From positions 1 through 60,114 of the forward strand of contig JBCCQK010000001.1 in NCBI GenBank assembly GCA_039024375.1: 60,114 nt of DNA. Direction: 5' to 3'. The DNA comes from Bacteroidota bacterium (GTDB lineage: Bacteria; Bacteroidota; Bacteroidia; Chitinophagales; Saprospiraceae). Positions within the stretch are counted from its first letter, which is position 1. The number at the start of each line of letters is the position of its first letter. Positions 1 through 60,114 of this stretch are shown in pieces. A model generated the notes under the pieces. It worked only from the letters and a program-made list of their open reading frames with translations, had not been told where the DNA came from and did not search any database. The position numbers and the translations under genes are program-made.

Positions 1-24
1 ACGCCTCGATGAACTGGGGCAATA

Positions 25-48
25 ATTTTAGGATATGTTCATGGGATT
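25..48 (+). repeat. Direct repeat copy 1 (ATTTTAGGATATGTTCATGGGATT), followed by a GCAAGGCA...TGCCTTGC hairpin
   Basis: The same motif recurs at 197-219 with one indel. Read directly from the sequence. Confidence 0.6.
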
Positions 49-196
49 TGAATTTGGCAAGGCACTCTTTAGTGGGATTTAGAATGCCTTGCTAAAATTC
101 ATACTTTCAAAAGAACTCCAACTTATTTGATTTTTATTTAGACGTTTTGGTAAAACGTCTCTACTATATATCACCAAATAGAAAACGTAAGATTTA

Positions 197-219
197 ATTT
201 TGGATATGTTCATGGGATT
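197..219 (+). repeat. Direct repeat copy 2 (ATTTTGGATATGTTCATGGGATT), followed by the terminator at 234-264
   Basis: Matches 25-48. Both copies sit about 10-15 nt upstream of a hairpin. Confidence 0.6.
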
Positions 220-233
220 ATAATTTGTTGAAA

Positions 234-264
234 TAGCCGCACATTTTGTGCGGCTTTTTTTTTT
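234..264 (+). terminator. Rho-independent terminator-like hairpin with a T-run
   Basis: AGCCGCAC-ATTTT-GTGCGGCT stem-loop followed by ten T residues. Confidence 0.7.
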
Positions 265-430
265 GCCTATTTTTTAGTTCATCGCACAGCTCAGAGAGTT
301 GCCTTAAAATTGCTCTAAAGGCAACACGAGGCTCCGAGTTGTGCATTTTCTGTCAACGCCATAAGTCTCTTTTCTCTATTCTCTGCTCTCGGTTCTTTTC
401 ATCTGATATTCCTTCTTTGTTGCCTCTTTC

Positions 431-1993
431 TCAGTATATCTCGAATACACCCCACTTCACAATCTGATTCCGATTATTCATATCAAAAATCAGCTTCTCG
501 GCGGGTACAACCAAAAAATAACCGTCGGCGTGATTGGTGATTTTGAACGGGGAAGAATAGACTTTTTTGAGGTCTTGGTACGTATCATTGACGCCGATTC
601 CTTTTAAGGTCTCTCGTTGCAAATCTTTGTTCAACAAAATAGCCACCGTCTTTTCTTCGGTGTCCGAGTGAATGAGCGCAGCAGTGGACGTCTCGTGGAA
701 GTTCAATTGATTTTCTTCGTAGGTAAAAGTGTTGGCAAATTGGATGGTCTGAAAAGGAAAATCGTTTTGATAAGTCAAATCAATTCCACCAATTTTCTCT
801 TCTGCAAAGCCCATTTTTATCGCATCGGTTGCCGTCTTTTCTCCTTTTAATAGCGCAATATTCTCGTTCGCCAGCTGCTGAATGCTTGCGACACTACTTA
901 ATGATTTCGCTTCTTCGAATAATTCTTTTGCATTTTCAGTGTAGCCCATCTGCGCACTCGCGATTCCTTGGATGATAGATAACTCGGCTACTTGTTTTTT
1001 CACTCGAACCATTGGATACAATTGTGCAATCAAAGTCTTCGTATTTTCGTATTGTTCGTCCAAAGTGTAAGCACAGGCCAAATTGACAAAAGTCCGATAG
1101 TGCTGATTATCCATTTGAGTAGCAATGGTCAAATACTCAATCGCCTTTTGTAGTAATTCTTTTTTATCGGCATCGCTGCCGTCGCGCAGTGGAATGTCCG
1201 AATCCAACTCAATGGGATATCGAAAATTAGTTTTTCCGTATTCGGTATGCGTAGCGGCGGCGGCTACTAAACTAGCGCCAATGTTACTGTAAAGTTCTTT
1301 GTATTTCACGAATTGCAAAACGTATTCGTAAGCAGCCACGGCGGATAAATGTTCATCTAAGGCGACTAAGTAATTCGCCGTTTCGAATACTTGAATTAGT
1401 GATTTTACTTTATCGCAAACTTCCAACGCCGTTTTTTTTCGTTCCTCTAAAGTTGGATAATCGGTCAATTCGGCGGCTAGTCGATAGCCATTATACACTT
1501 GGTCAAATAAGTTGGGAATGATTTTGATGGATTGATAACCCGCCAAATGCGTAATGAAAGCACCAAACAAATCGGCTTCTTTTTCGTCGGCGACGTGGTC
1601 TTCAAAATGATGCTCCTCGCTCAAAAAGCGAGTAGCAAAACCTGCTTCTTGCCAATGGTGTTCTTGGTAGAAATGGGTCATCTCGTGAGCAAGTAAGAAG
1701 GCAAAAGCATCTCGTTCTTGATGTTCGAATAGTCGGCAGATGGCGAGTGCTTGTTCGTCCACATAGATGATGTTCTTCCGTTTGTTGTAAGCTAGAACGC
1801 TACTCGCACCTGGTCTGATTTCTAAGGTCGGCCAAGTTCTACGCTGGTCGCCAATGGCCATCTTTAAATCGTTGTACACTTCGTTCATCATGTCGTAAGT
1901 GGCAGACCGTGAAGGATTGGTGTTGCTATGACTAGTTGTTGAAAGTAGGATAAAACTTAATAAACTAAACCAAGTGATGGCGATTTTTTTCAT
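431..1993 (-). CDS. Secreted zinc metalloprotease-like protein (HExxH, M48/BepA-like) with a helical TPR-like C-terminal region
   Basis: N-terminal signal peptide MKKIAITWFSLLSFILLSTTSHS. HEMTH motif (LLAHEMTHFYQEHH) with a downstream EKEAD. The C-terminal half is helical-repeat-like. Confidence 0.6.
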   Translation of the reverse strand: MKKIAITWFSLLSFILLSTTSHSNTNPSRSATYDMMNEVYNDLKMAIGDQRRTWPTLEIRPGASSVLAYNKRKNIIYVDEQALAICRLFEHQERDAFAFLLAHEMTHFYQEHHWQEAGFATRFLSEEHHFEDHVADEKEADLFGAFITHLAGYQSIKIIPNLFDQVYNGYRLAAELTDYPTLEERKKTALEVCDKVKSLIQVFETANYLVALDEHLSAVAAYEYVLQFVKYKELYSNIGASLVAAAATHTEYGKTNFRYPIELDSDIPLRDGSDADKKELLQKAIEYLTIATQMDNQHYRTFVNLACAYTLDEQYENTKTLIAQLYPMVRVKKQVAELSIIQGIASAQMGYTENAKELFEEAKSLSSVASIQQLANENIALLKGEKTATDAIKMGFAEEKIGGIDLTYQNDFPFQTIQFANTFTYEENQLNFHETSTAALIHSDTEEKTVAILLNKDLQRETLKGIGVNDTYQDLKKVYSSPFKITNHADGYFLVVPAEKLIFDMNNRNQIVKWGVFEIY

Positions 1994-2030
1994 TTTTAGG
2001 CTTGATAATTTGGCATAGATATAAGACTAG

Positions 2031-2063
2031 ACGTTTACTAAACTTTTGAAGTTTAGTAAACGT
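2031..2063. repeat. Perfect 15-bp-stem hairpin (ACGTTTACTAAACTT / AAGTTTAGTAAACGT, 3-nt loop) between the anti-sigma and protease genes
   Basis: Read directly. A related hairpin, AGACGTTTTGGTAAAACGTCT, lies at 140-160. Confidence 0.7.
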
Positions 2064-2080
2064 ACCGTCCAATAAAATGA

Positions 2081-2146
2081 GTCAAAGCTGCGCTCGAAAA
2101 GAAGCTCAATGTGCTTTGTGAACTCCATACCTTTGTGGTAAAAAAC
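2081..2146 (-). repeat. Intergenic repeat family C, copy 1 (inverted): TTTTACCACA-[9-10-nt periodic CAnAnAG units]-TTTTCGAGCG-AG-TTTGAC
   Basis: Its reverse complement aligns by eye with 15435-15499 and 58024-58089. Confidence 0.6.
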
Positions 2147-2167
2147 TATTTGGTTGCAAAAAATACC

Positions 2168-2998
2168 CTATAATTTTCGTAGTAATTGCTTCGCTTTTGT
2201 TCCATACTTATCCGATGGTTGTAGTTGCTCCAACTGCGTTTTAGCGGCATCAATATTCTCTAATTTTAAATAGGTAAGTGCCAAATACCACTGAGCATCT
2301 TCCTGTAATGGAAAAGCCGTATTGGCAGCCAAGTCTACCAAACTACCCTGCGCTTCGGTTATTTTATTCGTTTTCAAAAAGGCAATGGACTCGTAAAAAG
2401 TTGCGTAGTTGCTCAACGGGTCATTGGGCGCTACATTCTTGAAATTTTGAAAAGTAGCAATCGCCGCAGTATAGTCCCCATTCTCGTACTGTTCGATGCC
2501 CGTTTGCAAATCGGCCAATGCTACTTTGTTGGCACCAAAGCCCGTTTCGGCCAGTCGGTCTTCAATTTCTATGGACAACACATTTTCGTGCATCGCAAAG
2601 TTATTTTGAAACAAGTCATTTGGGTCAGTGGGCTGTGACAAAATCCACCAACCTGCTACCAATAATAAGGCGAAAGAAGCGGCAATCGCCAAACTACGGC
2701 CAAAAGAAATCCGTCGAACGGTTGCTTCTTTTTGGGCGTTTTTTTCTATTACCTTATCCGCCACTTTTTCACTAAAAAACTGTTCATTTTTCATCTCTTC
2801 GTGGACGCCCGCAACGATACTGCGGAAGTCGGCTGCTCCCGCTTGGTCAATGCCCTTGAGGATGTCTTGGTGGAAAGTAACCTCTTCCGCCAAACCCTCA
2901 TCTTTGGCCATTTGCTGTTCGAACGCCGCTAGTTCGCTAGCGTCCATTTCCCGATTGAGGAAATTTTCTATCTCGTCTATGTTGTAATTTTTTTCCAT
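2168..2998 (-). CDS. Anti-sigma factor-like membrane protein with a periplasmic TPR domain
   Basis: Lies directly downstream of an ECF sigma gene. N-terminal cytoplasmic helix region, single TM segment (LAIAASFALLLVAGWWIL), TPR-like C-terminus. Confidence 0.6.
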   Translation of the reverse strand: MEKNYNIDEIENFLNREMDASELAAFEQQMAKDEGLAEEVTFHQDILKGIDQAGAADFRSIVAGVHEEMKNEQFFSEKVADKVIEKNAQKEATVRRISFGRSLAIAASFALLLVAGWWILSQPTDPNDLFQNNFAMHENVLSIEIEDRLAETGFGANKVALADLQTGIEQYENGDYTAAIATFQNFKNVAPNDPLSNYATFYESIAFLKTNKITEAQGSLVDLAANTAFPLQEDAQWYLALTYLKLENIDAAKTQLEQLQPSDKYGTKAKQLLRKL

Positions 2999-3134
2999 GT
3001 TGAAGAAGGTTTAGAGGTTTAAAGTTTCAAGGCTGAGAGGTGTAGAGGTTAATGGGTTGATAGGTTTGAAAGCGACTACTACTTATTGCCACTGCCACTG
3101 CTACTGCATACTGCCACTGCATACTGCCAACCAC

Positions 3135-3713
3135 TCACTCCTCAAACGTTGCATATTTGGCCCGCACTTGTTTTTTAAACGCCTCCATACATTTGTAGCG
3201 CCGTTTTTTGGCGTATTGTGCGGTAAAACCGTATTTTTCGGCGATGGCCTTTAACGATAATTTTTTGTAGTAAAAGTCGATTAAAATGTCTTTACATCCA
3301 CCTTTTACTTGTTGTAGCATTTCGCCGATTAGTTTGTGTTTTTTTTCCACTTCCTGTTTTTCTACTAGTGTGTCTTCTTGGTACAAAACGTAGTCCGTGT
3401 CTTTATCATCCATAACCAATTGGAGACCATTTTTCGAGCGTTTGCGCAATTCCGTTAACCATAGATTGCGGTTAATGGCGTACAGGTAAGTTTTGATGTG
3501 GCTTTTCAATTCGAAGTCGGGTTTATGCACGTTTTTGTACAATACGACCAACGCTTCTTGAAAAAAATCTTCCGCATCGTTTCCTGTACCGTTGTTGTTT
3601 TTGATAAAACTGGCACATTCGGGATAGGCTAAGCGGTACAGTTGTCGAATGACGGATTGTTCTCCCCGTTTTAGGCGTTTGACGATGGCATCGTTTAAGT
3701 TGATTTCTCCCAT
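3135..3713 (-). CDS. ECF-type RNA polymerase sigma-70 family factor
   Basis: 192 aa. Region 2-like (DAEDFFQEALVVLYKN, YLYAINRNLW) and region 4 HTH-like (LSLKAIAEKYGFTAQYAKKRRYKC) segments. Confidence 0.8.
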   Translation of the reverse strand: MGEINLNDAIVKRLKRGEQSVIRQLYRLAYPECASFIKNNNGTGNDAEDFFQEALVVLYKNVHKPDFELKSHIKTYLYAINRNLWLTELRKRSKNGLQLVMDDKDTDYVLYQEDTLVEKQEVEKKHKLIGEMLQQVKGGCKDILIDFYYKKLSLKAIAEKYGFTAQYAKKRRYKCMEAFKKQVRAKYATFEE

Positions 3714-3781
3714 TTTCCAATAGCTTTAAACCGTAATTTGGTCTAAAGTTAATGAAAAATGCGATGCGAAGGTTTGCAGTA

Positions 3782-3808
3782 ATTGGTCAAATCTATCAAT
3801 TGACCACT
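3782..3808. promoter_or_regulatory. Candidate operator: inverted repeat TTGGTCAA-N9-TTGACCAC with a third half-site TGGTCA at 3811-3816
   Basis: Lies in the divergent region between the ECF sigma gene and the permease array. TTGGTCAA also occurs inside both copies of the 330-bp repeat. Confidence 0.3.
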
Positions 3809-4017
3809 TTTGGTCACACCCGTTAATGCGCTTTTAGGAATATGGTGACCCTCTATTCCCCATTTTTCTTAGTATTTTTTTAACACTTCTTTTCTTTCCT
3901 ACCAATTTACGGGGCGAGCTGGATTCCCTGCTACTACTTTTTTGGGGCTAAAACTCACTTCTTCCTTATTTGAATTTGATTAGTTAACCCAAGTTGTGAG
4001 CTGTAATCTATGCTACC

Positions 4018-4345
4018 TAAGCAGGCGATACTTTGTCAGTCTATTGACACCCCACATCTTTTTAGAGATGAAAAGGTGCAGCGCACCGATAACATTTGTA
4101 TCAAAAGTTGGTCAAAACGCTCCAAAGATGCAGCGCACCGTCCACATTAAATCTTATTTTTAACAAATGTGGACGGTGCGCTGCACCTTTGAGACCCACT
4201 TTCAGCAGCAGATGATACAAATATTATCGGTACTCCGTACCTTTTTACCCTAAAGCAAGCTTGTGGGGTGTCGTTAGACTTTGTCAGTATCTCCTGCTTT
4301 TCAAGCGCCTAAAAGAAAGAGATGCTGACAAAGCATCGCTTTCTA
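4018..4345. repeat. Nested-palindrome element, copy 1 (~328 bp), MITE-like or structured-RNA-like
   Basis: About 93% identical by eye to 12236-12564. The central stem of 25 bp has one mismatch (4124-4148 / 4166-4190). Outer arms are GCAGG.GATACTTTGTCAGTCTATTGACACCCCACA / TGTGGGGTGTCGTTAGACTTTGTCAGTATCTCCTGC. Confidence 0.85.
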
Positions 4346-4542
4346 ACCCTACGCACATAAAAGACCACCGTATTTTCTCAAATCCAATAAAAGTAAGGTC
4401 GTCCAGTAGTGAACAGCAATCGTCCATAAACGGACAGATTTCTTATAGGTCTTGTAAAGTGCATTTTCGTAAAAAATTGATAAAGAGCGACTTATATGTT
4501 TGGTATGTCTATTGGAGTGGTTATATTAAAATAGCCAGTATT

Positions 4543-6927
4543 ATGTTTTCTAGTTATCTTAAGATTGCGCTCAGAAATTTTGGGAAGTATCGACTAACTT
4601 CTTTCATCAACTTATTGGGTTTAACCGTTGGAATTGTTGTTTGTTTGCTAATTGTACTGTTCATAAAAACGGAGTCTAATTTTGACAATTTTCACGAAAA
4701 AGCGGACCGTATCGCACTTTTTCGTCAACTTGACCACTCGGCTAGAAGTGGTAGCAAATTTGCGCCCTTTTTAGGAAAAGAACTAGCACAGATAGACAAA
4801 ATCACGCGATTGGTTCCCGATAAGCCACTATTAGATACGGAGGAAACGGCGAATTACGAACCTAACTTCTACTTTGCCGATACTGCTTTTCTATCCATTT
4901 TTGACTTCTCGTTAGCGGTTGGTGACCCGCAGACTGTATTAAAAGAGCCTTACAGCGTGGTACTTTCCCAAAAAATGGCTACTAAGTATTTTCCAAACCT
5001 CAATCCTATCGGTCAAACGATAACTTACCAAAAAAAACAGCCGTTAACCGTAACGGGTATTTTAGAAAATACACCCGATAATTCTCACCTTCAAATTGAC
5101 TTTCTCTGTTCCGCCGAAAATTTGGAGCAATTGAGTCAAGGGAGTTATAATAGTTACTGGGATAGCCGCACATTGACTTATGTGCTGCTCTCCGAGCAAA
5201 CAGATATTGCAGCGCTCTCCGCTCAGTTACCTGAAATCGCCCAACGAACAGAAGATGCAAATGCTAACATTTGGCAACTTTCGCTAATACCCCTGCGAGA
5301 TATTTATTTACGATATAATTTGAGTGGAGGAATAGTTTCCAATAAAGCCATAGAAAACATTTACATCTTTTCGGTAATTGCCTTTTTCGTCTTACTGTTA
5401 GCTTGTTTCAACTACATCAGTTTGGTCACGGCTCGGTCTAATACCAGAGCCAGAGAAGTAGGTGTTCGAAGGCTATTGGGCGCCAACCGAAAGCAGTTAA
5501 TTGCGCAATTTTTGAGCGAATCCACCTTCATGCTTGCTTTCGCTTTATTACTCGCTTTAGGAATTATACAATTGGCTTTTCCCCTATTTAATAGTTTCGT
5601 TGGTAAAGAATTAAGTTTTGTACAACTCGTCGAACCCAAAACTTTAGGCTTATCGGTGGGGATTTTTGTGGCGGTTGCCTGTATTACTGGGCTTTACCCC
5701 GCTTTAGCGTTGTCTTCTTTTCAATTGGTCAACGTATTGAAGAAAACCCTTTTTGGAAAAGCTAAAGACTCCTTTTTTCGAAAAGGATTGGTCGTTGCAC
5801 AGTTTACCATTTCCATCACGATGATTATTGCAACGGTAGTCGTTCTGAACCAAATGTATTTTATAAAAAATAAAGATTTGGGCTACGAACGAGAAGCGGT
5901 GATTAATATTGACTTTCAAGGAAATCTGAGCTCAGAAAAGAAAATAGTCTTCCAACAAGCGGTCAATCAATTAGCTGCCGTAGCCACTTCCACCTTTTGT
6001 AGTGTGCTGCCCGGCAACGGCGCGGCGTATAATAAACTGGTCGAGCAGTATGTTCCCGAAGGAAAATCCGTAACCTATACCTACATTCAGGCGGATGCTA
6101 ATTTTCTATCTACCTTCGATATTCGATTGAAAGAGGGACGAAATTTTTCTTCCCAAGTTCCCAGTAGCGGTCGCCAGTTTCTGGCCAATCAAGCTTTGGT
6201 GGACCATTTAGAGTGGAAATCGGACGCGGTCGGCCAAGAAATAGGCTACTATTCTTACCAAAATTCGGAGAATGGCGGCTATCGAGAAGTGCCAGTAAGA
6301 GGAGAGATTATTGGTATCATCGACGATTATCATCAAAGTAATTTACGGACTTCCATTGAGCCAATGCTTGTTCTCTACGGTTCGGGCTGGCAGGGACAAC
6401 TTGCCGTAAAAGCTAAAACGGCTAGTTTGCGCAGCGTTGTTGAGGATTTGGAAAGCACTTGGAAGCAGAACTTCCCCAACGAGCCTTTTGCCTTTCAGTT
6501 TTTAGATGACGCTTTCCAACAGACTTATCAACAAGAAGAAAAGGTAGGGCAGATATTTAGTGTTTTTTCCGGTTTGGCAATTTTTATTTCTTGTTTAGGC
6601 CTGCTAGGCTTAGTGACTTTTGCCGCCGAGCGGCGCACCAAAGAAATTGGTGTCCGAAAAGTACTGGGTGCTTCTGTCTTGAGTATTATTCGTCTGCTTT
6701 CTTTAGACTTCGTCAAGTTGATTTTCATTGCGCTTTTCTTGGCGATACCCATTGCCGTTTACTTTATGCAAGAATGGCTCAATCGGTTTGTCTATCGAGT
6801 GGATTTAGAGTGGTGGATTTTTGCGGGAGCGGGCTTGATTGCTTTGGTAATTACCTTTTCTACCATTGGGTATCAAAGTGCGAGAGCCGCCTTGGCTAAT
6901 CCAGTAAAATCACTCAGAAGTGAGTAA
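4543..6927 (+). CDS. Double-FtsX (MacB-like) ABC transporter permease, paralog 1
   Basis: Start chosen at the ATG at 4543 (MFSSYLKIALRNFGKY), which matches the N-termini of the paralogs. Two FtsX modules (REVGVRRLLGA and RTKEIGVRKVLGAS). The longer ORF from 4261 runs through the repeat element. Confidence 0.85.
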   Translation: MFSSYLKIALRNFGKYRLTSFINLLGLTVGIVVCLLIVLFIKTESNFDNFHEKADRIALFRQLDHSARSGSKFAPFLGKELAQIDKITRLVPDKPLLDTEETANYEPNFYFADTAFLSIFDFSLAVGDPQTVLKEPYSVVLSQKMATKYFPNLNPIGQTITYQKKQPLTVTGILENTPDNSHLQIDFLCSAENLEQLSQGSYNSYWDSRTLTYVLLSEQTDIAALSAQLPEIAQRTEDANANIWQLSLIPLRDIYLRYNLSGGIVSNKAIENIYIFSVIAFFVLLLACFNYISLVTARSNTRAREVGVRRLLGANRKQLIAQFLSESTFMLAFALLLALGIIQLAFPLFNSFVGKELSFVQLVEPKTLGLSVGIFVAVACITGLYPALALSSFQLVNVLKKTLFGKAKDSFFRKGLVVAQFTISITMIIATVVVLNQMYFIKNKDLGYEREAVINIDFQGNLSSEKKIVFQQAVNQLAAVATSTFCSVLPGNGAAYNKLVEQYVPEGKSVTYTYIQADANFLSTFDIRLKEGRNFSSQVPSSGRQFLANQALVDHLEWKSDAVGQEIGYYSYQNSENGGYREVPVRGEIIGIIDDYHQSNLRTSIEPMLVLYGSGWQGQLAVKAKTASLRSVVEDLESTWKQNFPNEPFAFQFLDDAFQQTYQQEEKVGQIFSVFSGLAIFISCLGLLGLVTFAAERRTKEIGVRKVLGASVLSIIRLLSLDFVKLIFIALFLAIPIAVYFMQEWLNRFVYRVDLEWWIFAGAGLIALVITFSTIGYQSARAALANPVKSLRSE

Positions 6928-6956
6928 AAATAACTTCGAAAAGTAATACCACAACA

Positions 6957-9392
6957 ATGCTTTTGAACTACTTAAAAATTGCTTTCCGTAACCTTATTCG
7001 ATTTCGAGGCTACACGCTCATCAACATGCTTGGTCTGACGCTAGGGCTAGTCGCTTGCTTATTAATTTTTCGCTACATTGGCGACGAATGGAGTGTTGAC
7101 CAACATCATTTGGATAAGGAAAATATCTACCGAATCAGTTCCGAATCTTCTCTTCGGAACGAACGCTCCGAAGGCGGACGAACGCCTTCTCCGTTGGCGA
7201 AAGCCCTGCAAGCCGATTTTCCCGAAATCGAAGCGAGCGCTAGGATATGCCAAGTATTCGACGTAGAAAAATTCTTAGTCAACTATAACAATCAAGCGTA
7301 TTTCGAAGAACGGGTAGTTTTTGCGGACAGTAATTTTTTTGAGTTACTGACCTACGAATTTCTGCAAGGCGACCGAAATACGGCACTCGACCAGCCGTTT
7401 TCGGTAGTGTTGTCTAGTGCAATGGCTAAAAAGCTATTTGGAAAAGACAATCCAATCGGTGAAACCATCGAAATCAGCAGTCATTATGGTGGTCAAAAAG
7501 ACTATCAAGTAACGGGTGTATTGAATGACCAAAAGTATCGGTCGCACATCGAAGGGGATTTTTTTATTTCGGCTCGTAGTGGCGCCATTGGAAAGGCGTA
7601 TTTTGACTTGCAAGAATGGGCGGGACTCAACCTATTTTACACCTACGTTCGACTGCGTCCCGAAACCAACGTAGCGGCGTTGACGGCGGCACTTCCCAAC
7701 TGGTTGGAAGGATACGCTGGCGACCGATTTCGAGAATTTGGCATTCAACGAACGTATAGTTTTACGCCCATTAGCGACGTTTACTTGAAAGCTGCGGGAG
7801 CGAATATTTTCGGGCCGAAAGGAAACGATACCTTGTTGTATATTCTGGCGGGCATTGCCACTTTTATTTTACTAATTGCTTGTATCAATTTTATGAATTT
7901 GGCGACGGCGAAAGCGAGTTTGCGTACCAAAGAAGTGGGCATCCGAAAAGCAGTGGGTGCCGACCGTTCGATGCTAATTCAACAATTTATGAGTGAAGCC
8001 TTTTTGTATGCCTTTTTAGCCGTCGTTTTGGGTTGCTTTTCCGCCGAATTGCTCTTACCTACTTTTAGCGCGTTGTTTGGACAATCTTTTACGGATACAA
8101 GTCTATTGAAATGGGAAGTTGTTCCTTGGCTATTGGGATTTGTGTTCGTTACAACTTTGGTAGCGGGTACCTATCCTGCTTTCTATTTATCCTCATTTAG
8201 TCCAGCTACTATTTTTAAAAATAGTACGGGACCCAAAGGAAATACCAGAAATGTTCGGCGAACTTTGGTCGCAATTCAGTTTATCATTTCAATCGGCTTG
8301 ATTCAAGGCGTATTGGTGATGCAACAGCAAATGGATTTTATTCAGAATAAAAGTTTAGGGTTTAATCCCGAAGCGAAGATAGTACTATCGCTGAACACTG
8401 ATGAAGCCAACCAAAATTATTCGACCCTACGGAATACGCTTTTGGAAAATGGTCAAGTCGAAGAAGTTGGAGCGGCGAGTGGCTATCCGGGCGAACCGAA
8501 CGGCGGTACTTTCTTCTACTACAAAGATGGTCAGATGCCCGACGAAGGTTTTCTGTGTGTCAATAGCACCGTAACGCCCGAATTTATGCAGGTCATGGAC
8601 TTCGAATTAGTAACGGGACGGCTATTTGACCCCAATCGTTTCGCCGACACGACGACTAAAGCCGTCATTACTGAGAAAACGATGCACGGTTTGGGGATGA
8701 CGGCGGATAATGTGCTAGGACAAACCATTTACATTAACTTCGAACAGGGTGAACAGCCCGGTTTTGAAATCATCGGGGTCATCAAAGACTATCACGACGT
8801 TTCGCTGCATCAAGAGATGCAGGGGCAAGTTTTTGATTGGAGTCCGCAATGGCCAACGCCCTACGTAGTCGCTTCGGTAAAAACCGAGAACGTATCTAGC
8901 CTACTAGCCGATATGGAACAAAGCTGGCAGCGGGTCAACCCCAACGAGCCTTTCGAATTTCAGTTTCTAGAAGACCGCCTGCAACAGAATTACGAAGCCG
9001 ACCAACGTCTTTCCCAACTGATTGTCTGGGGAACTTTACTCACCATTTTTATTTCCTGCTTAGGCCTATTTGGACTCATCACCTTTGCGGCCGAACGACG
9101 TGGGAAGGAAATAAGTATTCGAAAAGTGTTGGGGGCCTCTGTGCCTAGTATCGTCGCTTTATTATCCAGAGATTTTATTCAGTTGGTACTGTTGGCATTG
9201 CTTGCTGCCGCTCCCATCAGTTGGTACGTGATGCAGCAATGGCTGGACGGTTTTGCCTATCATATTGACGTGACTTATTGGACGGTCGTTGTGGCGGGCC
9301 TTTTTGCGGTATTGATTACGCTGTTGACCATTGGATTCCAAAGTGTCAAAGCCGCTACGGTCAATCCAATTCAGTCATTAAAAAGGGAGTAA
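6957..9392 (+). CDS. Double-FtsX (MacB-like) ABC transporter permease, paralog 2
   Basis: MLLNYLKIAFRNLIRFRGYT N-terminus. TKEVGIRKAVGA and RGKEISIRKVLGAS motifs. Only 29 nt after paralog 1. Confidence 0.9.
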   Translation: MLLNYLKIAFRNLIRFRGYTLINMLGLTLGLVACLLIFRYIGDEWSVDQHHLDKENIYRISSESSLRNERSEGGRTPSPLAKALQADFPEIEASARICQVFDVEKFLVNYNNQAYFEERVVFADSNFFELLTYEFLQGDRNTALDQPFSVVLSSAMAKKLFGKDNPIGETIEISSHYGGQKDYQVTGVLNDQKYRSHIEGDFFISARSGAIGKAYFDLQEWAGLNLFYTYVRLRPETNVAALTAALPNWLEGYAGDRFREFGIQRTYSFTPISDVYLKAAGANIFGPKGNDTLLYILAGIATFILLIACINFMNLATAKASLRTKEVGIRKAVGADRSMLIQQFMSEAFLYAFLAVVLGCFSAELLLPTFSALFGQSFTDTSLLKWEVVPWLLGFVFVTTLVAGTYPAFYLSSFSPATIFKNSTGPKGNTRNVRRTLVAIQFIISIGLIQGVLVMQQQMDFIQNKSLGFNPEAKIVLSLNTDEANQNYSTLRNTLLENGQVEEVGAASGYPGEPNGGTFFYYKDGQMPDEGFLCVNSTVTPEFMQVMDFELVTGRLFDPNRFADTTTKAVITEKTMHGLGMTADNVLGQTIYINFEQGEQPGFEIIGVIKDYHDVSLHQEMQGQVFDWSPQWPTPYVVASVKTENVSSLLADMEQSWQRVNPNEPFEFQFLEDRLQQNYEADQRLSQLIVWGTLLTIFISCLGLFGLITFAAERRGKEISIRKVLGASVPSIVALLSRDFIQLVLLALLAAAPISWYVMQQWLDGFAYHIDVTYWTVVVAGLFAVLITLLTIGFQSVKAATVNPIQSLKRE

Positions 9393-9436
9393 GTTCTCGG
9401 TGAATGCTCGTCTGGAGATGAGTAGATAGCGATTTC

Positions 9437-9615
9437 AAGTCTGGAGACCATAGCAGTCAGGCTAACGATTCGGCTTTACTACTTTTAAAAGTCAATTAGG
9501 TTAAAAACCTAAAAGATATTGATTTCAAGATGCAATCTTGAAATATCGCCACAATCATAAGTAGATGAATATCAACGGTCATGTTCTTAGCCTAACGGTT
9601 ATGGTCTGGAGACTT
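9437..9615. repeat. Nested palindromic intergenic element (~180 bp)
   Basis: Outer arms AAGTCTGGAGACCATA / TATGGTCTGGAGACTT. Central palindrome GATTTCAAGAT-GCA-ATCTTGAAAT. Confidence 0.6.
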
Positions 9616-9825
9616 AAAATATCGGTTGTATGGTTATATTGTTCTCGTAACACTTTGGCCTACAACAACCAGCCCGCCTAGCGGCAGTCGGGCGGGTATA
9701 ACCATTTAACAATATAGCCATCTAGCAATTTTAATTTTAATTGCACTAATGCTTTCATTCAATTTGATGACTTTTGATACAACCTACATCAACCATTATT
9801 TTTTCACCACTGACAGACAAAAAAT

Positions 9826-12201
9826 ATGTTAAAGAACAATTTCAAATTAGCTTTTCGCAGCCTTTTTCGCCAAAAAGGCTATTCTGTTATCAATATTGCT
9901 GGTTTATCCATTTCTTTAGCCGTCACCCTATTAATGTTACTTTGGGTACAAGATGAGTGGAGCACGAATAAATTTCACGAAAACGGCGACCGTATTTTTT
10001 ACGTCAAACGGACCATTCCCCAAGAAGGAGATAAATTAGCGGTTTATCCGAGTATTCCTTATCCAGTCATAGCTGCTGCCGAAAAAGAACTACCCGAGGT
10101 GGAAAAATACATGCCTATGGGCTTTAGTTTTCAAGAAAATGTAGTGCGTGGAGAACAGGCATTTCGGGCGACTGGCTCCTTCGGGAATATGGCTTACTTC
10201 GAGTCTTTTTCTTATCCCGTTTTGCAGGGAGACATCAGTGGACTGGACGAGGAAGTTCCCAATGTGGCCATATCCGAATCGTTAGCCAAAAAGTTTTTTG
10301 GCAATCTTTGGACAACCAATGCTATTGGCGAAGCCATTGAAATCAGTGATGCGGGAGCGTTCAATATTATTGCCATCTTCAAAGATTTTCCCGAAAATTC
10401 GTCCATACAATTGGAGTATGTGCAGTCTTTTGCTAATCATTTGAGCAAAAATGAGTGGATGAAGGAGTGGTCGAATACGGGTATGCAAGGGACAATTTTG
10501 CTGGCGGAAGGAGCAGACCCCATTGCCGTTGGCGAAAAGCTAGAGCGTCTTTTCAAAGACAAACAGGAAGCCGAACGGAAAGAAGGAATTTTGCTCCAAC
10601 GTTATGCAGACGATTACCTCTACGGGCAGTTTGACGAGCAAGCGCAGGTAGCGGGCGGACGAGTTGAATACGTGCAGATGTTCGGCATTGCCGCTTTGTT
10701 ACTATTGCTTATTTCTTGCATCAATTTTGTGAATTTGGCGACGGCGAGAGCTTCTAAAAGAGCCAAAGAAGTTGGGGTGCGAAAAACAATTGGAGCGGGT
10801 AAGTTGGCGCTCATCAAACAATTTATGGCCGAGGCCTTCGTCATAACGATTACCTCCGTTGGTTTAGCCATTTTACTAGCGGAGACCCTATTGCCAAACG
10901 TGCGTCTGATAACCGAGAAGATGCTGGATTTTGACTACACAAAAACTACTTTTTGGTTAAGTATTGCTACCGTTATTGTACTGACCACCTTGTTGTCAGG
11001 GGCCTACCCATCGTTTATCTTATCTGCTTTTAAACCCATCAATGCGCTGAAGGGGAAAGTGGCGCAAAGCAGTGGTAGCGTCCATTTCCGTAAAGGGTTG
11101 GTGATTATCCAATTTGTATTAGCGCTGTTGTTGGTGGTAGGGGCTTTTGTCGTCAAAGAGCAAGTTACGTACATTCAAAACAAGAATATTGGGCTTAATA
11201 AGGACAATTTGCTCATTGTTCAAAGAGAAGAAAAAGTTGCCGCAGCGTACGAAGTGCTGAAAAATGAGTTATTGCAGGCAGAAGGCATCGAAAAATTAAC
11301 CTCCGCAGGCCCGACACCCATCGATTTGCAGGCCTCCACTAGTGGAGTTGTTTGGGAAGGAAAAAGAGCAGACCAAGAGAACGAAGAATTTCAGATATTA
11401 TGGACCGAGAGCAATTTCTTGGAGGTCTTTGAAATCGAACTGGCGAGTGGTCGCTTCTACCGAGAAGGTACCCAGATTGACTCAAATAGTATAGTGCTCA
11501 ACCAAAAGGCAGTAGAAATGATGGGCTTAGCGGAAGACCCCATTGGACAAGTTATTCAATTTTGGGGCCAACCGACCCAAATCATCGGCGTAGTGGAAGA
11601 TTTTAATAATCGTTCGTTGTACGAAGATATTGAACCTACGGCCATTCTACTAGACCCCGAATCCACTTGGTCTCTTTTTATTAAAGTCAAAGATGGCCAG
11701 CTGAGCGAAGCGATTACTAGCGTTCAGAAAGTATTTGGAGAGGTTGTACCAGAAGTTCCACTTCATTACGAGTTCTTGGACAAGCAGTACCAGCAGGTTT
11801 ATAAAAGCGAGGTATTGACTGGAACATTGGCCAATTATTTTGCCTTCATTTCCATTTTCATTGCCTGTTTAGGCTTGTTTGGGCTTTCTACCTTTTTTGC
11901 CGAACAGCGCACTAAAGAAATTGGCATCCGTAAAGTACTCGGTGCTTCCCTAACGAACTTGGTCGTATTGCTATCCAAAGAATTTTTACTGCTCGTGAGT
12001 ATAGGATTAGTGGTTGGCATCCCCGTGGCCTACTACCTGCTGAGTAACTGGTTAGACAATTTTGCTTTTAATATCCAATTAGAATGGTGGATGTTTGTGC
12101 TGCCCATCGTCATTGCCGTTTGCGTGGCGGCTACCACCGTCAGTATTCAAGCTATTCGAACGGCGATTATCAATCCCATTAAAAGTATCAAAATAGAATA
12201 A
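9826..12201 (+). CDS. Double-FtsX (MacB-like) ABC transporter permease, paralog 3
   Basis: MLKNNFKLAFRSLFRQKGYS N-terminus. AKEVGVRKTIGAGK and RTKEIGIRKVLGAS motifs. Confidence 0.9.
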   Translation: MLKNNFKLAFRSLFRQKGYSVINIAGLSISLAVTLLMLLWVQDEWSTNKFHENGDRIFYVKRTIPQEGDKLAVYPSIPYPVIAAAEKELPEVEKYMPMGFSFQENVVRGEQAFRATGSFGNMAYFESFSYPVLQGDISGLDEEVPNVAISESLAKKFFGNLWTTNAIGEAIEISDAGAFNIIAIFKDFPENSSIQLEYVQSFANHLSKNEWMKEWSNTGMQGTILLAEGADPIAVGEKLERLFKDKQEAERKEGILLQRYADDYLYGQFDEQAQVAGGRVEYVQMFGIAALLLLLISCINFVNLATARASKRAKEVGVRKTIGAGKLALIKQFMAEAFVITITSVGLAILLAETLLPNVRLITEKMLDFDYTKTTFWLSIATVIVLTTLLSGAYPSFILSAFKPINALKGKVAQSSGSVHFRKGLVIIQFVLALLLVVGAFVVKEQVTYIQNKNIGLNKDNLLIVQREEKVAAAYEVLKNELLQAEGIEKLTSAGPTPIDLQASTSGVVWEGKRADQENEEFQILWTESNFLEVFEIELASGRFYREGTQIDSNSIVLNQKAVEMMGLAEDPIGQVIQFWGQPTQIIGVVEDFNNRSLYEDIEPTAILLDPESTWSLFIKVKDGQLSEAITSVQKVFGEVVPEVPLHYEFLDKQYQQVYKSEVLTGTLANYFAFISIFIACLGLFGLSTFFAEQRTKEIGIRKVLGASLTNLVVLLSKEFLLLVSIGLVVGIPVAYYLLSNWLDNFAFNIQLEWWMFVLPIVIAVCVAATTVSIQAIRTAIINPIKSIKIE

Positions 12202-12590
12202 TTAATTCAAGTTGCGGACTAAGTTTCTTGAATCTTAAGCAGGTGATACTTTGCCAGTCTATTGACACCCCACATCCTTTTAGAGATGAAAAGGTGCAGC
12301 GCACCGATAACATTTGTATCAAAAGTTGGTCAAAACGCTCCAAAGGTGCAGCGCACCGTCCACATTAAACCTTATTTTTAACAAATGTGGACGGTGCACT
12401 GCACCTTTGAGACCTACTTTCAGCAGCAGGTGATACAAATATTATCGGTACTCCGTACCTTATTTACCCTAAAGTAACCTTGTGGGGTGTCGTTAGACTT
12501 TGCCAGTATCTCCTGCTTTTTGGGAAGATATAAGAAAGAGATGCTGGCAAAGCATCGCTTTCTACTTCTTCTACGCAACTCGAATTAATT
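12200..12590. repeat. Nested-palindrome element, copy 2, with an extra outer inverted repeat (AATTAATTCAAGTTGCG / CGCAACTCGAATTAATT)
   Basis: The core 12236-12564 matches 4018-4345. The outer arms begin inside the stop codon of paralog 3. Confidence 0.85.
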
Positions 12591-12636
12591 ACTGAGAATT
12601 AGGCTTGTATGGAGTTTTTTCAAAAAAGACTAAATT

Positions 12637-12755
12637 AGGACTGATTCAATACAGATTGGGCAAGATTTAACTGATTTTTACAGATTTCAAACTCAAATGG
12701 CTGAAAAAATCAGCGAAAATCTGTCGAATCCGTTCAATCAGTGTTGAATAAAGTC
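12637..12755. repeat. Intergenic repeat family D (GATTCAATACAGATT / AAAATCTGT / CAATCAGTGTT word repeats, palindromic)
   Basis: The outer arms GGACTGATTCAA / TTGAATAAAGTCC are imperfect. Shares ATCAGTGTT and overall organisation with 45476-45545. Confidence 0.5.
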
Positions 12756-13034
12756 CCAATTTGTAAACGGTAGGTCGCTCCTTCTGAGCTAGCGTTCTCT
12801 CTCCATTCTTTTCACAGGGCTTTCACCTTGAGTTAACATATAGCACACCTTTGATGCGCATGCGTAACATTGGTAATAAGGTTGACCAAATCCGAACACT
12901 AGCTGTCCGATTGTGGACAAGAATTTAGGATTAGGAGGGTTTGTTATTTTCGCAGAATGTTGATTTATAATGGGTTATGATTTTGGTACAGACATTGGTT
13001 TCTATCAGGTAAGCCGTGAAAAATACAAAATGCC

Positions 13035-15413
13035 ATGTTAATCAACTATCTTAAAATTGCTATAAGAACCTTTCGCAGACACACTTCTTACACCGCCATC
13101 AATGTGGTCGGTTTAACCGTTAGCCTCGCTTGTGGTTTGATGATGTTGCTTTGGGTACAAGACGAATACGCCCAAGACCGCCACTACCAAAACAGCGAAC
13201 AAATTTACCGCCTGTGGCGAAATTTTCCCGATGACAGTGGAGTTATCCAAACTAAAGGAACGGTGCCGTATCGAGTAGCGGATGCCCTACCCGAAAAATT
13301 TCCCACGATAGAAAAAGCGGCGGCTTATCGTCCTTTCGGAAAAGTAGTTTTGCGAAAAGGCGACCAAGAATTCTTGGAAAACGGCGGCATGGGACATTTC
13401 GCTTGGTTCGATATTTTTTCCATTCCATTAGTTCAAGGAACGATGGACGGGGCGGACGAAAAATTGGACGGTATTTTTATTTCCCAACAATTAGCCGAGC
13501 TCTATTTTGGAGAAACTTGGCAAGAAGGAGTCATTGGACAAACGATGGAGGTGGATGGACGAGATTTGGGCAAGGTTACTTTGCAAGTGTTAGGAGTTTT
13601 TGAAAACTTACCTGACTACGCTAGTTTTGATTTTGAGTTTTTCACGAATGTTCGACAGTTTGCGAAAGACCACGGAAATTGGGCAAGTTGGCGAAGTAGT
13701 GCCTTTTGGACTTATTTTAAACTAGAAAAAGGCGCAAACGTTACCGATTTGAAAGAGCCGTTCGCCGCTTTGGTGGGCGAAAATGGCGGGTCTAAAAATT
13801 TAGCGCTTTATCCCCAACAAATGGGAGACACCTATCTCTACGCTCAATTTGAAAACGGAGAAGCTGCTGGAGGTCGCATTATTTATGTTCGGATTTTCTT
13901 TTTTGCGTCCTTGTTCTTAATGTTAATGGCCTGTATCAACTTTGTGAATTTGGCAACGGTGCAAGCAACCCGACGGTCGGGTGAAGTAGGGGTAAGAAAG
14001 GTAATCGGTGCGGGAAAATCGTCGCTGTTTTTTCAGTACATGGCGGAAGCCGTACTTATCACGCTGACGGGAGTTATCCTCGCCGTACTGTTGTGTGAAG
14101 CCTGTTTACCTTATGCCAATCAATTACTAGACAAAGAAATGAGTCTCAATTTTCGAGACACTCAACTGTGGATGACCTTACTGTCTATCACTGCCATTGT
14201 AAGTCTTTTAGCTGGAGCTTATCCTGCGTTACTACTGTCTTCTTTACCGATTACGAACATTTTAAAAAACAAACTTAGTAGCCAATTTAATAGCAATACG
14301 CTACGCAAAGGATTGGTCGTTACGCAGTTTGTACTAGCGGCGCTAGTATTGACCTCTAGTTTGATTATCCAACAACAAGTTCACTTTATCCAGCACAAGA
14401 ATCTGGGCATGGACCGCAATCAAATAATTCAACTCAAAGTGCCCAACGAATTGGATGGGAAAACGCACGAATTGAAAAATGCGTTATTGACGAGTTCTGC
14501 CATCACAGAAGTGAGTCAGATGCAACAATCGCCGATTAATATTGGCCGTGCTACCGACGATTTTAGCTGGCCGGGTAAAGCACCCGATTTGGAAACGAGA
14601 ATTCAAATTGTCTATGCCGACCGTGACTTGCAATCTATTTATAAAATGGAAATGGTTGAGGGAGCATTTCACCGAAAGGAAGTGATAAATGACTACACGG
14701 ATGAATTGGTTTTGAACGAAAAAGCGATTGCCTTGATGGGATTGAAAGACCCCGTGGGCAAAACGATTCGCCTAGGTAATGAACCTTTGAAAATTATCGG
14801 AGTGGTAAAAGATTTTCACGCCAACTCCATGCACGACGCCATTCAACCTTTAGCTATTTTTAACGATACCGAAGAAGCCGACGAATTGTCCATCCGCTAC
14901 GAAGAAGGAAATGTAAAAGAGGCGATTCATCATTTAGAAACGACCTATCAGCAATTTGTGGGCGACGCCTCGATACAATTTCAATTCTTGGACGAAGCCT
15001 ACAATCGAATGTACCAAAGTGAATTACTCATTGGCAAATTAGCTAATTTTTTCACCATCATCGCTCTATTTATTTCTACGCTTGGTCTATTGGGCTTGAT
15101 TGGATTTATGGCCGACCAACGCACCAAAGAAATTGGCATCCGCAAAGTATTGGGTGCTTCGGTCGGCAGCATTGTAGGATTATTATCTAAAGATTTACTA
15201 CGCTTGGTTTTCATTGCCTTCGTGATTGCCGTGCCGATTACGTGGTATTTTGTACAGGATTGGCTGCAAAACTTTGCCTACAAAGTGGAAATTCAGTGGT
15301 GGATGTTTATCGTAGCGGGGGTAGGCTTATTGCTAACGGCTTTGCTGACGCTGAGTGTACAAAGCATTCGGGCAGCTATGGTGAATCCGATTAAGTCGTT
15401 AAAGAGTGATTGA
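13035..15413 (+). CDS. Double-FtsX (MacB-like) ABC transporter permease, paralog 4
   Basis: MLINYLKIAIRTFRRHTSYT N-terminus. SGEVGVRKVIGAGK and RTKEIGIRKVLGAS motifs. Looks closest to paralog 3 by eye (LLMLLWVQDE, CINFVNLAT). Confidence 0.9.
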   Translation: MLINYLKIAIRTFRRHTSYTAINVVGLTVSLACGLMMLLWVQDEYAQDRHYQNSEQIYRLWRNFPDDSGVIQTKGTVPYRVADALPEKFPTIEKAAAYRPFGKVVLRKGDQEFLENGGMGHFAWFDIFSIPLVQGTMDGADEKLDGIFISQQLAELYFGETWQEGVIGQTMEVDGRDLGKVTLQVLGVFENLPDYASFDFEFFTNVRQFAKDHGNWASWRSSAFWTYFKLEKGANVTDLKEPFAALVGENGGSKNLALYPQQMGDTYLYAQFENGEAAGGRIIYVRIFFFASLFLMLMACINFVNLATVQATRRSGEVGVRKVIGAGKSSLFFQYMAEAVLITLTGVILAVLLCEACLPYANQLLDKEMSLNFRDTQLWMTLLSITAIVSLLAGAYPALLLSSLPITNILKNKLSSQFNSNTLRKGLVVTQFVLAALVLTSSLIIQQQVHFIQHKNLGMDRNQIIQLKVPNELDGKTHELKNALLTSSAITEVSQMQQSPINIGRATDDFSWPGKAPDLETRIQIVYADRDLQSIYKMEMVEGAFHRKEVINDYTDELVLNEKAIALMGLKDPVGKTIRLGNEPLKIIGVVKDFHANSMHDAIQPLAIFNDTEEADELSIRYEEGNVKEAIHHLETTYQQFVGDASIQFQFLDEAYNRMYQSELLIGKLANFFTIIALFISTLGLLGLIGFMADQRTKEIGIRKVLGASVGSIVGLLSKDLLRLVFIAFVIAVPITWYFVQDWLQNFAYKVEIQWWMFIVAGVGLLLTALLTLSVQSIRAAMVNPIKSLKSD

Positions 15414-15434
15414 TTACAAGTTGTTCAGCACTCA

Positions 15435-15499
15435 TTTTTTACCACACAGAAATAGAGCTCACAAAGCGCATGGAGTTCTTTTTCGAGCGTAGTTTTGAC
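15435..15499 (+). repeat. Intergenic repeat family C, copy 2
   Basis: TTTTTTACCACACAGAAATAGAGCTCACAAAGCGCATGGAGTTCTTTTTCGAGCGTAGTTTTGAC. Confidence 0.6.
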
Positions 15500-15601
15500 T
15501 ACCGAGGAGTTCGATGTATCAAGGCTTCAGACCTGCTCGCAAGCATTCAAGCGGGCTTGATACGCATATTTGCAGGTCTCCTGACCTGCATGGAGTTGCC
15601 A

Positions 15602-15637
15602 CACTAGTCACTAGTCAACCAATCACTAATCACTAAC
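15602..15637 (+). repeat. Heptamer-periodic leader tract (CACTAGT CACTAGT CAACCAA TCACTAA TCACTAA) ending 4 nt before the start codon
   Basis: A near-identical tract in the same gene-relative orientation lies at 57407-57443, upstream of the NRPS-PKS start codon. Confidence 0.7.
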
Positions 15638-15640
15638 AAA

Positions 15641-18037
15641 ATGTTTAAAATTTACTTAAAAATAGCGTACCGAAGTTTATTAAAAAATCGACTATTTACG
15701 GCTATCAATACGACTGGTTTGGCGCTCGGAATGTCGGCGGCTATCCTCATTTTTTTGTGGGTACAAAACGAGTTGAATTTTGACAATCACCATGCCGATG
15801 CCGACCGAATTCACCGAGTTATTACGCACCTAGATGTGGGGAACGAAATCTGGGATTGGTGGACGACACCTTTGTCTTTTGCCGAAATTGCTGCTGAAGA
15901 AATCCCCGAAATTGACCAGTTGACCAAGTTTAGACGGCGGCATTCGACCAATTTAAAAACCGGAACGGGACAGTTATTCAAAGAAATTTCCTTTGGCTAC
16001 ATCGACGAAAATTGGTTTAACCTTTTTGATTACGACGTATTAGCAGGAAGCGTCAATCAGTTTAACGAAAATATTTATAGCCTTGCGTTGACGGCTTCCA
16101 AAGCCCAAAAACTATTCGGCTACGAAGCCGCTTTGGGACAAACGGTTTACATTGATTCGGTGGGCTACACAGTAAACATGATACTCGCCGATAATCCCGC
16201 CAATACCGTGCTAACCTTCGATGGATTTATGCCGCTAGCAGCGCATTTATCCGTGGCGAACAACGCTGATGATGATAAGTCTTGGGGTAATTTCAATTAT
16301 TTGACTTTTGTCAAATTAAAAGGAAATGCGCCGATGAAGGTCGTCGAAGAAAAAATGGTGGCCATTCTGGATGAGTACAGAACGAGCGAAACACAGCAAA
16401 ATAACGCCGCCGTATCGCTAGAAGCGCTGTCGGATATTCGATTCAGTGAGACGGTGACGGACGATATTTTTACGCACCAAAACGCACAAATCGTTTACGT
16501 ATTAGCCATCATCGGCTTACTACTTTTATTGGCGGCTAGTTTTAACTACATCAACCTATCAACGGCGTTGGTCAACAAGCGGGTAAAGGAGATTGGGGTC
16601 AAAAAGGTAATTGGTGCTTCTTTTCAGCACGTTTTTTTTCAACTACTCATTGAAACGGGATTAATCAGTTTATTTGCCTTGGTGCTGGCAGTAGGACTCG
16701 CCCAATTGGGGATGCCCTTTCTTCGAAACATTACGGAATTACCGCTCCAAATAGACTTTAGGGCCCCACAAATTTGGGGATTATTAGTAGGCGTAGCTAC
16801 GTTGAGTACGCTCTTGGCGGGCATTTACCCCGCAGCGCTCTTTGCTGGCTTTCGGCCCATTCGGTTAATTAAAGGAAAATTACTATCGGAGAAAGGCGTT
16901 TCTCTGCGCAAAGGTTTAGTCGTTGCGCAGTTTGCTACGGCCATCATTTTTGCGACAAGTACTTTTTTTATTTATCAACAATTGCAATTCATCCAGCAAA
17001 AAAACGTAGGATACGACCGTTCCTACGTCCTTAAAATTGAAAAAGGATTTTCGAATGAAGACTGGCGAACCGCCTTTGCCAAATTTGGCCGCTTTGGCGA
17101 ATCGCTAAAGGACATTCCCGAATTTGAAGGGGTGGCGATGACGAATGGTTCGTTGGTGCAAATCAATAGCTCTACTGCCGGTAATTTGGATTGGGATGGG
17201 AAACCAGCCGACGAAAGCGCCCCCATTTTTACGCTGCAAGCAGACGAAAGTTTGCTGTCCGTTTTTGATTTACAAATGACTGACGGGCGTTGGTTTGACA
17301 AAGCGCTAGCTTCCGATAAAAATAATGTCATCATCAACGAAGCGGCGGCGGCTACCTACGATTTTCCACGCCCCTTGGTAGGTTCGACCATCAAATTTCG
17401 AGGAAAATCGGGTAAAATCATTGGCGTGGCCAAAGACTTTCATTTCAAGAGTTTGCACGAAAAAATTGACCCACTCATCATTTCTTACAATGGGGAATTT
17501 AAAAATACCATTTTGGCAAAAGTGAACGGTAAAACGGGCCCTGCTGCCCTAGAGAAAGCACAACAGCAGTTCGCTACGTTTTTCCCCGATACTCCCTTTG
17601 ACTATACGTTTTTAGACGATACGTTCGAAAAAATGCACGAGTCGGAAGCGAAGGTTACTTTCCTATTCCAGATTTTTGCGGGACTCCTATTGTTCATTTC
17701 CTGTTTGGGTTTATTTGGCTTAGCCACCTTTGCCGTCGAACGGCGCATCAAAGAGATTGGCATTAGAAAAGTCTTGGGCGCCAATACGCAAATTATTGTT
17801 CGCCTACTCTCCAAAGACTTCCTCCAACTGATTGTATTAGCCATGGTCATCGCAGCGCCGATTGCTTGGTTGATAACTCAAAATTGGTTGAATAACTACG
17901 CTTATCACATTGAGATACAGTGGTGGGTATTCTTGGTCATTGGTTCGGGTACATTACTACTAGCTCTTTTGACCGTTGGGACACAAGGCGTGAAAGCTGC
18001 GCTGATGAATCCCGCAGAAGTATTGAAAAATGAGTGA
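15641..18037 (+). CDS. Double-FtsX (MacB-like) ABC transporter permease, paralog 5
   Basis: MFKIYLKIAYRSLLKNRLFT N-terminus. VKEIGVKKVIGAS and RIKEIGIRKVLGAN motifs. Confidence 0.9.
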   Translation: MFKIYLKIAYRSLLKNRLFTAINTTGLALGMSAAILIFLWVQNELNFDNHHADADRIHRVITHLDVGNEIWDWWTTPLSFAEIAAEEIPEIDQLTKFRRRHSTNLKTGTGQLFKEISFGYIDENWFNLFDYDVLAGSVNQFNENIYSLALTASKAQKLFGYEAALGQTVYIDSVGYTVNMILADNPANTVLTFDGFMPLAAHLSVANNADDDKSWGNFNYLTFVKLKGNAPMKVVEEKMVAILDEYRTSETQQNNAAVSLEALSDIRFSETVTDDIFTHQNAQIVYVLAIIGLLLLLAASFNYINLSTALVNKRVKEIGVKKVIGASFQHVFFQLLIETGLISLFALVLAVGLAQLGMPFLRNITELPLQIDFRAPQIWGLLVGVATLSTLLAGIYPAALFAGFRPIRLIKGKLLSEKGVSLRKGLVVAQFATAIIFATSTFFIYQQLQFIQQKNVGYDRSYVLKIEKGFSNEDWRTAFAKFGRFGESLKDIPEFEGVAMTNGSLVQINSSTAGNLDWDGKPADESAPIFTLQADESLLSVFDLQMTDGRWFDKALASDKNNVIINEAAAATYDFPRPLVGSTIKFRGKSGKIIGVAKDFHFKSLHEKIDPLIISYNGEFKNTILAKVNGKTGPAALEKAQQQFATFFPDTPFDYTFLDDTFEKMHESEAKVTFLFQIFAGLLLFISCLGLFGLATFAVERRIKEIGIRKVLGANTQIIVRLLSKDFLQLIVLAMVIAAPIAWLITQNWLNNYAYHIEIQWWVFLVIGSGTLLLALLTVGTQGVKAALMNPAEVLKNE

Positions 18038-18240
18038 TGCTGGATGCTGGTTTCTGGATGCTAGATACTAGTTTCTGGTTCCTAGACACTCGTAACTATG
18101 GTGCTGACACGATGACAAACATAAAATGAACCACTAGATTTCTATTGGTGTGCAGTCTCTAATGGGATTAAGTTTATCTAAGTCAGTACGGTCTGCACTA
18201 GTATCCAGAATCCAGTATCTAGAAACTAGCATCCAGCATC
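18035..18240. repeat. Palindromic intergenic element whose arms are 7-nt periodic (GATGCTG GATGCTG GTTTCTG GATGCTA GATACTA GTTTCTG ...)
   Basis: The left arm starts in the TGA stop of paralog 5. The right arm ...CCAGTATCTAGAAACTAGCATCCAGCATC ends 14 nt before the start of paralog 6. Confidence 0.7.
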
Positions 18241-18254
18241 AAAAACAAAAAATC

Positions 18255-20714
18255 ATGTTCCAAAATAACTTAAAACTAGCTTTTCGAAATTTACTAAAAA
18301 ACAAAACGCAATCGAGCATTTTGATTGTCGGATTGACCATTGGCATGGCGGCCTGTATGTTGTTACTGCAGTACGTCAATTTTGAGTTGAGTTTCGATGA
18401 TTTTCATCAAAAGCAATCGAACATTTATAGGATAGTCAACGAACGGATTCAGAACGGGGAGACGGTGCAAAAAGGAACCATTACCTATCCGACCATTGGG
18501 CCAACCATGCGAGAAGAATTTCCCGAGGTGAAAAACTTTACTCGAATGTATTATAGTTCGGATGTGATGATTGTGAGGGATAATGAAGTAGAACCCGTAG
18601 AACCAGGATTGTGGGTAGATGAGCATTTTTTCGAACTGTTTGATTTCAAAATACTGGCTAGCGAAGGGTTGCAATTACTCAACGAAACCAATCAGCTAGT
18701 ATTGACCCAAGACCTTGCCGACCGCTATTTTCCTGCCGCTAAAGGGAATTACGAAAAGGTAATTGGCCAAGAAATGCGGATTGACCGCGACCCCGACGTG
18801 TATAAAATTGTGGGCGTCTGCGAAAATGTACCCGCCAATTCCAGTATCCAATTTGAAATGTTGGGTAGCTACGCTTCCTGTATTCGCTACATGGGAGAAG
18901 GGGCGGATAACAGTTGGACGTTCTCGGATTTTTACCATTTTATCGAGCTAGCATCCGAAACGGATGTGGCTGCTTTGGAAGCAAAATTTACCGATTTTAG
19001 TGAACGCCATTTTCGGGGTACCGAAGTGTCGGGAAGTAAGGAAATATTTACGCTACAACCTTTCGCCGATGCGCATCTGTATTCGGCAGACTTGGAATAC
19101 GAAATTGGCCGAACAGCCAACGGACAAGCCGTTTGGTCTTTGCTCATCATTGCCTTTTTCATTTTGGTCATTGCTTGGATAAATTACGTCAATTTGAGTT
19201 CTGTTCGGGCCATTGAGCGGGCCAAGGAAGTGGGCGTTCGAAAAGTATTAGGCGCCAATCGAGGACAATTGATTCGACAATTTTTGGCGGAAGCCCTAGC
19301 GGTCAATACGTTTAGCCTACTTTTAGCGGTTGGGTTGGTGCAAATAGTGAGTCCATTTTTTGCAACGCATTTTGGATTATCCCCCGAAAATTTGAGTCTT
19401 TTCAGCAGCCAAAATGTAGGGAATTATTTGTGGTTGGCGCTATTTGGATTGATTGTTTTGGGGGTACTCGTTTCGGGGATTTATCCTGCGCTGTTGCTTT
19501 CTTCTTCCCAAATGACGAGTGTATTGAAAGGCGTGTTTGCTAAAAAAGCGGGCGGAGGCTATCTGCGAAAAGGACTCGTCGTTTTTCAGTTTACGATGTC
19601 CATTGCCTTGATTATTACTACGACTTTGGTGTCTAATCAAATCCAATACATGAGCCAACAAGATTTGGGCTTTGATGCTAGTCAAATCATGGTGGTGAAT
19701 TCCCCCGAAATGACGGGGTTTGATAGCACCTTTATTGATAAAATGGACGCCTTGAAAGCAGAATTAGCCAAATTTTCAACCATCAACAAAGCGGCTACTT
19801 CGGGTAGGGTACCGGGCGAACGGATGGGGCGTATTTTTGACCTACGAAAGTCCGCAGAGAAAAATACGGAACAAACCTACACCACGAATTTTATTTTTAC
19901 CGATTTTGAATTTGCGGAAACTTACGGCTTAACGCCTAAAGCGGGTCGTTTTTTTCGCCAACAAGACCATAACATTAACGGCAGTTTGATTGATAAAATC
20001 GTCATCAACGAAGCGATGGTTCGAATGCTCGGGTTTGCCACTAACGAAGCGGCCGTCCAAGAAAAATTATTTTTTAACAACCGAGATTATACTATCGTTG
20101 GCGTCTTACCCGATTTCCACCAACGGTCATTGCATCACCAAATTGAACCTATTCTTTTTGCACCTTTTTACAGCACTTTCAATGCTTTGTCGTTAAACAT
20201 TACGACGCAAAATATATCCGAAACGTTGTTGAATGTAAAGCAGACCTACGCCGAATTTTTCCCTGGTAACACTTTCGATTATTACTTTTTGGACGAATCT
20301 TTCCAACAACTGTACGAGTCCGAACAGCGCTTTGGAAGCATCCTATCTTTCTTTACGTTGTTAACGATTCTTATTGCTTGTTTGGGATTATTCGGCTTAG
20401 CGGCCTACACTACTTTTTTACGAACCAAAGAAATTGGCGTCCGAAAAGTATTGGGGGCTTCCGCTGTGAGTATCGTTGCTTTGTTGTCCAAAGACTTTTT
20501 ACGATTAGTGTTTATTGCATTGGTATTGGCTATCCCACTAGCTTGGTGGACGATGAATTACTGGTTGCAGGACTTCGCCTATCGAGTGGAGATGCAGTGG
20601 TGGGTGTTCGTGGTCGCAGGTGTTGGAGCCATTGGTATCGCTTTTTTGACCGTTAGCTATCAAAGTATCAAAGCAGCGGTGGCGAATCCGATTCAGAGTT
20701 TGAAAACGGAGTAA
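18255..20714 (+). CDS. Double-FtsX (MacB-like) ABC transporter permease, paralog 6
   Basis: Start chosen at the ATG at 18255 (MFQNNLKLAFRNLLKNK). AKEVGVRKVLGAN and RTKEIGVRKVLGAS motifs. The longer ORF from 18150 runs through the palindromic element. Confidence 0.85.
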   Translation: MFQNNLKLAFRNLLKNKTQSSILIVGLTIGMAACMLLLQYVNFELSFDDFHQKQSNIYRIVNERIQNGETVQKGTITYPTIGPTMREEFPEVKNFTRMYYSSDVMIVRDNEVEPVEPGLWVDEHFFELFDFKILASEGLQLLNETNQLVLTQDLADRYFPAAKGNYEKVIGQEMRIDRDPDVYKIVGVCENVPANSSIQFEMLGSYASCIRYMGEGADNSWTFSDFYHFIELASETDVAALEAKFTDFSERHFRGTEVSGSKEIFTLQPFADAHLYSADLEYEIGRTANGQAVWSLLIIAFFILVIAWINYVNLSSVRAIERAKEVGVRKVLGANRGQLIRQFLAEALAVNTFSLLLAVGLVQIVSPFFATHFGLSPENLSLFSSQNVGNYLWLALFGLIVLGVLVSGIYPALLLSSSQMTSVLKGVFAKKAGGGYLRKGLVVFQFTMSIALIITTTLVSNQIQYMSQQDLGFDASQIMVVNSPEMTGFDSTFIDKMDALKAELAKFSTINKAATSGRVPGERMGRIFDLRKSAEKNTEQTYTTNFIFTDFEFAETYGLTPKAGRFFRQQDHNINGSLIDKIVINEAMVRMLGFATNEAAVQEKLFFNNRDYTIVGVLPDFHQRSLHHQIEPILFAPFYSTFNALSLNITTQNISETLLNVKQTYAEFFPGNTFDYYFLDESFQQLYESEQRFGSILSFFTLLTILIACLGLFGLAAYTTFLRTKEIGVRKVLGASAVSIVALLSKDFLRLVFIALVLAIPLAWWTMNYWLQDFAYRVEMQWWVFVVAGVGAIGIAFLTVSYQSIKAAVANPIQSLKTE

Positions 20715-20836
20715 ATAGTATCAAGTTACCCACTAATTCGTGATTGCAATAACTGATTGGCCAAACGCAGGTGAGGCGCATCGCCCCACTTGTCGTTATA
20801 GCCGTAACCCTGATGGTAGCTAGCAGGCGAGTTTCC

Positions 20837-21316
20837 CTAATCGTTCAAATAAGCGGAATACATCCAAACCAATTTTTCTTGTTCTCTGATGTAATCGCTC
20901 ATTAGCGCATTCGTTCCTTCGTCATTTTTATCCTCCGATGATTCGAGTAATTCCCGCTCGATGGGTAGTAAAATTTCGTACCCTTTCAGAATGGCTTTAA
21001 TTGCTTTGGTGCCACTCGAAACGTTCTTAGCTTCTTTAACCTTAGCTACTTCTATGTAGTCAGTGTACGTGTGTAAAGGAATAAAGCCCAAAGTTAAAAT
21101 TCTTTCTGCTATTTCGTCAATTTTGAGCAGCGAGTCATCGTACAGTTCTTCAAACTTCAAGTGCAGTTCAAAAAATTTATCGCCCTTGATATTCCAATGG
21201 AATCCACGCGCGTTCATGTAGAAAATTTGATAATTCGCCAAAAGTTCGTTTAGCGTTTGGGCAAGTGATTCGGCGTCTTTTTTGTTAAGCCCGATTTTGT
21301 TAAGATTCTTTACCAT
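20837..21316 (-). CDS. dps: Dps-family DNA protection / ferritin-like protein
   Basis: LNELLANYQIFYMNARGFHWNIKGDKFFELHLKFEELYDD and IDEIAERILTLG are typical of Dps. Start chosen at the internal ATG (MVKNLNKIG) rather than the longest ORF start at 21361. Confidence 0.8.
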   Translation of the reverse strand: MVKNLNKIGLNKKDAESLAQTLNELLANYQIFYMNARGFHWNIKGDKFFELHLKFEELYDDSLLKIDEIAERILTLGFIPLHTYTDYIEVAKVKEAKNVSSGTKAIKAILKGYEILLPIERELLESSEDKNDEGTNALMSDYIREQEKLVWMYSAYLND

Positions 21317-21532
21317 GTCAATTTTTTTATGATTTATGATAGAAAAAGTCCTAACAGTCACAATAAGGATTTGGATGTCAATTTTTTGCTTTTTTTTGAA
21401 AATCGTTCCTCAAATCTATCAAGTTTATCTGCGTTCCCATCACGGATAAGAGGTTGAAAACGAGCATAATGCTAGCATTTTCTTTGTTTGGCCTAGTAGC
21501 CTACTTAGCATTTGAAAACCAGATAGATACCA

Positions 21533-22573
21533 TCAAGACGTCCACCAAGGAGTTGTCTGTTGGAGCGAAATATCGAATAGCTGCCCCAACTCTGGTAAAA
21601 CGTACTCGACATTATGGGCCTTGGCCGCTTCGACAAAAACTTCAGCGGGTTCTGACCAAGTGTGTTGATAGGAGAGTGCAAAACCTGCCCAGTGCACGGG
21701 CATTATCTTTTTTACCTTCGCATCGATGGCCGCCTGTACACTTTCGTCCGGAAATAAATGGACAGGACGCCAATCGTCGTTGTATTGCCCACATTCCATC
21801 AAACCAAAATCAAAAGGACCCAATCGTTCGCCAATGGTTTTGAAGTGTTGATTGTAGCCACCGTCGCCACTGAACCAGATATTCTCGGTCGCCGTTTTGA
21901 GTGCCCACCCACCCCACAGACATTTGAGTCGGTCCGTCAGCCCACGACCAGAAAAATGTTGGGTGGGGGTAAAAGTGATGGAAAGATTTCCCAAATCCTG
22001 CGAATCCCACCAGTCCATTTCAGTAATTGAGTCGGGGCGAACGCCCCAACTAACTAGGTGTCGTTTGACGCCCAAAGCAACGATGTACTGTTTAACTTTG
22101 CCTTTTAGTCGCTGGATGCTGGCATAGTCTAAATGGTCGTAATGGTCATGCGTCAATAACACGACGTCAATGGTAGGAAATTGCTCGATTAGACTTAGGG
22201 TATTCTCCGAGAATCGCTTGGTTACAATTGGCGCAATCGGTGTCGTGTCTGGCCCAAGCATGGGGTCAATGAGTACTGTCTTTCCACTAGCTCTTAGCAA
22301 GATGGCGGAATGGCCATACCAAATCATTTTCACTTGTTCGCTGGGAGCTAAAAAAGCCGCTTTGTCAAAAGGAACTACGGGAATCGGGGAATCGGGAATC
22401 TGCTTCTTTTTGTTGGTTAATTGTCGGTAGAGTACACCCGGAATTTTGGAAAAAGGCATATCTACTTCCACGTTTTCGATGTTTTGGAAGCGATTGTTTT
22501 GCCAATTGGAGGAGCGCTGGTAGGTAGCTAAATCTTGTTTCGTTATTTTGCCGCCGAATTGTTTGAAGAACAT
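21533..22573 (-). CDS. MBL-fold metallo-hydrolase
   Basis: HxHxDH motif in LLTHDHYDHLD. 346 aa. Confidence 0.75.
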   Translation of the reverse strand: MFFKQFGGKITKQDLATYQRSSNWQNNRFQNIENVEVDMPFSKIPGVLYRQLTNKKKQIPDSPIPVVPFDKAAFLAPSEQVKMIWYGHSAILLRASGKTVLIDPMLGPDTTPIAPIVTKRFSENTLSLIEQFPTIDVVLLTHDHYDHLDYASIQRLKGKVKQYIVALGVKRHLVSWGVRPDSITEMDWWDSQDLGNLSITFTPTQHFSGRGLTDRLKCLWGGWALKTATENIWFSGDGGYNQHFKTIGERLGPFDFGLMECGQYNDDWRPVHLFPDESVQAAIDAKVKKIMPVHWAGFALSYQHTWSEPAEVFVEAAKAHNVEYVLPELGQLFDISLQQTTPWWTS

Positions 22574-22593
22574 AAGAAGTTGTGTTATTACTA

Positions 22594-23319
22594 CTACTTT
22601 ATTATCTGATAGGTCGTTAAATAGGTTTTCGTAGCAACTATCAGATTATTGGACTCAAAGATAGTGCTTAATTTTTCCGTAACGTGTTGGTGTAAGTTGT
22701 TGACTTCGAAAATTTTAGCTATTTCCACATAACTACTTTGGACGGATAGTAGTAGATGAGCGATATTTTCGATAGCTATGGAGATATTGATAGACTGCTG
22801 AATTTCTTTTTGATGGATTAAATAGTTGGACGGCAAATCATCAAAATTCGCTTGGTGGTCGTAAGCAATAGCTGGTTCGGACAGTGTCACGCCGAGTGCC
22901 TTTAATACAAAATCTAGCGAAAGGTCAAAGTCGTATAAGACAACCACTGCTTCGTTTTGGCAAACCCTAATCACTTCATCAAGTAGTGCGGGGGATTTTG
23001 CATAAAAAAGAGAGCCTGCAAAGGTGATTACATCGAAGTGATGGTCTGGAAAATCAAAGGATAAGCCGTCGTAATGTTGGTAAGTTACTTTAGGATGAGG
23101 AATCGCTTGACTCAGCATTGCTCGACTTGGTTCTATGCCTATCACTTGCTCACAGAAAGAAGTTAAAGCAATGGCGGATTGCCCGACGCCACACCCGACG
23201 TCTAGTCCTAGACGATACGATTTTTCTCCTTTAAAATATTGGTTTAAAATAGTTTCGTGTAAGTTTGGACGGTAGGCTGCATAATGTTCCGCAGTAATTT
23301 GGTCGTATTCTTTGGACAT
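22594..23319 (-). CDS. Class I SAM-dependent methyltransferase
   Basis: Motif I LDVGCGVGQS. 241 aa. Confidence 0.75.
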   Translation of the reverse strand: MSKEYDQITAEHYAAYRPNLHETILNQYFKGEKSYRLGLDVGCGVGQSAIALTSFCEQVIGIEPSRAMLSQAIPHPKVTYQHYDGLSFDFPDHHFDVITFAGSLFYAKSPALLDEVIRVCQNEAVVVLYDFDLSLDFVLKALGVTLSEPAIAYDHQANFDDLPSNYLIHQKEIQQSINISIAIENIAHLLLSVQSSYVEIAKIFEVNNLHQHVTEKLSTIFESNNLIVATKTYLTTYQIIK

Positions 23320-23477
23320 AGTTGAGTTATATTTTAGAATAAAATTTAGGGCTGCACGAAGTTTACAAATTAGTTATGATAAAAAATAGTTACCTTTTTG
23401 AAAAAAATCTTCTCGTCTGTAATTTTTCCCTTCTTTCAGTTACTAACGTAAAAAATCTACTCATCAGCAACGATTGA

Positions 23478-23963
23478 ATGGCTACGAATAGCGAACAGGA
23501 ATTTATCGAACGGATTCAAAAACATTCGGGTATCATCCATAAAATTATCCACTTGTACGTGGATGATTTGGAAGACCAACGAGACTTGCACCAAGAAATC
23601 TTATTGCAAGCGTGGAAGTCGTTTGCCCAATTTCGGGGCGATGCCCGTTTCTCGACTTGGTTGTATAAAGTAAGTTTGAATACCGCCCTGACGTTTCAGC
23701 GAAAACAAACTCGACAAGCTAAATTAGCTGAAATATCCGAAACAATAGCGGAAGATAGTAGCGAACAGGCTGACCGTTCCGACTTGCTGTATCGCCTAGT
23801 GCGCCAACTGCATCAAGTGGACCGAATGATAATGACGTTACATTTGGAAGGGTATAAAAACGGGGAAATTGCAGAGATAACGGGACTCACCCTTAACCAC
23901 ATTAACGTAAAGTTGCATCGACTCAAAAACCAAATAATTAACCAGTTAGGGATGAGGAATTAA
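23478..23963 (+). CDS. ECF-type RNA polymerase sigma factor
   Basis: 161 aa. Region 2 (DLHQEILLQAWKSF, FSTWLYKVSLNTAL) and region 4 (LEGYKNGEIAEITGLTLNHINVKLHRLK). Confidence 0.8.
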   Translation: MATNSEQEFIERIQKHSGIIHKIIHLYVDDLEDQRDLHQEILLQAWKSFAQFRGDARFSTWLYKVSLNTALTFQRKQTRQAKLAEISETIAEDSSEQADRSDLLYRLVRQLHQVDRMIMTLHLEGYKNGEIAEITGLTLNHINVKLHRLKNQIINQLGMRN

Positions 23964-24098
23964 ATAAACTATGCAAAATGACGAGCCTATTTTTTCTTTT
24001 AGCAAGGCAAATTTTTTCAGCATAGCCGCAGCTACGTTGGCAAAATTTAACGTAGCTAAAAGGAAAAAGAGGCCGTCAGATGTGTAGGTTATTTATTT
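23961..24098. repeat. Palindromic repeat family B, copy 1 (core GCAAGGCAAA..TT...GCATAGCC.AGCTACG)
   Basis: Arms GACGAGCCTATTTTTTCTTTTAGC / GCTAAAAGGAAAAAGAGGCCGTC. The core is about 80% identical by eye to 34601-34762. Confidence 0.65.
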
Positions 24099-24122
24099 CG
24101 TCATCCCTTAAAAAAGCTTAGT

Positions 24123-24740
24123 ATGGATTTGCGCAAAGAATGGCAGCAGCTGCACCAAGAAAAATTTAATTATTCATCAATCAATAAAGAATCAATTATG
24201 AATGCGATTTATCAAGAATCTACTTCTACCGTTAGTAAGCTGAAATATCGTTTAAAAGGGAAATTATATTGGATTACCTTTTTTATCACGATTGGAGCTA
24301 TTTGGATGCTATTTAGCCTAGACACTCCGGACCTGCTGCTTATTCAAGGTGTTTTTCTCACGGCTTACCTGCTGGGAGGGATATTTATTGGACTCGAATA
24401 TCGTAAATTGGAAGTAGGGTTTGATTTGTCTGACCAGACATTACCATTCATGAAAAAACAAGCGCAAATTATGAAACGAGCCTTGCAGTTTGAAAAAATT
24501 TGGGGTTTGTTATTTTTTCCCATTGCGGCAGTGGGTGGCTTGGCGGTTGGTAATATTAGTAAAGGTATTGCTCTAAGTGAACTTTGGCGAGACCCTACAT
24601 TTTTACTGATTGCGTTGGGATGCGTAGCTATATTAGCCCCTTTGGGTGTCTGGCTAAGCGATAGACTAAATGATAAGTCTTTCGGAAAGTTACTAAAAGA
24701 GTTGCAGGATAATATTCGGAGAATGGAGGATATCTTGTAG
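24123..24740 (+). CDS. Multi-pass membrane protein, possible cognate anti-sigma or partner of the upstream ECF sigma
   Basis: 205 aa with several hydrophobic segments. The functional link rests on position downstream of the sigma gene only. Confidence 0.45.
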   Translation: MDLRKEWQQLHQEKFNYSSINKESIMNAIYQESTSTVSKLKYRLKGKLYWITFFITIGAIWMLFSLDTPDLLLIQGVFLTAYLLGGIFIGLEYRKLEVGFDLSDQTLPFMKKQAQIMKRALQFEKIWGLLFFPIAAVGGLAVGNISKGIALSELWRDPTFLLIALGCVAILAPLGVWLSDRLNDKSFGKLLKELQDNIRRMEDIL

Positions 24741-25354
24741 TGTTACAGAGGTTGGATTTGGGTGGACTTCTCTTAGGCTTCCATTGATAAGCGACTTCGA
24801 CAGTTGCTAAAAGTGGTTCTTTGATATTTTTTGCACAATCAAAAATCACGAAGTGATTAAACTTGAATAACTCCGTATGAAATGCGGAGATTTGGACTAA
24901 TCCAGACCTAACAATCCTAAAGGGATTGAACTTTTGCAAAATTGTCAAAAACTCCTAAAAGCTAACGGTAGGTTTTTTGTACCTTGATTCCACCCTCTTT
25001 TCTCCATTTATAGTGGTGTAAACTAATAATTCCGTCGTGGTGATTTTTTCTTGGGTAAAGCTCACCTCATTTTTAGAAATCGTTTATCTAACAAATACTT
25101 CGACAATTTGAACATTTATCTTTATCGCTTTTCTTATCCAGCAAAGATAAGCTATTCACTTAGCAGAGACCTAAAGAATAGAGGTTTTTACTAATTTCAT
25201 ACCAACGCTCAACTATTTAGAATAGATAAGGTTAACAAGGGGAGAAGTACTCATACTTATGCTGACTTTTTTTAAAAGACAGACCATACACCAAAAACCG
25301 TGTACTGTGTACCGAATAAAATTATTACCCTTCAGCTAACTTGATTTTGTAACC

Positions 25355-26395
25355 ATGCTTTTTGCCATCGGAACGAAAGTTCGACTCAAACACACGGGCG
25401 ACGAGGGAACCATCACAGAAATGCTGTCCGATGGAATGCTCAACGTATGGATTGAAGCGCAAGCGATGGAAATTCCCGTTTTTGAAGAGGATTTAGAAAG
25501 AGCGGAAGACTACGAAAACAAGCATTTAAAAGCAAAAATTATCCGTCCTAGTTCTAGTAAGAGCACTACAGTAACGACTCAAAAGCATGATTTACAACTA
25601 AGTGGACTCTCCGCTAACCAAGGGCTTTTACTAACGTTTATTCCTCGCTTAGACGAAGCAAGGTTTGTAAAAAAATATCAAGTCTATTTAATTAATGATA
25701 CGGCTTACGAATTTATCTTTAGTGCCAAAGTAAGCCTGCCTAACCTTTCTAGTCGAACCATTCATGGCAAATTAACCACTGGTGGCTCTTTCTTCCTACA
25801 AGATTTGTTATTTGACCAACTAAACGATGCGCCTACTTTTGAGATAGAAAGTTGGCCCGTGACAACTGCTGGAACGGGGAACAAACAACATAAAACGATA
25901 AAGGTAAAAGCGAAGCAGTTCTTCAAAAAATCGGTACACGTTTCCTTACTCGACCAAACGGCGCACGTTTACGTCCTAGTTGAAAAATTAGGGAAACCCA
26001 AAGCTAAAAAAGGCGAAGATTTAAAAACTTATACGCAGCAAAAAGTCCGCCCCGTTCGCTACCAACAATCTAATTATAAGCGCCATCGCCAACACGATGT
26101 AGAGGAGTTTGCCAATTTCTCGGGCGAAATCGACTTGCATATCGAAAATCTACCGAGTAGAAAAGGAAAGATGAATAACGCCGAAAAGCTACACTTGCAA
26201 CTAGACCATTTTGACCAGTTTATCGCCAAGGCGATTCGCTTGGGCGTACCGAGAATTTTCATCATTCACGGAATTGGAAAAGGTAAGTTACGAGATATTA
26301 TCGCTAGTCGGTTGATACGAATGCCCGAAGTCAAGACCTTTAAAAATGAATATCATCCTCGCTACGGGTGGGGGGCTACGGAAGTTATTTTTTAA
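25355..26395 (+). CDS. Smr domain-containing protein (MutS2 C-terminal-like nuclease domain)
   Basis: The C-terminus IDLHIENL...FIIHGIGKGKLRDIIASRL resembles the Smr signature. Confidence 0.65.
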   Translation: MLFAIGTKVRLKHTGDEGTITEMLSDGMLNVWIEAQAMEIPVFEEDLERAEDYENKHLKAKIIRPSSSKSTTVTTQKHDLQLSGLSANQGLLLTFIPRLDEARFVKKYQVYLINDTAYEFIFSAKVSLPNLSSRTIHGKLTTGGSFFLQDLLFDQLNDAPTFEIESWPVTTAGTGNKQHKTIKVKAKQFFKKSVHVSLLDQTAHVYVLVEKLGKPKAKKGEDLKTYTQQKVRPVRYQQSNYKRHRQHDVEEFANFSGEIDLHIENLPSRKGKMNNAEKLHLQLDHFDQFIAKAIRLGVPRIFIIHGIGKGKLRDIIASRLIRMPEVKTFKNEYHPRYGWGATEVIF

Positions 26396-26450
26396 TTTTG
26401 CTATTTCATCTAGCAGAAAACAGTTATTTTTGCTAGATGAAATAGCAAAA
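26396..26450 (+). terminator. Perfect 20-bp inverted repeat (TTTGCTATTTCATCTAGCAG / TTGCTAGATGAAATAGCAAA) between the Smr and ATPase genes
   Basis: The 3' arm ends at the A of the ATPase ATG (26450). It could act as a terminator and/or occlude the start region. Confidence 0.5.
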
Positions 26451-27688
26451 TGGATAATTTATTAGAACAATCAGAAACAATTATTAGTCTAACCTCTACT
26501 AATTACATTAGAGGACTGATGAAGGCAATTGAATGGGATTACCGATTAATTGCAATTCGTGGCGCCCGTGGTATCGGAAAAACTACGTTAATCCGACAGC
26601 ATTTGAAGCAGACGGGTGCGCTAGCAAATGAAGCACTTTACGTTTCTTTGGACGATTTTTATTTTACGGAACATGGTCTTTTTGAATTAGCAAAGGCGTT
26701 TGTCAAAAAAGGAGGGCGTCGTCTTTATGTCGATGAGGTACACAAATACCAGTTTGGTAATTGGGCGAAAGAAATTAAGAATATTTATGATTTTTTACCA
26801 ACTTTACAGGTAGTATTTACTGGTTCTTCCATTTTACGGATACTCAATGAACAGGCAGACTTGAGTAGGCGTGCGCTAATATACGAAATGCAGGGACTTT
26901 CTTTTCGAGAATATTTAGAACTTACCTTAGGGAAAAAATTACCTGTCTTTGAATTATCAAATTTGCTAAGTAACCATACGGTACTAGCCAAACAAGTTAT
27001 CAATGAGCACCAGATAAAACCCTATGCTCATCTACAAGAATATTTAACATACGGCTACTATCCCTTTTTTTTAGAGAGCAAGAAGGCTTATTTGAGTAGA
27101 GTGAGAGAGATGCTGAAATTAGTTATTGAAATAGACCTCAACTATCTTCCTGAGTATAGCATCACAGACCATCATAAAATAAACCGTTTACTGTACGCAA
27201 TCACTACTTCTATTCCTTTCAAACCAAACATTAGCAAATTAAGTGGACGGATAGGTCTGAATAGAAACAGATTAACACAGTACATCTTTTTGCTAGAAAG
27301 ATGCAGATTACTAAATCTGTTGCACAGTGACCGAAGCGGTATTACCACATTACAAAAGCCTGATAAAATCTACTTAGAAAACACAAATATCATGTACGCA
27401 CTTGCTGCTAAAAACGTGCAGCGTGGAGCGATTAGAGAGACCTTTGTTTTAAATCATTTAAGATATGTACACCGAACGGAGACACCTTTTCCAAATCAAG
27501 TTTACTACCCATCTGTTGGTGATTTTTTGGTAGATAATATTGAAAACAGGTTCACTTTGGAAGTGGGAGGAAAAGGAAAAACCAATAAGCAAATCAAAGA
27601 CGTTGACAATGCTTACATCGTGGCGGACGACATTGAATTTGGTGTTCATAATAAAGTTCCCTTATGGCTTTTCGGTTTTTTGTACTAA
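26450..27688 (+). CDS. AAA-family ATPase (Walker A GARGIGKTT), resembling the widespread AAA_14/DUF4143-type proteins
   Basis: IRGARGIGKTTLIRQ P-loop and YVDEVHKY Walker B-like motif. 412 aa. The family assignment comes from memory of the architecture. Confidence 0.6.
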   Translation: MDNLLEQSETIISLTSTNYIRGLMKAIEWDYRLIAIRGARGIGKTTLIRQHLKQTGALANEALYVSLDDFYFTEHGLFELAKAFVKKGGRRLYVDEVHKYQFGNWAKEIKNIYDFLPTLQVVFTGSSILRILNEQADLSRRALIYEMQGLSFREYLELTLGKKLPVFELSNLLSNHTVLAKQVINEHQIKPYAHLQEYLTYGYYPFFLESKKAYLSRVREMLKLVIEIDLNYLPEYSITDHHKINRLLYAITTSIPFKPNISKLSGRIGLNRNRLTQYIFLLERCRLLNLLHSDRSGITTLQKPDKIYLENTNIMYALAAKNVQRGAIRETFVLNHLRYVHRTETPFPNQVYYPSVGDFLVDNIENRFTLEVGGKGKTNKQIKDVDNAYIVADDIEFGVHNKVPLWLFGFLY

Positions 27689-27692
27689 CCTT

Positions 27693-28460
27693 CTACTCGT
27701 AAAGGTCTCCATTAGCCGTCTTTGCCAAATCAATCAACAACTGGCCAATATTCTCGGCACAGGCTTGCAAATAGATAGCGCCTTTTTCCGCAGTAGCAGC
27801 GTAAGGATTACCGACGCCCGTATCTTTAGTCACCTCCGTCCACTTTCTCTGGGCGGTTACCCAACCTTCTTGAAAGGCTTTGATTTTAAACTTTTTGGCG
27901 GCCCCATCGCCAGCTTCTTCCAGTGGTCGTACCAAATCAGGAGTAACATGCAAAATAGCACTCGTTTCCATTTCCCCTGCGTGGTCACCCGGTTCGTCGA
28001 AATATTGGTGCCAATCGACGGCTTGAAACCAGTTGGCCCAACAGATGAACATATCGGGAAAATGGAAGGACATTTCCCGAATCATGTTCTTGAAGTTATT
28101 CCCACCGTGTCCGTTCAAGATAACTAGTTTATCAATGTTTGCTCTTACTAATACGTCAACCGTATCTTTTAAAATGGCCATTTGTGTGCTCGGGTTAACA
28201 TTCATACACAGCTTAACGTTTAACTGGCCCGTGTTAATACCAAAAGGAATGCAGGGTAAAACAATTATCTTAGTATCCGATTCCCAAGCTATTCTAGCCG
28301 CTTCGGCTGCCACAAAATCAACTTGATAATTGTCCGTAGCGTAGGGCAGATGATAATTATGGGCTTCGGTAGCGCCCCAAGGCAGGACGGCTACTTTATA
28401 ATCCGTGTTCTGAACAGTTTTCCAGTTCGTTTCTGCGAGGATATACGGTCTTGCGGTCAT
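27693..28460 (-). CDS. Creatininase-family amidohydrolase
   Basis: LPWGATEAHNYHLPYATD and ILNGHGGN motifs. 255 aa. Confidence 0.75.
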   Translation of the reverse strand: MTARPYILAETNWKTVQNTDYKVAVLPWGATEAHNYHLPYATDNYQVDFVAAEAARIAWESDTKIIVLPCIPFGINTGQLNVKLCMNVNPSTQMAILKDTVDVLVRANIDKLVILNGHGGNNFKNMIREMSFHFPDMFICWANWFQAVDWHQYFDEPGDHAGEMETSAILHVTPDLVRPLEEAGDGAAKKFKIKAFQEGWVTAQRKWTEVTKDTGVGNPYAATAEKGAIYLQACAENIGQLLIDLAKTANGDLYE

Positions 28461-28501
28461 TTTTTGTTTATTTTACGGATTGATAGAAATTTAAAGTTAC
28501 A

Positions 28502-28678
28502 AATTAGGCGTGTACGAAGTCTTGATAATGCTTATTTTTTGACGCTGAAGAACGCTGTTTGAAGTTATGATTTGTTATATTTTTCGCTCTGACGTGTTCA
28601 ATTTACTGTGAAAAGAAGAAAACATAATCGAAGCAGCGTTCTTCAGCGTCGAAAATAAAACCACGCACACGCCTAATT
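28502..28678. repeat. Palindromic element (~177 bp) in the divergent creatininase/amidase promoter region
   Basis: Outer arms AATTAGGCGTGT / ACACGCCTAATT are perfect (12 bp). Inner arms are TTTGACGCTGAAGAACGCTG / CAGCGTTCTTCAGCGTCGAAA. Confidence 0.75.
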
Positions 28679-28759
28679 CAAAATCTAAAAATACGGATAA
28701 TCAGAACGCTAAAATTTGAAAGGGTACATTTTTTATAACCTACGAGTTTTTAATAAAAT

Positions 28760-30427
28760 ATGACATCATCACTCCGACAGACTTTCACATTCTTTACGCT
28801 GCTAATATGTTTATTTAGCATAGGCTGCCAAAGCTACAAGCATCCTAATTTTTCGAAAAAAGATGTAAAAAAAGCGCAAAAATTAACGGGCTTAGAGTTT
28901 GCCAAGAACGAAATTGATACGATGTATCGCTACTTGGGTAGAAATGCTTTGGGCTACGATTCTCTACGGAATTACGCCTTGGATAATGAAGTTTTTCCCG
29001 CCCTACTTTTCGACCCACATCCCGACGGTTTTGTACTACAAAAAAATCAAGAATCAATTGCTTGGGAGCTGCCCGAAGCAGTTTCCCTACCGACTAATAG
29101 AGAAGAGTTAGCCTTCTACACGATTTCTCAATTAGCTTACTTGCTCAAAAACCGACAAATTACGTCCGAAGAACTAACTCGATTATACCTCAATCGCATC
29201 AAAAAATACGACAATGTACTACTTTCCGTAACGACCATTACGGAAGAGCGGGCTATTGCGCAGGCGAAAGCAGCCGACCGAGAAATTGTGGCGGGGCAGT
29301 ATCGAGGGATGCTACACGGTATTCCCTACGGTGTAAAAGATTTGGTGGCAGTAGAAGGCTATAAAACAACTTGGGGTGCAGCACCTTACAAAAATCAACA
29401 AATCGACTACACGGCCAGTGTCATCGAAAAATTGGACAAAGCGGGAGCTATCTTAATTGCTAAATTGACTTCTGGTGCTTTAGCGAGAGGGGACGTTTGG
29501 TACGGCGGCCAGACCAAAAATCCTTGGGATATTCAACAGGGGGCGAGTGGTTCTTCGGCGGGGCCAGGCTCGGCAACGGCGGCGGGATTAGTTGCTTTTT
29601 CACTAGGCACAGAGACGTTAGGGTCTATCGTTTCGCCTTCTAATCGCTGCGGCTTAACCGGACTGCGACCAACTTACGGGAGAGTATCAAGACACGGCGT
29701 GATGAGTCTTGCTTGGTCGATGGATAAAGTAGGCCCAATGTGCCGAAGTGCCGAAGATTGTGCGATTGTTTTAGACGCCATTCACGGCACAGATGGAAAG
29801 GACAGAACGGTTAGAGATGCTACATTTGATTATCCCAAAGCGGTCAACCTGAGCGAGTTGCGCATCGCTTATTTGAAGGAAAACTTTGACCGAGATTCTT
29901 CTCAAATTGGTAAAAATAACCGAAAGGCCCTAGCCGCTTTCGAAGAAATGGGTGCACAATTAATACCCATTGAATTGCCCAAAAACTTTCCATTTTCTGC
30001 TTTCGATATCATTTTACGAGCGGAAGCGGGCGCTTTTTTTGACGATTTAGTGCGGTCGGGTGCGGTGGATGAAATGGTGCAACAAACTTATCGTTCGAGG
30101 GCCAATTCTTTGCGGCAAGCCAGATTTATTCCAGCGGTAGAATACTTGCAAGCCAATCGGCATCGTAAAGTACTAATTGAAGAAATGGCTACCATTTTTG
30201 AACAATACGATGTGATACTGACGCCCACTTTTGGTCGCCAGTTACTTATTACCAACTTGACGGGACATCCCGCTTTAGCACTACCGACGGGCTTAGACGA
30301 AAAAAATCATCCGACGAGTTTGACTTTATTGGGTGGTCTATACGAAGAAGGCTTGTTACTTCGAATAGGTCAGCAATTTCAAGAGCGCACATCATTTGAA
30401 GACCAACACCCACCCAACTTCAAATAA
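28760..30427 (+). CDS. Amidase-signature family amidase, lipoprotein-type signal
   Basis: GASGSSAGPGSATAAG Gly/Ser-rich AS motif. N-terminal LLICLFSIGC lipobox-like sequence. Confidence 0.8.
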   Translation: MTSSLRQTFTFFTLLICLFSIGCQSYKHPNFSKKDVKKAQKLTGLEFAKNEIDTMYRYLGRNALGYDSLRNYALDNEVFPALLFDPHPDGFVLQKNQESIAWELPEAVSLPTNREELAFYTISQLAYLLKNRQITSEELTRLYLNRIKKYDNVLLSVTTITEERAIAQAKAADREIVAGQYRGMLHGIPYGVKDLVAVEGYKTTWGAAPYKNQQIDYTASVIEKLDKAGAILIAKLTSGALARGDVWYGGQTKNPWDIQQGASGSSAGPGSATAAGLVAFSLGTETLGSIVSPSNRCGLTGLRPTYGRVSRHGVMSLAWSMDKVGPMCRSAEDCAIVLDAIHGTDGKDRTVRDATFDYPKAVNLSELRIAYLKENFDRDSSQIGKNNRKALAAFEEMGAQLIPIELPKNFPFSAFDIILRAEAGAFFDDLVRSGAVDEMVQQTYRSRANSLRQARFIPAVEYLQANRHRKVLIEEMATIFEQYDVILTPTFGRQLLITNLTGHPALALPTGLDEKNHPTSLTLLGGLYEEGLLLRIGQQFQERTSFEDQHPPNFK

Positions 30428-30431
30428 AAAA

Positions 30432-30468
30432 CCGTAAGCAACTTTAAGGTGAGTTACTTACGGCTTTT
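30432..30468. terminator. Bidirectional terminator-like hairpin between convergent genes
   Basis: AAAAAACCGTAAG...CTTACGGCTTTT, with a CCGTAAG/CTTACGG stem flanked by A and T runs. Confidence 0.6.
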
Positions 30469-30511
30469 AGCAATTTGCCCTCAATGGAGAGCGAAAATGA
30501 TTCGTTAAGTA

Positions 30512-30742
30512 TTACGCTTCTACGCAGTTAGTAGCACTGTACTTCAAGATGTTCTGCAGGGCATTATTAGTCGGCGCAAAAGTTACTTTTGGTAACTCCG
30601 AGTAGCCTTCCATCAATGATTGATAACTGTCAAAAAGAACCGTATCTACTAATAATGCTTCTTGGATTGCCAAGGTTTCTACCGCAGAAGTTTCTTTGTA
30701 AATAAACTTAACTAAATCGTTGTTCGTAAAGGTTTGCTTCAT
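30512..30742 (-). CDS. Small hypothetical protein (76 aa)
   Basis: ORF only. It fits the convergent terminator. No recognisable motif. Confidence 0.4.
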   Translation of the reverse strand: MKQTFTNNDLVKFIYKETSAVETLAIQEALLVDTVLFDSYQSLMEGYSELPKVTFAPTNNALQNILKYSATNCVEA

Positions 30743-31051
30743 GAATAGAAGTTTAGTGATTAAATAAAGATTACGCCTACTAAACTAATTGGAATCATCA
30801 ATTATTGCATTGTTACAAAAAATTATTCGGATTTTCGGAGTAACGCCAATTTTTTATTTTTATTACGCTACGCTGATTATTTTGCAGTAGTCTCTTCTAA
30901 TAGGGGTAGATTTATGACACCATCTTAAGACCGAGTAGAGCAATTCTTAACGAGAATTTATTGCATTGCTAATAAGCTGTTAATGAGTAAATAACTTCCT
31001 CAGATTTTCTCCAGAAATGTCGATAATTGTAATTCACTAAATCGACGCCTC

Positions 31052-32182
31052 ATGAAAAAACGCTTATTTTATTTGATGTTAGCTTCTATATCTTATTCGC
31101 TTACTACTTGCCAACAGACAAAAACTGAATTTGGTGTAGCCGAAAAATACTTACCAACTCCCGAGCTATTACGCAATGGAATTGTCAATAAATACTACAC
31201 CCACGAGAAAAGAAAAAATAGCTACACCCCAATAACTAATGTGGAATATCGAGCCTATTTTGCAGGGGAATATCCCAATGAACTAAGGCACAATTACTAT
31301 AATCCTGCGATGGAAATAACAACCGCTAAAACTTTTAAATTCGAAGACGATAGTATGCTGCTTTACGACGAGCAGCGCTTCTTTATCGGGGATACGGTTG
31401 CGGCGGTTATTCAAAAGAACGTAGTTAGAGATTGGCAAAATAATACTGCTCAACTTGAAAAAACGGTCGAGCGAAGTTGGGGAAGTCAGCGGTGGGAAAC
31501 GCAACAGCAATCTAGTAGGGATACACTCATAGAGGGAAAGACCGCTAAAATTTTTGAGGGCACTACGCTTTACAGTCAAGTGAATCAAGGAAGTCAGTAT
31601 CAAAATCAATCCAAAATTAAGGAAATTTATGTTCAAGATATTGGTCTGTACAGCCTAGAGTTTAGGGATTCTCTACGTCAAATTAAAATGGAATTGGTCG
31701 CTCAGATTCCCTACGAAATTTTCCGAAAACAACAAAAGCACAGGCGAAAGCGGGTAGCCTACATTGACCCTAAAAAAGTAATGGACAAAAGCGGTGAATT
31801 CGAGTTATGTAAAACCAATAACTACATTTATGATTACTACAATGGCCAAGAAGAAGCCTATCATTATCGAGGTGGGAAAAAGGAAATGTGGAGCGTCATA
31901 AAAGAGCATTTGAACGAGGAGAAATTGGGCAACGAATCGGGCTATCTCACCTTTCGTTTTGTCGTAAATTGTAAAGGAAAAGCGGGTCATTACGTTACGG
32001 AACAAGCAGATTTAGATTTTCAAAAGAAGCAATTTTCTGATGAAACTGTGGCTCATTTATTTAAAATTACTCGACAACTTACAGCGTGGAATCCTACAAA
32101 AATTAATGGTGACTACGTGGATGCCTATTTTTATCTAACCTTTAAACTCCAAAACGGTGAAATCATTGACCTCTTACCTTAG
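31052..32182 (+). CDS. Hypothetical lipoprotein
   Basis: Signal plus lipobox MKKRLFYLMLASISYSLTTC. 376 aa. No recognised catalytic motif. Confidence 0.55.
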   Translation: MKKRLFYLMLASISYSLTTCQQTKTEFGVAEKYLPTPELLRNGIVNKYYTHEKRKNSYTPITNVEYRAYFAGEYPNELRHNYYNPAMEITTAKTFKFEDDSMLLYDEQRFFIGDTVAAVIQKNVVRDWQNNTAQLEKTVERSWGSQRWETQQQSSRDTLIEGKTAKIFEGTTLYSQVNQGSQYQNQSKIKEIYVQDIGLYSLEFRDSLRQIKMELVAQIPYEIFRKQQKHRRKRVAYIDPKKVMDKSGEFELCKTNNYIYDYYNGQEEAYHYRGGKKEMWSVIKEHLNEEKLGNESGYLTFRFVVNCKGKAGHYVTEQADLDFQKKQFSDETVAHLFKITRQLTAWNPTKINGDYVDAYFYLTFKLQNGEIIDLLP

Positions 32183-33113
32183 GAAAATTCAAAATTTAAT
32201 CCCGATAAAATCGGGACAAAATCTAAAAGTGTCAATATTATTGACCCGTTTTGGAAAACTGCTACTAATTATTTTTCACAAGTTTCCTAATTATTATTTA
32301 CTGTTTGGCTTTTTGTTTTTAATGGCTTGCCAAGATACGTCTACGCTGTATCAGAAAACGTTTACGGCTGAGGAGAAGAAACAGCTAGCTCTGCAAATGA
32401 GGCAGGGCATTGGCTATTACTATCAAGGTTCCGTTCCCGAAGTAATGCTTATCGAAGAGGGCTTATCGCTTGACCCTGATAATGTGGAATTGAATCGAGA
32501 AGTGGGTATTCCTTATTTGAAAAGAGGATTTGCCGCCGAATTTGAAAAATATTATCAGCGTACCATCAGCTTAGACCCCACAGAATGGATTGGTTGGCGA
32601 GGCTATTTGTATTTATATTTCTATCGAGATTACGAAAGGGCCATTGCCGATTTCGATGCAACGGACTCTTTAACGGTCGATTTTGTGGACTACCCCCAAG
32701 CGACTTCCGTGCATTTCATGCGAGCCATTGCTTACTTGAAACTAAAAAAGTACGATGAGGCGTTGCTGTATTTGGATATGCACTTAACCGAAGAGTTGAA
32801 AACGACGACTTTGGACTACATAGATGCTAAAACTTTTTTGTATCAAGCACTAGCTTACTACAAACAGGGGGCACTAGCAAAAGCGAGAGAATATTTAAAA
32901 ATAGGAACTGATAATGCGCCTTACAGCGCTGACTTATGGTACTGGACAGCCAAAATCGCTTTGGAACAAGGGCAACAGGAAATAGCAAGAGAGGCGCTGG
33001 AAAAAGGGCAAACGCAATTCCGAAAAGGGTACCAAAATCAACGCCCTTACGTGGAAGAGTTTTTTCAATTGTATCAATCCGATTTTGATGAGTTGCAGGC
33101 ACAGCTAAAATAG
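32157..33113 (+). CDS. TPR-repeat lipoprotein; true start probably the in-frame GTG at 32229
   Basis: Lipobox FLFLMAC and TPR-like repeats (AIAYLKLKKYDEALLYL, ALAYYKQGALAKAREYL). The longest ORF overlaps the previous gene by 26 nt. Confidence 0.6.
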   Translation: MKSLTSYLRKIQNLIPIKSGQNLKVSILLTRFGKLLLIIFHKFPNYYLLFGFLFLMACQDTSTLYQKTFTAEEKKQLALQMRQGIGYYYQGSVPEVMLIEEGLSLDPDNVELNREVGIPYLKRGFAAEFEKYYQRTISLDPTEWIGWRGYLYLYFYRDYERAIADFDATDSLTVDFVDYPQATSVHFMRAIAYLKLKKYDEALLYLDMHLTEELKTTTLDYIDAKTFLYQALAYYKQGALAKAREYLKIGTDNAPYSADLWYWTAKIALEQGQQEIAREALEKGQTQFRKGYQNQRPYVEEFFQLYQSDFDELQAQLK

Positions 33114-33213
33114 ATAGCTCGTTCTTTTTCCCTTCCAATTAATGTAGTTGCCATAACTTTTATTTGAGATACTATTGTAGTGATAGTCGTCCAAAACTAC
33201 AAAAAAAATAGCG

Positions 33214-33249
33214 TTTTGGACGATTATCCATTTTGATAATCGTCCAAAA
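33214..33249. terminator. Perfect 15-bp-stem hairpin (TTTTGGACGATTATC / GATAATCGTCCAAAA) between convergent genes
   Basis: A third related copy, GATAGTCGTCCAAAAC, lies at 33182-33197. Confidence 0.55.
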
Positions 33250-33310
33250 GTCGTTGTAGAATAACTTAGGCAACACAGAAAGTTAATGTTGAGCAGTAAA
33301 AAAGATGTAA

Positions 33311-33907
33311 CTAGAAGAGTTGGAAGTACGCAAAAATAAAGGTAAGTAATGCCGTTGGCAAATGCTCCGAAAGCGCTTTACGCAAGTTCTTAAGTGCTTT
33401 TGAAATTTGGTTTTCAACGGTTTTGATAGAAATATTTAACTGGTCAGCAATTTGTTGATAAGTCATTTCTTCGTAGCGGCTCAACACGAAGACCAAACGG
33501 CATTTTTCGGGTAAACTATCAATGGCTGCATCAATTTGCGCTTGCAGATTATCGGCGGCCAAATTTTGCAAAACGGAATTGCTTTTGCTAGCTAAATCTT
33601 CTTTGGGGGGCGCATTTCGGAAGTCAATTTTCTGGTCTCGAATGTAATTAAGGGCTTTGTTGAGGGCAGCTCGTTTGAGGTAAGCACGTAGAGAAGTATT
33701 GATGTTTATTTTTTCTCTTTTTTTCCACAACTCGTAGAAAACATCCTGTGCTAAATCTTCGGTAATCTGCGTATCGGGAATGATGCGGTAAACGCTTCGA
33801 CACAGAAAAGTATAGTATTTTCGGAAAATTAAGTCGATAGCCGCTTCCCCGTTTTGGGTAAGTTGAGTCAGTAATTCTTCGTCCGTATAATCGACTTTTT
33901 TTAACAA
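33311..33907 (-). CDS. ECF-type RNA polymerase sigma-70 family factor
   Basis: 198 aa. Region 2 (EDLAQDVFYELWKKRE, YLKRAALNKALNYIR) and region 4 (YEEMTYQQIADQLNISIKTVENQISKALK). Confidence 0.8.
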   Translation of the reverse strand: MLKKVDYTDEELLTQLTQNGEAAIDLIFRKYYTFLCRSVYRIIPDTQITEDLAQDVFYELWKKREKININTSLRAYLKRAALNKALNYIRDQKIDFRNAPPKEDLASKSNSVLQNLAADNLQAQIDAAIDSLPEKCRLVFVLSRYEEMTYQQIADQLNISIKTVENQISKALKNLRKALSEHLPTALLTFIFAYFQLF

Positions 33908-33999
33908 AGAAGGGAAAGGTTTTGGAGGAAATGTAAAATCTAAAATTTTAAATTCAAAATTTAAAAGTAGCGGCAGTTACGATATATCATATTCAATAA

Positions 34000-34470
34000 T
34001 TACAAGCGAATCTTGTTCAAGCGAGCCATCTGTCGTTTGTTGTCTTTTTCTTTGATAGATTGACGCTTGTCGTGGGTTTTCTTACCTTGTCCTAAGGCAA
34101 TTTCCAACTTAATTAGGCCTCTATCGGAAAAATAGAGTCGATAGGGAACAATGGTCGAACCTCTTTCTTTTACCCGCTTTTGCAGCTTTTTGAGTTCTTG
34201 CTTTTTCAATAACAATTTTCGCTCGCGCCGAGCTTCGTGATTATTGTAAGTCCCATTTTTATACGGTGAAATATACATGCTCATGACGTACAGTTCGTCG
34301 TCTTTAAATCGGCAATACGCATCGCTTAGGTTGACACTGCCGCCCGTTCGAATCGACTTAATCTCCGTTCCTTGTAGCATGATACCCGCCTCGAAATTAG
34401 ACAAAAAAGTAAATTCGTAGGCGGCTCTTTTGTTCACGACTTCTCTGGTACTGGTCTTTTTATCTGCCAT
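34000..34470 (-). CDS. smpB: SsrA-binding protein SmpB
   Basis: NKRAAYEFTFLSNFEAGIMLQGTEIKSIR and the basic C-terminal tail are typical of SmpB. Confidence 0.9.
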   Translation of the reverse strand: MADKKTSTREVVNKRAAYEFTFLSNFEAGIMLQGTEIKSIRTGGSVNLSDAYCRFKDDELYVMSMYISPYKNGTYNNHEARRERKLLLKKQELKKLQKRVKERGSTIVPYRLYFSDRGLIKLEIALGQGKKTHDKRQSIKEKDNKRQMARLNKIRL

Positions 34471-34600
34471 AGTTTTGCTATCAAATTATGTAACGATTTA
34501 GGTATTTGGCAAATTAGTGTGTTAGCGCATTGGGATAGCCTTGATTCATTTGATTAGTAGAAACCAAGGTGCCAACCGGCCAGTTACCTAATGTGCTAAG

Positions 34601-34762
34601 TAAGTACCTAACTATAAATAATCGTCATTTTTGAAGTGGCTATTTTTTCGTTATGCAAGGCAAAAATTCTTTGCATAGCCTAGCTACGGAAATAATTTTT
34701 AACGCAGCAAAACGGAAAAAGAGACCTTCATAAAATGTGTCGATTATTTGTGGTTAGGTACT
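34601..34762. repeat. Palindromic repeat family B, copy 2
   Basis: Outer arms AAGTACCTAAC / GTTAGGTACTT are perfect. The core TGCAAGGCAAAAATTCTTTGCATAGCCTAGCTACG matches copy 1. Confidence 0.65.
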
Positions 34763-34780
34763 TAGTTATCAAATTATTAT

Positions 34781-37723
34781 TTATTCTGCTTCGAGCGCCT
34801 CGTATATCAAATCTTGAATGCGGGGTCGAAAATCTCCTACGTACAGTTTTCGATTACGCATTGTGGGATACGTTCGATTGGACAAAAATACGTAAATCAA
34901 ATTATTGTCGGGGTCGGCCCACGTGCAAGTTCCCGTAAAACCAAGATGTCCAAAGGTATTCTTGGAAGCCTTCGTCGAAAGGTTAGGATTTCGCTTTGGG
35001 TTCAATTCTAGCATATCGAATCCAATTCCCCGTCTAGTGGAATTTGGATGCCGTTGAGTAAATAGTTTAACCGTTTCGGGCGAAAAATATTGTTTCCCTC
35101 CGTAGTATCCACCATTGAGCAACATCTGCATAATCACGGCAATGTCGTTAGCATTAGCAAACAATCCTGCGTGACCACTCACGCCACCTAACATGGCTGC
35201 TCCCATATCGTGCACGTGTCCGTGAACCCGTTGCTGTCGCCAGTATTTGTCTTCTTCGGTGGGCAAAATTCGGCTTTTTGAGAATTTTTCTAATGGATTA
35301 TACGTGGCGGTAGTTAAGCCTAACGGTTGGTAAAACGTTTCCTGCACATACTTATCAATGGGTTTACCCGAGATTTGTTTAATAATTTGGGCAATCATGT
35401 AAAAACCCAAATCGCTGTAAACGTACCTCCCCTTAGGGCGAACTTCCGAATCGTAGATTTGGTTCCAAATTTCCGCTTCGTACGCTGTTTTCATATACAA
35501 ATTCGTAGCGACGGGCGTGTAATACCCATCGTTGGGTCCAAACTGGTAGTATTCGGGCATAGGGCGTTTGCGTTTATCGACGGTTGCTTCGAAGAACGGA
35601 ATCCACGATTTTAAGCCCGAAATATGCGCCATTACATCCTTTAAAATGAGGTCTTTTTTGTTCGTATTTTTTAGTTCGGGTAAATAGTCACTAATCGGTT
35701 TTTCTAAATCGAGTTTTCCTTCGTCCACCAATTTCATGACCGAAATCGTCGCTGCACAAATTTTGGTAACCGAGGCCATATCAAAAATATCGTCGGGCTT
35801 AACGGGCCGTCGTTTTTGATAGGTATGATGCCCAAAAGCCTTATGATAGATTACTTTTCCATCTTTGGCAATCAAAATGACGCCGCCCGGTGTAGCTGCC
35901 GTATCAATCGTATGTCGCATGAGTTCATCTACTTCGGCTAACTTCTCAGCATCAATGCCTACACTTTCGGGCGAACCGTAGCCCAAACGCACCAATGGTG
36001 AAGTAATAAGTCCTTGATTGAACTTACTTTTACTTGAAGCTGTCACGGACAATCTACCTTTTAAGGCGTTCACGCCGAAAAGCGCTTGAGCGGCTAAGTC
36101 TTGCGTCATCTCGTCTTCGTCGTAGGCTTGGAGGACGTGGTCAAATTCATCAAAATATTTCAGAGCGTAGGGGTTACCAAAAACCGTTACAATTACTTTA
36201 GTCTCTTGGCTCAATGCTTTCAGAAAAGTACGAGTACTACGAGAGATGCCAAAGTTTTTACGAGCGCTACTGCTCATTTTGTGCAGTCCAATAATAACAA
36301 CATCTTTCTGCTTCAATCGCTTGATGAGCGCAGGGAATTGAGTGGACGTAATTTCTTTACCCACCTGAAAATGGCTCATCTTGCCGAACTTAGCTAAACT
36401 TTTTTGGAAAGGCGTTTCTTTGGACACACCAATACTCAAAGACGCCATATTCTTTTTTTCTAATTGCTGAAACGGTACTAGATTGTCTTCATTCCGAACT
36501 AGAGTTAAGGCGTTTGCAATGAGTTCTCGCTTCAAAAGCTTTGCTTTCTCACTATTCAAATCGGGTCGAATATCCGTTAATTTGGCGGGCTGATATTGGT
36601 GTAAATCGTAGTTGTACTTGGCTATTAAAATCTTCTTAATCCGTTGATTCAAGTCTTCTATATCTAATTTCCCCGCTTGAATGTAATTGTTAATTTCCCT
36701 TACTGAAGCGTCAATATTATCAGGAACCAATAAAACGTCGGCACCCGCAACTAGGGCTTCGGCTTCGGGAACGCCGGGCTTAAAGTGCTTCGTGACGCCT
36801 TTCATTTCCATCCCGTCCGTGTAAACGAGACCGTTGAATCCCAACTGATTCTTGAGCAAATCAGTCACTACTTTTTTAGAAAGCGAGGTGGGCCGATTTT
36901 TAGCACTATCCAAAGCGGGAACGCTTAAATGAGCGACCATAAAACTTTGAATCCCTTGGTCAATTAATACCTTGAAAGGATATAATTCGACGCTGTCCAA
37001 ACGGTCTAAGCTATGTGGAATAATGGGTAAATCGTGGTGAGAATCTACGTCCGTGTCGCCGTGTCCGGGGAAATGTTTGGCACAAGCCATCACCTTTCCA
37101 TCTTGCAAGCCCTTCATGTACATATAGCTTTTCGTAGCTACGTTATAACGGTCTTCACCGAAAGAGCGGGTATTAATAACAGGATTCGCCGCATTATTAT
37201 TGACATCGGCCACGGGGGCGAAGTTAACGTGGATGCCAATGCGCCGACAGTCAGCGGCAATCTGTCGTCCCATCTCATAAATCAACCGATTGTCTTGAAT
37301 CGCCCCTAGCATCAACTGCCTAGGAAAACTCATCGTACTACTTTTCATCCGCATCCCTAGGCCCCACTCACCGTCAATACTCACCATCAATGGCACTTTA
37401 GAAAGGCTTTGGTACTCATTAATCAACTCGGCGTGCTTTTCGGGTGTCCCTTGAAAAAAGCAAAGCCCACCTACTTTGTATTTTTGAATTTGTCTTTTGA
37501 CGCTTTGAACATGGTCGGGGCCTAAATCCGAGTGCGCTCGAATCATAAAAAATTGCCCTAACCGCTCATCGGGAGATAGGCTTTGAAAAATGGAATCTAC
37601 CCATATTTGGGCATGCTCATCATCGACATTTCTGTCGTTTCGATTATTTTGGAGGTGTGGCCCATCGTTGGCACTAAGCAACAAAAAAAGTGGAGCTAAT
37701 AAGTAGAGTAGTCTTATTTTCAT
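34781..37723 (-). CDS. Fusion protein: GH3 beta-N-acetylhexosaminidase (NagZ-like) N-terminal domain plus serine beta-lactamase/PBP-like (AmpH-like) C-terminal domain
   Basis: KHFPGHGDTDVDSHHDLP (GH3). SxxK motif MASVTKICA and YSDLGF in the C-terminal half. Signal peptide present. Confidence 0.8.
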   Translation of the reverse strand: MKIRLLYLLAPLFLLLSANDGPHLQNNRNDRNVDDEHAQIWVDSIFQSLSPDERLGQFFMIRAHSDLGPDHVQSVKRQIQKYKVGGLCFFQGTPEKHAELINEYQSLSKVPLMVSIDGEWGLGMRMKSSTMSFPRQLMLGAIQDNRLIYEMGRQIAADCRRIGIHVNFAPVADVNNNAANPVINTRSFGEDRYNVATKSYMYMKGLQDGKVMACAKHFPGHGDTDVDSHHDLPIIPHSLDRLDSVELYPFKVLIDQGIQSFMVAHLSVPALDSAKNRPTSLSKKVVTDLLKNQLGFNGLVYTDGMEMKGVTKHFKPGVPEAEALVAGADVLLVPDNIDASVREINNYIQAGKLDIEDLNQRIKKILIAKYNYDLHQYQPAKLTDIRPDLNSEKAKLLKRELIANALTLVRNEDNLVPFQQLEKKNMASLSIGVSKETPFQKSLAKFGKMSHFQVGKEITSTQFPALIKRLKQKDVVIIGLHKMSSSARKNFGISRSTRTFLKALSQETKVIVTVFGNPYALKYFDEFDHVLQAYDEDEMTQDLAAQALFGVNALKGRLSVTASSKSKFNQGLITSPLVRLGYGSPESVGIDAEKLAEVDELMRHTIDTAATPGGVILIAKDGKVIYHKAFGHHTYQKRRPVKPDDIFDMASVTKICAATISVMKLVDEGKLDLEKPISDYLPELKNTNKKDLILKDVMAHISGLKSWIPFFEATVDKRKRPMPEYYQFGPNDGYYTPVATNLYMKTAYEAEIWNQIYDSEVRPKGRYVYSDLGFYMIAQIIKQISGKPIDKYVQETFYQPLGLTTATYNPLEKFSKSRILPTEEDKYWRQQRVHGHVHDMGAAMLGGVSGHAGLFANANDIAVIMQMLLNGGYYGGKQYFSPETVKLFTQRHPNSTRRGIGFDMLELNPKRNPNLSTKASKNTFGHLGFTGTCTWADPDNNLIYVFLSNRTYPTMRNRKLYVGDFRPRIQDLIYEALEAE

Positions 37724-37795
37724 AGGATGTGTACGTTTGTCTATTTCGGACAGGCATCGGTTGAGGAACTGTCCTTAAGTGAAATCTAAAATTTA

Positions 37796-38125
37796 AAATG
37801 TAAAACTCTAAATTTAAAAGTACTGAAAATCAGTAATTATCTACTAAAATTCGTTCGATTGTTTGATGGCTTGATTGTTTGATGGTTAAAGCTACTTAGA
37901 AACAATCAAACCATCTGACAATCAGACCATCATCAACTTTATTACTAGTCACAGATGGCTAATTTTCAAGCAATTGGGAATTTAGACACGCTCTTACAAT
38001 AAGGAACCGTGAAAATAATTTAGCATTTTCAAAAATTTCAACTTTCAGTTTACAGTACTTTTGAATTTTGGACCAGCCCGCACAGCAGTCTGGCGGGTTT
38101 GAAATTTAAAATTTTACATTTTTTT
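37796..38125. repeat. Nested palindromic intergenic element (~330 bp) with an inner palindrome at 37857-37937 (GATTGTTTGATGG x2 / inverted copies)
   Basis: Outer arms AAAATGTAAAACTCTAAATTTAAAAGTACTG / CAGTACTTTTGAATTTT...AAATTTAAAATTTTACATTTT. The right arm is interrupted by a CCCGC/GCGGG hairpin. Confidence 0.6.
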
Positions 38126-38406
38126 AAGGTACTCGGTAGGTATGTTTTCTTATAGTTTATCAACAATCAATCCATAATTAATCGCTTTGCTACATGAATG
38201 ATAAATGTTGAGTGTAACGAAATCTCGATTTTATATCGGGAATGGATGATGAATAATTTTAATTTGTAAGAAATTAATCTTCACTGTAAAGAATAGAGAG
38301 CAGGGATTAGAGACGAAAGTACAGAAAACTAATTTTTGTCGCTTGAATGAAATTCATAAGTCTCTCATCTCTCAATGAAATGGTCTCTATTCTCTACTCT
38401 GGCCAT

Positions 38407-39459
38407 CTAATCCTTATTCGCCAATTGCCCACAAGCCGCATCAATATCCTTTCCTCGACTGCGTCGTACCGTTACCATGATACCTCGATTGGTCAAATAC
38501 CTTGCAAAGTCATCAATTCTGTGAGCAGCGGCTTTTTCGAAAATAGCGCCGTCAATTGGATTGTATTCGATGATATTTATTCTTACGGGAAAATCTCGGC
38601 AGAGGTCGGCTAAATTGGCCGCATCTTCTAAACTATCGTTAAAATTTTGGAAAGCAATATATTCAAAACTTATGCGATTTTTAGTGTTTTCATTAAAATA
38701 TCTCAACGAATCCATCAAAATCGCCAAATTATTCTGTTCGTTGATGGGCATAATTTCGTTTCGCTTCAAATCGTCGGCAGCGTGTAAAGACAGGGCTAAG
38801 TTGAAACGAACGTCATCATCCGCCAATTTTTTTATCATTTTGGCAATACCCGCCGTGCTGACCGTGATGCGCTTGGGAGACATATTTAGACCTTCGGGCG
38901 AAGTAATGTGTTCTACACTTTTTAGCACATTTTTGTAGGCTAGCAACGGTTCGCCCATGCCCATGTAAACGATGTTGGTTAGTGGGTGGTCAAAGGTTGA
39001 TAACGCTTGTTGATTTACGAGGACCACTTGGTCATAAATCTCTCCTGGTTCCAAATTGCGCAGGCGCTTCATCTTACCCGTAGCGCAAAAAGTGCAACTC
39101 AAGCTACACCCCACTTGCGAGGACACGCAAACTGTAAATCGGCGCTCGGACGGGACAGGTATTAAAACAGACTCGATAAGGTGGCCGTCGTGCAGTTGAA
39201 AACGGGTTTTGATGGTGCCATCGTTGCTGCGTTGCACCTTATCCGTTTGAATGCCATTAATGACAAAATGTTCCGCCAGTTTTTCCCGAAGCGCTTTTGA
39301 CAAATTGGTCATTTCCGTAAAGGAATGGGCACCTTTTTGCCAAAGCCATTCGTACACTTGCTTTGCTCGGAATTTCTTTTCGCCTTCTGCCAAAAACCAG
39401 TCGAGCAAATCGGACTTGGTCAATTGGCGAATATCTATTTTTACCGTTTCCTTTGTCAT
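38407..39459 (-). CDS. rlmN: 23S rRNA/tRNA (adenine-C2)-methyltransferase RlmN (radical SAM)
   Basis: CVSSQVGCSLSCTFCATG (CxxxCxxC), GMGEPL, and a C-terminal ACGQL motif. Confidence 0.9.
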   Translation of the reverse strand: MTKETVKIDIRQLTKSDLLDWFLAEGEKKFRAKQVYEWLWQKGAHSFTEMTNLSKALREKLAEHFVINGIQTDKVQRSNDGTIKTRFQLHDGHLIESVLIPVPSERRFTVCVSSQVGCSLSCTFCATGKMKRLRNLEPGEIYDQVVLVNQQALSTFDHPLTNIVYMGMGEPLLAYKNVLKSVEHITSPEGLNMSPKRITVSTAGIAKMIKKLADDDVRFNLALSLHAADDLKRNEIMPINEQNNLAILMDSLRYFNENTKNRISFEYIAFQNFNDSLEDAANLADLCRDFPVRINIIEYNPIDGAIFEKAAAHRIDDFARYLTNRGIMVTVRRSRGKDIDAACGQLANKD

Positions 39460-39477
39460 TGTACAAAGATAGGAATT

Positions 39478-42400
39478 TTAATAATTCCTATTAACCACAA
39501 ACTTTCGACTAATCGCCCTTTTCCCTTCCACTTCTATCACTACATAATACAAGCCATTTTGTGTTTGCTGCATATCTATGTTCATAAAGGCTGTCTCAAT
39601 ATAAGGAGTTTGCTGTGAATGAATCCTCTTTCCAAAAGAGTTATAAATAGTAATTACGGCCGATTTTTCTAAAAAAGGTTTGACGTACAGTCGAAGTTGC
39701 CGACGAACAGGATTCGGAAAAAGATAAAATTCATTTTCGGCAAAAGCCCGTTCCACCACTACGGTATTCGAATAGACGAACGACGCATCCTCGTGCCGTT
39801 GTTTGACTCGATAATAGGTAACACCCGATAAGGGCGACGAGTCGGAAGACCGATAAAAAGTGGCCGTCAACGCTTCTGGAACCAATGAGATATTTTGTAG
39901 GGTCTCAAAATGAATATTGTCCGTCGAACGCTCAACCTCGTAGTCCAAAACGGATTGATTCGAACTGGCAATCCATTGTAAATCGACTTGCTGTTTTGGG
40001 TCAAGAAAAGCTGAGAAAACAAGTGATTGCTTGTCCGTTGAACTGCTACTGGAAACGATACGAATAGTGTAATCTTCGACTTCGCCAAACTCAAAAGTAC
40101 CACAGGTTTCGGGTGCATTGGTTTGACGCATAGCGACTCTCATTCGAGTGGTGCCAATGCCGGCATTTGCTGGAATAGTTATCTGTTCGGTGACAGATTG
40201 TGGATTGGTATTGGGCGTTTGCGCTTTGCTAACTCCCGAAAGCACTAATTCCGTTTCTACTTCAAACACGCCATTTTGATTAAAATCTATCCAAACGTTG
40301 ATGTGTTCATCCCACTGTGTCCAACTGAAAGCGGGTGAAACACTCAGTTGATAGGTTTGCCCTCGTTCGACCGTCGTTTCTTTATTGGTAAAGTCACCGT
40401 AGCCTTCTTTGCTGGAAATATGGTCAAGTGTATGAAATTGGACTCGACCAATCCATTCCTGCCACGGCGATTGCCCTTTTGCGTCGCAGTAGTTTTCTAT
40501 GGTCGCGGGGACATCATCGGGCGTTTCTTCCTGCTCAATGGGTGACGACACTTTAAAAGCCCGATTGATACTCTGTGCGGGTAGAAATTGCGCATTGCCC
40601 GCTTGTTGTGCGCTCACAACCACCGTACCTTCGGTGCCCGATAGCTTTAGCGTATTCCCATTTACTTCGGCGGGGCCTGACAATATTTGATAACTCACGG
40701 GTAAATTAGAGGTAGCCGTTGCGGCTAGCAAAACCGTTTGGGTCGTCGTCAACTGGTTGGCAATAGCGGGGAAGTTGATGCTTTGTGCCTGCTTTTCTAC
40801 TACTGATACCTCAGAATTACTATCAACAATGCTTATTAAATAATCCTCTACTTCCCCTTGATTGACGACTTCACAAGGGGTTGAAAATTCCATTCTTTGC
40901 ATGGCTACTCTCATTCTAGTCGTTCCAATTTTAGCCGTGTTAGGAATGAGAATAGTGGCACTTACTCCGTCGCTTGCCGTTGGCGGAACACCACTAAGGC
41001 TGACGGCACGCAGTACACTTTCAGTTTCTTCAAAACGACCGTTCTGGTTGAAATCAATCCAAACGGAGATGTGTTCATCCCACTGTGTCCAACTGAAATT
41101 GGGAATTACTTGTAATAGATAGCGTTCATTTTTAGCGTATTCCAAGTTGGTGTAGTCGTTGATTGTATAAACTGCTTTCGATGAAGTATGGTCGAGTTGT
41201 CCAAAATTGACCCGCCCAATCCATTCCTGCCAAGGGAACAAACTTTCCGTAGTACAATAATCGCTTGAAACTTCATTTACTTCTTCGACGGCTGGCGGCG
41301 TGGTAATTGGTTCGGAAACGGTAAAGGGACGGTCCACAAAGGGAGCGGGTAAATACTGACTATTTCCTCGCTGACTTGCTCGAACAATCACCTCTCCACT
41401 TTCGCCTGTAAGCGAAATAATATTATTAGAGATAGTCGCTGGTCCCGATAAAATGCTAAATTCCACGGGTAATCCAGAAGTGGCCGTCGCTGCAATGGCA
41501 AATGGACCGTCTGTTGTCAACTTATTCGCTAGAGAAGGAAAATTGATGAGCTGTTGCGTTGCAGGAACTACGGATTCAACGGTAAAACTACGGTCGTACG
41601 AAATCGCTCGCTTGAATTGGGCATTGCCCGCCTGACTCGCTCTAACTTTAACTGTTCCCGATTCGCCCGTAAGGGTAATCACATTTCCATCAACCGTGGC
41701 GGGGCCCGTGCGGATAGCAAAAGTCACGGGCAGACCAGAGGAAGCTGAGGCGGTGATGGCAAAAGGGCCATCCGTTGTTTTTTTATTGGGAATGGCGGGA
41801 AAAGTAATGGATTGCGATTGTTGCTCAATGGTTGGCGACTGAACGTCAAACGACCGTACAACATCTTTAGCGGGTTGGTATTCCTCATTACCCGTTTGTA
41901 TAGCCCTTACCGCTACCGTTCCCGGCTGACCAATTAACGTAATCACATTCCCATTCAAAACGGCAGGGCCACTTTCCAATAAAAATTGAACGGGTAAACC
42001 AGAAGTTGCCGTCGCCGCAATCGCAAAGGGCCCATCCGTGGTTAACTTATCTAACAGTTTGGGAAAATCAATCTGCTGTTCCTTCTCTGTTGGAACAATG
42101 GTAAATTGAACCTCCTTCGTCGCCGAGGCGTGATTAAACGGCTGATGATTACTATTTGCCAATTGCAGTTTCAAAGTGTGCGTACCTTCGGATAAATTTT
42201 TTAAAGTATAAACGCCATTCAACGTATGAATATCAATGGGGGCTTGATTGTCTAACGTTAGTAGCAAATGATTGGCCTCATAAAAATCCAAATCCCCCGA
42301 AAGGGTGTAGCGAACATCTAACCTATTTTGGGTGTAGCTGCTACCGTTGGCGGGACTATTTAAAATTACTTTTGGTAACCTAGGCGGCGGCGTGACTTCG

Positions 42401-45400
42401 AATCGACGCTCTACCGAATTAGCCGCTTCGAACCGTTCGTCTCCCAATTGGGTAGCCCGCAAAATAACCGTTCCCGCTTCTCCAGTCAACGTAATCGTGG
42501 TGCCCGAAATGGTAGCAGGGCCAGCAATAACGGCCAAATCAACTGGTAATCCTGAACTAGCACTAGCATTTACGGTGAAAGGCGCATCGGTAGTCATTTT
42601 ATCGGGAATCCCAAAAAAAGTAATCGCTTGGGGTTCTTTGCTTTTCCACGTAGACAGATGCTGTCCCGAAATAGGGCGGTCCAAACTTTTATCGGGCAAT
42701 TTCCAGCCTACCGAAAAATGTCCACCACCGTTCGCTAGGCCTTCGATGTAGTAATTGGTACCAGCGACCAGCAGAATAGGGTCAGACTGTTGACTTGCGT
42801 ATTTATTCCACTGGTTTGCTCGAGTGCTTTGCTTGACTAAGGCAATTTGTCGTTTATTTTTTGTCTGACCGTTCGTACTTAACCACAATTGGCTAGGTTC
42901 ATTACTAGCTATCCAGAAAGTATATAAACCCGTTTGTGGAGGGCAGATGAACCCACGAATCCTCTGAGTATTCTCGGAAGTAGTTAACGGACTGGCTTCA
43001 AAACGGTCCAATGTTGAAGTTTCATTAGGCTTTGTTTGAACGGGACCATTATCCGTTAAACTTTGCTGGCCATCCGTCCAAATATCTCTCGAAATTTTCC
43101 CGTCGGTAGCACAGTTCGCCGTGGAAGGTAGCACAAAGTTAAAACTACGTTCGATAGGGGTAGCGGGTCGATACGTACTATTTCCTCCTTGCGTTGCTCG
43201 AATTTTGACCCTTCCGGGGAAACCCGTCGAGACAATTTTATTGCCAAAAATAATGGCAGGCCCTTCCAATAAGTACATATTCACGGGCAGACCCGAAGTC
43301 GCCGTTGCGTTCAGTACCACCTCTCCCGTCGTAATCGGTTGGTCGGGAATTGGCGCACATTCAATGGTCTGCGCCAACCCACCACAATCGGGATAAATAT
43401 CTTTTTCGTAAACTGTAAACAAACCTTCGGGGTCCGTTACTTTTAGCGTTATTCGAAACCAGTAGGTCGAACCGTCGCACTCGACGGGCGAAAGGGAAGT
43501 AGTTGTGTTTGGTCGGCTATCAATCGGCTCGGCGTGTTCGTGGCCTTCGTGGAAAAGGCTCGTTTGCCATTCGTAACGCAATGAATTAGGGTGTTCCATA
43601 TCCCTTACCGTTGCGGATAAATTGAGGGTTGTTCCCGCAGCGGCCGAAAACCAATTTTGGTTATCAATACTAGTCGAAAGAATAACGGGCGGTGTGTTAT
43701 TTAACGAAATCGGAATGGTTTGCTCCGTTTGACCGCCTTGCGCATCTGTGACTTTTAACGTAACGGGATAGGTAGCGGGCGCATTTGAAGGAGCTTCGAA
43801 AATTACTTTAGGATTGATGTCCGTACTAGTCGCATTGTCCCCAAAATCCCACTCAAATTTTAGTGAACTGTATTCGGAGTCAAAAGATTGAGACGCATCA
43901 AATTGTACCGTTAGCGGACTAGTGCCGTAGGTTTGGTCAGCGTTAATAATGGCAACGGGGGGCTTATTTTGATTGCCTGTATAAGTGATTTTTCGAATTT
44001 GATTGGGGTAGCGCACGTAAAAAATGCCATTCTCCGCGGGAGAAACATTCATACAAACGACCGCTCCCGCATCCAATTTAAAGTCCTTGACAAAGGTTGG
44101 ATTATTCTGTTCGTCAAAACCAAAGTTTCTTATCCAGCCAGCACTGTAATCCGCATGAAAGTAGGTGTTTCGATAAGGTTCGGGAAAATCTTTCCCCGTG
44201 TACCAAACGCCCGCCGTAGAAGAGTTTCCTTGAAAAGGACGACCCTGAACAGCGCCATCTCCAATGACGGACATCTTACCGTTGATAAATGCCCTAGCTT
44301 GATTGGTCCCGTGTCGCCAATCAATTTTGGGCGGCGTATGTTCCGCTCTTCCCACATCGTATAATGGATTTTCGTAGCCCGCCTTTTGACTAATTCCTTC
44401 GTATATCGGCCAGCCAAAGTTTTGTCCAGGTGCATCGACTACGTTTAAGTCTTCCCAAGTGGACCAACCGACATCGCCAAAAATAAATGTTCCCGGTCGG
44501 CCGTCGGGAGCGTGGTGACTGCCCGATTCGGGTTTGATGGCCATGCGGTAAGGGTTGCGAATCCCAATGCTCCAAGTACGGGACTGGGGCGCTCGTGGAT
44601 TAGCTGAATCGTAATAAGGGTTGGAAGGTAAACCGTCGCCCGTTTCGGGGTCAATCCGCAGAATTTTACCACTCAAATTATTCAAGGACTGACAGCGATA
44701 GGCCCCGATATTTTGCTCGGGGGTAATAATGCCATCCGCTAATGCCTGTTGAAAATAGGTGGAAGGATGCGACCCTTCGTCGGCGGGGCTGGCGTAACTA
44801 GCTCCATCGCCAACGGTCACCATCAGAGTACCGTCGGTACCAAATAGAATTTGTCCCGCTCCGTGAGATTCGTGGAGAATCGGTGGTCCCGTCGATTTGC
44901 TTTCGCCAATTAGAATCTTTCTACTTCCATAGTCAATACTGGTAAAATTATCAGACGAGTTGGCAGTATATCGAGTAAGTCGAGCGATAGTCGCTTCCTT
45001 TTCGCTACTTACATCAGAGCGGTAATTATTAGTACCAAAGTTTAGCAAATGGTGTCGGTCCACGACGTACCATAAATAGAGGTGACCATTATTTAAAAAA
45101 TTGGGGTCTAAGGCAAAACCTACTAATCCGAAATCCCGCCAATTACCCACTTCTTCGCTGATGTCAATCAATGGCTCCGTACTTTTGATTCCTTTAGAAA
45201 CAGTCCAAACTTTTCCTCCTTTTTCCCAAACGTACATTCGTCCATTCTCGTCGAAAGTGACCCCAACGGCTTGATTCCAACCGTCAACAACCAATTCATC
45301 GGTAAATCCGTTGGGTTGCGCACAGATAGAAGAGAAACTTACGCACAGTAAAGCGAGTAGCCATAGCAAAGGGGGGCATTTTTTTTCGAAACCGAAAAAA

Positions 45401-45411
45401 GTGCAGTTCAT
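39478..45411 (-). CDS. Giant T9SS-secreted multidomain protein: PQQ-type sugar dehydrogenase-like beta-propeller, PKD-like domains, PA14-like domain, six Ig-like repeats, two GEVED-motif domains, T9SS C-terminal sorting domain
   Basis: Signal peptide. HESHGAGQILFGTDGTLMVTVGDG (SGDH-like). PLTVQFDAS (PKD). GFICPPQTGLYTFWIASN (PA14-like, ~42901-42960). Six ~77-aa repeats with TTDGPF...SSGLPV...GPA...TLTGE.GTV..RA.Q.GN. GEVEDY at ~40840 and ~40080. C-terminal LFPNP...GLYYVVIEVEGK. Confidence 0.85.
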   Translation of the reverse strand: MNCTFFGFEKKCPPLLWLLALLCVSFSSICAQPNGFTDELVVDGWNQAVGVTFDENGRMYVWEKGGKVWTVSKGIKSTEPLIDISEEVGNWRDFGLVGFALDPNFLNNGHLYLWYVVDRHHLLNFGTNNYRSDVSSEKEATIARLTRYTANSSDNFTSIDYGSRKILIGESKSTGPPILHESHGAGQILFGTDGTLMVTVGDGASYASPADEGSHPSTYFQQALADGIITPEQNIGAYRCQSLNNLSGKILRIDPETGDGLPSNPYYDSANPRAPQSRTWSIGIRNPYRMAIKPESGSHHAPDGRPGTFIFGDVGWSTWEDLNVVDAPGQNFGWPIYEGISQKAGYENPLYDVGRAEHTPPKIDWRHGTNQARAFINGKMSVIGDGAVQGRPFQGNSSTAGVWYTGKDFPEPYRNTYFHADYSAGWIRNFGFDEQNNPTFVKDFKLDAGAVVCMNVSPAENGIFYVRYPNQIRKITYTGNQNKPPVAIINADQTYGTSPLTVQFDASQSFDSEYSSLKFEWDFGDNATSTDINPKVIFEAPSNAPATYPVTLKVTDAQGGQTEQTIPISLNNTPPVILSTSIDNQNWFSAAAGTTLNLSATVRDMEHPNSLRYEWQTSLFHEGHEHAEPIDSRPNTTTSLSPVECDGSTYWFRITLKVTDPEGLFTVYEKDIYPDCGGLAQTIECAPIPDQPITTGEVVLNATATSGLPVNMYLLEGPAIIFGNKIVSTGFPGRVKIRATQGGNSTYRPATPIERSFNFVLPSTANCATDGKISRDIWTDGQQSLTDNGPVQTKPNETSTLDRFEASPLTTSENTQRIRGFICPPQTGLYTFWIASNEPSQLWLSTNGQTKNKRQIALVKQSTRANQWNKYASQQSDPILLVAGTNYYIEGLANGGGHFSVGWKLPDKSLDRPISGQHLSTWKSKEPQAITFFGIPDKMTTDAPFTVNASASSGLPVDLAVIAGPATISGTTITLTGEAGTVILRATQLGDERFEAANSVERRFEVTPPPRLPKVILNSPANGSSYTQNRLDVRYTLSGDLDFYEANHLLLTLDNQAPIDIHTLNGVYTLKNLSEGTHTLKLQLANSNHQPFNHASATKEVQFTIVPTEKEQQIDFPKLLDKLTTDGPFAIAATATSGLPVQFLLESGPAVLNGNVITLIGQPGTVAVRAIQTGNEEYQPAKDVVRSFDVQSPTIEQQSQSITFPAIPNKKTTDGPFAITASASSGLPVTFAIRTGPATVDGNVITLTGESGTVKVRASQAGNAQFKRAISYDRSFTVESVVPATQQLINFPSLANKLTTDGPFAIAATATSGLPVEFSILSGPATISNNIISLTGESGEVIVRASQRGNSQYLPAPFVDRPFTVSEPITTPPAVEEVNEVSSDYCTTESLFPWQEWIGRVNFGQLDHTSSKAVYTINDYTNLEYAKNERYLLQVIPNFSWTQWDEHISVWIDFNQNGRFEETESVLRAVSLSGVPPTASDGVSATILIPNTAKIGTTRMRVAMQRMEFSTPCEVVNQGEVEDYLISIVDSNSEVSVVEKQAQSINFPAIANQLTTTQTVLLAATATSNLPVSYQILSGPAEVNGNTLKLSGTEGTVVVSAQQAGNAQFLPAQSINRAFKVSSPIEQEETPDDVPATIENYCDAKGQSPWQEWIGRVQFHTLDHISSKEGYGDFTNKETTVERGQTYQLSVSPAFSWTQWDEHINVWIDFNQNGVFEVETELVLSGVSKAQTPNTNPQSVTEQITIPANAGIGTTRMRVAMRQTNAPETCGTFEFGEVEDYTIRIVSSSSSTDKQSLVFSAFLDPKQQVDLQWIASSNQSVLDYEVERSTDNIHFETLQNISLVPEALTATFYRSSDSSPLSGVTYYRVKQRHEDASFVYSNTVVVERAFAENEFYLFPNPVRRQLRLYVKPFLEKSAVITIYNSFGKRIHSQQTPYIETAFMNIDMQQTQNGLYYVVIEVEGKRAISRKFVVNRNY

Positions 45412-45475
45412 ACTTTTTGTTTTTGTCTAGGGGGCAGTGCTTAGGTAATTGGACAGAATTATACTCGTTTTATTA

Positions 45476-45545
45476 GACAGGATTACACGATTTACATAAT
45501 TTTGATTATCAGTGTTTTAAATCCTGTTCATCCTGTAATCCTGTC
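45476..45545. repeat. Intergenic repeat family D-like palindrome (GACAGGATTACA / TGTAATCCTGTC, perfect 12-bp arms)
   Basis: Read directly. Shares ATCAGTGTT with 12637-12755. Confidence 0.6.
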
Positions 45546-45652
45546 AAAAAAACTAAAGTTAATCGTGTGCCAACACTTAGGTTTTTAAATACTTGTAAAT
45601 GCGACGGGAATCTAAAATAGTTTTGCGAAAAGTAATTAGGTCGTGTATTAAA

Positions 45653-45701
45653 GTGGTTGATAGTGGGCGATATTTTCAAAGTATCGCCCTCCATCAACCA
45701 C
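45653..45701 (-). terminator. Hairpin downstream of the NRPS-PKS stop codon (20-bp stem, 2 mismatches)
   Basis: GTGGTTGATAGTGGGCGATA / TATCGCCCTCCATCAACCAC. Only a weak T-tract follows on the minus strand. Confidence 0.4.
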
Positions 45702-45813
45702 TTTGATACATCACCAAGTAATTAAATGGGTATCGCTTAAGATTTAGCTAAATTTTAAAATTAACCTGTGCTAGTTTGAAATGTAGATTACTAATTTTTG
45801 GCACTTTGAAATT

Positions 45814-48800
45814 TTAAGTTTTAAATTTTAGATTTCTTTGATACTTTTCCTCCAATAACGCTTGGAGAATTTTAGCGAATTGCTCGCCATTGGGGGGATT
45901 GAATAGACTCAGGTGGTCTCCGGGGACATCCAAAGTATGGATTTTTCCTCGAATGTAAGGTTTCCATCCTAAAAATTGGTGGTCTTCGATAAAAAATCGT
46001 TGTTCTTCGGCTCGAAATAGGTGTAAATCACCTTCGTAGGGGGTAATGGTATAGTTTTTCCAGGCCTCAAAATTACTCTGATTGACAATCGATTCTAATT
46101 GCGTGTCTTGCTGCGTTTGGGTGTCTTTACCTTCCTTGAAAACTCGATATTTCCAGTTGTTTAACTTTCTTATATAGACATATTTTCGGTAACTGAAATT
46201 CTCTACGGGATTGGTTACCAAGTCTTTCAAGTTCCAAGCGACTTTCTTACCAATCGTACTCACTTTTTCTGAAAAAGAATGCTCGAAATTGGTTAATTCG
46301 GGTTTAATCACCGTATCAAATACGCTTAACAGTAACACTTCCTTGTTCGCTGCTTGCAATTGCTTGGCCATTTCAAAAGCAATTAATCCGCCAAAAGAAT
46401 AGCCCGCCAAAGCGTACGGTTGGTTGGGGTGCACTTGTTGAATCGCTTCAATATAATGACTCGCCATATCTTCAATTCTATCTAGCGGCTGTCCTTCCCC
46501 GTTCAGTCCTTTAGCTTGCAGGGCATAAATGGGCTGGTCGTCGTCCATATTAGCTGCTAAAGTTTGGAACATAAGCACGTGCAATCCGCCACCGTGAATC
46601 AAATAAAGCGGTGGTTTGCTACCCGTTGTTCTGATGGGTACTAGCGACCCTTCAAAGGTACGCTCCGCTTTTTTATCCAATAAATAACCTAATTGATTGA
46701 TGGTAGAATGTTGTAACAAAGCGGCCAATGGCACTCGCCTGCCCAATTTCTTTTCAATGCTGGCCATCATGCTAACGGCAATCAAAGAATGACCACCTAG
46801 TTCAAAAAAATCATCGTGGATGCTTATCGAATCTAAGTTCAGTAGGTCTTGCCAAATAGCCGCAAGCATTTTTTCGGTAGGCGACGTAGCGGCGCAGAAT
46901 ATCTTTTTCTTGGCAACGTTGGACCACTCTGGCACGGGTAATTTTTTCCTATCCACCTTCTGGGAAACCGTCATCGGAAAAGCATCCATCAAAACGAAAG
47001 CGGCTGGAATCATGTAGTCAGGTAATTGACCCTTTAAAAATTCTTTCAGTCCTTCAATGGAAAAAGTAGCTTGGTTGCGGACGATTAAATAGGCGGCTAA
47101 TCGTTTATCGTTCGGTTGGTCTTCTCGAACCATCACCCGATTTTCTTGCACTTCGCCGTATTGTCCAATGGCCGTTTCAATATCTCCCAATTCAATGCGA
47201 TACCCCCGAATTTTTACTTGCTTATCCCCTCGATTCAAATACTCGATATCTCCATTCGGCAAGTAGCGGCCACGGTCGCCCGTTCGATAAAGCGTTTGGT
47301 AATGTTTTTCGTCGGAAAAAGGATTAGGGACAAAAGTCTTATTCGTTAGTTCGGGAAGTTGATGATAACCATTCGGCGCTACGCCAACGCCCGCAATGTA
47401 AATTTCTCCACCTACGCCAATAGGCACGGGCTGCTGGGTTTGGTCCAAAATGTAAATTTTTACATTATTGATGGGACGCCCGACGGGCAAGTAGCCGAAA
47501 TTGTCTTCGGAAAACAAATGAGGTTGAATTTGCTTAGTTGTTGACCAAATAGTTGTTTCGGTGGGGCCGTAAATATTCCAAACTTCTTTAGTATTCGCCA
47601 ACAGTTGCTGTGCCAATTCTTTGGACAAACCTTCGCCCCCCGATAGCGCTCGCAACTGCGGACTATTGGTCCACCCCGCTAGAAGTAGCATCTGCCAAGT
47701 TGAAGGCGTGGCTTGCATTAGTGTAGGCTTCGTTTTTTCAATTAACTCCTTTAATAAGAAACCATCTTTTACGGCTTCTTTGTCAGCAATGATGACCGTT
47801 CCACCCACGAAAAGTGGCATAAAAAAGTCCTGTACCGATGGGTCAAAGGCAATCGAAGCAACGGCCAAAATTTTATCTTTTTCGTCAATTTTATATTTAT
47901 CAATAATCGCTGAATGGTGGTCAACTACCGCATAGTGCGGAATAGCGATTCCCTTAGGTTTTCCCGTTGAACCTGAAGTGTAAATAATATAGGCTGTGTC
48001 CGTCACCCGAGGCGTCGAACCATTTTGAATCAACGGTTGGAACGTATTTTCTAAACTATTTTCGTAAAAAAGAACCGTACCATCGAAGACAGGAATCTGG
48101 TTTTTCAACGGCTCGTGACTTATTAAAAAATCGGCTTTTACATCTTCTAAAATAGTAGCCAATCGTTCGGTCGGATTGATAGGGTCTAATGGAATATAGA
48201 TAGCGCCTAATTTCAAAACGGCTAGTAAACTTATCAACATTTCGGAAGAGCGCTCTAAATAAACCCCAACCTTTTTTCCTCTTTTAACTCTTTTTTGCTG
48301 AAAATAGCCCGCAAGAATAGTCGCCCGCTGATTTAATTCTTGATAAGTAACTAGCTCATTATTAAAGGTTAAGGCTGTTGCATTAGGAAATTGCTGCGCT
48401 TTTTGTTCAAAAAGTGTATGAATACAAACCGTTGGAAAGTTATCCACATTTGTGTCGTTCCAAGATGTTAATAACTTTTCTCGTTCCGATTCGGGTAGCA
48501 ATGGAAGTTGGGCAATAGGCTGATTGGGTTGCTCCAAAATGCCCTTTATCAAAGTGTCAAATTCCAGTAATCGACGTTGAATCGTTGACGTATCAAAAAG
48601 GTCGGTATTATAAATCCATTCGAAGGTAATGCCCGAAGCGTTCGTTTTTAAATTGATAAAAATATCGAAGGTCTCGTAATTGCGGGGAACGGCGCGAGTG
48701 GAAACTTTTAAGTCCCCAAAATTTAGTTGACTAAAATCGCTATCCAAGTTGAAAAGTACCGAAATAATGGGTTGCCGACTGGTGTCTCTAGGTAATTTTA

Positions 48801-51800
48801 ATTCCTTGACCAATGCGCCCAAGGTATAATTTTGGTGGTCAAAGGCATCCAGCATTTTAGTCCGTACTTTTTTCAGATGCGCTAGAAAAGTATCGGTAGC
48901 GTCAACGGTCATTTTCAGCGGAAGCAAACTAACGCTATGTCCCACCAAACCTTGATTACCCGCAATGGCTTGACCCGCCGCTACGACGCCTAAAGTGAAC
49001 GTTTCCTGTTGGGAAAGCCGATGAATGAACGTTTGAAAAGCGGCGAACATAAAATTGTAAAAAGTGGCGCCTTGTTTAGCCGCTAGTTGTTTAATATTTG
49101 TTTGCACATCGGCAGAAAAATGAATTTTTTCCATCGCCGAAGCATACGTCTTCACGGGCGGACGTAGGCGGTCCGTCGGAAAAGCTAAAACGGGAATATC
49201 GTCGGCAAATTCTTTTTTCCAATAATTAACCGACTGTCGATAGGCCTCCGATTCTTTCGCTTTTGCGACTTCTAAAGCGTACCTACTTAGTTGCTTGGGT
49301 GCGGTCAACGGTTGATGCTTTTTACCAACTAATTTAGCGTAAAGCGTTCCCAAATCCGTGCTTAAGATTCCCAACGACCAACCGTCGGCGATGATGTGAT
49401 GCACCGTAATGATGACTAAATGAACGTCGTCGGCCAAACGAATGATTTGAAAACGAGACAGCGGGCCTTGGAATAAATCCATTGGGGTTTCGGCCTCCTG
49501 TTGGTGAATATCGGATAGGGTTAGGGACTTTTCTCCATTGGCCAAATCAATAAAAGGAATCGACATTTCAAAGTTGAGGGCAATGATTTGGGTTTTCCCA
49601 TCTTCACTAAAAGTCGTGCGCAATGCTTCGTGTCGGTCAACTAGCTGCTGAATGGCGGTGCGCATTTTTTCGAGGTCCAAATTTCCCTCCAACCGGATTT
49701 CAGTCGCCAAATTATACGCCGAAGCCGCTTCGGAGTTGAACTGGTGTCCAATCCAAATTTCCTCCTGCCCGTCCGTCAACGGAACAATTTTAGGTTGGGT
49801 TGGGTCAACGGCTAAACCCATCAATTCGGGGTCAATAATTTCGTTTAAATCTTCGCCGTGCCATTCCATGAAGAATTGTCGGTCAAACATCTCGGCAATC
49901 GCCGTTTGGTAAATTTGATAGACTTTATCTAAATCTGCGTCGGAATGTTCGGTCGATAAAAATCCCGCTCTTTCGGTCATATACACGCCGTGGTGACGCA
50001 TGACGTGAAAGAATATTTTGGACAACGGGTAATCGTCGATGACTTTCACCGCTAAGATGGAAGAAGCCGATTTTATGGCTAGAGGTGCTTTCGTTGCTCG
50101 GAAAAGTTGGGCCAACCGTTTGGCGAAAGCCTTGGTTCTACGGTTTAAGTTGAATTGCAGTTGTGGCCCATTTGCTTTTAACTGTTCTAAAACTGCCTTG
50201 GCTGCCGCTAAACTCACGGGATGTTTAACGTACGTCCCACCAAAAAAAGTAACCATCGCTTCGGGGAACGAATCGTCACCGAATTGCCACTGACCGCCAT
50301 CGAAGGCATCCAAATATTTAGCCTTCCCCGCCAACATCGCAATGGGTAAGCCGCCACCCGCAATTTTCCCGTAAGCGCATAAATCCGCCTCGACGCCGTA
50401 CCAGCCCTGTGCGCCCGTTTGGGTCGCCCGAAATCCCGTTACACATTCGTCATAAACCAGCGCAATATCTTTTTGAGTAGCAATACTTCTCAATTGTTCC
50501 AATACTACTTTTCGCTGTAAGTGCGGTGTTTGGGTGTGAAAAGGTTCAACAATAATCGCCGCCAAATCATCGGCATTATCTTCGATAACGTCCATCAGAT
50601 TTGGGTCATCATAGTAGAGTACTAATACATTTGAAACCGCCGATTCTGGAATGCCCGGCGCAATCGTCATAGACTTCGTTCGTCCTTTCAATTGAACACC
50701 CCTTACTAGCATTTCGTCAGCGATACCGTGGTAGTCTCCTTCAAAAACGGCTACTTTTTCTCGACCCGAAACGGTTCGGGTGGCTCTAATGGCGGCGGAG
50801 ATGGCTTCCGAACCCGTATTGACCAAGGTCGCCCGTTCCATGCCCGTCACTTCACAGAGTAACTCAGCCACTTCCTTGGCCAACGGTGGTAAAACGGCTA
50901 ATTCCGTTCCTTTTTGCATTTGTTCAATGACCGCCGTTTGCACAAAATCGGGCGTGTGACCGAAGAGACCAATACCAAAACTCATTAGAAAATCGATGTA
51001 TTCGTTTCCGTCCACGTCCCACATTTTAGAGCCTTTGGAACGAGTCATGGCGATTTGGTAAACGGCGTCTTTCCACAGTTTATTGAAGGCTTGAATGGAG
51101 CGTGGGTCGGATAAATATTGCCGTTGCACTTGACTCAATCGTTTCGACCCTTGGGTTTTCTGATTGTATTTTTTTATAAAATCCGCTAGTTGCCTTTGTT
51201 GAAAATCCGTTAGTTCCGAGACACCTTTCGGAATAGGTTTCCAAGGACCGAAGCCTTTTGACTTATCTGCATCGCTTACTTTTGGAGGTAGGGAAGTTAA
51301 TTTTTGGGGCGTGGGAGACGGTATTTTTCGGGGTGAATTTTGAGCGGTACTTATTTGGGTTGGCACCGGCACATTAGTGGTCGTTCCACTTCCTTTCAGC
51401 AGGTCTAATTGCTGCTGCATGATTTGCAACTGTTGGTTGATGACCGTTTGTAAGGTGCTATTATTAGTCGTCGAGGTGGTTGGTGACACAATTGTTGTGG
51501 GGGTAACCGTATTTTGAACGATTACTGGTGGCAGAAATAAGTCTTTGGCTAGAGTTTCATCCACGTACTCAGCTAATCGCTCAATGGTGGAAGCGTCTTC
51601 AAAAAGTTTCCGAAAGGTAATGGCTAGCTGAAATTTCCGATTAAACTTCGTGACCGCTTGGGTCAAAAATAAGGAGTCAAAGCCAAGTTCTAAAAAGGTG
51701 GCTTCGTTGTCCATCTCTTCGGCTTCCAAGCCACTCAGTTCGAATAAAATTTCTTTGATGAGGTCAATCAGATGGTCTTTTCTAGTCATCGTCTGGGGTT

Positions 51801-54800
51801 TTATAGGAATTGTCGAAGTAATAGGTTGAACAGTAAAATGGAGGGGCTGTTCCACTGGCGTAACTCCAGAGGTTGGAATTGTCTGTTTGGTCAAGGCGGG
51901 CGCTATCCAATGTCTTTTTCGTTCGAAAGGGTAAGTAGGTAAAGGGACTTTGGCGGGGGAAAATGGTTCGTAATATTTATTCCAATCAATAGCTACGCCG
52001 TTACACCACAATTTTCCTAGCGTTTTTTGCAAAAAAGCCACATCATCAATCGTTTCCTTAGGGTGTCGAACCGACGAATAAATGGATTGCGTTTTATCTT
52101 TTTTAGGATGCTGCCGAGCAAAAGTAGCCAATGTTTGACCGGGGCCAACTTCTAGTAAAAGGCCATTTTTTTCTTTTAAAATAGTGGCCAAACCATCCGA
52201 AAAACGCACCGTTTGTCGAAGGTGGCGTACCCAATAATCGGGCGTTACCATTTCTTCGGGAAGCGCCCAATTTCCATTGACGTTGGAAATGACTGGAATG
52301 ATTGGTGGATGAAAACTAATGCCTTTTAGAAAGGCGCTAAATTCGGGAATGATGGGTTCAATTTGTGCCGAATGAGCGGCCACATCAATGTGTATTTTGC
52401 TCGCTTCTATCCCCCGTTGGGTTAGCTTTTGGTGTAAATGATTTATCGCTTCGACGGTTCCCGAAACTACACAATTATTGGGTTTATTGATGACCGAGAT
52501 GCTTGTTTTATCGGACAAATAGGGCGATAGTTCCTTTTCCGAGAGGGAAACGCTTAACATACTCCCCGCTGCCGATAAACCTTCAAAAAGCTGTCCCCGC
52601 TTGACGACTATCCGCAAACCGTCTTCCCAAGAAAATACACCCGCCAAGCAAGCAGCGGTGTATTCGCCCATGCTGTGGCCAATCATTTGGTCGGGTTCGA
52701 TTCCCCAATTTTGCCAGAGTTTAGCTAAAGCGTACTCGACAGTAAAAAGCGTGGCTAAGGCGTTGGTCGGTCGCTGAATGGCCGATTTATGTTCGTTGGT
52801 CGCTGATATGGTTTCGGTAAAAAGCAATGGTGCAATATCCAGTTCCCATTCCTTTTTTAGAAAATCTGCACAGCTATCCACCTGCTCTCGAAAGGTTGGA
52901 AAAGCGATATAAAGTCCCTTTGCCATTCCCACGTACTGCGCTCCACCACCGGGGAAAAGGAAGGTGATTTTGGAGGCAGTATTACCACTTTTTAACTGAT
53001 TTTTAAAAGTAGCAGTAGGTTTATCAGAATTATTTGATGAGTAAATATTGCTCAATCGATAGTTGAAAGCGGCTCGCCCCGTAGCTAACGTATAAGCAAC
53101 ATCTACAAGACGAATGTCTGGTTTTCTTTCTAGAAAAGCGGTCAATTGTGCCTGCTGCTCGTTCAAAGATGATTCACTTTTTGCGGAAAGCAATAATAAA
53201 TTAAAATTAGGAGTAGGAATCGTTTTGGTGTTTTCTTTAACTGCTGGTGCTTCTTCTAAAATTAAGTGCGCATTGGTACCACCTAAACCGAAAGAACTAA
53301 CCCCCACTCGTCGAATCCGTTCACCTTTTTCCCAACGTTGCAATCGGTCGTTGACGTAGAAAGGAGAATTGGCAAAATCTATTTGTGGATTGGGTTTTTC
53401 AAAGTTCAATGATGGTGGCAGCAACTCATATTTCAAGGACAAAGCCGTTTTAATAATCCCCACTAAACAAGACCCAGCATCAAGGTGACCAATGGCCGTT
53501 TTGACGGAACCAATGGCACAGTATTGTTTTTTATCCGTATGCTTTCGAAAGGCTTTGGTGAGTCCCGCCACTTCAATTGGGTCACCTAAAATAGTTCCCG
53601 TCCCGTGCGCTTCCACGTAGTCGATAGCGTCCGCCGATAGATTAGCTTTGGCCAAAGCGGTCGTAATCGCATCCGATTGTCCTTTGATACTTGGTGCTGT
53701 AAACCCTATTTTTTCATTACCATCATTATTGATGGCCGTTCCTTTAATAACTGCCCAAACATGGTCTCTATCTTCAAGTGCACGGTCTAGCTTTTTTAAA
53801 ACAATACTTACCATTCCGTTTCCTCGTACCATTCCCTTTGCTTCGGCATCAAAAGCTCGGAGATAGCCGTCGGGAGACAAGGGTCCACCTTCCACATAAT
53901 CGTAACCTGCTTGCAAATCGGGCTGAATTCGGCCACCACTCACGAGTACCATATCCGAATCGCCGTTCAAGATACTTTGGCAAGCGAGATGAACGGCCGT
54001 CCCCGAAGTAGAGCAAGCGGTTTGCACATTTACGGCGGGCCCCTTCAAGTTCAATTGATAGGCTACTCGGCTGATGGCAAAGGTTTTTTCACTGCCTAGC
54101 GTGTCTTGATATTCCCCTGCCGTTGCTAATAAATCGGGATGGGTTGCAATATTACCGGAAAAGTAAGAGTTGCGGGCAACGCCTCCGAATATGCCGATTT
54201 TACCTTTGTATTCGTAAGGATTACAGCCCGCACTTTCCAAAGCTGCGTAAGCTACCTCTAATAAAACTCGGTGCTGCGGGTCCATCATCGCTGCCTCTTT
54301 GGGATAATAGCCAAAAAAAGCCGCATCGAAACACGCCAAATCGTCGAGCGATAAAGTTCTGGCGACTCGGTTGGTCCGTTTTAGGAGTTCTTCGCCTTGT
54401 CCTAATGCTTCCAAATCGGCGGCCGTTACGGCTCGACTTACATCTTTTCCGTTGACCAAATTCAACCAGAATTCGTGTAGCGAATTGGCGCCCGGTAAAC
54501 GGCAAGCCATGCCAATAATGGCGATGTCGGACGAGGAGAAACTACTCTTAATTGGTTGTTTTTTAGGTAAGTTTTCTTGTGTATCAAGTGGCATTTCGTA
54601 CCCTAAGTCCTTCGCTAAAGTAAGCGTTTCGATATTTAATTGCTGTATATTTTTAGGTGAAGGAGTAGCGGCTTTTTGGGCGTTTATTTTTGTAAATTTC
54701 AAAAGGTTGCTATCGCTCATTGAGCGGGATTCGGCGTGAATCCCATTGATGTTTTTTGTTTCAATGTTTTGGTAAGGAGTCAGTAAATCGGGGTGAAAAG

Positions 54801-57390
54801 GCAGGTCAATTTGCTGACAAAGCGCCTTCATCATTTCCTCGGGCCGTTGCACCAACGCTTCGTACTGCAATCGAAATTGCTGATTCTGCGGAATTTTCTG
54901 TAAAAACTGTTGAATATTTCGATGGCTTTCCAACCAAACCAACTCTCCTAGTTCTTTCGAATTATACCGATGATTTTTTAGATACAGCACTTGTTCCATG
55001 TGGTACTTTTCGAAAGAATGAACCATGGATTGTGGATGGCGTACTAAATGAATAAAAATGGGATTATCAAAGTTTTGGTGGATATTTTCTAGTGTTGCTG
55101 CGTCCAAAGCGTAGGCGGGCGTTTTGTCCACAATGATTTTGGGAGCCGCCCACGTTTGCAATTGTTGGTAAAAATCTAAAGTAGTAGCGCCGTCCATTTC
55201 CCATTGTCGAATGGTTGCTTTCGCTTCGTCCACGCTGCAATTTTTCAGTTGCATCACCGCCCGAACGGCGCCTTCTTGCCAAAGCTCGAATTTGCCAACG
55301 TAGGCTTGATTGCGCTCCGCCAAAGTCGAGAATCCCAATAATTTTAGTTCGTTGAAAGCAACTAAATCGGGATGACCCGCCAGCATTAAACTCAATAGAC
55401 TAGTCCCCGAACGGGGCGGCGCTAGTATAAAAATAGCCGATGGGTTTTTTATAGCGATTGGTGTCGGCGCAGTAGAAGTGGGAAGGTATTTTTTGAAATC
55501 GGCAATTTGTACCGCAGTTAACCTACTTTCTTCTTCCTTAGCGCTAGCTACACTTTTCTTCGTTTGAATAGCTAATTCTTTCGCGTAGTCTTTAGTTAAA
55601 AATTGAGCATACTCGGCAATCGTTGGATGGTTAAAAATCGTTGTGACAAAAATGGACGTATTCAGTTTTTTTTGCCATTGTCCGATAAATTGAGCCGCTT
55701 GAATTGAAGTACCACCTAGTTCAAAAAACTTATCGTGGCGGCCAATGCCGTCTATTTGTAAAATGGATTCCCAAGATTTTGCTAGTTTCTTTTCCAAATC
55801 ACCTTTTAGAGTAGTATAAGCTTGTGCCAATTTGGGACGACTGCTCGGTGGTAATGGCAACGCCTTTCGGTCGAATTTTCCATTTGGAGTTAGAGGCATT
55901 TTGGCTAAAGTCACAAAACGAGTAGGTAGCATATAGGGCGGTAACTGCTGCGCCAAAAAATCCCGTAGTTCGCTGATGGTTACCGCATTTTCACTGTTCT
56001 CGGTCAAATAGGCTACTAACATTTTTTGACGATTATTGTCGTCTGTTCGAAGCACGACCACCGTTTCTTTAACACTCGGATGCTGCCCAATTGCCGTTTC
56101 TATTTCTCCCAATTCTATTCGATAGCCGTTGAACTTTACTTGAAAGTCGGCTCTGCCCAAAAATTCGACGCTATCGTCGGGTGACCACTTGGCCAAATCG
56201 CCCGTTTTGTACAGCGTTTTTCCCCCACGAATTGCTTGAAAAGGGTTGTTAATAAATCGTTCGGCAGTCAGTTCAGACCGATTCCAGTATCCTTTTCCAA
56301 CTACGTCTTTTGCGCCGCCAATGTAAATTTCGCCCACCTCCTCCTTACCAACTTCTTGTAGCTGTTCATTCAAGATGAAAATTTCGTAGTTAGCAATTGG
56401 AAAACCAATGGGTACTTTAGCTGCTGCGAACCCTTTCGGTATTTTAAAAAAAGTACAGTTGACGGTCGCTTCCGTTGGGCCGTATAAATTGTACAATTGA
56501 CAGTTAGTTAGTAACTGTTCGTGTCGTTGGGCTAAAGAAGTTGGGCAAACTTCTCCCGATACGTTGATGAGTTCGAGAGATTGTAATTTTTGGGGATTGG
56601 CTTGTTCTAGAATTAACGTATGCAAGGAAGGCAGCGTGAGTAGGTGGGAAATCTGCTGCCGCTCAATCGTATTGGCTAACTGCTGGATATCCTTTTCTTC
56701 GTCCTGTCGAGGAATTACTAAGGTTGCCCCTTGATAGAAGGTCCAAAAAATGGTCAACACCGATACGTCAAAAGAAATGGAACAAGTCAGCAACATTTTA
56801 TGGATAGGATTGGGCGCAATTTGCTGTTGCCCTTCTAATTGATTCATTACGTTTTGGTGGCTAATCATCACCCCTTTAGGACGCCCCGTTGACCCCGACG
56901 TGTAAATCATATACGCCAAGTCGGTAGATTGATTGACTTTTTGGTAAGGTTTCGAGAAGTCTGGTTCTAATATCTGTTGAATCTTCTCTATAAAAACCAA
57001 TTCAGTAGGCAGTCCTAAAAGATTACTTTTAAAAGCACTTTGTGTAATAACTATTTTAGCTTGGGCATCTTCCACCATAAATCGAACCCTCTCCTTCGGG
57101 TAAGCCACATCAATTGGTACGTAGGCCGCTCCTGCCTTTTGAATCCCAATAATTGTTACCAATAATTCTAAAGAGCGTTCCAAATGAAAGGCCACAAAAT
57201 CGCCTCTTTGAACGCCTTTTGCTTGTAGATAGCTAGCCAATTGGGTTGATTGTTGGTCTAGGGCAGCGTAAGTCAGCACTTGATTTTCGAAAATCAACGC
57301 TGCTTGATTAGGCGTTACAGCCGCATAGTGCTCGACCAATTCGGGTAGGAGGGTATTCTTTCCAAAAAATGTTACGTTTTTTGAGGACAT
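45814..57390 (-). CDS. Hybrid NRPS-PKS megasynthase, 3,858 aa: A-PCP-ST-KS-AT-ACP-AMT-C-A-PCP-TE
   Basis: Approximate nucleotide spans from hand translation follow. A1 55860-57390 (LAYMIYTSGSTGRPKG, NLYGPTE, YKTGDL, NGKFDRKALP). PCP1 55600-55830 (FFELGGTS). Sulfotransferase-like 54700-55450 (FILAPPRSGTSLL, LVRHPQSMVHS). KS 53245-54525 (TACSTS, EAHGTGT, KTAIGH). AT 52020-52975 (GHSMGEY). ACP 51540-51790 (LGFDSL). PLP aminotransferase 49880-51230 (AYGKIAGGGLP). C 48480-49790 (HHIIADGWS). A2 46950-48450 (AYIIYTSGSTGKPKG). PCP2 46690-46900 (FFELGGHS). TE 45850-46640 (GYSFGG, PGDH). Confidence 0.9.
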   Translation of the reverse strand: MSSKNVTFFGKNTLLPELVEHYAAVTPNQAALIFENQVLTYAALDQQSTQLASYLQAKGVQRGDFVAFHLERSLELLVTIIGIQKAGAAYVPIDVAYPKERVRFMVEDAQAKIVITQSAFKSNLLGLPTELVFIEKIQQILEPDFSKPYQKVNQSTDLAYMIYTSGSTGRPKGVMISHQNVMNQLEGQQQIAPNPIHKMLLTCSISFDVSVLTIFWTFYQGATLVIPRQDEEKDIQQLANTIERQQISHLLTLPSLHTLILEQANPQKLQSLELINVSGEVCPTSLAQRHEQLLTNCQLYNLYGPTEATVNCTFFKIPKGFAAAKVPIGFPIANYEIFILNEQLQEVGKEEVGEIYIGGAKDVVGKGYWNRSELTAERFINNPFQAIRGGKTLYKTGDLAKWSPDDSVEFLGRADFQVKFNGYRIELGEIETAIGQHPSVKETVVVLRTDDNNRQKMLVAYLTENSENAVTISELRDFLAQQLPPYMLPTRFVTLAKMPLTPNGKFDRKALPLPPSSRPKLAQAYTTLKGDLEKKLAKSWESILQIDGIGRHDKFFELGGTSIQAAQFIGQWQKKLNTSIFVTTIFNHPTIAEYAQFLTKDYAKELAIQTKKSVASAKEEESRLTAVQIADFKKYLPTSTAPTPIAIKNPSAIFILAPPRSGTSLLSLMLAGHPDLVAFNELKLLGFSTLAERNQAYVGKFELWQEGAVRAVMQLKNCSVDEAKATIRQWEMDGATTLDFYQQLQTWAAPKIIVDKTPAYALDAATLENIHQNFDNPIFIHLVRHPQSMVHSFEKYHMEQVLYLKNHRYNSKELGELVWLESHRNIQQFLQKIPQNQQFRLQYEALVQRPEEMMKALCQQIDLPFHPDLLTPYQNIETKNINGIHAESRSMSDSNLLKFTKINAQKAATPSPKNIQQLNIETLTLAKDLGYEMPLDTQENLPKKQPIKSSFSSSDIAIIGMACRLPGANSLHEFWLNLVNGKDVSRAVTAADLEALGQGEELLKRTNRVARTLSLDDLACFDAAFFGYYPKEAAMMDPQHRVLLEVAYAALESAGCNPYEYKGKIGIFGGVARNSYFSGNIATHPDLLATAGEYQDTLGSEKTFAISRVAYQLNLKGPAVNVQTACSTSGTAVHLACQSILNGDSDMVLVSGGRIQPDLQAGYDYVEGGPLSPDGYLRAFDAEAKGMVRGNGMVSIVLKKLDRALEDRDHVWAVIKGTAINNDGNEKIGFTAPSIKGQSDAITTALAKANLSADAIDYVEAHGTGTILGDPIEVAGLTKAFRKHTDKKQYCAIGSVKTAIGHLDAGSCLVGIIKTALSLKYELLPPSLNFEKPNPQIDFANSPFYVNDRLQRWEKGERIRRVGVSSFGLGGTNAHLILEEAPAVKENTKTIPTPNFNLLLLSAKSESSLNEQQAQLTAFLERKPDIRLVDVAYTLATGRAAFNYRLSNIYSSNNSDKPTATFKNQLKSGNTASKITFLFPGGGAQYVGMAKGLYIAFPTFREQVDSCADFLKKEWELDIAPLLFTETISATNEHKSAIQRPTNALATLFTVEYALAKLWQNWGIEPDQMIGHSMGEYTAACLAGVFSWEDGLRIVVKRGQLFEGLSAAGSMLSVSLSEKELSPYLSDKTSISVINKPNNCVVSGTVEAINHLHQKLTQRGIEASKIHIDVAAHSAQIEPIIPEFSAFLKGISFHPPIIPVISNVNGNWALPEEMVTPDYWVRHLRQTVRFSDGLATILKEKNGLLLEVGPGQTLATFARQHPKKDKTQSIYSSVRHPKETIDDVAFLQKTLGKLWCNGVAIDWNKYYEPFSPAKVPLPTYPFERKRHWIAPALTKQTIPTSGVTPVEQPLHFTVQPITSTIPIKPQTMTRKDHLIDLIKEILFELSGLEAEEMDNEATFLELGFDSLFLTQAVTKFNRKFQLAITFRKLFEDASTIERLAEYVDETLAKDLFLPPVIVQNTVTPTTIVSPTTSTTNNSTLQTVINQQLQIMQQQLDLLKGSGTTTNVPVPTQISTAQNSPRKIPSPTPQKLTSLPPKVSDADKSKGFGPWKPIPKGVSELTDFQQRQLADFIKKYNQKTQGSKRLSQVQRQYLSDPRSIQAFNKLWKDAVYQIAMTRSKGSKMWDVDGNEYIDFLMSFGIGLFGHTPDFVQTAVIEQMQKGTELAVLPPLAKEVAELLCEVTGMERATLVNTGSEAISAAIRATRTVSGREKVAVFEGDYHGIADEMLVRGVQLKGRTKSMTIAPGIPESAVSNVLVLYYDDPNLMDVIEDNADDLAAIIVEPFHTQTPHLQRKVVLEQLRSIATQKDIALVYDECVTGFRATQTGAQGWYGVEADLCAYGKIAGGGLPIAMLAGKAKYLDAFDGGQWQFGDDSFPEAMVTFFGGTYVKHPVSLAAAKAVLEQLKANGPQLQFNLNRRTKAFAKRLAQLFRATKAPLAIKSASSILAVKVIDDYPLSKIFFHVMRHHGVYMTERAGFLSTEHSDADLDKVYQIYQTAIAEMFDRQFFMEWHGEDLNEIIDPELMGLAVDPTQPKIVPLTDGQEEIWIGHQFNSEAASAYNLATEIRLEGNLDLEKMRTAIQQLVDRHEALRTTFSEDGKTQIIALNFEMSIPFIDLANGEKSLTLSDIHQQEAETPMDLFQGPLSRFQIIRLADDVHLVIITVHHIIADGWSLGILSTDLGTLYAKLVGKKHQPLTAPKQLSRYALEVAKAKESEAYRQSVNYWKKEFADDIPVLAFPTDRLRPPVKTYASAMEKIHFSADVQTNIKQLAAKQGATFYNFMFAAFQTFIHRLSQQETFTLGVVAAGQAIAGNQGLVGHSVSLLPLKMTVDATDTFLAHLKKVRTKMLDAFDHQNYTLGALVKELKLPRDTSRQPIISVLFNLDSDFSQLNFGDLKVSTRAVPRNYETFDIFINLKTNASGITFEWIYNTDLFDTSTIQRRLLEFDTLIKGILEQPNQPIAQLPLLPESEREKLLTSWNDTNVDNFPTVCIHTLFEQKAQQFPNATALTFNNELVTYQELNQRATILAGYFQQKRVKRGKKVGVYLERSSEMLISLLAVLKLGAIYIPLDPINPTERLATILEDVKADFLISHEPLKNQIPVFDGTVLFYENSLENTFQPLIQNGSTPRVTDTAYIIYTSGSTGKPKGIAIPHYAVVDHHSAIIDKYKIDEKDKILAVASIAFDPSVQDFFMPLFVGGTVIIADKEAVKDGFLLKELIEKTKPTLMQATPSTWQMLLLAGWTNSPQLRALSGGEGLSKELAQQLLANTKEVWNIYGPTETTIWSTTKQIQPHLFSEDNFGYLPVGRPINNVKIYILDQTQQPVPIGVGGEIYIAGVGVAPNGYHQLPELTNKTFVPNPFSDEKHYQTLYRTGDRGRYLPNGDIEYLNRGDKQVKIRGYRIELGDIETAIGQYGEVQENRVMVREDQPNDKRLAAYLIVRNQATFSIEGLKEFLKGQLPDYMIPAAFVLMDAFPMTVSQKVDRKKLPVPEWSNVAKKKIFCAATSPTEKMLAAIWQDLLNLDSISIHDDFFELGGHSLIAVSMMASIEKKLGRRVPLAALLQHSTINQLGYLLDKKAERTFEGSLVPIRTTGSKPPLYLIHGGGLHVLMFQTLAANMDDDQPIYALQAKGLNGEGQPLDRIEDMASHYIEAIQQVHPNQPYALAGYSFGGLIAFEMAKQLQAANKEVLLLSVFDTVIKPELTNFEHSFSEKVSTIGKKVAWNLKDLVTNPVENFSYRKYVYIRKLNNWKYRVFKEGKDTQTQQDTQLESIVNQSNFEAWKNYTITPYEGDLHLFRAEEQRFFIEDHQFLGWKPYIRGKIHTLDVPGDHLSLFNPPNGEQFAKILQALLEEKYQRNLKFKT

Positions 57391-57406
57391 CGCATTGTAG
57401 TCTAGG

Positions 57407-57443
57407 TAGTGATTGGTGACTAGTTGATTAGTGACTAGTTAGA
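57407..57443 (-). repeat. Heptamer-periodic leader tract upstream of the NRPS-PKS start (minus-strand reading AACTAGTCACTAATCAACTAGTCACCAATCACTAC)
   Basis: Same words and gene-relative orientation as 15602-15637. Confidence 0.7.
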
Positions 57444-57475
57444 CAGAGTGCTGATTTTCAACCGTTTGTGCTACT

Positions 57476-57483
57476 CAAAAGTA
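57476..57483 (-). promoter_or_regulatory. Candidate Bacteroidetes-type -7 promoter box (TACTTTTG = TAnnTTTG) for the NRPS-PKS gene
   Basis: Motif match on the minus strand about 86 nt upstream of the ATG. No clear -33 TTTG at the expected spacing. Confidence 0.25.
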
Positions 57484-57505
57484 AGTTCTTAATAATTACT
57501 TAGCT

Positions 57506-57609
57506 GGTAGCACAGCCTTTAGGCTGTCCTGTTCACAAGCCTTTAGGCTTGGACTATCTTGCAAAGGTCTAAAGACCTTTTAACCTGACAGCCTAAAGGC
57601 TGTGCTACC
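57506..57609. repeat. Palindromic element with perfect 23-bp arms (GGTAGCACAGCCTTTAGGCTGTC / GACAGCCTAAAGGCTGTGCTACC) enclosing smaller palindromes (AGCCTTTAGGCT, AGGTCTAAAGACCT)
   Basis: Read directly. Lies about 115-220 nt upstream of the NRPS-PKS start. Confidence 0.8.
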
Positions 57610-57897
57610 GATTGGGAACTTTCGATTAAAAAATATTAAATCACCTCATGTTCTAACTTGAACAAATAGTCAGTTAAATTTGTAGGGGGATTTTTCGATG
57701 AAGCGGCTTTGGATAAAGCCAATAAGTAGGCGTGATTGTTTTTTTATCACGAATTGCAGTGGTGGTGGAAATGGGAGTAGGTATAAGTTCTTATCGACAA
57801 ATTTACAAAAAAAAGTGGTTTAAAGGAAGAACGGATTGCAGTGGGGTACAAAATAGTGTAAGGTGTGTTTGGGGATTGGGTTCCAAGACCTACAGAA

Positions 57898-57952
57898 TGG
57901 CTATATTGTTGTATGGTTATATTGTTTGGCAGCCATATAGCCATACAACAAT
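57898..57952. repeat. Hairpin built from ATGGYTATATTGTT words
   Basis: TATTGTTGTATGGTTATAT / ATATAGCCATACAACAATA. Related words occur at 9625-9643 and 9696-9721. Confidence 0.6.
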
Positions 57953-58023
57953 ACAATTACACAATTAGTAGCTTTTTTGATGCTTATTAAAATGATTTGT
58001 AGCTGCTTAGCGCATTTTTCACC

Positions 58024-58113
58024 ATAAAGTCCATACAGTTCATAGAGTCCATAAAGTTTTTTTCGAGCGTTAGTATCGACTATTTCGAGCGTTAGTATTG
58101 ACTATTTTGTACT
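58024..58113 (+). repeat. Intergenic repeat family C, copy 3, with a tandem duplication of the 3' module (TTTCGAGCGTTAGTATYGACTA x2)
   Basis: TTTTCACCATAAAGTCCATACAGTTCATAGAGTCCATAAAGTTTTTTTCGAGCGTTAGTATCGAC aligns with copies 1 and 2. Confidence 0.6.
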
Positions 58114-58184
58114 GTTTAAGCGTTTTCAATGCAGGGTGGTAAGTAGGTACAATGATTTTTTAGATATGAACTGCATGGGGAATA

Positions 58185-58706
58185 TTACCTCAATTTTTGT
58201 AAGGCCTTTAATATCTTTTTACCTCTCGATTGAAAAGCTGCCGTTCCGTAGGGTAAGTGTTCCTCAATAACTAAGCGTAGTTCCTCTGATAAATCGGGTT
58301 CTTTTTTGCAAATATTATACAAGACGGTCATGGAGAAAGCACGAACGGCCACCGCTTCTTTGGGGTCTAACAAATAGCCAAAACAACAATCGGCAGCAAT
58401 GCCCATCAAATCTTCGGGCAATTCCACATCCTGCAGAACACGAACTGTATTTCGCTTGACGGCAACGTGTAAGTTTTTATTTTGAAGATTATGCACTAGT
58501 TTTTCTAGGTGCTTATTGAGTAGAAAAGGATATTTCTCTACACAATGCATCATTATCCACGCCGCCCGTTGCGTTACCCGATGTTCATTGCCGTAAAAAT
58601 GGGTCATCAATTCATCAAATCGGGACTGGTCTGCGTCGATATAATCTCTCACAAGAATGGCTTGTGCCTTAGAATGTTCTTTTAGTATGGCGGCTTTTAG
58701 GTCCAT
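58185..58706 (-). CDS. Hypothetical all-helical (HEAT/armadillo-like) protein, possibly DNA alkylation repair-like
   Basis: 173-aa ORF with a helical-repeat character. The family guess is weak. Confidence 0.4.
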   Translation of the reverse strand: MDLKAAILKEHSKAQAILVRDYIDADQSRFDELMTHFYGNEHRVTQRAAWIMMHCVEKYPFLLNKHLEKLVHNLQNKNLHVAVKRNTVRVLQDVELPEDLMGIAADCCFGYLLDPKEAVAVRAFSMTVLYNICKKEPDLSEELRLVIEEHLPYGTAAFQSRGKKILKALQKLR

Positions 58707-58715
58707 ATAGTCATT

Positions 58716-59765
58716 TTACCTAAACTGCCAGTTGTACTTGTCTAAATTAGACAAACTTGCCTCCAACAAGTCAATACAATTTCGAATATCTGTTTTATGA
58801 GCCGTTTCAATGGATTGATGAATATGTCGGGTAGGAATAGAAATTGCTCCCGCAATCGAACCATTTTTACCGTAGCGTTGAACTGCTGCGGTGTCCGTTC
58901 CACCAGCGGGTAAAATTTCTTTTTGCCATTTGATGCCGTTCTTTTGCGCCACTTCGACCATGTAGTTGACCATTCGATAGTCACAGACGACGGAGCCATC
59001 CATGACCTTAATACCTGCCCCTTCACCTAGCTTGGTAACCATTTCGTGCGGATTCGCTCCGGGTACATCAAAGGCAATCGTTGTGTCTAAGCCAAAGCCA
59101 AAATCGGGGTCGATTTGGTGACTTGCACTCATAGCTCCTCTCAATCCGATTTCTTCCTGCACGGTAAAAACGCCGTACACGTCGTAAGGCACTTCTTTAT
59201 CTTTTAGCGATTTCAATACCTCTAGTAAAATATAAACAGAGACTCGGTTGTCAATGGATTTTCCATTAACGCAGTCGCCCATTTCAATCAATTGCCGCTC
59301 TCTGGTGATGGGGTCACCAACCGAAACTATCTTTTCCACCGCTTCTTTGGACATTCCCGTATCAATGAAAAAATCTTGGATGTGAATAGCTTTGCCCCGT
59401 TCTTCGGCTTTCATTAAGTGGATAGGCTTACTTCCCATTACACCGATAATGTCCTCTTTTCCGTGAATAATGACTCGTTGCGCCGTCAAGGTTTTGGGGT
59501 CAAAACCGCCAAGCGTGTGGAACCGAATAAACCCATCGTCATCCACGTGCGTAACAATGAAGCCGATTTCATCCATGTGAGCGGCTACCATTGTTTTTTT
59601 GTCCGCTTTCCCTTTTTTGATGGCAATCACATTACCCATCGCATCGACAGAAACCTCGTCAACGTAAGGGGTAACTTCCTCCAATACCATTGCTCGAATT
59701 CTTTGCTCAAAACCAGAAGTACCGGGCACTTCGCATATTTTTTTCAATAAGGGTATATCAATCAT
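58716..59765 (-). CDS. M42-family metallo-aminopeptidase (FrvX/CelM-like)
   Basis: AHMDEIGF, a DNRVSV-containing segment, FTVQEEIGLRGA, and an IPTRHIHQ-type C-terminus. Confidence 0.75.
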   Translation of the reverse strand: MIDIPLLKKICEVPGTSGFEQRIRAMVLEEVTPYVDEVSVDAMGNVIAIKKGKADKKTMVAAHMDEIGFIVTHVDDDGFIRFHTLGGFDPKTLTAQRVIIHGKEDIIGVMGSKPIHLMKAEERGKAIHIQDFFIDTGMSKEAVEKIVSVGDPITRERQLIEMGDCVNGKSIDNRVSVYILLEVLKSLKDKEVPYDVYGVFTVQEEIGLRGAMSASHQIDPDFGFGLDTTIAFDVPGANPHEMVTKLGEGAGIKVMDGSVVCDYRMVNYMVEVAQKNGIKWQKEILPAGGTDTAAVQRYGKNGSIAGAISIPTRHIHQSIETAHKTDIRNCIDLLEASLSNLDKYNWQFR

Positions 59766-59799
59766 TTTAACGTACTATTTTTAGTGTAATGTCTTTGAC

Positions 59800-59887
59800 A
59801 AATGAATGATGGGTGATAAATGATGAATGATTTTAATCCGTAGTAAATACGAAATAAATAGAATTATTCATCACTCATTATTCATTT
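59800..59887. repeat. Imperfect palindrome built from GATGAATGA/TCATTATTC words
   Basis: AAATGAATGATGGGTGATAAATGATGAATGATT / GAATTATTCATCACTCATTATTCATTT. A related word occurs at about 38235-38255. Confidence 0.5.
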
Positions 59888-59964
59888 TAGTTAGTAATTA
59901 TGTTTTTTATAATATACAGGATTTTTCGCCTGCGAAAGTACAATATATCAGAGATAAATGAGAG

Positions 59965-60006
59965 GTCAGAAGTCAGACCGTCCTTAAGAACTGTCAGAAG
60001 TCAGAC
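59965..60006 (+). repeat. 14-nt direct repeat GTCAGAAGTCAGAC x2 (itself a 7-nt doublet), spaced by CGTCCTTAAGAACT
   Basis: Read directly. GTCCTTAAG also occurs at about 37770. Confidence 0.6.
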
Positions 60007-60114
60007 TTCATAAAATGCTAAAAACTAAACATTCGAATTAAAAAGCAAGTGGTAGCTTTAACGGCAAGAAAATGGATAAGTTAATCAATTGATAAAGAAT
60101 ATTTTACATTTTTC

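What the first reader, a model, noticed from the sequence alone, without database searches (positions are those of the whole stretch)
4018..4345. A ~330-bp nested-palindrome element present twice (second copy 12236-12564) shows concordant three-site substitutions
The two copies differ at about 22 of 328 positions by my count. Each folds on paper into a long hairpin. The central stem of 25 bp has one mismatch (4124-4148 / 4166-4190). Next come a second imperfect tier (AAAGGTGCAGCGCACCGATAACATTTGTATC / GATACAAATATTATCGGTACTCCGTACCTTT), an outer tier (..ATTGACACCCCACA / TGTGGGGTGTCGTTAG..), and a terminal mini-hairpin GATGCTGACAAAGCATC. The word TTTGTCAG occurs twice in direct orientation (4032-4039, 4280-4287), and its complement CTGACAAA forms the mini-hairpin loop region (4325-4332). 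In copy 2 all three sites have changed together to TTTGCCAG, TTTGCCAG and CTGGCAAA. This concordant change suggests either base-pairing (a loop-bulge or kissing interaction) under selection, or intra-element templated conversion. Copy 2 carries an additional outer 17-bp inverted repeat (12200-12216 / 12574-12590) that begins inside the stop codon of permease 3. Copy 1 lies upstream of permease 1 and copy 2 between permeases 3 and 4. They could be MITEs, transcription insulators or terminators, or a structured RNA.
Basis: seen in the sequence. Interest (0 to 1): 0.65.

Follow-up and report, generated by a model that had tools for sequence, protein, structure and literature searches.

The report
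Nested mobile hairpin repeats, Saprospiraceae genome
The two 330-bp "nested palindromes" are copies of a small non-coding mobile repeat inserted in the loop of another hairpin repeat, and the insertion duplicated its target, which explains most of the "three sites changing together"; the kind is ordinary, only the family is new.

Summary
There are two copies, about 94% identical, each folding into an extreme hairpin (z -20 and -15). The word TTTGYCAG occurs twice directly and once inverted, and the three sites differ concordantly between copies.

The element is not one unit. It is a stack of repeat families from an uncultured marine Saprospiraceae-like bacterium, each present at tens to more than 100 copy-equivalents in the source metagenome.
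- The outer part is a REPIN/BIME-like inverted doublet of two 33-nt hairpins, REP1 and REP2.
- A 239-bp MITE-like composite (4040-4278) sits in the REP1 loop. It has 17-nt terminal inverted repeats and is flanked by a 9-11-bp direct duplication, (A)CTTTGYCAG(T).
- Uninterrupted REP1 "empty sites" occur in many contigs.

Two of the three concordant sites are therefore the target-site duplication. The third is the homologous loop position of REP2.

The hosts differ far more than the insert does (spacer 8/11 against interior 9/240). This points to independent insertions into two different doublets.

In the population the REP1 site is about 98% C and the REP2 site at least 83% A, so most doublets are probably discordant.

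I found no support for a kissing interaction, no Rfam family and no RNA data.

The parts
3980..4017 (.). Copy 1: degenerate left outer arm plus filler (TTAGTTAACCCAAGTTGTGAGCT...). It corresponds to the family consensus TAATTAAyyCAAGTTGCGGACTATAATCTTTACTACC.
   Evidence: Alignment to the left flank of copy 2. Loose-end consensus of other copies before 4004.
4018..4039 (+). Copy 1: REP1 left stem (AAGCAGGCGATAC) plus loop. Positions 4031-4039, CTTTGTCAG, are the first copy of the duplicated target.
   Evidence: Flanks upstream of 4016-4020 differ between contigs, so this is a true element boundary.
4040..4278 (.). Copy 1: inner MITE-like composite (L2-L4). Terminal inverted repeats are 4040-4056 TCTATTGACACCCCACA and 4262-4278 TGTGGGGTGTCGTTAGA (15/17 complementary).
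   Evidence: 96% identical to 12258-12497. Joints that skip about 246-270 nt, and contigs reading GCGATACTTTGCCAGTATCTCC, show the uninterrupted site.
4061..4253 (.). Copy 1: L3 palindrome inside L2 (arms 4071-4116 / 4200-4245). Each arm contains a mini-palindrome, GGTGC-AGC-GCACC or GGTAC-TCC-GTACC.
   Evidence: Its depth (450-715) is higher than at the L2 ends (260-310), and L3 occurs in variant shells.
4116..4199 (.). Copy 1: L4 central hairpin module (arms 4123-4148 / 4166-4191). It is replaceable: other copies lack it or carry a different AAAGGTGCATCGCACCGA palindrome at the same place.
   Evidence: Joint 4115->4214 in X1 and 4115->4227 in X4, with alternative loose ends at 4115 and 4200. 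Depth is only about 38.
4279..4301 (+). Copy 1: second copy of the duplicated target (4279-4287, CTTTGTCAG) plus REP1 right stem (GTATCTCCTGCTT).
4302..4312 (.). Copy 1: variable spacer between REP1 and REP2. It differs from copy 2 at 8 of 11 positions.
4313..4345 (+). Copy 1: REP2 hairpin AAGAAAGAGATGC-TGACAAA-GCATCGCTTTCTA, an inverted, diverged copy of REP1. This is the most abundant module.
   Evidence: (summed depth about 1300 against about 8 for unique flanks).
12199..12235 (.). Copy 2: left outer arm TAATTAATTCAAGTTGCGGA (it overlaps the TAA stop of permease 3) plus filler.
12236..12257 (+). Copy 2: REP1 left stem plus loop. The first copy of the duplicated target is CTTTGCCAG at 12249-12257.
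12258..12497 (.). Copy 2: inner MITE-like composite (L2-L4), with terminal inverted repeats 12258-12274 and 12481-12497.
12498..12564 (+). Copy 2: second copy of the duplicated target (12498-12506), REP1 right stem, variable spacer (12521-12531) and REP2 (12532-12564, with loop TGGCAAA).
12574..12591 (.). Copy 2: right outer arm CGCAACTCGAATTAATTA. The family consensus is CCGTTATCCGCAACTTGAATTAATTA.
   Evidence: Loose-end consensus behind 4345-4348 and behind 12564 in many contigs.

Best explanation
Each 330-bp element is a stack of small non-coding repeats, not one designed structure.

**Host layer.** The host is a REPIN/BIME-like doublet. It consists of two about 33-nt hairpins in inverted orientation, separated by a short variable spacer:
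- REP1: AAGCAGGCGATAC-TTTGYCA-GTATCTCCTGCTT
- REP2: AAGAAAGAGATGC-TGRCAAA-GCATCGCTTTCTA

The doublet usually lies inside a longer outer inverted repeat, TAATTAATTCAAGTTGCGGA... / ...TCCGCAACTTGAATTAATTA.

**Inserted layer.** A 239-bp MITE-like composite inserted into the apical loop of REP1. It has 17-nt terminal inverted repeats and itself carries nested palindromes L3 and L4. The insertion duplicated 9-11 bp of target, (A)CTTTGYCAG(T).

**Why the three sites agree.** The two direct TTTGYCAG words are this target-site duplication, so they must be identical to each other. CTGRCAAA is the same loop word in the inverted partner REP2.
- Copy 1 landed in a rare REP1 variant with T.
- Copy 2 landed in the common variant with C, next to a minority REP2 with G.
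- The three concordant changes therefore reduce to one polymorphism copied by the duplication, plus one independent loop polymorphism.

**What is shown:** the anatomy, the duplication, the empty sites, the copy-number layers, and the unequal divergence of host and insert.

**What is inferred:**
- The composite is mobilised in trans by a DDE-type transposase with a 9-11-bp staggered cut and a strong preference for the REP1 loop.
- The REP doublets spread by a RAYT-like or unknown enzyme.
- Any effect on neighbouring genes, such as termination or mRNA stability, is incidental.
For: 1. **Duplication beside the terminal inverted repeats, in both copies.** Copy 1 reads GATACTTTGTCAGT|CTATTGACACC... 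and ...GTCGTTAGACTTTGTCAGTATC. Copy 2 reads the same with C.

2. **Empty sites exist.**
- Source-run contigs join 4029-4040 directly to 4278-4311 (joints and table 5c).
- Loose ends read ATACTTTGCCAGTATCTCCTGCTTTTT and TTTGCCAGTATTTCCTGCTTTTCAAAAGGA directly before REP2.

3. **Host and insert have different ages.**
- The insert differs at 9 of 240 positions. Its unpaired segments differ at 0/19, 1/17 and 2/23.
- The REP1-REP2 spacer differs at 8 of 11 (Fisher p = 1e-8), and the outer flanks at roughly 40-55% (12/30 and 17/31).
- Host 12/89 against insert 9/240 gives p = 0.004.

4. **The rare T variant has about the same depth at both duplicated sites.**
- At 4036, T accounts for 641.7 - 627.2 = 14.5.
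- The exact-match unitig across 4254-4301 has depth 12.6.
- Unique flanks have depth 8.05. So T/T marks only about 1-2 copies, as expected if one variant was duplicated.

5. **The family is multi-copy and layered.** Unique flanks have depth about 8. REP2 is about 1300, the REP1 arm about 350-640, the L2 ends about 260-750, the L3 arms about 450-715 and L4 about 38.

6. **REP1 and REP2 differ by three fully compensated stem pairs** (C-G/A-T, G-C/A-T, A-T/G-C). Each is therefore kept as its own hairpin (read from the sequences).

7. **The third site is mostly discordant in the population.** The REP1 site is C in 627/641. The REP2 site is A in 783/947.

8. **No protein or known RNA explains the element.** The longest stop-to-stop frame lying within the element is 59 aa in copy 1; the 61-aa frame of copy 2 starts in the flank. 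There is no Rfam family at gathering scores, only sub-threshold generic miRNA-hairpin matches.

9. **Precedent.** IS elements of five families target REP sequences specifically (PMC1525189).
Against: - Only two full copies could be read base by base. All population data are depth-weighted summaries of short Logan contigs. Those contigs collapse repeats, drop rare variants and may mix related organisms.
- No read links the three sites in other copies.
- In the source run every listed L2 left end that extends upstream continues into REP1. REP1::L2 could therefore be the amplifying unit, with short forms arising by deletion across the direct repeat.
- Relative to a C/A consensus, both copies happen to restore a Watson-Crick pair in the REP1:REP2 long hairpin (T-A and C-G). 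This is what weak selection for doublet pairing would also produce.
Confidence: 0.72

Rival explanations
1. REP1::L2::REP1' moves as a single composite element with 38-nt imperfect terminal inverted repeats (4019-4056 / 4262-4299). It lands repeatedly next to REP2-type elements. The short REP1 hairpins would then be deletion products formed by recombination across the 9-11-bp direct repeat.
For: - In the source run no listed contig shows the L2 left end with a flank other than REP1.
- The 38-nt arms are 79% complementary.
- Depth at the L2 ends is similar to depth on the REP1 arm.
Against: - It does not explain why the rare T variant is present at both direct words of copy 1 and at equal low depth. 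A unit copied as a whole would need two identical mutations.
- The word lies in direct, not inverted, orientation inside otherwise inverted arms. This is the signature of a duplication.
- Short forms appear in all four runs.
- One X4 contig shows an L2 left end with a different flank.
Confidence: 0.1
2. The element is transcribed into a structured RNA, or acts as a structured single strand. In that molecule TTTGYCAG and CUGRCAAA pair (a long-range or kissing interaction), and selection keeps the sites complementary.
For: - Extreme folding energy.
- In the reconstructed short form the minimum-energy fold pairs REP1 with REP2, including these words (-35.7 and -34.6 kcal/mol).
- Both window copies have a Watson-Crick pair at the variable site.
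Against: - The population frequencies are about 98% C at REP1 and at least 83% A at REP2. If the modules co-occur as in the window, this makes C·A the commonest combination.
- Given those frequencies, two concordant copies are expected by chance about 14% of the time (0.83 x 0.17).
- The other two stem substitutions between the copies (4128 A/G and 4179 G/A) each break a pair.
- There is no Rfam family and no RNA run.
- The three compensated differences between REP1 and REP2 favour two separate hairpins over the long one.
Confidence: 0.07
3. Intra-element templated conversion, such as mismatch repair of a fold-back intermediate or gene conversion between arms, homogenises the three words after a single mutation.
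For: Palindromic repeats can undergo arm-to-arm correction. All three sites agree within each copy.
Against: - Fold-back templating would copy a change into the complementary arm in inverted orientation. It would not copy it into the second direct word.
- Neighbouring mismatches (C·T in the REP1 stem, 4128·4186, 4135·4179) have not been corrected.
- The duplication model needs no extra process.
Confidence: 0.05
4. The two copies are leftovers of the tandem duplication that created the permease paralogues.
For: Both copies lie in spacers of the MacB/FtsX permease array.
Against: - Permease paralogues are only 63-71% identical over their best-conserved DNA stretch, whereas the elements are 94-96% identical.
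- Other spacers of the array lack the element.
- The family is present at tens to more than 100 copy-equivalents elsewhere in the source metagenome.
Confidence: 0.02

Closest known systems
REP / BIME / REPIN elements (Enterobacteria, Pseudomonas), mobilised by RAYT (TnpA-REP) Y1 transposases (PMC3116915, PMC3333891, PMC2817692)
   Same: - About 33-nt imperfect palindromes at very high copy number in intergenic DNA.
- Two hairpin types in inverted orientation separated by a short variable linker.
- The types differ by compensated stem changes.
- The doublet can fold into one long hairpin.
- The family is lineage-specific: it is absent from 145 kb of related Saprospiraceae contigs.
   Different: - No RAYT could be looked for.
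- There is no consistent GTAG or CGTC tag. CTAC lies next to REP1 in copy 1 and in the consensus, but not in copy 2.
- The stems are A+T-richer than classical REPs.
- The doublet is usually embedded in a further outer inverted repeat of about 26 nt.
- The host is Bacteroidota (Saprospiraceae-like). I found no published REPIN description for this group in the searches I ran.
Bacterial MITEs derived from DDE-transposase IS elements (for example Correia, ERIC, Nezha-type elements)
   Same: The inner 239-bp unit is small, non-coding and multi-copy. It has 17-nt imperfect terminal inverted repeats and a 9-11-bp direct duplication of the target. It folds into a long hairpin.
   Different: - The parent IS is unknown.
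- The interior is itself built from nested palindromic modules that also occur separately.
- In this genome the insertion site appears restricted to one hairpin loop.
REP-targeting insertion sequences: IS1397 and ISKpn1 (IS3 family), IS621, ISPpu9 and ISPpu10 (IS110 family), and others in IS4, IS5 and IS256 (PMC1525189)
   Same: A mobile element inserts specifically inside a REP-type palindrome.
   Different: Those are autonomous IS elements, and the IS110 members make no long duplication. Here the inserted unit is a non-autonomous MITE with a 9-11-bp duplication in the apical loop.
Small dispersed repeats and nested MITE-like elements of cyanobacteria
   Same: Very small palindromic modules are found nested inside other repeats.
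   Different: Different phylum and different sequences. Their insertion has been described without a clear target duplication. I could not check this in the paper library.

Membership tests
MITE (non-autonomous TIR/DDE element), inner unit 4040-4278 | Terminal inverted repeats | tested here: met
   TCTATTGACACCCCACA / TGTGGGGTGTCGTTAGA, 15 of 17 complementary, identical in both copies.
MITE (non-autonomous TIR/DDE element), inner unit 4040-4278 | Target-site duplication, with an uninterrupted (empty) target elsewhere | tested here: met
   A 9-11-bp direct repeat, (A)CTTTGYCAG(T), abuts both terminal inverted repeats in both copies. Contigs carry GCGATACTTTGCCAGTATCTCC without the insert.
MITE (non-autonomous TIR/DDE element), inner unit 4040-4278 | Small, non-coding, multi-copy | tested here: met
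   The unit is 239 bp. No stop-to-stop frame longer than 61 aa overlaps the elements, apart from those running into the flanking permease genes. Summed contig depth is 260-750 against about 8 for flanking unique DNA.
MITE (non-autonomous TIR/DDE element), inner unit 4040-4278 | An autonomous IS with matching terminal inverted repeats in the same or a related genome | not testable with these tools
No transposase domain was found in the ORFs scanned in the window. The TIR word gave only chance hits in viral contigs.
REP / REPIN / BIME | Short (20-40 nt) imperfect palindromes, highly repeated and extragenic | tested here: met
   REP1 and REP2 have 13-bp stems and 7-nt loops. REP2 depth is about 1300 against 8. 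Both window copies are intergenic.
REP / REPIN / BIME | Inverted doublet with a short spacer that can form a long hairpin | tested here: met
   The reconstructed short form folds REP1 on REP2 at -35.7 and -34.6 kcal/mol. The spacer is 11 nt and variable.
REP / REPIN / BIME | A cognate single-copy RAYT (Y1_Tnp) gene flanked by REPs | not testable with these tools
None was found among the ORFs scanned in the window.
REP / REPIN / BIME | A conserved GTAG or CGTC tag at one end of the palindrome (PMC3733652) | tested here: inconclusive
   CTAC lies 2 nt upstream of REP1 in copy 1 and in the consensus of other copies. It is absent at that place in copy 2. No consistent tag sits next to REP2.
Structured non-coding RNA | Match to a described family, or compensatory covariation beyond chance | tested here: not met
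   No Rfam hit at gathering scores. Only sub-threshold generic miRNA-hairpin hits appear on both strands. The other stem substitutions between the copies break pairs (and the sequence). The population frequencies at the claimed pair are discordant.
IS200/IS605-type palindrome-associated elements (PATE) | Subterminal hairpins, no terminal inverted repeats and no target duplication | tested here: not met
   The inner unit has terminal inverted repeats and a 9-11-bp duplication.
Intrinsic terminator | G+C-rich stem followed by a T run, placed at a gene end | tested here: inconclusive
   The consensus scan marks REP2 and the mini-palindromes as terminator-like, on both strands in copy 2 and on the minus strand only for REP2 in copy 1 (5-7 sites against about 0.6-0.9 expected). 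Copy 1 lies in a divergent promoter region, not at a gene end. No RNA data are available.

The most novel reading that the evidence does not exclude
The stack may not be accidental. In this lineage the apical loops of hairpin repeats would serve as the preferred or only landing pads for other hairpin repeats. Four or five module families (outer inverted repeat, REP doublet, L2, L3, L4) would build Russian-doll palindromes by structure-directed insertion into extruded or single-stranded hairpin loops. One layer would use a staggered 9-11-bp cut and the inner ones would insert seamlessly. In addition, weak selection would keep the REP1 and REP2 loops complementary in doublets.
Probability: 0.15. 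Interest if true: 0.55.

Novelty: new member of a known kind. Interest (0 to 1): 0.3.

Why it matters
- **Caution for covariation arguments.** A pairwise covariation signal in a repeat can be produced entirely by a target-site duplication plus subfamily polymorphism. R-scape-style reasoning on two copies of a mobile element is therefore unsafe.
- **A new repeat system in Saprospiraceae-like bacteria.** It documents an abundant, lineage-specific REPIN/BIME-like and MITE repeat system in uncultured marine Saprospiraceae-like bacteria. I found no published description of such elements in this group.
- **Practical consequences.** The repeats fragment short-read assemblies of the organism. Logan contigs break at the element edges.
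- **Annotation effects.** One outer arm overlaps the stop codon of permease 3. The element also creates a spurious N-terminal extension of permease 1.
- **A possible experimental handle.** If the loop-targeting is as strict as it looks, the L2 element and its unknown transposase would be a compact system for studying structure-directed insertion.

Tried and rejected
- **Whole-genome census.** Copy number, all-copy covariation and the transposase or RAYT search could not be done directly.
- **Public collections.**
  - The REP2 word gave 42 hits in genome contigs and 11 in metagenome contigs.
  - The REP2 and TIR words gave 9 hits in viral contigs.
  - All hits inspected were unrelated, mostly coding, sequences. 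The rest were single hits scattered across unrelated taxa, close to the number expected by chance.
- **PLSDB plasmids.** A distant blastn search gave no match.
- **Fishing for other copies.** I tried spurious ORF translations of the element and found no candidates.
- **Relatives.**
  - I fetched orthologous loci through the sigma factor and RlmN (145 kb in total).
  - None contain a family module. The family is therefore confined to the window's species and close relatives in the same study.
  - The RlmN homologues place the organism in or near Saprospiraceae/Lewinellaceae.
- **Insertion polymorphism.**
  - No empty site was seen for either locus in the sister samples.
  - An X3 relative shares REP2 at the copy 1 locus.
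  - An X4 contig ends at 12195, just before copy 2.
  - Both loci are probably occupied there too.
- **Limits of read laying.** The variant tables are unreliable for short references. Searches list no variants although the pieces show mismatches. I therefore used only the A-site and C-site frequencies from the long references and the unitig depths.
- **Ideas rejected.**
  - A cyanobacterial origin was my first guess from the style of the repeats.
  - Segmental duplication together with the permease genes.
  - An IS200/IS605 PATE.
  - A known Rfam family.

Full report
**Observation**

Both copies exist as described: 4018-4345 and 12236-12564. They differ at 21 of about 329 aligned positions. 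The RNA folds are -159.9 and -156.3 kcal/mol, with z-scores of -19.7 and -15.1 against dinucleotide shuffles. The word TTTGTCAG (twice, direct) and CTGACAAA (once) in copy 1 become TTTGCCAG, TTTGCCAG and CTGGCAAA in copy 2. The outer inverted repeat of copy 2 begins on the TAA stop of permease 3.

**Context**

- The flanking genes are an ECF sigma / TPR module and a tandem array of MacB_PCD + FtsX permeases.
- RlmN homologues place the organism in or near Saprospiraceae/Lewinellaceae. The best named hits are Saprospiraceae MAGs at 88% identity, with Flavilitoribacter and Phaeodactylibacter at 77-78%.
- The DNA comes from a marine metagenome. The only contig carrying the exact sigma protein is a 1,950-bp Logan contig of SRR22824307.
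- The permease paralogues are 63-71% identical over their best-conserved DNA stretch. The elements, at 94-96% identity, are therefore much younger than the gene duplications.

**Anatomy**

The element is modular.

1. *Two partner hairpins.*
   - The mini-hairpin is a full 13-bp-stem hairpin, REP2: AAGAAAGAGATGC-TGACAAA-GCATCGCTTTCTA (4313-4345).
   - Joining 4019-4039 to 4288-4299 gives a second hairpin, REP1: AAGCAGGCGATAC-TTTGTCA-GTATCTCCTGCTT.
   - REP1 is an inverted, diverged copy of REP2.
   - The two differ by three fully compensated stem pairs and share the loop word TTTGYCA in their own orientation (and direct reading).
   - This is the architecture of a REPIN or BIME: two REP types in inverted orientation with a short variable linker.
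2. *The inner unit (L2).*
   - Between the halves of REP1 lies a 239-bp unit (4040-4278).
   - Its 17-nt terminal inverted repeats are TCTATTGACACCCCACA / TGTGGGGTGTCGTTAGA.
   - It is flanked by the direct repeat (A)CTTTGYCAG(T), 9-11 nt depending on how the terminal T and A are assigned.
3. *Nested palindromes.*
   - Inside this unit are further palindromes: L3 (arms 4071-4116 / 4200-4245) and L4 (arms 4123-4148 / 4166-4191).
   - Their arms share the mini-palindrome GGTGC-AGC-GCACC.
4. *Outer inverted repeat.*
   - The family consensus outside the doublet continues into an outer inverted repeat, TAATTAATTCAAGTTGCGGA... / ...CCGTTATCCGCAACTTGAATTAATTA.
   - It is intact in copy 2 and decayed in copy 1.
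   - Two contigs from sister samples show a simpler form in which this outer repeat encloses REP2 alone (loose ends at 4314).

**Population evidence**

I laid the Logan contigs of the source run (X1) and three sister samples on the element. Unique flanks have word depth about 8.

| Module | Summed depth in X1 |
|---|---|
| REP2 | about 1300 |
| REP1 left arm | 350-640 |
| L2 ends | 260-750 |
| L3 arms | 450-715 |
| L4 | about 38 |

They are rough, because repeats are collapsed and other organisms may contribute. Even so, they show tens to more than 100 copy-equivalents and different abundances for different layers.

- Many contigs carry the uninterrupted REP1. Joints run from 4029-4040 to 4278-4311, and the letters between them are simply the REP1 right stem plus a spacer. 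Loose ends read ATACTTTGCCAGTATCTCCTGCTTTTT.
- Forms lacking L4, or carrying a different palindrome in its place, also occur.
- Flanks upstream of 4016-4020 differ between contigs, so the left end of REP1 is a genuine element boundary.

**The three-site concordance**

The two direct words are the two halves of a target-site duplication made when L2 entered the REP1 loop. They therefore count as one site.

*Independent insertions into two different hosts.*
- The insert differs at 9 of 240 positions. Its unpaired segments, which should be free to drift, differ at 0/19, 1/17 and 2/23.
- The REP1-REP2 spacer differs at 8 of 11 (Fisher p = 1e-8), and the outer flanks are barely alignable (12/30 and 17/31).

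*T is rare at both duplicated sites.*
- At 4036, depth 627.2 of 641.7 carries C, leaving 14.5 for T.
- The only unitig matching copy 1 exactly across the right junction has depth 12.6, against 57, 30 and others for variants.
- Equal low depth at both sites, about 1-2 copies, is what a duplicated rare variant predicts.

*The third site varies largely on its own.*
- It is the loop of REP2, and 783 of 947 depth units carry A there.
- If most REP1-bearing elements also carry a REP2, the commonest doublet is C/A, which is discordant.
- Copy 1 then differs from the consensus by T in REP1. Copy 2 differs by G in REP2.
- With these frequencies, the chance that both copies look Watson-Crick concordant at the third site is about 0.83 x 0.17 = 0.14. 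That is not remarkable.
- The only two other substitutions that fall in stems (4128 A/G and 4179 G/A) each create a mismatch.

**Mechanism**

- *Shown:* the terminal inverted repeats, the duplication, the empty sites, the copy number and the host/insert age contrast.
- *Inferred, for L2:*
  - The L2 composite is a MITE mobilised in trans by a DDE transposase that makes a 9-11-bp staggered cut.
  - It strongly prefers the REP1 loop. In X1 no listed L2 left end has another flank. One X4 contig does.
  - REP-specific insertion has precedent in five IS families (PMC1525189).
- *Inferred, for the doublets:* they probably spread like REPINs (PMC3116915), but I could not look for a RAYT.
- *Not tested:* terminator-like hairpins are present, but function is untested because no RNA run was found.

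**What could not be done**

- Word scans of genome contigs, metagenome contigs and viral contigs gave only unrelated or chance-level hits.
- Plasmids gave nothing, and a search with the element's translation gave nothing.
- 145 kb from related Saprospiraceae contigs contains no module of the family.
- No empty site was seen at either locus in the sister samples. An X3 relative shares REP2 at the copy 1 locus, and an X4 contig stops at 12195.

**Comparison and novelty**

The closest known systems are REP/BIME/REPIN elements, bacterial MITEs, and REP-targeting IS elements. Earlier notes of this scan describe hairpins nested in the loops of other hairpins in several other phyla. The phenomenon therefore seems common, which lowers its novelty. 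I did not test those notes.

**Verdict**

This is a real, lineage-specific, previously undescribed family, but of a known kind. The proposed kissing or conversion mechanism is not needed. Interest is 0.3. Confidence in the duplication explanation is 0.72.

Noticed in passing
window 4261-4540: The 888-aa ORF of permease 1 that starts at TTG 4261 begins inside the repeat. Its MacB_PCD domain starts at residue 114, against residue 20 in the paralogues. The real start is probably about 94 codons downstream (near 4500-4545), and the N-terminal extension is an artefact of the element.
   Followed up: partly
window 12199-12201: The TAA stop of permease 3 is the first triplet of the outer inverted repeat (TAATTAATT...). 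The repeat either inserted exactly at the stop or now supplies it.
   Followed up: no
window 12642-12754: A different repeat lies in the same spacer. It is multi-copy in the three sister samples laid there, with summed depths of about 12-83 and many 80-90% alike contigs.
   Followed up: no
window 4075-4087, 4229-4241 (and 12293-12305, 12447-12459): The arms of the large palindromes are themselves mini-palindromes (GGTGC-AGC-GCACC and GGTAC-TCC-GTACC). The structure is therefore self-similar at three or more scales.
   Followed up: partly
L064-L066 (JGI BBAY65-67), first bases: Three independent JGI contigs of a relative (sigma protein 86% identical) all end exactly 309 nt upstream of the sigma start. 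This is the same distance at which the element starts in the window. The terminal sequence there is unrelated to this family, so a different repeat may occupy the same spot.
   Followed up: partly
window 37724-38406 compared with L077 11053-11364 and L079 6523-6825: The spacer between rlmN and the GH3/beta-lactamase fusion gene is about 680 bp and repeat-filled in the window. It is only about 300 bp in two relatives.
   Followed up: no
window 4316-4500: A 375-nt contig from sister sample X3 matches 4316-4500 with 21 substitutions and 8 gaps, and it starts inside REP2. A relative roughly 12% diverged therefore already carries at least REP2 at this locus, which makes the host doublet old.
   Followed up: partly

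Follow-up and report, generated by a model that had tools for sequence, protein, structure and literature searches.

A single-gene NRPS-PKS-NRPS assembly line with a sulfotransferase domain behind its amino-acid loading module, conserved in Saprospiraceae-related bacteria

What would be made by a single gene that encodes both a sulfotransferase (ST) and an aminotransferase (AMT) within one NRPS-PKS-NRPS line, and what becomes of the sulfate? The question is raised by a locus in a stretch of 60,114 nucleotides (the window) from contig JBCCQK010000001.1 of the Bacteroidota assembly GCA_039024375.1. Positions 45814..57390 on the minus strand form an uninterrupted ATG-to-stop ORF of 11.6 kb (3,858 aa), in which Pfam, with TIGR01733 for the second adenylation domain (A2), detected the domain order A-PCP-ST-KS-AT-ACP-AMT-C-A-PCP-TE. 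The length of the open frame and its eleven ordered domains make a chance origin impossible.

All domains were located on the minus strand. The loading adenylation domain (A1, aa 20-505, 55876..57333), which matched Pfam AMP-binding, TIGR01733, and PDB entries including 1amu, was followed by PCP1 (aa ~530-600, 55591..55803) with Ser562 in FFELGGTSI (motif at 555), and by the ST domain (aa 651-940, 54571..55440). The KS (aa 954-1331, 53398..54531; Pfam ketoacyl-synt) had a Cys-His-His triad in the motifs TACST, EAHGTG, and KTAIGH, and the acyltransferase (AT, aa 1476-1766, 52093..52965; Pfam Acyl_transf_1) had GHSMG, extended to GHSMGE. The ACP (aa ~1873-1945, 51556..51774) with Ser1906 in LGFDSL (motif at 1902), the AMT (aa 2061-2500, 49891..51210), and the C domain (aa 2534-2974, 48469..49791; Pfam Condensation) with HHIIADG preceded A2 (aa 2991-3484, 46939..48420; AMP-binding and TIGR01733), PCP2 (aa 3509-3567, 46690..46866) with Ser3535 in FFELGGHSL (motif at 3528), and a type I thioesterase (TE, aa 3594-3843, 45862..46611; Pfam Thioesterase) with GYSFGG and the GDH of PGDH. 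The A3 cores were found at aa 161 and 3135, A10 motifs were also present, and each of the three carrier domains matched by Pfam PP-binding contained its phosphopantetheinylation serine. As judged from the translation, the catalytic motifs of all eleven domains are intact and their order is correct. A first-pass annotation, made from the letters alone, had proposed this domain string and intact catalytic motifs; Pfam recovered the exact order, and every motif listed there was found in the translation. It had also named HMM support for the ST and AMT as a test, and both domains gave matches (Sulfotransfer_3 with 4gbm, and Aminotran_3 with 6kfm). The likeness it saw between the ST and those of CurM and olefin synthase (OLS) was borne out by Pfam and PDB comparisons (4gbm, 4gox), and that between KS-AT-ACP-AMT-C and MycA by the Pfam order and the 6kfm match.

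The Sulfotransfer_3 match covered aa 651-866 and scored 95.7 bits, where the cutoff is 27. The ST domain aligned end to end with the CurM ST structure 4gbm (E = 1.4e-53, query aa 21-317) and the OLS ST structure 4gox (E = 6.8e-45). It contained the PAPS loop PPRSGTSLL, the catalytic-Glu context NELKLL, DKTP, and LVRHP, and the corresponding columns, PRSG(S/T)xLL, (E)L, DK(T/S)P, and LVRHP, were conserved across the ST alignment. His62 of CurM (ELHLL), beside the catalytic Glu, was replaced by Lys in the window ST (NELKLL) and by Gln in most relatives (ELQLL). By homology, the domain is a CurM-family PAPS-dependent O-sulfotransferase. The STs of CurM, OLS, and HlaB sulfate a carrier-bound beta-hydroxyl and thereby create a leaving group (PMC11730487; PMC6274090).

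The AMT, a class-III PLP domain (Pfam Aminotran_3, aa 2112-2472), aligned with the MycA AMT structure 6kfm (E = 4.6e-105) such that YGKIAGGG matched YGKIIGGG and the PLP lysine was kept. This domain is, by the alignment, a MycA-type transaminase converting beta-keto to beta-amino groups, and the AT is probably malonyl-specific. By Pfam, the line had neither a KR nor a dedicated cyclisation or eliminase domain. A CurM-TE-like TE, which would suggest decarboxylative elimination, was considered and rejected; the TE gave no CurM TE match and was of the generic NRPS/FAS type.

Specificity codes of the A domains were read against a GrsA reference validated only by its reproducing DAWTIAAICK, and a larger alignment was used for the final codes. 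Asp235 and Lys517 (GrsA numbering) were kept in both A1 and A2, indicating that these domains activate alpha-amino acids and are not fatty-acyl ligases. The A2 code, DPQQLGIIWK, was identical at 7 of 10 positions to the Gly code DILQLGLIWK. For the A1 code, DVLLNSLVNK, we know of no matching code. In Chloroflexota and other phyla, lines of the same architecture had the canonical Ser code DVWH[IF]SL[VI]DK in A1 and the canonical Gly code DILQLGM[VI]WK in A2, and comparison of the codes indicates that DVLLNSLVNK of the window's clade is Ser-derived. However, the His278 and Asp331 of canonical Ser codes are missing from it, and this weighs against taking a beta-hydroxy substrate as settled for this clade. 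In a second Saprospiraceae clade, A1 had a quite different code, DGLLSAQVGK, ahead of the same set of domains, so that three A1 code types stand upstream of an identical downstream domain set.

Homologues were gathered using the ST domain as a query. The same domain order was complete in one ORF of ~3,850-4,100 aa in 37 species-representative genomes, nearly all from uncultured Saprospiraceae/Bacteroidota, and split versions of the architecture occurred in Chloroflexota and other phyla. The Saprospiraceae-related carriers are known here only from metagenome-assembled genomes. The domain string had been described as unusual, and whereas its order stands, the gene is not a singleton but, on these comparisons, is the type of a conserved family. 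The completeness of the 37 ORFs, with per-domain identities of 41-84%, points to purifying selection over the entire line. That at least 37 Saprospiraceae-related species have kept the pathway in one gene suggests that its product is probably under natural selection.

In these lines, the ST was always fused behind the loading PCP, and free-standing PCP-ST and A-PCP-ST proteins were encoded beside KS-AT-ACP-AMT-C proteins. Among KS-type lines, ST and AMT nearly always occurred together, with locus L070 as the sole clear exception where the contig permitted a check. In-line ST domains, including those of the window's architecture, form a class of several hundred, and hundreds of megasynthases contain A-PCP-ST units in front of C, TE, or KS, some proteins with two or three of them. 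Among 154 ST contexts, taken from the 146 closest cluster representatives beyond those from the first ST-domain search, the ST followed a carrier domain in 134, of which 113 were A-T. These domain contexts tie the ST in evolution to the loading A-PCP unit and not to the PKS part. The A domains preceding ST domains were enriched for hydroxy amino acid codes, with about 21 for Thr (DFWNIGMVHK-type), about 20 for Ser, KS-linked lines included, and about 8 for Tyr (DAST[VI]AAVCK-type), and some A-PCP-ST modules had Gly, Ala, His-like, or Lys-like codes, which offer no hydroxyl.

Each domain type of the line is known, and what seems to be new is their combination, with an ST on an amino-acid loading module that feeds a PKS-aminotransferase module. 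In a limited literature search, no characterised counterpart of a line with both ST and AMT was found, but only ST-TE systems of the CurM, OLS, and haliamide type. The ACP-ST-TE of CurM, Ols, and HlaB (haliamide) has a homologous ST, likewise directly after a carrier whose cargo is expected to be sulfonated, and Ser-loading relatives of the window gene would share with CurM a target hydroxyl beta to the thioester. In CurM and OLS, however, the context is KR-ACP-ST-TE at the end of a PKS, whereas the window has A-PCP-ST-KS without a KR. Whereas the TE follows the ST in CurM, Ols, and HlaB, that of the window lies 2,650 residues from the ST and is not CurM-TE-like, and decarboxylative terminal-alkene formation as in CurM/OLS is impossible at the position of the window ST. 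The part from KS to PCP2 (KS-AT-ACP-AMT-C-A-PCP) has an order identical to that of MycA, ItuA, and McyE (mycosubtilin, iturin), and the chemistry expected from MycA is the same, namely conversion of beta-keto to beta-amino on the ACP followed by formation of a peptide bond. The modules of MycA, ItuA, and McyE belong to multi-subunit lipopeptide synthetases and take a fatty-acyl or polyketide starter; MycA takes a fatty acid via FAAL-ACP and contributes a beta-amino fatty acid, whereas the window line would take an alpha-amino acid via A1 and make a beta,gamma-diamino acid. Unlike in MycA, ItuA, and McyE, an ST precedes the KS; those enzymes also feed further subunits, whereas the window line adds one more residue and stops at its own TE. 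The OciA-type loading module of Planktothrix cyanopeptolin/oscillapeptin synthetases reportedly has an in-line ST, which sulfonates a hydroxylated starter bound to the carrier, and the product keeps the sulfate; that starter is reported to be glyceric acid supplied via an FkbH-like domain, and PKS and AMT modules are lacking there. Metagenomic A-PCP-ST NRPS modules contain the same unit as the window (ST identity 41-57%), but they are for the most part ordinary modules for elongation or termination in long NRPSs, whereas in the window the unit is coupled to PKS-AMT within three modules and one gene.

These likenesses suggest the following route. A1 would charge PCP1 with a polar amino acid that probably bears a hydroxyl, and the ST would O-sulfonate the tethered aminoacyl group, as the aminoacyl counterpart of the CurM ST acting on a beta-hydroxyacyl-ACP. 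The KS and AT would then add one malonyl unit to give a gamma-amino-beta-ketoacyl-ACP, and the AMT would replace its ketone with an amine to form a vicinal beta,gamma-diamine. After addition of a Gly-like residue by C, A2, and PCP2, hydrolysis or lactamisation by the TE would free a very small product. The line needs PAPS and an Sfp-type PPTase from elsewhere in the genome. We consider it an even chance that the gene encodes a working three-module NRPS-PKS-NRPS line that takes these steps.

As for the sulfate, we lean, with somewhat less than even confidence, to its being a leaving group that is lost by elimination or by attack of either amine. This reading draws on analogy, as all characterised CurM-family ST domains make a leaving group (PMC11730487; PMC6274090), and it is favoured because a sulfate in the beta position to a thioester or ketone is chemically labile. 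The analogy speaks against the alternative that the sulfate is retained, in which case the line would yield an O-sulfated beta,gamma-diamino-acyl-(Gly-like) dipeptide mimic, either linear or closed to a seven-membered lactam, whose sulfate would aid solubility or target binding, as in other sulfated peptides. With a Ser-like starter, moreover, the sulfate would lie beta to the thioester and later to the ketone, so that fast E1cB loss would be expected on chemical grounds, and a position ahead of the KS would suit an ST poorly if the sulfate were to stay. Retention nevertheless accounts well for Tyr-type A-PCP-ST modules, including A(Tyr)-T-ST-TE termini, in which elimination is impossible; the three A1 code types before the same downstream domains fit a passive decoration more easily, and the line has no dedicated cyclase or eliminase domain and only a generic TE. 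The Tyr, His-like, Gly, and Ala codes of some A-PCP-ST modules imply that no beta-leaving sulfate can arise on that residue, and the codes other than beta-hydroxy ones, together with DGLLSAQVGK of the second clade, speak for plain sulfation by at least some members of the family. For the window gene, we regard retention as possible but doubtful.

The codes without a hydroxyl (Gly, Ala, Lys-like, and His-like) would also suit an ST that sulfonates nitrogen, either on the starter alpha-amine as a transient protection against premature lactamisation, or on the AMT-installed amine to give a sulfamate. Protection would be attractive, because a free gamma-amine beside a beta-keto thioester would be expected to self-cyclise readily. 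However, the closest characterised enzymes are O-sulfotransferases, hydroxy amino acid codes predominate before ST domains, and there was no conserved sulfamidase or deprotecting enzyme among nearby genes; N-sulfonation therefore seems improbable. Under the favoured leaving-group reading, the sulfate of a Ser-like starter might be displaced on-line by the AMT-installed amine or the alpha-amine to give an aziridine/azetidine-type N-heterocycle or an amino-enone, with the A-PCP-ST class as a sulfation-dependent route; in this specific form the proposal is rather unlikely. If it were true, dehydroamino acids, strained rings, or C-terminal enamides (A-T-ST-TE) in the non-ribosomal peptides of uncultured bacteria would arise through this class by a sulfation-dependent route that had gone unrecognised. 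Solving the line would tell whether CurM-type activating sulfation was recruited into peptide assembly, and would provide a functional entry point to hundreds of metagenomic A-PCP-ST modules that lack annotation.

The genes flanking the synthase encode a T9SS surface protein, RlmN, a GH3/beta-lactamase fusion, SmpB, a sigma factor, a hypothetical protein, and an M42 peptidase. A Pfam tally of nearest neighbours across the family showed that the only widely conserved one is an Sfp-type PPTase, which adjoins the synthase in 32 related loci. Neither tblastn nor HMM searches detected a PPTase in the 60-kb window. In the closest relatives, the divergent PPTase gene occupies the site that corresponds to the gene-free, repeat-rich region upstream of the window gene (57391..58184), and no PPTase or remnant was found in this 800-bp gap. 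The region contains a very stable 116-nt hairpin element (57500-57615); it had no Rfam match to a riboswitch or known RNA, and promoter and terminator scans gave only background levels. The first-pass annotation had called the line self-contained, which holds in that no partner synthetases lie among the flanking genes; the absence from the window of a PPTase, near-universal beside relatives, means that the gene is not strictly self-sufficient. The filling of the PPTase site by repeat-rich non-coding DNA, in a 60-kb contig without the PPTase that adjoins 32 related loci, would fit a silent or decaying relic that has lost its PPTase and makes nothing in this genome. We consider this very improbable, as the 11.6-kb frame is stop-free with all catalytic residues intact, and a PPTase may sit anywhere in the genome, of which 60 kb is in view. 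The PPTase gene may lie elsewhere in the genome, and a single gene plus a PPTase would be unusually well suited to heterologous expression. A polysaccharide link was rejected as a general explanation, since in the neighbour tally the PPTase alone was general and the window has no genes of this kind. In one Saprospiraceae subclade, sugar transferase, GT2, MBOAT, and GDSL genes were nearby; three Chloroflexota loci had an adjoining sugar-transferase gene, one of them also with Wzz, and locus L001 had EPS genes.

The synthase was encoded by one ATG-started ORF of 3,858 codons (45814–57390, minus strand), in which Pfam identified eleven domains in the order AMP-binding, PP-binding, Sulfotransfer_3, KS, AT, PP-binding, Aminotran_3, Condensation, AMP-binding, PP-binding, and Thioesterase. 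This order matched exactly the single-ORF string A-PCP-ST-KS-AT-ACP-AMT-C-A-PCP-TE of the first-pass annotation, including its sulfotransferase (ST) and aminotransferase (AMT) domains, for which HMM support had been sought. NCBIfam domain calls agreed with those of Pfam, and no product-specific NCBIfam model matched the synthase above its cutoff. The catalytic motifs that had been described as intact were all found by a motif scan: the A3 core of each A domain, the serines of the three carriers, Cys-His-His in the KS, GHSMG in the AT, the GKIAGGG lysine of the AMT, HHIIADG in the C domain, and GYSFGG in the TE. These results established the domain content and order of the synthase and, as judged from its sequence, its predicted catalytic competence.

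The supposed likeness of the ST to those of CurM and olefin synthase was borne out by alignment of the whole ST region with the crystal-structure sequences 4gbm (CurM, E 1.4e-53) and 4gox (olefin synthase, E 6.8e-45), and that of the AMT to MycA by its match to the MycA aminotransferase domain 6kfm (E 4.6e-105), PLP lysine included. Conserved in the ST were PPRSGTSLL as the PAPS loop, the ELxLL glutamate, DKTP, and LVRHP; the CurM His that follows the catalytic Glu was replaced by Lys. The best PDB matches of the loading A domain (A1) were NRPS A domains, GrsA-PheA among them, and Asp235 and Lys517 (GrsA numbering) were kept; these features mark A1 as a genuine adenylation domain for amino acids. 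Although its ST resembles theirs, the synthase does not belong with CurM and Ols: neither the KR-ACP-ST-TE context of CurM nor a CurM-like TE was found in it, and His62 of CurM is replaced. Likewise, its KS-AT-ACP-AMT-C-A-PCP portion resembles MycA, ItuA, and McyE, but its starter is an amino-acid A domain instead of the FAAL of MycA, and unlike MycA it ends with its own TE, which places it outside that group. The OciA protein of cyanopeptolin synthetase reportedly contains a sulfated loading module, a conceptual precedent for an ST at this position. A literature search of limited coverage found no system with the same domain combination. The one-gene NRPS-PKS-NRPS line is real and intact and has been conserved in evolution; its domains and sub-strings are all familiar, and their combination is new.

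When the ST-domain alignment was scanned against GTDB species representatives, 418 relatives were obtained, the best 80 of which were mostly from Saprospiraceae MAGs. Mapping of the eleven domains onto the relatives' loci revealed the complete string in 37 loci and further lines broken off at contig ends, with per-domain identities of 41–84%. In the eleven Saprospiraceae-type loci with ORFs listed, the line was a single ORF of 3,849–4,096 aa. The architecture is that of a family, not a singleton, and every database member is generically named and derives from a MAG or metagenome. Variants had tandem ACPs, a terminal C in place of the TE, or split lines, as in locus L001 (A / PCP-ST / KS-AT-ACP-AMT-C...) and in Chloroflexota (A-PCP-ST plus KS-AT-ACP-AMT-C). 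An Anaerolineaceae MAG (L070, 7964–14761) encoded A(Ser)-PCP-ST and KS-AT-ACP-TE without AMT, C, or second A; this minimal line, Ser plus C2 with an ST and a TE, may be the simplest place to learn whether the sulfate stays or leaves. Members of the family occur widely, and a line consisting of one gene plus a phosphopantetheinyl transferase (PPTase) is easy to test.

An exhaustive HMMER search with the ST against 1.84 billion cluster representatives retrieved 936 proteins at E <= 1e-30. Among 154 ST contexts tallied over the 146 closest of these that lay outside the set from an earlier ST-domain search, the ST was preceded by an A-T pair in 113, and was then followed by the protein end (45), C (35), TE (21), KS (10), or another carrier (2). 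Some synthetases carried two or three A-PCP-ST modules, and free-standing PCP-ST and A-PCP-ST proteins also occurred. From the A-T-ST contexts and the free-standing proteins, it is clear that the ST belongs to the aminoacyl-PCP unit, and it most likely acts on the cargo of the preceding PCP. NRPS modules of the A-PCP-ST type were common though unannotated (P0028–P0173 in the cluster search; L073, L078, L079, and L082 in the genome scan).

Specificity codes were read from, and depend on, a large alignment to a GrsA sequence that reproduced the canonical GrsA code. The A domains before STs were strongly enriched for hydroxy amino acid codes, with about 21 Thr (DFWNIGMVHK and near variants), about 20 Ser (DVWH[ILVF]SL[IV]DK, lines with ST then KS included), and about 8 Tyr codes (DAST[VI]AAVCK-type); His-like, Gly, Ala, and other codes formed a minority. 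Some of the 21 A-T-ST-TE termini bore Thr or Ser codes, and by analogy with CurM these could yield C-terminal enamides via decarboxylative elimination. Outside Saprospiraceae, A1 of seven same-architecture lines (L059, L061, L064, L067, L070, L076, and L077) had the canonical Ser code, and the second A domain (A2), where within the fetched flank, had the canonical Gly code in L001, L048, L075, and L077. The A1 code of the window clade, DVLLNSLVNK, had D, V, S, L, V, and K in common with the Ser code and had lost His278 and Asp331; its A2 code, DPQQLGIIWK, was identical to the Gly code at 7 of 10 positions. A second Saprospiraceae clade had DGLLSAQVGK at A1. The family had at least three A2 code types, which indicates that it makes several related products.

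AMT domains of the MycA type replace the beta-keto group of an ACP-bound intermediate with a beta-amine. In the proposed pathway, a hydroxy amino acid would be loaded onto PCP1 and O-sulfonated there by the ST, a single malonyl extension and transamination would give a beta,gamma-diamino acyl-ACP, condensation would add a Gly-like residue, and the TE would release the product. Study of the family could bring to light chemistry driven by sulfation within peptide assembly lines.

As to the sulfate proposed on the starter, we tentatively favor its expulsion as a leaving group, a reading with somewhat less than an even chance. CurM-type STs sulfonate a carrier-bound beta-hydroxyl in a PAPS-dependent reaction and thereby make it a leaving group (PMC11730487; PMC6274090), and expulsion has the precedent of every characterized ST homologue. 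It is also consistent with the near-constant pairing of ST and AMT in lines with ST then KS, and with a Ser-like starter the sulfate would lie beta to a thioester or ketone, where it would be chemically labile. Retention of the sulfate in the product is a serious but less probable outcome, in keeping with the existence of Tyr-coded ST modules, the several A1 code types that feed the same downstream domains, and a generic TE in a line with no cyclase. That the ST carries out N-sulfonation or has another target is unlikely, and a silent synthase gene is very improbable.

Flanking-ORF clustering and a Pfam tally of nearest neighbors at the related loci identified an Sfp-type PPTase, encoded next to the synthase in 32 loci, as its only widely conserved partner. 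It was divergent and just upstream (~7200–7960) in the closest relatives, L003–L008, and downstream in about 25 other loci. No PPTase was found anywhere in the 60-kb window, so this copy of the synthase either relies on one encoded elsewhere or has lost its own. The neighbors in the window were unrelated to secondary metabolism: downstream, a 1,977-aa secreted protein (39478–45411, minus strand) with a GSDH beta-propeller, PKD, PA14, two GEVED domains, and a T9SS sorting tail, then RlmN, a GH3/beta-lactamase fusion, SmpB, and a sigma factor; upstream of the synthase were genes for a hypothetical protein and an M42 peptidase. A GSDH-type gene also lay directly downstream in the closest relatives L004–L009, a conserved synteny. 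RlmN was 88% identical to Saprospiraceae MAG proteins and 77% to that of Flavilitoribacter nigricans. As the window spans the whole of a 60,114-bp metagenomic contig, its source is an uncultured Bacteroidota of Saprospiraceae type. Six consecutive paralogues of ~790–890 aa (4261–20714, plus strand) were MacB/FtsX permeases, the MacB-like periplasmic core and FtsX permease domains being read from the three that were scanned.

In one Saprospiraceae subclade (L021, L023, L030, L033, L035, and L037), genes for a response-regulator/sugar-transferase, two GT2 enzymes, GDSL and MBOAT proteins, an unknown protein, and outer-membrane efflux formed a block 0–8 kb upstream of the synthase. The same sugar-transferase gene adjoined the synthase in Chloroflexota L039, L061, and L070, and L001 was located within an EPS gene cluster. 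These neighbors hint that part of the family modifies a surface polysaccharide or occurs together with one; as a general family trait the link was rejected, because it is confined to some loci and inapplicable to the window.

In the window, the PPTase position of the relatives was filled by ~800 bp of repeat-rich non-coding DNA (57391–58184) with tandem 15-mers (57410–57439), 22-mers (58061–58104), a 9-nt periodic stretch (58023–58058), and further inverted repeats (57897–57964). It held a 116-nt element (57500–57615, 110–225 nt upstream of the synthase ATG) made up of an inverted repeat of 41 nt in which AGCCTTTAGGCT mini-palindromes are nested; the element was predicted to fold into a very stable branched hairpin (-65.6 kcal/mol, z = -9.4 vs shuffles) and had no Rfam match. 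This hairpin could be REP/MITE-like or regulatory. Similar "stem-CTAAAG-stem" hairpins were intergenic, upstream of the PPTase, in L004. Parts of the element (28–29 nt, 93% identity) also matched L037 (14448–14476), inside the open megasynthase ORF near the ACP-AMT linker, and L025 (7387–7414), probably in a like position; these matches may be fortuitous or may mark a palindromic insert that the linker tolerates.

Follow-up and report, generated by a model that had tools for sequence, protein, structure and literature searches.

A Bacteroidota NRPS-PKS-NRPS megasynthase predicted to combine an amino acid starter, a sulfotransferase and a MycA-type aminotransferase

Introduction

The window analysed here, a stretch of DNA of 60,114 nucleotides from a Bacteroidota bacterium, encodes a polyketide synthase module followed by a PLP dependent aminotransferase, and the question it raises is what kind of unit such a module builds. 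An earlier note proposed that the module is non-reducing, extends an alpha-amino acid and delivers a beta,gamma-diamino acyl unit. The host appears to be a Saprospiraceae-like bacterium. A literature search found neither a published description of this domain combination nor a characterised homologue of like architecture.

Domain organization of the megasynthase

The stretch from 49880 to 54525 on the negative strand corresponds to about residues 955-2504 of a megasynthase encoded by a single uninterrupted ORF (Table 1). The ORF, the order of the Pfam domains and the catalytic motifs agree that the KS-AT-ACP-AMT unit is real, and the C-A-PCP-TE domains that the earlier note placed downstream of the AMT follow in that order. 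Pfam matches of the megasynthase domains have E values from 1e-26 to 1e-168, well outside what chance would give, and catalytic motifs located on the protein sequence are intact throughout. As read from the domain order, the unit is the central part of a stand-alone hybrid NRPS-PKS-NRPS.

Table 1. Features of the megasynthase, with positions in the window and residues of the protein.
Feature	Position	Strand	Residues	Evidence and motifs
Whole megasynthase gene, 3858 aa, A-PCP-ST-KS-AT-ACP-AMT-C-A-PCP-TE	45814..57390	-		Single ORF; Pfam; architecture shared with related loci
Loading adenylation domain A1	55876..57333	-	20-505	Pfam AMP-binding and AMP-binding_C; PDB matches; code DVLLNSLVNK
PCP1	55597..55788	-	535-598	Pfam PP-binding, E 3e-13; Ser in GGTS
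CurM/OLS-type sulfotransferase (ST)	54682..55476	-	639-903	Homology to PDB 4gbm and 4gox; Pfam Sulfotransfer_3 (653-866); PAPS loop PRSGTS, Glu682, VDK, RHP
Ketosynthase (KS)	53056..54531	-	954-1445	Pfam ketoacyl-synt (954-1331), Ketoacyl-synt_C, KAsynt_C_assoc (C-terminal extension to 1445); TACSTS, EAHGTGT, IGHLD
Acyltransferase (AT)	52093..52965	-	1476-1766	Pfam Acyl_transf_1; PDB 4qbu; motif comparison; GHSMGEY, Arg1598, VAAHS
ACP	51553..51783	-	1870-1946	Pfam PP-binding; AF2 four-helix bundle; Ser1906 in LGFDSLF
T/P/S/Q-rich disordered ACP-AMT linker with one conserved helix	51208..51552	-	1947-2061	No Pfam match; pLDDT; composition
MycA-type PLP amine transferase (AMT)	49885..51204	-	2063-2502	PDB 6kfm/6kfu; Pfam Aminotran_3 (2112-2472); Lys2342 at 50365-50367
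Condensation domain (C)	48469..49791	-	2534-2974	Pfam Condensation, E 4e-92; HHIIADG
Second adenylation domain A2	46891..48423	-	~2990-3500	Second Pfam AMP-binding stretch; code DPQQLGIIWK
PCP2	46690..46866	-	3509-3567	Pfam PP-binding
Type I thioesterase (TE)	45862..46611	-	3594-3843	Pfam Thioesterase; GYSFGG

Proposed pathway

We consider a pathway of five steps (A1 loading, sulfonation, extension, transamination, and coupling to a Gly-like residue with release) to be the probable route; from the domains we infer its substrates, when sulfation takes place, what becomes of the sulfate and the alpha-amine, and how the product is released. In brief, A1 would adenylate an alpha-amino acid that is small, neutral and polar, and load it onto PCP1, and the ST behind PCP1 would O-sulfonate the tethered residue using PAPS. 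The KS would then join the aminoacyl thioester and a malonyl-type unit, the presumed extender transferred by the cis-AT to the ACP, forming a gamma-amino-beta-ketoacyl-ACP. With no reducing domain in the module, the beta-keto group would be left for the AMT to aminate, giving a vicinal (3,4-) diamino acyl-ACP on which the sulfate ester, or its conversion product, is still present. Finally, the C domain would couple the diamino acyl group to a Gly-like residue on the A2 module, and the TE would release a small dipeptide-like product.

A beta,gamma-diamino (3,4-diamino) acyl intermediate would be the straightforward reading of this domain order, since a non-reducing module and a MycA-type AMT are combined with a starter from an NRPS A domain. 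To this extent the proposal of the earlier note holds; its simple open form is less certain, because O-sulfonation before extension could open the way to elimination or ring closure, and the unit might then not be a plain 3,4-diamino acid. The idea of a protease-inhibitor pharmacophore is unsupported. As counterpoints to the pathway, it should be noted that a free gamma-amine beside a thioester would be prone to lactamise and that elimination would be expected of a sulfate ester located beta to an acidic C-H.

Loading module and sulfotransferase

The best PDB matches of A1 are the NRPS A domains LgrA, TycA and GrsA, and its code, read against the GrsA/1AMU numbering, includes Asp235 and Lys517. 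These features mark A1 as an NRPS A domain and not a fatty-acyl ligase, and support an alpha-amino acid starter, as had been proposed. The code is identical to the Ser code DVWH(F/L/I)SL(V/I)DK at six of ten positions and is non-canonical for Ser or Thr, with Trp239, His278 and Asp331 replaced; the nearest relatives of A1 with canonical codes are Ser-coded. Because the code is non-canonical, the assignment to a hydroxy-amino acid draws on weak similarity and on the association given below. We suggest that A1 selects a small neutral polar, Ser-related alpha-amino acid, most likely one with a side-chain hydroxyl (Ser-, Thr- or homoserine-sized).

The ST is placed directly after PCP1 and before the KS. 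The closest solved structures are the ST of CurM (4gbm, E 1e-51) and that of OLS (4gox, E 2.5e-43), and the PAPS loop PRSG(T/S), the catalytic Glu and the VDK and RHP..S motifs are invariant in 41 ST domains. In 80 metagenomic loci, Ser/Thr codes were found in 41/65 A domains directly upstream of CP-ST and in 3/43 of the other A domains of the same loci (p 2e-9), and the fractions are 19/37 and 3/22 (p 0.005) once the set is dereplicated at 70% identity. From this strong tie between A-CP-ST and Ser/Thr-coded A domains, we take a hydroxy-amino acid to be the probable starter, its O-sulfonation probably taking place on the carrier before chain extension. The earlier note treated sulfation as a decoration; given the type of the ST, its position directly after PCP1 and the tie to Ser/Thr codes, this view is probably incomplete. 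The sulfate could be kept, or it could be used as a leaving group.

The ACP-ST-TE units of CurM and OLS likewise have the ST fused directly behind a carrier protein, and the homologous STs share the PAPS loop, Glu, VDK and RHP. They differ in that their ST acts on a beta-hydroxyl made by a KR and adjoins a specialised decarboxylative-elimination TE, whereas the ST here follows a loading PCP and precedes a KS. With no KR present, the hydroxyl presumably comes from the amino acid side chain; the A1 code itself is only Ser-like. His62 of CurM is Lys in the megasynthase ST and Gln in most relatives.

To our knowledge, the only characterised STs of the CurM/OLS clade, those of the curacin and olefin synthase pathways, install sulfate as a leaving group. 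Sulfate esters of amino alcohols are known to close to aziridines in the chemical Wenker reaction and, by enzymes, in pathways of the azinomycin/ficellomycin type. By the Pfam order, the ST would act before extension, when the amine of the residue is free. It is therefore conceivable, though on balance unlikely, that the amine of the starter or the one installed by the AMT attacks the O-sulfonated amino alcohol, with the sulfate leaving. A Ser/Thr-type starter would then give an aziridine and a homoserine-type starter an azetidine or pyrrolidine, and the product would be an N-heterocyclic, possibly electrophilic, beta-amino-acyl dipeptide and not an open-chain sulfated diamine. Against such a ring closure, no dedicated cyclase is encoded, and removal of the sulfate in CurM needs a specialised TE, whereas that of the megasynthase is distant in the chain and matches generic NRPS/FAS TEs in the PDB, with the CurM TE not among the matches. 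Moreover, a sulfotransferase embedded in an NRPS need not serve a leaving group, as the oci cyanopeptolins retain their sulfate as sulfated glyceric acid. As outlined in its published description, the oci cluster combines an ST domain with a special, glyceric-acid-loading (GA) domain in a peptide pathway (PMC2533009). The likeness lies in the domain content; the starter there is glyceric acid and no PKS or AMT follows.

Beta-elimination could instead take place, either from the O-sulfo-aminoacyl thioester or from the beta-keto intermediate, and give a 2-aminoacrylyl group that tautomerises and hydrolyses to a 2-oxoacyl group. The AMT would then install the sole amine, and the product would be a beta-amino-gamma-oxo acid without a 3,4-diamine. 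The CurM/OLS-type ST with its invariant motifs and the tie of A-CP-ST to Ser/Thr codes fit this reading, and so does the chemistry: a thioester or ketone makes the C-H alpha to it acidic, sulfate leaves readily, and free 2-aminoacrylates hydrolyse spontaneously. We nevertheless regard it as quite improbable. It is a roundabout path to a 2-oxoacyl starter, the sulfated beta-hydroxyacyl-ACP on CurM is stable until the TE acts, and ST-less relatives with Val- or Pro-coded starters retain the downstream domains, suggesting that the amine is tolerated.

Extension module

The catalytic triad of the KS is present (Cys1126/His1262/His1302). Two positions in the earlier note are adjusted: about 51790 marks where the ACP domain begins and not its serine, the codon of which lies at 51673-51675, and about 52020, given as the end of the AT, falls within the post-AT linker, as the Pfam match of the AT ends at residue 1766 (52093).

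The AT motifs, from which the substrate was to be predicted, point in two directions in a comparison with 77 related ATs. GHSMGEY (a GHSxG with a hydrophobic x) and Arg1598 are features of canonical malonyl-CoA ATs. The malonyl signature is absent, with VAAHS in place of HAFH, and NALATLF, in which the Gln of TQPALF is replaced; HAFHS together with TQPA(L/I)F occurs in 34 of the related ATs, including those of most ST-less relatives. As a canonical malonyl AT would have other motifs, the extender, and even its being a C2 unit, is uncertain. Use by the AT of an extender with an alpha substituent, for example hydroxymalonyl-ACP, leading to a 2-hydroxy-3-amino (bestatin/microginin-like) acid with a 4-amine, is very improbable: the best structure match is the hydroxymalonyl-ACP specific AT of ZmaA (4qbu, E 1.6e-69) and VAAH at the YASH position resembles GAAH of ZmaA, unlike HAFH of the ST-less relatives, but the active site is GHSMG as in CoA-using ATs and not GYSFG, the carrier-recognition (RXR) positions are E-A-S and not hydrophobic M-x-M/W, the malonyl-CoA specific FabD of E. 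coli has VPSH and one subgroup of relatives VPAH, and FkbH-type precursor genes are absent from the window and from the conserved flanks of relatives. An AT for ACP-linked extenders in general (ZmaA/methoxymalonyl type, GYSxG) was rejected on the same grounds, as only xAAH and the similarity to 4qbu fit.

No Pfam match to KR, DH, ER or MT was found at E<=0.01 over the whole protein, and the isolated linkers (104 aa between AT and ACP, and a stretch of 181 aa scanned between ACP and AMT) gave no match at E<=10. In an AlphaFold2 model of residues 1780-2540, only three elements are ordered, the four-helix bundle of the ACP, the fold of the AMT and a lone helix between them, the rest having a pLDDT below 50. 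The linkers, of 104 and about 115 aa, are thus predicted to be short and disordered, with no room for reducing domains, in agreement with the proposed non-reducing module without a cryptic KR. A statine-type (gamma-amino-beta-hydroxy) unit was discarded, as it requires a KR and none was found by Pfam or in the model.

The ACP-AMT linker had been described as low-complexity and T/S/Q-rich, which the composition of residues 1941-2062 bears out (T 16%, P 12%, S 9% and Q 9%, against 6.7, 5.2, 5.7 and 6.0% protein-wide). What had been taken for one coiled-coil-like segment has two components. One is the lone helix at residues 1979-1998 (51397-51456), with a motif QQLxxMxQQL that is conserved in the alignment of relatives, and the other is part of the AMT domain, the N-terminal helices of which can be aligned with the crystal construct of the MycA AMT.

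Aminotransferase domain

The class-III PLP aminotransferase is fused between ACP and C, an order that is identical in all related loci. It matches the AMT of MycA in 6kfm with an E value of 9e-106 over query residues 13-452 of 465, and in 6kfu with an E value also of ~1e-105; judged by eye from the alignment, it is ~45% identical to the crystallised domain over the full length, including the N-terminal extension. The Schiff-base lysine, which the earlier note had placed near 50370, is conserved, YGKIAGGG being aligned with YGKIIGGG of MycA, and the PLP-binding Asp lies in the DE of VYDEC, aligned with MDEI. We suggest that the AMT replaces the beta-keto group with a beta-amine.

MycA and ItuA of the iturin family (AL-ACP-KS-ACP-AMT-C-A-PCP) share with the megasynthase a KS, a carrier and a class-III PLP AMT followed by a C domain, without reducing domains. 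Their starter comes from a fatty-acyl ligase, in contrast to the NRPS A domain with Asp235 found here, malonyl is supplied to MycA in trans by FenF and not by an AT in cis, and the ST in the loading module sets the megasynthase apart. Only one further amino acid would be added before the TE, so the product should be dipeptide-sized, compared with the lipoheptapeptide of the iturin family.

Cyanobacterial FAAL-primed AMT modules (microginin, puwainaphycin and nostophycin types) have the same KS-AT-ACP-AMT order with a cis-AT, but extend fatty or aryl acids, whereas here the starter would be an alpha-amino acid and no monooxygenase domain is present. A luciferase-like monooxygenase domain by the AMT is known for the formation of alpha-hydroxy-beta-amino acids. 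Four relatives (L048, L049, L055 and L078) have about 400 residues between AMT and C, which in L048 are taken up by a luciferase-like monooxygenase domain. A chemical analogy exists to BioF/BioA (8-amino-7-oxononanoate to 7,8-diaminononanoate), where class-III transamination of an amino-acid-derived alpha-amino ketone also forms a vicinal diamine; BioF and BioA, however, are separate proteins that take free acids as substrates, with SAM as the amino donor, and not carrier-bound domains. The bioA models match the AMT weakly.

Terminal module and relatives

The nearest relatives of A2 with canonical codes are Gly-coded (DILQLGMIWK), and the canonical Gly code is found at the A2 position in ST-less relatives. 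We infer that A2 selects a Gly-like residue.

The architecture of 11 domains is conserved in about 34 Saprospiraceae/Bacteroidota loci, with 40-84% domain identity. A PPTase gene is the only recurrent neighbour of these loci, and the megasynthase alone should therefore define the product. In ST-less relatives, Val-, Thr- or Pro-coded starters are loaded into a like KS-AT-ACP-AMT unit. Going by these codes, the relatives show that extension and transamination of an amino acid starter by KS-AT-ACP-AMT would be a widespread logic.

Domain organization of the megasynthase

The megasynthase is encoded by one unbroken open reading frame of 3858 codons, located at 45814-57390 on the minus strand of the window. 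Pfam recognizes eleven domains, with E-values between 1e-26 and 1e-168, and the catalytic motifs are all intact. These are the Cys/His/His of the KS, GHSMGEY and Arg1598 of the AT, Ser1906 of the ACP, Lys2342 of the aminotransferase (AMT), HHIIADG of the C domain and GYSFGG of the TE. An earlier note placed a KS-AT-ACP-AMT module at 49880-54525; these positions correspond to residues 956-2504 and agree with Pfam, and the lysine that it pointed out is Lys2342, at 50365-50367.

Domains of the megasynthase (protein residues) and features encoded nearby (window positions)
Feature	Position	Strand	Remark
A	residues 20-505		Pfam
PCP1	between first A and sulfotransferase		Pfam order
Sulfotransferase (ST)	residues 653-866		Pfam
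KS with C-terminal extension	residues 954-1445		Pfam
AT	residues 1476-1766		Pfam
ACP	between AT and aminotransferase		Pfam order
Class-III aminotransferase	residues 2112-2472		Pfam
C	residues 2534-2974		Pfam
Second A	between C and PCP2		Pfam order
PCP2	residues 3509-3567		Pfam
TE	residues 3594-3843		Pfam
Six tandem paralogues, ~790-890 aa each	4261-20714	+	MacB-like periplasmic core and FtsX permease domains
Giant secreted GSDH/PKD/PA14/GEVED protein with T9SS sorting tail	39478-45411	-	Directly downstream of megasynthase
173-aa ORF	58185-58706	-	Upstream; weak HEAT-like (Adaptin_N) match, no NCBIfam match

The module was also said to lack KR, DH and ER domains. This holds for the entire protein, which has no KR, DH, ER or MT match in Pfam at E<=0.01, and the isolated AT-ACP and ACP-AMT linkers gave zero Pfam matches even at E<=10. 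Reducing domains cannot fit here because the linkers are too short: the AT-ACP linker measures 104 aa, and the stretch from the ACP to where the AMT fold begins approximately 115 aa. Three elements are ordered in an AlphaFold2 model of residues 1780-2540, the four-helix bundle of the ACP, a single helix and the AMT fold. The Pfam scan and the model together rule out a cryptic KR or DH within the linkers, and a statine-type unit is excluded since the megasynthase has no KR.

The ACP-AMT linker is enriched in T, S and Q, as the earlier note had it, and also in P. The adjoining segment described there as coiled-coil-like is indeed helical, but it comprises the lone helix together with the N-terminal helices of the AMT, the latter aligning to the MycA AMT crystal construct. 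The lone helix (residues 1979-1998, window 51397-51456, sequence LQTVINQQLQIMQQQLDLLK) is modelled with low confidence. Its motif, QQLxxMxQQLxxL, is kept among relatives, with Q208, L209 and Q215 invariant in their alignment, and the helix might serve in docking or dimerisation.

The amination module

The best matches of the AMT among solved structures are the MycA amine-transferase entries 6kfm/6kfr and 6kfu (E approximately 1e-105), with an alignment spanning residues 13-452 of the 465-residue query. The next matches, at approximately 1e-49, are glutamate-1-semialdehyde aminomutases. The lysine of YGKIAGGG, previously proposed as catalytic, aligns with that of MycA YGKIIGGG, and the PLP-binding strand also aligns at its Asp-Glu. 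NCBIfam searches with the ST, AMT and AT gave nothing above cut-off. By these alignments the AMT is a predicted MycA-type keto-to-amine domain. The unit would work like the beta-amination module of MycA/ItuA and has its sequence-level features, but differs from it in not having a fatty-acyl starter.

Starter selection and second adenylation domain

That the starter is an amino acid is supported by the first adenylation domain, A1, which is closest in structure to the NRPS A domains of LgrA, TycA, McyA and GrsA and not to fatty-acyl ligases. Specificity codes were read by alignment to a GrsA fragment identical to 1AMU residues 181-527, giving DVLLNSLVNK for A1 and DPQQLGIIWK for the second domain, A2. 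Both contain the Asp235 and Lys517 that alpha-amino acids would need; neither string was found in the searchable literature. For A2 the code is a variant form of DILQLGMIWK, the Gly code that relatives without an ST have at this position. The A1 code shares six of ten positions with the Ser code and has no charged pocket residue, and the canonical relatives nearest to A1 in our data set are Ser-coded, at 41% identity, barely above the others. In the Saprospiraceae subgroup to which the loader belongs, the codes (DVLLNSLVNK, DGLLSAQVGK) have moved away from the Ser code; the starter is therefore probably, not certainly, a hydroxy-amino acid.

Relatives and genomic surroundings

We scanned genomes, one for each species, with the ACP-AMT stretch and obtained 588 relatives; domains were mapped in the best 80 of these loci (handles beginning with L denote related loci from the genome and metagenome scans). 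Among these 80, approximately 20 encode the same 11-domain protein in full and approximately 12 more copies end at a contig edge. Nearly all 11-domain copies are from Saprospiraceae or Bacteroidota MAGs, with 40-84% domain identity, and split versions occur in Trueperaceae, Burkholderiales, Gemmatimonadota and Calditrichia. Relatives without an ST are found in Acidobacteriota, Verrucomicrobiota and others; here a stand-alone A-PCP (Val, Thr or Pro codes) or an N-acylating C-A-PCP feeds KS-AT-ACP-AMT-C-A(Gly). Because relatives with and without an ST are widespread, feeding of the KS-AT-ACP-AMT amination module with amino acids is predicted to be common in nature, though it is undescribed in the literature that we searched.

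Several loci depart from this layout. L012 and L018 have an extra C-A-PCP module (A code DPQVITFIYK) and are tripeptide-length versions, and in L069 the ACP before the AMT is doubled (tandem ACPs, ORF residues 1923-2122). The Chthoniobacterales locus L048 encodes a luciferase-like monooxygenase between AMT and C (12233-13420, E 2e-52); approximately 400 extra residues are found there also in the Chthoniobacterales loci L049, L055 and L078.

An Sfp-type PPTase, found in 16 loci, is the only neighbour conserved across the ST-type loci, and the megasynthase is thus essentially a one-gene pathway as far as gene content can predict. Members of the subgroup with A2 code DMPQIGGIYK (L010, L011, L012, L015, L018, L026-L029) have in common an upstream block with a gene for an outer-membrane efflux protein (OEP) and genes that look MBOAT-like and SGNH-like by sequence only. 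This block is absent from the window.

The neighbours in the window, which encode the T9SS-secreted GSDH/PKD/GEVED protein, RlmN, SmpB, an M42 peptidase and the six MacB/FtsX permease paralogues, indicate a Bacteroidota chromosome. Beside the megasynthase we recognized no tailoring, PAPS-supply, MbtH or PPTase gene, and no PPTase or MbtH-like gene is located anywhere in the window. GSDH-type proteins adjoin the synthetase also in L002, L004, L012, L018, L021 and L023, representing three subgroups; if these genomes encode many such proteins, as they do, the adjacency may be coincidental. No Rfam family was found in the window. A hairpin at 57901-57956, in the 800-bp stretch upstream of the megasynthase, has weak miRNA-family matches only and may terminate the 173-aa ORF that lies before the megasynthase gene. 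Beyond its weak HEAT-like match that ORF has no family assignment, and the idea of a resistance gene thus finds no support.

Acyltransferase and extender unit

The textbook malonyl signature (TQPALF ... GHS[LVI]GE ... HAFHS) is present in 34 of 78 aligned ATs, including most of the relatives without an ST and the Burkholderiales locus L034. In the window, and in almost every other ST-bearing relative, the corresponding stretches are instead of the NALATLF type and VAAHS or VPAHS. This shift, at 52369-52383 and 52660-52680 in the window, tracks the ST-bearing Saprospiraceae-type enzymes (L001-L032 and L044).

An extender with an alpha-substituent may be used, and the best structure match of the AT is the hydroxymalonyl-ACP specific AT of ZmaA (4qbu, E 1.6e-69), followed by those of SpnD and CurL. 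ATs that use ACP-bound units are hydrophobic at the carrier-recognition positions and those using CoA are basic (PMC4207774). By the same criteria the window AT, with E-A-S, has neither set; its GHSxG retains the His, in contrast to GYSFG in ZmaA, and its VAAH is intermediate between GAAH of ZmaA and VPSH of E. coli FabD (PMC4207774). FkbH-type genes were found neither in the window nor as conserved neighbours of relatives. Malonyl-CoA would be the default extender of the megasynthase.

The sulfotransferase and the A-CP-ST unit

The closest structures to the ST are the CurM ST (4gbm, E 1e-51) and the olefin synthase (OLS) ST (4gox, E 2.5e-43), and protein-tyrosine sulfotransferases rank far lower. 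All 41 aligned ST domains, CurM and OLS included, share the PAPS loop, the catalytic Glu, VDK and RHP..S without variation. The CurM ST acts on a beta-hydroxyacyl group, which it sulfonates on the carrier just before it, and the carrier directly before the megasynthase ST is PCP1. The enzyme is homologous to those of CurM and OLS but lacks a KR-derived substrate and a partner TE: comparison with known structures identified the TE as generic and rejected a CurM-like off-loading TE.

We scanned metagenome contigs with the ST alignment, mapped the domains and read the adjacent A codes. A-CP-ST occurs in four contexts. Two are loaders: one, fused or split, precedes KS-AT-CP-AMT-C, and the other precedes KS-AT-CP-C-A or KS-AT-CP-TE. 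The unit is also found internally, in C-A-CP-ST-C-A-CP, and terminally, in C-A-CP-ST-TE. A canonical Ser/Thr code is found in 41 of 65 A domains directly before CP-ST versus 3 of 43 non-ST A domains in the same loci (Fisher p 2e-9). The internal units, 15 in number, all have Ser/Thr codes. When the A domains are dereplicated at 70% identity, 19/37 and 3/22 remain (p 0.005). In the genome scan, the complete ST-bearing loader A domains outside Saprospiraceae (L030, L034, L044) are Ser- or Thr-coded, leaving out L035, whose loader ends at a contig edge. The C-terminal ends of L048 and L049 are A-PCP-ST or A-PCP-ST-ST, with Ser-like A codes. The most economical reading of these codes is that the STs would place sulfate on the beta-hydroxyl of Ser/Thr-type residues bound to the carrier.

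CurM-type STs are internal, as C-A(Ser/Thr)-CP-ST-C, in L105, L109, L121, L124, L125, L128, L130, L133, L140, L143, L147, L149, L150, L157 and L160. They are terminal, as C-A(Thr)-CP-ST-TE, in L135, L137, L141, L142, L148, L151-L155 and L159, an order that mirrors ACP-ST-TE of CurM. The TE of L151 was rejected as a CurM-like off-loader; it matches generic NRPS TEs and not the CurM TE. No function of these internal or terminal pure-NRPS units was described in the literature searched.

Proposed biosynthesis

We suggest that a small hydroxy-amino acid would be loaded onto PCP1 and O-sulfonated by the ST. Condensation with a malonyl-type unit by the KS would then yield a gamma-amino-beta-ketoacyl-ACP, which the AMT would convert to a beta,gamma-diamino acyl-ACP. 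The C domain would join this unit to a Gly-like residue, and the TE would free the product. This open-chain, collinear scheme is the most likely reading, and we hold it with moderate confidence; for the vicinal diamine itself the chances are roughly even.

The sulfate may meet one of several fates. It may be kept in the product, as in cyanopeptolins of the oci type, which keep a sulfated glyceric acid. An NRPS-embedded ST domain is reported for the cyanopeptolin oci cluster (PMC2533009). The sulfate may instead leave by elimination, in which case a starter with a free amine would turn into a 2-oxoacyl unit and lose its alpha-amine. It may also be displaced by a neighbouring amine, forming an aziridine or a larger ring. 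A broader proposal, which we put forward tentatively and consider less likely than not, is that A-CP-ST is a general NRPS device that O-sulfonates carrier-bound Ser/Thr-type residues for side-chain activation, the sulfate here being displaced or eliminated in concert with the amine installed by the AMT. If true, one gene would give not a simple sulfated diamine but a nitrogen-rich warhead that is strained or unsaturated, for example an aziridinyl beta-amino acid.

Novelty and implications

The domain types of the megasynthase are all known, and their combination is absent from the searchable literature. Searches on domain combinations, vicinal diamines with AMT, NRPS with ST domains, and ST, dehydroamino-acid and enamide chemistry did not find this architecture described. 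ST-linked Ser/Thr modules and amino-acid-primed AMT modules are described in no retrievable paper, and sulfation is absent from a 2023 review of dehydroamino-acid biosynthesis. With amino acids fed into it, a MycA-type keto-to-amine module would offer assembly lines a way to vicinal (beta,gamma) diamino acids. Guadinomine is made by an aminomalonyl-extender route; both this and BioA chemistry differ from the amino-acid-fed MycA-type route. A second aspect absent from that literature is the fusion of a CurM-type ST to an NRPS loading carrier. Metagenomes commonly contain A-CP-ST units, in starting, internal and terminal positions, and these are tied to Ser/Thr modules, which points to an unstudied route by which hydroxy-amino acids would be modified or activated while on NRPS carriers.

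To our knowledge, Saprospiraceae have almost no characterised natural products. The megasynthase gene is intact and self-contained (with a PPTase in relatives) and is kept across the family. It does not represent a new enzyme class. It is a conserved and intact system of one gene, and the assembly-line chemistry shown by its product would probably be new.

Follow-up and report, generated by a model that had tools for sequence, protein, structure and literature searches.

The minus strand of the window (the whole stretch of DNA analysed, 60,114 nucleotides from a member of the Saprospiraceae) carries, at 45814-57390, a single open reading frame for a hybrid NRPS-PKS of 3858 amino acids. Pfam matches and a phmmer domain map of the translation gave 11 domains in the order A-PCP-ST-KS-AT-ACP-AMT-C-A-PCP-TE, where ST is a sulfotransferase domain and AMT an aminotransferase domain:

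45814..57390, minus strand: hybrid NRPS-PKS megasynthase (ORF list, translation, Pfam, phmmer map)
55876..57333, minus strand: A1, loading adenylation domain, aa 20-505 (Pfam AMP-binding and AMP-binding_C; code DVLLNSLVNK; Asp235 equivalent D208)
55576..55818, minus strand: PCP1, loading carrier, aa ~525-605 (Pfam PP-binding, three stretches; Ppant Ser in FFELGGTS, aa 555-562)
54589..55479, minus strand: ST of the CurM/OLS family, aa 638-934 (PF13469, alignment with 4gbm and 4gox, AlphaFold2 with Foldseek)
53056..54531, minus strand: KS with C-terminal extension/linker, aa 954-1445 (Pfam ketoacyl-synt, Ketoacyl-synt_C, KAsynt_C_assoc, CurL-like_PKS_C)
52093..52965, minus strand: AT, aa 1476-1766 (Pfam Acyl_transf_1; active site GHSMGE)
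51556..51783, minus strand: ACP of the PKS module, aa ~1870-1945 (Pfam PP-binding; LGFDSL)
49975..51057, minus strand: PLP-dependent AMT of the MycA type (beta-keto to beta-amino), aa 2112-2472 (Pfam Aminotran_3; PDB 6kfm)
48469..49791, minus strand: C domain, aa 2534-2974 (Pfam Condensation, E = 4e-92; HHIIADGWS)
46921..48423, minus strand: A2, second adenylation domain, aa ~2990-3490 (Pfam; code DPQQLGIIWK, Gly-like)
46690..46866, minus strand: PCP2, aa 3509-3567 (Pfam PP-binding, best stretch; FFELGGHS)
45862..46611, minus strand: terminal type I TE, aa 3594-3843 (Pfam Thioesterase; GYSFGG)

The KS begins downstream of the ST, at aa 954, with DIAIIGMACRLPG, and the sequence was read as having the active-site Cys in TACSTS and both the HGTG and GH motifs. 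According to the translation, the Pfam matches and the motif positions, the remaining catalytic motifs of the synthase beyond the ST are all intact. The specificity motif of the AT, VAAHS, is atypical, and the extender unit is therefore uncertain. The AMT (PF00202, aa 2112-2472) lies between the ACP and the C domain and matched the aminotransferase of mycosubtilin synthase A in the PDB over its full length (6kfm and 6kfu; E = 4e-99 to 7e-99).

No genes for PAPS synthesis, sulfatases, PPTases, hydroxylases, tailoring enzymes or gene-linked transporters were found in the 60-kb window, and the synteny families of the related loci described below are absent from it. A gene with a T9SS Por_Secre_tail neighbours the megasynthase gene.

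Identity and active-site residues of the sulfotransferase domain

The segment between PCP1 and the KS is a real, intact ST domain of the CurM/OLS family, far beyond what could be expected by chance. It matched Sulfotransfer_3 (PF13469) at aa 653-866 over profile positions 2-215 of 216 (E = 6.3e-27), and Sulfotransfer_1 more weakly (4e-6). In a phmmer search against the PDB, aa 638-934 aligned with residues 20-311 of the CurM ST chain (4gbm; E = 9.5e-54), and the OLS ST (4gox) was matched at E = 8.4e-46. The top Foldseek matches of an AlphaFold2 model of the domain (pLDDT, 87.5) were the same two structures (TM 0.81/0.89 for 4gbm and 0.81/0.91 for 4gox), followed by tyrosylprotein sulfotransferases (TM, ~0.55). 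NCBIfam has no model for the ST or for the cassette that contains it; the sole match there was a sub-threshold one to NoeE.

The motifs expected of a PAPS-binding domain are present. The 5'-PSB loop (AIFILAPPRSGTSLLSLMLAGHP; aa 652-674, window 55369-55437) has the core PPRSGTS, including R660, and the 3'-PB segment LVRHPQSMVHS (aa 782-792, window 55015-55047) includes R784 and S792; they align with SPRSGST and LVRHPYSVIES of CurM. E681 aligns with CurM E60, and K756 (in D755-K756) with CurM K133, in the 4gbm alignment, on which the CurM numbering was cross-checked (the tag offset is 3 residues). Catalytic roles for Glu60 and Lys133 were reportedly described with the CurM ST structure by McCarthy et al. 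in 2012, and both positions are invariant in the alignment of related STs. CurM His62 (ELH) is replaced here by K683 (NELK); most NRPS-linked relatives have Gln at this position (ELQ), and ELH occurs in 1 of ~85. Each of four features (PSB loop, catalytic Glu, Lys of the DK pair, RHPx5S) was detected in a majority of the ~85 related STs, and no variant residues occurred where it was detected; the loci in which motifs went undetected are partly fragments.

A first-pass annotation of this DNA had described, with no strand given, an insert of about 250 amino acids at 54700-55450, of the CurM/OLS type and Sulfotransfer_3-like, with a 5'-PSB loop and an R-x7-S segment, placed after the loading PCP and before the KS. 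The family, both motifs and the placement (PCP1 at ~525-605, ST at 638-934, KS from 954) agree with the results above; the extent was underestimated, the true domain being ~300 amino acids long (54589-55479). The annotation had proposed a Pfam profile search, a comparison of a predicted structure with the CurM ST and an inspection of the PAPS-binding and catalytic residues. The first two gave a significant sulfotransferase match and a CurM-like fold, and the third found the PAPS loops, the Glu and the Lys kept, with Lys at the position of CurM His62.

The identity of the ST to its orthologues (47-65%) is close to that of A1 and the AT and well above that of the linkers (10-42%), which indicates purifying selection. 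The best explanation, which we regard as somewhat more likely than not as a whole, is that the ST is a functional PAPS-dependent sulfotransferase and part of a conserved A-PCP-ST tridomain loading cassette.

Relatives of the cassette and the residue that it loads

Work on carrier-linked ST domains has so far covered two settings, off-loading in CurM and OLS and a few cyanobacterial glycerate loading modules. The population of such domains is far larger and unstudied: 928 protein representatives matched the ST at E ≤ 1e-30 in a library of representatives at 50% identity, and species-representative genomes hold at least 561 loci. A literature search for Saprospiraceae polyketide sulfotransferases, for carrier-protein sulfotransferases tied to aziridine and for sulfotransferases tied to dehydrobutyrine, found nothing relevant. 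The best ST matches, up to 73% identical, are from Saprospiraceae/Bacteroidota. The identical 11-domain architecture was present in ~50 of the 80 loci taken from genomes, Saprospiraceae MAGs for the most part, and the single-gene fused form occurs in dozens of Saprospiraceae species. Other phyla have split versions of the assembly line, A(Ser)-PCP-ST / KS-AT-ACP-(AMT-C-A(Gly)-PCP), and in several of them the split cassette lies inside exopolysaccharide or glycan loci. Thus, the product may go into a surface glycoconjugate as a building block and not be a free toxin. A Ser-type A-PCP-ST feeding KS-AT-ACP(-AMT-C-A(Gly)-PCP-TE) forms a coherent subfamily and an uncharacterised cassette, and the excised A-PCP-ST tridomain would be a compact, directly testable system.

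The position of the ST before a KS rather than before a TE had been presented in the first-pass annotation as an oddity, which was overstated. Of the closest 150 ST representatives, 148 either have the ST behind an NRPS A-PCP or are fragments; a carrier protein precedes it in every member with upstream sequence present; and the loading-module STs of OciA, DysB and AerB have been published.

Adenylation codes were read against a GrsA reference sequence that returned 10 of the 10 published residues (DAWTIAAICK). A1 has equivalents of Asp235 (F207-D208 in FDVSV), as the annotation had claimed, and of Lys517, and by these residues is an A domain of the amino-acid type. Its code, DVLLNSLVNK, is neither canonical Ser nor canonical Thr. 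It agrees with the Ser code in 6 of 10 residues but is without His278 and Asp331 and has Leu for Trp239, so that the loaded residue may have no beta-hydroxyl. Another Saprospiraceae A1 code, DGLLSAQVGK, is still less Ser-like, and the ST is kept there. The Ser/Thr starter that had been proposed is nevertheless supported at the family level: the stand-alone A-PCP-ST proteins nearest to A1 have a canonical Ser code in 60 cases out of 64, and so does A1 in all cross-phylum versions of the assembly line. The A1 pocket here appears to be Ser-derived but diverged. A2 in the cross-phylum orthologous lines has a canonical Gly code, DILQLGM[VI]WK.

Upstream of STs in general, too, Thr and Ser codes are the most frequent (Thr in ~24, Ser in ~10 and Tyr in ~9 of ~100). 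Ala-, His- and Gly-like codes precede some STs in the same ST cluster, and an amine or a remote acceptor fits these better than a side-chain hydroxyl. It is conceivable, therefore, that the ST sulfonates the free alpha-amine of the starter aminoacyl-S-PCP to a sulfamate, either shielding the amine from attack on the thioester after extension (tetramic acid or lactam release) or leaving an N-sulfo group in the product. Within the NJ cluster of KS-linked STs, Ala-like (DLFNNALTYK), His-like and other non-hydroxylated codes lie upstream, which leaves the alpha-amine as the only nucleophile in common, and Dab- and Lys-like codes precede the ST in elongation modules. N-Sulfonation of a PCP-bound peptide is also known from SulN, in the formation of sulfazecin (PMC11298585). 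However, loading of Ser by 60 of the 64 nearest cassettes and by every cross-phylum line is a strictness that would be needless if the alpha-amine alone counted, and N-sulfonation as the main model was downgraded once those codes were seen. The closest characterised relatives, CurM and OLS and, by architecture, the AerB-type enzymes, are O-sulfotransferases, and the Ala and His assignments are provisional. N-Sulfonation of the starter is accordingly improbable in our estimate.

PAPS-dependent sulfonation of a carrier-tethered aminoacyl or peptidyl group ahead of further processing is common to SulN and, as a prediction, the present ST. SulN is free-standing and N-sulfonates Dap in a PCP-bound tripeptide, from which a specialised TE makes the beta-lactam, whereas the ST here is in cis, beside a generic TE, and would act on a Ser-like residue; this comparison covers the described features of the two. 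The monobactam pathway has a Dap-specific last module and a Cys-type beta-lactam-forming TE with Arg residues, while the TE here has a serine, in GYSFGG.

A further alternative is that the ST works on an ACP- or PCP2-bound intermediate, on the released product or, in trans, on some other acceptor (a glycan, for example), or that it is a non-catalytic structural remnant. Gly-coded elongation modules followed by an ST (P0128, P0107, P0166, P0056) imply that some family members modify a residue not loaded by their own module, and the split versions sit in polysaccharide loci. Yet the ST always comes directly after a carrier protein, which is also its place in CurM and AerB, and the later intermediates gain no hydroxyl here, since the line has no KR and its keto group is converted to an amine. 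A remnant would hardly have catalytic and PAPS residues and a domain identity conserved as in catalytic domains. Any version of this alternative seems very improbable.

Proposed assembly and fate of the sulfate

The reading that best accommodates the domain order and the codes, and that we hold to be probable, if not strongly so, is PAPS-dependent O-sulfonation of a Ser-like aminoacyl-S-PCP followed by malonyl extension, transamination and coupling to a Gly-like residue. A1 would charge PCP1 with a serine-like amino acid (the code is canonical Ser in most relatives), and the ST would move sulfate from PAPS onto the side-chain hydroxyl of the aminoacyl-S-PCP. The acceptor hydroxyl would be beta to the thioester, as it is in the beta-hydroxyacyl-ACP of CurM and in the 3-OH of glyceryl-S-PCP in AerB. 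The KS would then join the O-sulfo-aminoacyl unit to a malonyl-type extender from the AT, and the MycA-type AMT would convert the beta-keto group to a beta-amine and so yield a vicinal 3,4-diamine. The C domain would link the diamino unit to a Gly-like residue on the A2-loaded carrier, and the generic TE would free the product, predicted to be a small sulfated 3,4-diamino-acyl-glycine-type molecule or a form of it processed via loss of the sulfate. Counting against this reading are the diverged A1 code, the still less Ser-like DGLLSAQVGK beside a retained ST, the Ala-, His- and Gly-like codes in the same ST cluster, Lys in place of CurM His62, the absence of PAPS-synthesis, sulfatase, PPTase and tailoring genes from the window and the atypical AT motif.

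The second half of this scheme resembles mycosubtilin and iturin assembly. MycA-type synthases share the order KS...ACP-AMT-C-A-PCP and a homologous AMT, but their starter is a fatty acid; here it would be a sulfated amino acid, which would give the vicinal diamine, and the line has a cis-AT and the ST upstream.

CurM and OLS resemble the first half. Family, fold, 5'-PSB loop, 3'-PB R...S, catalytic Glu and the Lys of the DK pair are shared, the ST directly follows a carrier protein in both, and the acceptor hydroxyl is probably beta to the thioester in both. The carrier here is an A-loaded PCP within PCP-ST-KS, whereas theirs is an ACP with a beta-hydroxyacyl chain made by a KR, in the off-loading context ACP-ST-TE, whose dedicated TE carries out hydrolysis and the decarboxylative elimination of the sulfate. 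To our knowledge, CurM and OLS are the only biochemically characterised members of the ST family, and both homologues expel the sulfate as a leaving group.

A retained sulfate, a sulfamate, elimination and an aziridine had all been put forward as hypotheses in the first-pass annotation, and they are hypotheses here as well. Within the preferred scheme, the sulfate on a seryl-type starter could likewise be an activating group that is expelled during assembly. Three routes can be drawn: attack by the alpha-amine (a biological Wenker reaction) to an aziridine-2-carbonyl unit; attack by the AMT-installed 3-amine to an azetidine; and, once the C3 ketone has formed, E1cB elimination to a dehydroalanine-derived 4-amino-3-oxo-pent-4-enoyl unit. 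On chemical grounds, the Claisen condensation would leave the sulfate beta to a ketone whose alpha-H is acidic, a position from which it could readily be eliminated or displaced. Across phyla, the conserved core consists of A(Ser)-PCP-ST and KS-AT-ACP, and the AMT is optional (L072, L085, L060, L064), so that sulfation followed by ketone formation is the invariant pairing. Many other family modules are A(Thr/Ser)-PCP-ST-C or -TE, in which Dhb, Dha or an enamide would be natural products of elimination.

Several observations speak against expulsion. The Tyr-loading modules of the ST family can only retain the sulfate, and the association with exopolysaccharide loci in other phyla suits an anionic decoration more than a reactive warhead. 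The synthase has neither a CurM-type TE nor another dedicated partner for elimination: the PDB matches of the terminal TE are generic NRPS, FAS and PKS TEs, CurM TE is not among them at E ≤ 1e-5, and the terminal TE was therefore rejected as a counterpart of the decarboxylating TE of CurM and assigned as a generic type I TE. The sulfate here need not be a leaving group. We consider a leaving-group role rather unlikely. The more specific proposal that a Ser-type A-PCP-ST is a biological 'Wenker' or elimination device, in which an O-sulfonated beta-amino alcohol loses its sulfate on the assembly line with formation of an aziridine or azetidine or else, through E1cB, of a dehydroalanine-derived enaminone, is a shade less likely again. 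If it is true, NRPS-PKS systems would have a widespread and hitherto unrecognised way of making strained N-heterocycles or dehydroamino units. Once worked out, the role of the sulfate would give a product for a very widespread orphan synthase and show how far sulfate-activation chemistry reaches in NRPS (dehydroamino acids, enamides, aziridines, sulfamates).

Retention of the sulfate on the O-sulfonated starter, as in AerB, is a plausible outcome to which we give a little less than even weight. In OciA, DysB and AerB, the ST of the loading module acts on PCP-bound glycerate and the sulfate is kept (PMC2533009, PMC6520454, PMC10143770), the loading architecture being OMT-FkbH-PCP-ST (PMC10143770). 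These cyanobacterial enzymes, AerB (suomilide, varlaxin), DysB (dysinosin) and OciA (cyanopeptolin/oscillapeptin), with the order (OMT)-FkbH-PCP-ST, make up the aeruginosin/cyanopeptolin precedent for an ST that directly follows the loading carrier and acts before chain extension, as it would here. These enzymes sulfonate glycerate, the alpha-hydroxy analogue of serine, at its 3-OH. Their starter is FkbH-loaded glycerate and a C domain follows the ST, whereas here the starter is an A-loaded amino acid and a KS follows; no unassigned stretch in the megasynthase is large enough for an FkbH domain. One of the 150 closest STs (P0162; 40% identity) belongs to a presumed AerB-like protein with an FkbM MT, an unassigned stretch and CP-ST-C-A-CP-C.

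Sulfotransferase domain and host synthase

The sulfotransferase (ST) domain is part of a hybrid NRPS-PKS synthase encoded by one stand-alone gene. The features concerned were as follows.

Features of the synthase gene
45814..57390, minus strand: synthase, single ORF, 3858 aa
54589-55479, minus strand: ST domain (aa 638-934)
55342-55344, minus strand: K683, at the position of CurM H62 in the alignment with CurM
52093-52965, minus strand: AT domain, specificity motif VAAHS

Pfam matches in the synthase followed the order AMP-binding, PP-binding, Sulfotransfer_3, ketoacyl-synt (N, C, extension), Acyl_transf_1, PP-binding, Aminotran_3, Condensation, AMP-binding, PP-binding, and Thioesterase, i.e., A-PCP-ST-KS-AT-ACP-AMT-C-A-PCP-TE. 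The hallmark motifs were all intact in the sequence (PCP1, GGTS; KS, TACSTS; AT, GHSMGE; ACP, LGFDSL; C, HHIIADGWS; PCP2, GGHS; TE, GYSFGG).

The ST recognized in the first-pass annotation was confirmed. Both of the peptides on which it had relied were located in the synthase, at aa 652-674 and aa 782-792, and PF13469 matched the domain at E 6e-27 over profile positions 2-215 of 216. In a phmmer comparison with PDB sequences, the best matches, spanning aa 638-934, were the STs of CurM (4gbm; E 9.5e-54) and OLS (4gox; E 8.4e-46), followed by tyrosylprotein sulfotransferases (TPSTs) at E about 1e-5. An AlphaFold2 model (pLDDT 87.5) gave the same ranking in Foldseek: 4gbm (TM 0.81/0.89) and 4gox (0.81/0.91), with TPSTs next at TM about 0.55. 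Sequence and predicted fold both place the domain in the CurM/OLS ST family.

In a residue-level alignment, CurM R39, E60, K133, and the RHPx5S 3'-phosphate segment corresponded to R660, E681, K756, and R784...S792; the CurM numbering fits a shift of 3 residues caused by a tag on the 4gbm chain. We take the functional roles of these residues and of H62 to be those in McCarthy et al. 2012. In contrast to CurM, His62 is not kept (K683). Among ~85 related STs, this position was Gln in most, Glu in one, and His in one. Lys was found only in the closest subclade of the window (related loci L004-L013), with Asn in L009, and the residue did not track the A1 code. Each ST motif was detected in most of the ~85 sequences with no variant residues seen, the loci in which a motif went undetected being partly fragments. 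The ST was 47-65% identical to full-length orthologues, as A1 and AT were, and flanking linkers were 10-42% identical. Since the linkers are far less conserved and the ST resembles A1 and AT in this respect, the ST is under selection as for a working enzyme.

Placement of the ST in related systems

The first-pass annotation had regarded the position of the ST, between a loading PCP and a KS, as unusual. Its overall interpretation held for the CurM/OLS-family identity and the PCP-ST-KS order. It did not hold for rarity, since NRPS A-PCP-ST is common among close relatives; the PCP-ST placement is much less unusual than it appears. When 1.84 billion representatives were searched exhaustively with HMMER, 928 proteins matched the ST at E<=1e-30. 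The best 150 of the 928 were mapped by phmmer with the window synthase's own domains as queries, and in 148 of these 150 the ST followed an NRPS A-PCP or the sequence was a fragment. The next element in the best 150 was a C domain, a TE, a KS, or the protein end, and the PKS KR-ACP-ST-TE (CurM/OLS) type was represented by a single protein, P0165.

Scanning a single genome for each species gave at least 561 ST loci. The best 80 of these were mostly from Saprospiraceae MAGs (ST identity up to 73%), and about 50 of the 80 had exactly A-CP-ST-KS-AT-CP-AMT-C-A-CP-TE. The same line split between genes, A-CP-ST / KS-AT-CP-AMT-C-A-CP..., occurred in Trueperaceae, Gemmatimonadota, Pirellulaceae, Gammaproteobacteria, Spirochaetaceae, Burkholderiales, Pedosphaera, and Deltaproteobacteria. 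Trimmed lines were A-CP-ST / KS-AT-CP-TE (loci L072, from Anaerolineaceae, and L085) and A-CP-ST / KS-AT-CP-C-A-CP (L060 and L064). In a neighbor-joining ordering that carries no support values, KS-linked STs grouped with stand-alone A-CP-ST proteins and were separate from most STs linked to C or TE domains.

Other arrangements were also seen. Among proteins of the representative search (P0029-P0035, P0055), some NRPSs had two STs, e.g., C-A-CP-ST-C-A-CP-ST-..., and many terminated in A(Thr/Ser/Tyr)-CP-ST-TE. With Thr or Ser, this ending is the NRPS counterpart of the ACP-ST-TE module by which CurM off-loads its chain, and it could give C-terminal enamides. Others had Dab-coded modules ahead of ST-TE or ST-C, an order reminiscent of N-sulfonation in sulfazecin. 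Locus L060, from a gammaproteobacterial MAG, had a second, free-standing ST homologue (19465-20382) ~2.3 kb downstream from the final PCP in its A(Ser)-CP-ST / KS-AT-CP-C-A-CP line.

In function, the closest published counterpart is the FkbH-PCP-ST module that starts aeruginosin and cyanopeptolin assembly; the window synthase differs in that its loader is an A domain for an amino acid and in that it hands over to a KS. In L001 (8885-9778), an FkbM-type methyltransferase (Methyltransf_21) lay inside, or was joined to, the C-terminal portion of a Ser-specific A domain. An insertion of ~260 aa in L049, between the A core (aa 57-547) and A-sub (aa 809-861), is by its size probably another, the Pfam match being that of L001. 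This arrangement, in two non-Saprospiraceae loci, mirrors AerB OMT-FkbH-PCP-ST and is absent from the window synthase. In-line 'S' domains have been marked in Flavobacterium and Chryseobacterium NRPSs predicted to make monobactams (JBC 2024 genome-mining figure, PMC11298585). No description of the A(Ser)-PCP-ST-KS line, or of any Saprospiraceae example, was found in the literature covered, subscription journals being mostly outside it.

Loading substrate and proposed assembly

Stachelhaus codes were taken against a GrsA reference, which reproduced all ten published residues (DAWTIAAICK). The codes in the window were DVLLNSLVNK for A1 and DPQQLGIIWK for A2. DVLLNSLVNK was the commonest A1 code of Saprospiraceae orthologues (26 loci), followed by DGLLSAQVGK (16 loci). 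All cross-phylum versions had the canonical Ser code DVWH[IVFM]SL[VI]DK in A1 and the canonical Gly code DILQLGM[VI]WK in A2. The proteins closest to the window A1-PCP were mostly stand-alone A-PCP-ST tridomain proteins, and 60 of 64 such proteins had a Ser code. These codes indicate that the cassette is fundamentally Ser-PCP-ST. The earlier suggestion of Ser or Thr as the substrate thus agrees with the relatives and only in part with the window A1, which keeps 6 of 10 Ser-code positions (D235, V236, S301, L322, V330, K517) and departs at W239L, H278L, I299N, and D331N. The pocket is larger and still polar, so that the substrate is plausibly Ser-like or another small polar residue. Among about 100 codes ahead of the ST in the wider family, Thr (~24), Ser (~10), and Tyr (~9) codes were enriched, and codes resembling those for Dab, His, Gly, Ala, and Lys also occurred; the amino acid names follow published code tables.

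In the proposed route, A1 would put a Ser-like amino acid on PCP1, and the ST, with PAPS, would sulfonate the side-chain hydroxyl, which lies beta to the thioester as in the CurM substrate and the 3-OH of glyceryl-S-PCP in AerB. KS, AT, and ACP are present and would add a C2 unit. Usual AT specificity motifs are HAFH for malonyl and YASH for methylmalonyl; VAAHS is atypical, so the extender unit is not securely predicted and malonyl is assumed. The AMT, whose best PDB match was the MycA aminotransferase (6kfm; E 4e-99), would by analogy with MycA turn the 3-keto group into a 3-amine, giving a vicinal diamine. C, A2, and PCP2 would add a Gly-like residue, and a generic TE would free the product. 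The ACP-ST-TE arrangement of CurM, with its specialized TE, is absent here, and the CurM TE was not among the matches of the synthase TE at E<=1e-5 in the PDB sequence search.

Gene neighborhoods and fate of the sulfate

The neighbors of the synthase gene were genes for an M42 peptidase, a small ORF without known function, a type IX secretion (T9SS) cargo protein, RlmN, a GH3/beta-lactamase fusion, SmpB, and sigma factors.

Other features of the window
39478-45411, minus strand: predicted T9SS cargo protein, 1977 aa (GSDH beta-propeller, PKD, PA14, two GEVED, Por_Secre_tail), directly downstream of the synthase
34781-37723, minus strand: GH3 glycosidase (N- and C-terminal domains) fused to a class C-type beta-lactamase/transpeptidase-like domain, 980 aa
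4261-20714, plus strand: six tandem paralogues, ~790-890 aa each, with MacB-like periplasmic core and FtsX permease domains

A homologue of the cargo protein also neighbored the synthase in 7 other fetched loci. The MacB/FtsX array, farther from the synthase gene, is an unusually long run of ABC-type permeases. The 60-kb window contained no phosphopantetheinyl transferase (PPTase), PAPS-synthesis, sulfatase, or tailoring gene, and none of the glycan-type genes of the related loci.

Of 87 loci from those relatives, 37 had an Sfp-type 4'-PPTase gene adjoining the synthase, the closest orthologues of the window (L006-L008) among them. Polysaccharide-type genes, such as one for a priming sugar-phosphate transferase, flanked the system in 23 of the 87, in several phyla.

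Examples in related loci
L026:19863-20771, L072:7108-7971, L085:16958-17659, L086:8596-9345: PPTase genes
L086:6550-10001 and 19399-21888; L085:1-9700 and 16958-19882; L026:1-7600: glycan loci

A Saprospiraceae subgroup (L021-L046-type) had, upstream, a sugar-phosphate transferase/GT2 fusion, a second GT2, a GDSL hydrolase, MBOAT, and an OEP gene. L001, L085, L086, and L072 between them had Bac_transf (fused to a response-regulator receiver in L072), GT4s, a FemAB-like acyltransferase, a polysaccharide deacetylase, PseC/ArnB-like sugar aminotransferases, a Polysacc_synt_2 dehydratase, a GFO/IDH oxidoreductase, and Wzz. These neighborhoods suggest that, outside Saprospiraceae at least, the product may be joined to or part of an amino-sugar-containing surface glycan.

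An anionic substituent would make sense in the glycan loci of other phyla, and retention of the sulfate in the product is, tentatively, the likeliest of the readings. The published loading-module STs, OciA (PMC2533009), DysB (PMC6520454), and AerB of suomilide and varlaxin (PMC10143770), all keep the sulfate on glycerate, and Tyr-loading modules in the ST family can only retain it. Use of the sulfate as a leaving group during assembly would be in line with CurM and OLS, which employ the same fold for activation; with the position of the sulfate after the Claisen step, beta to a ketone whose alpha-H is acidic; and with the invariant cross-phylum core of ST plus KS-AT-ACP, with or without AMT. 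This use seems less likely than retention. N-sulfonation by the ST is considered improbable, and other or late action of the ST slightly more so.
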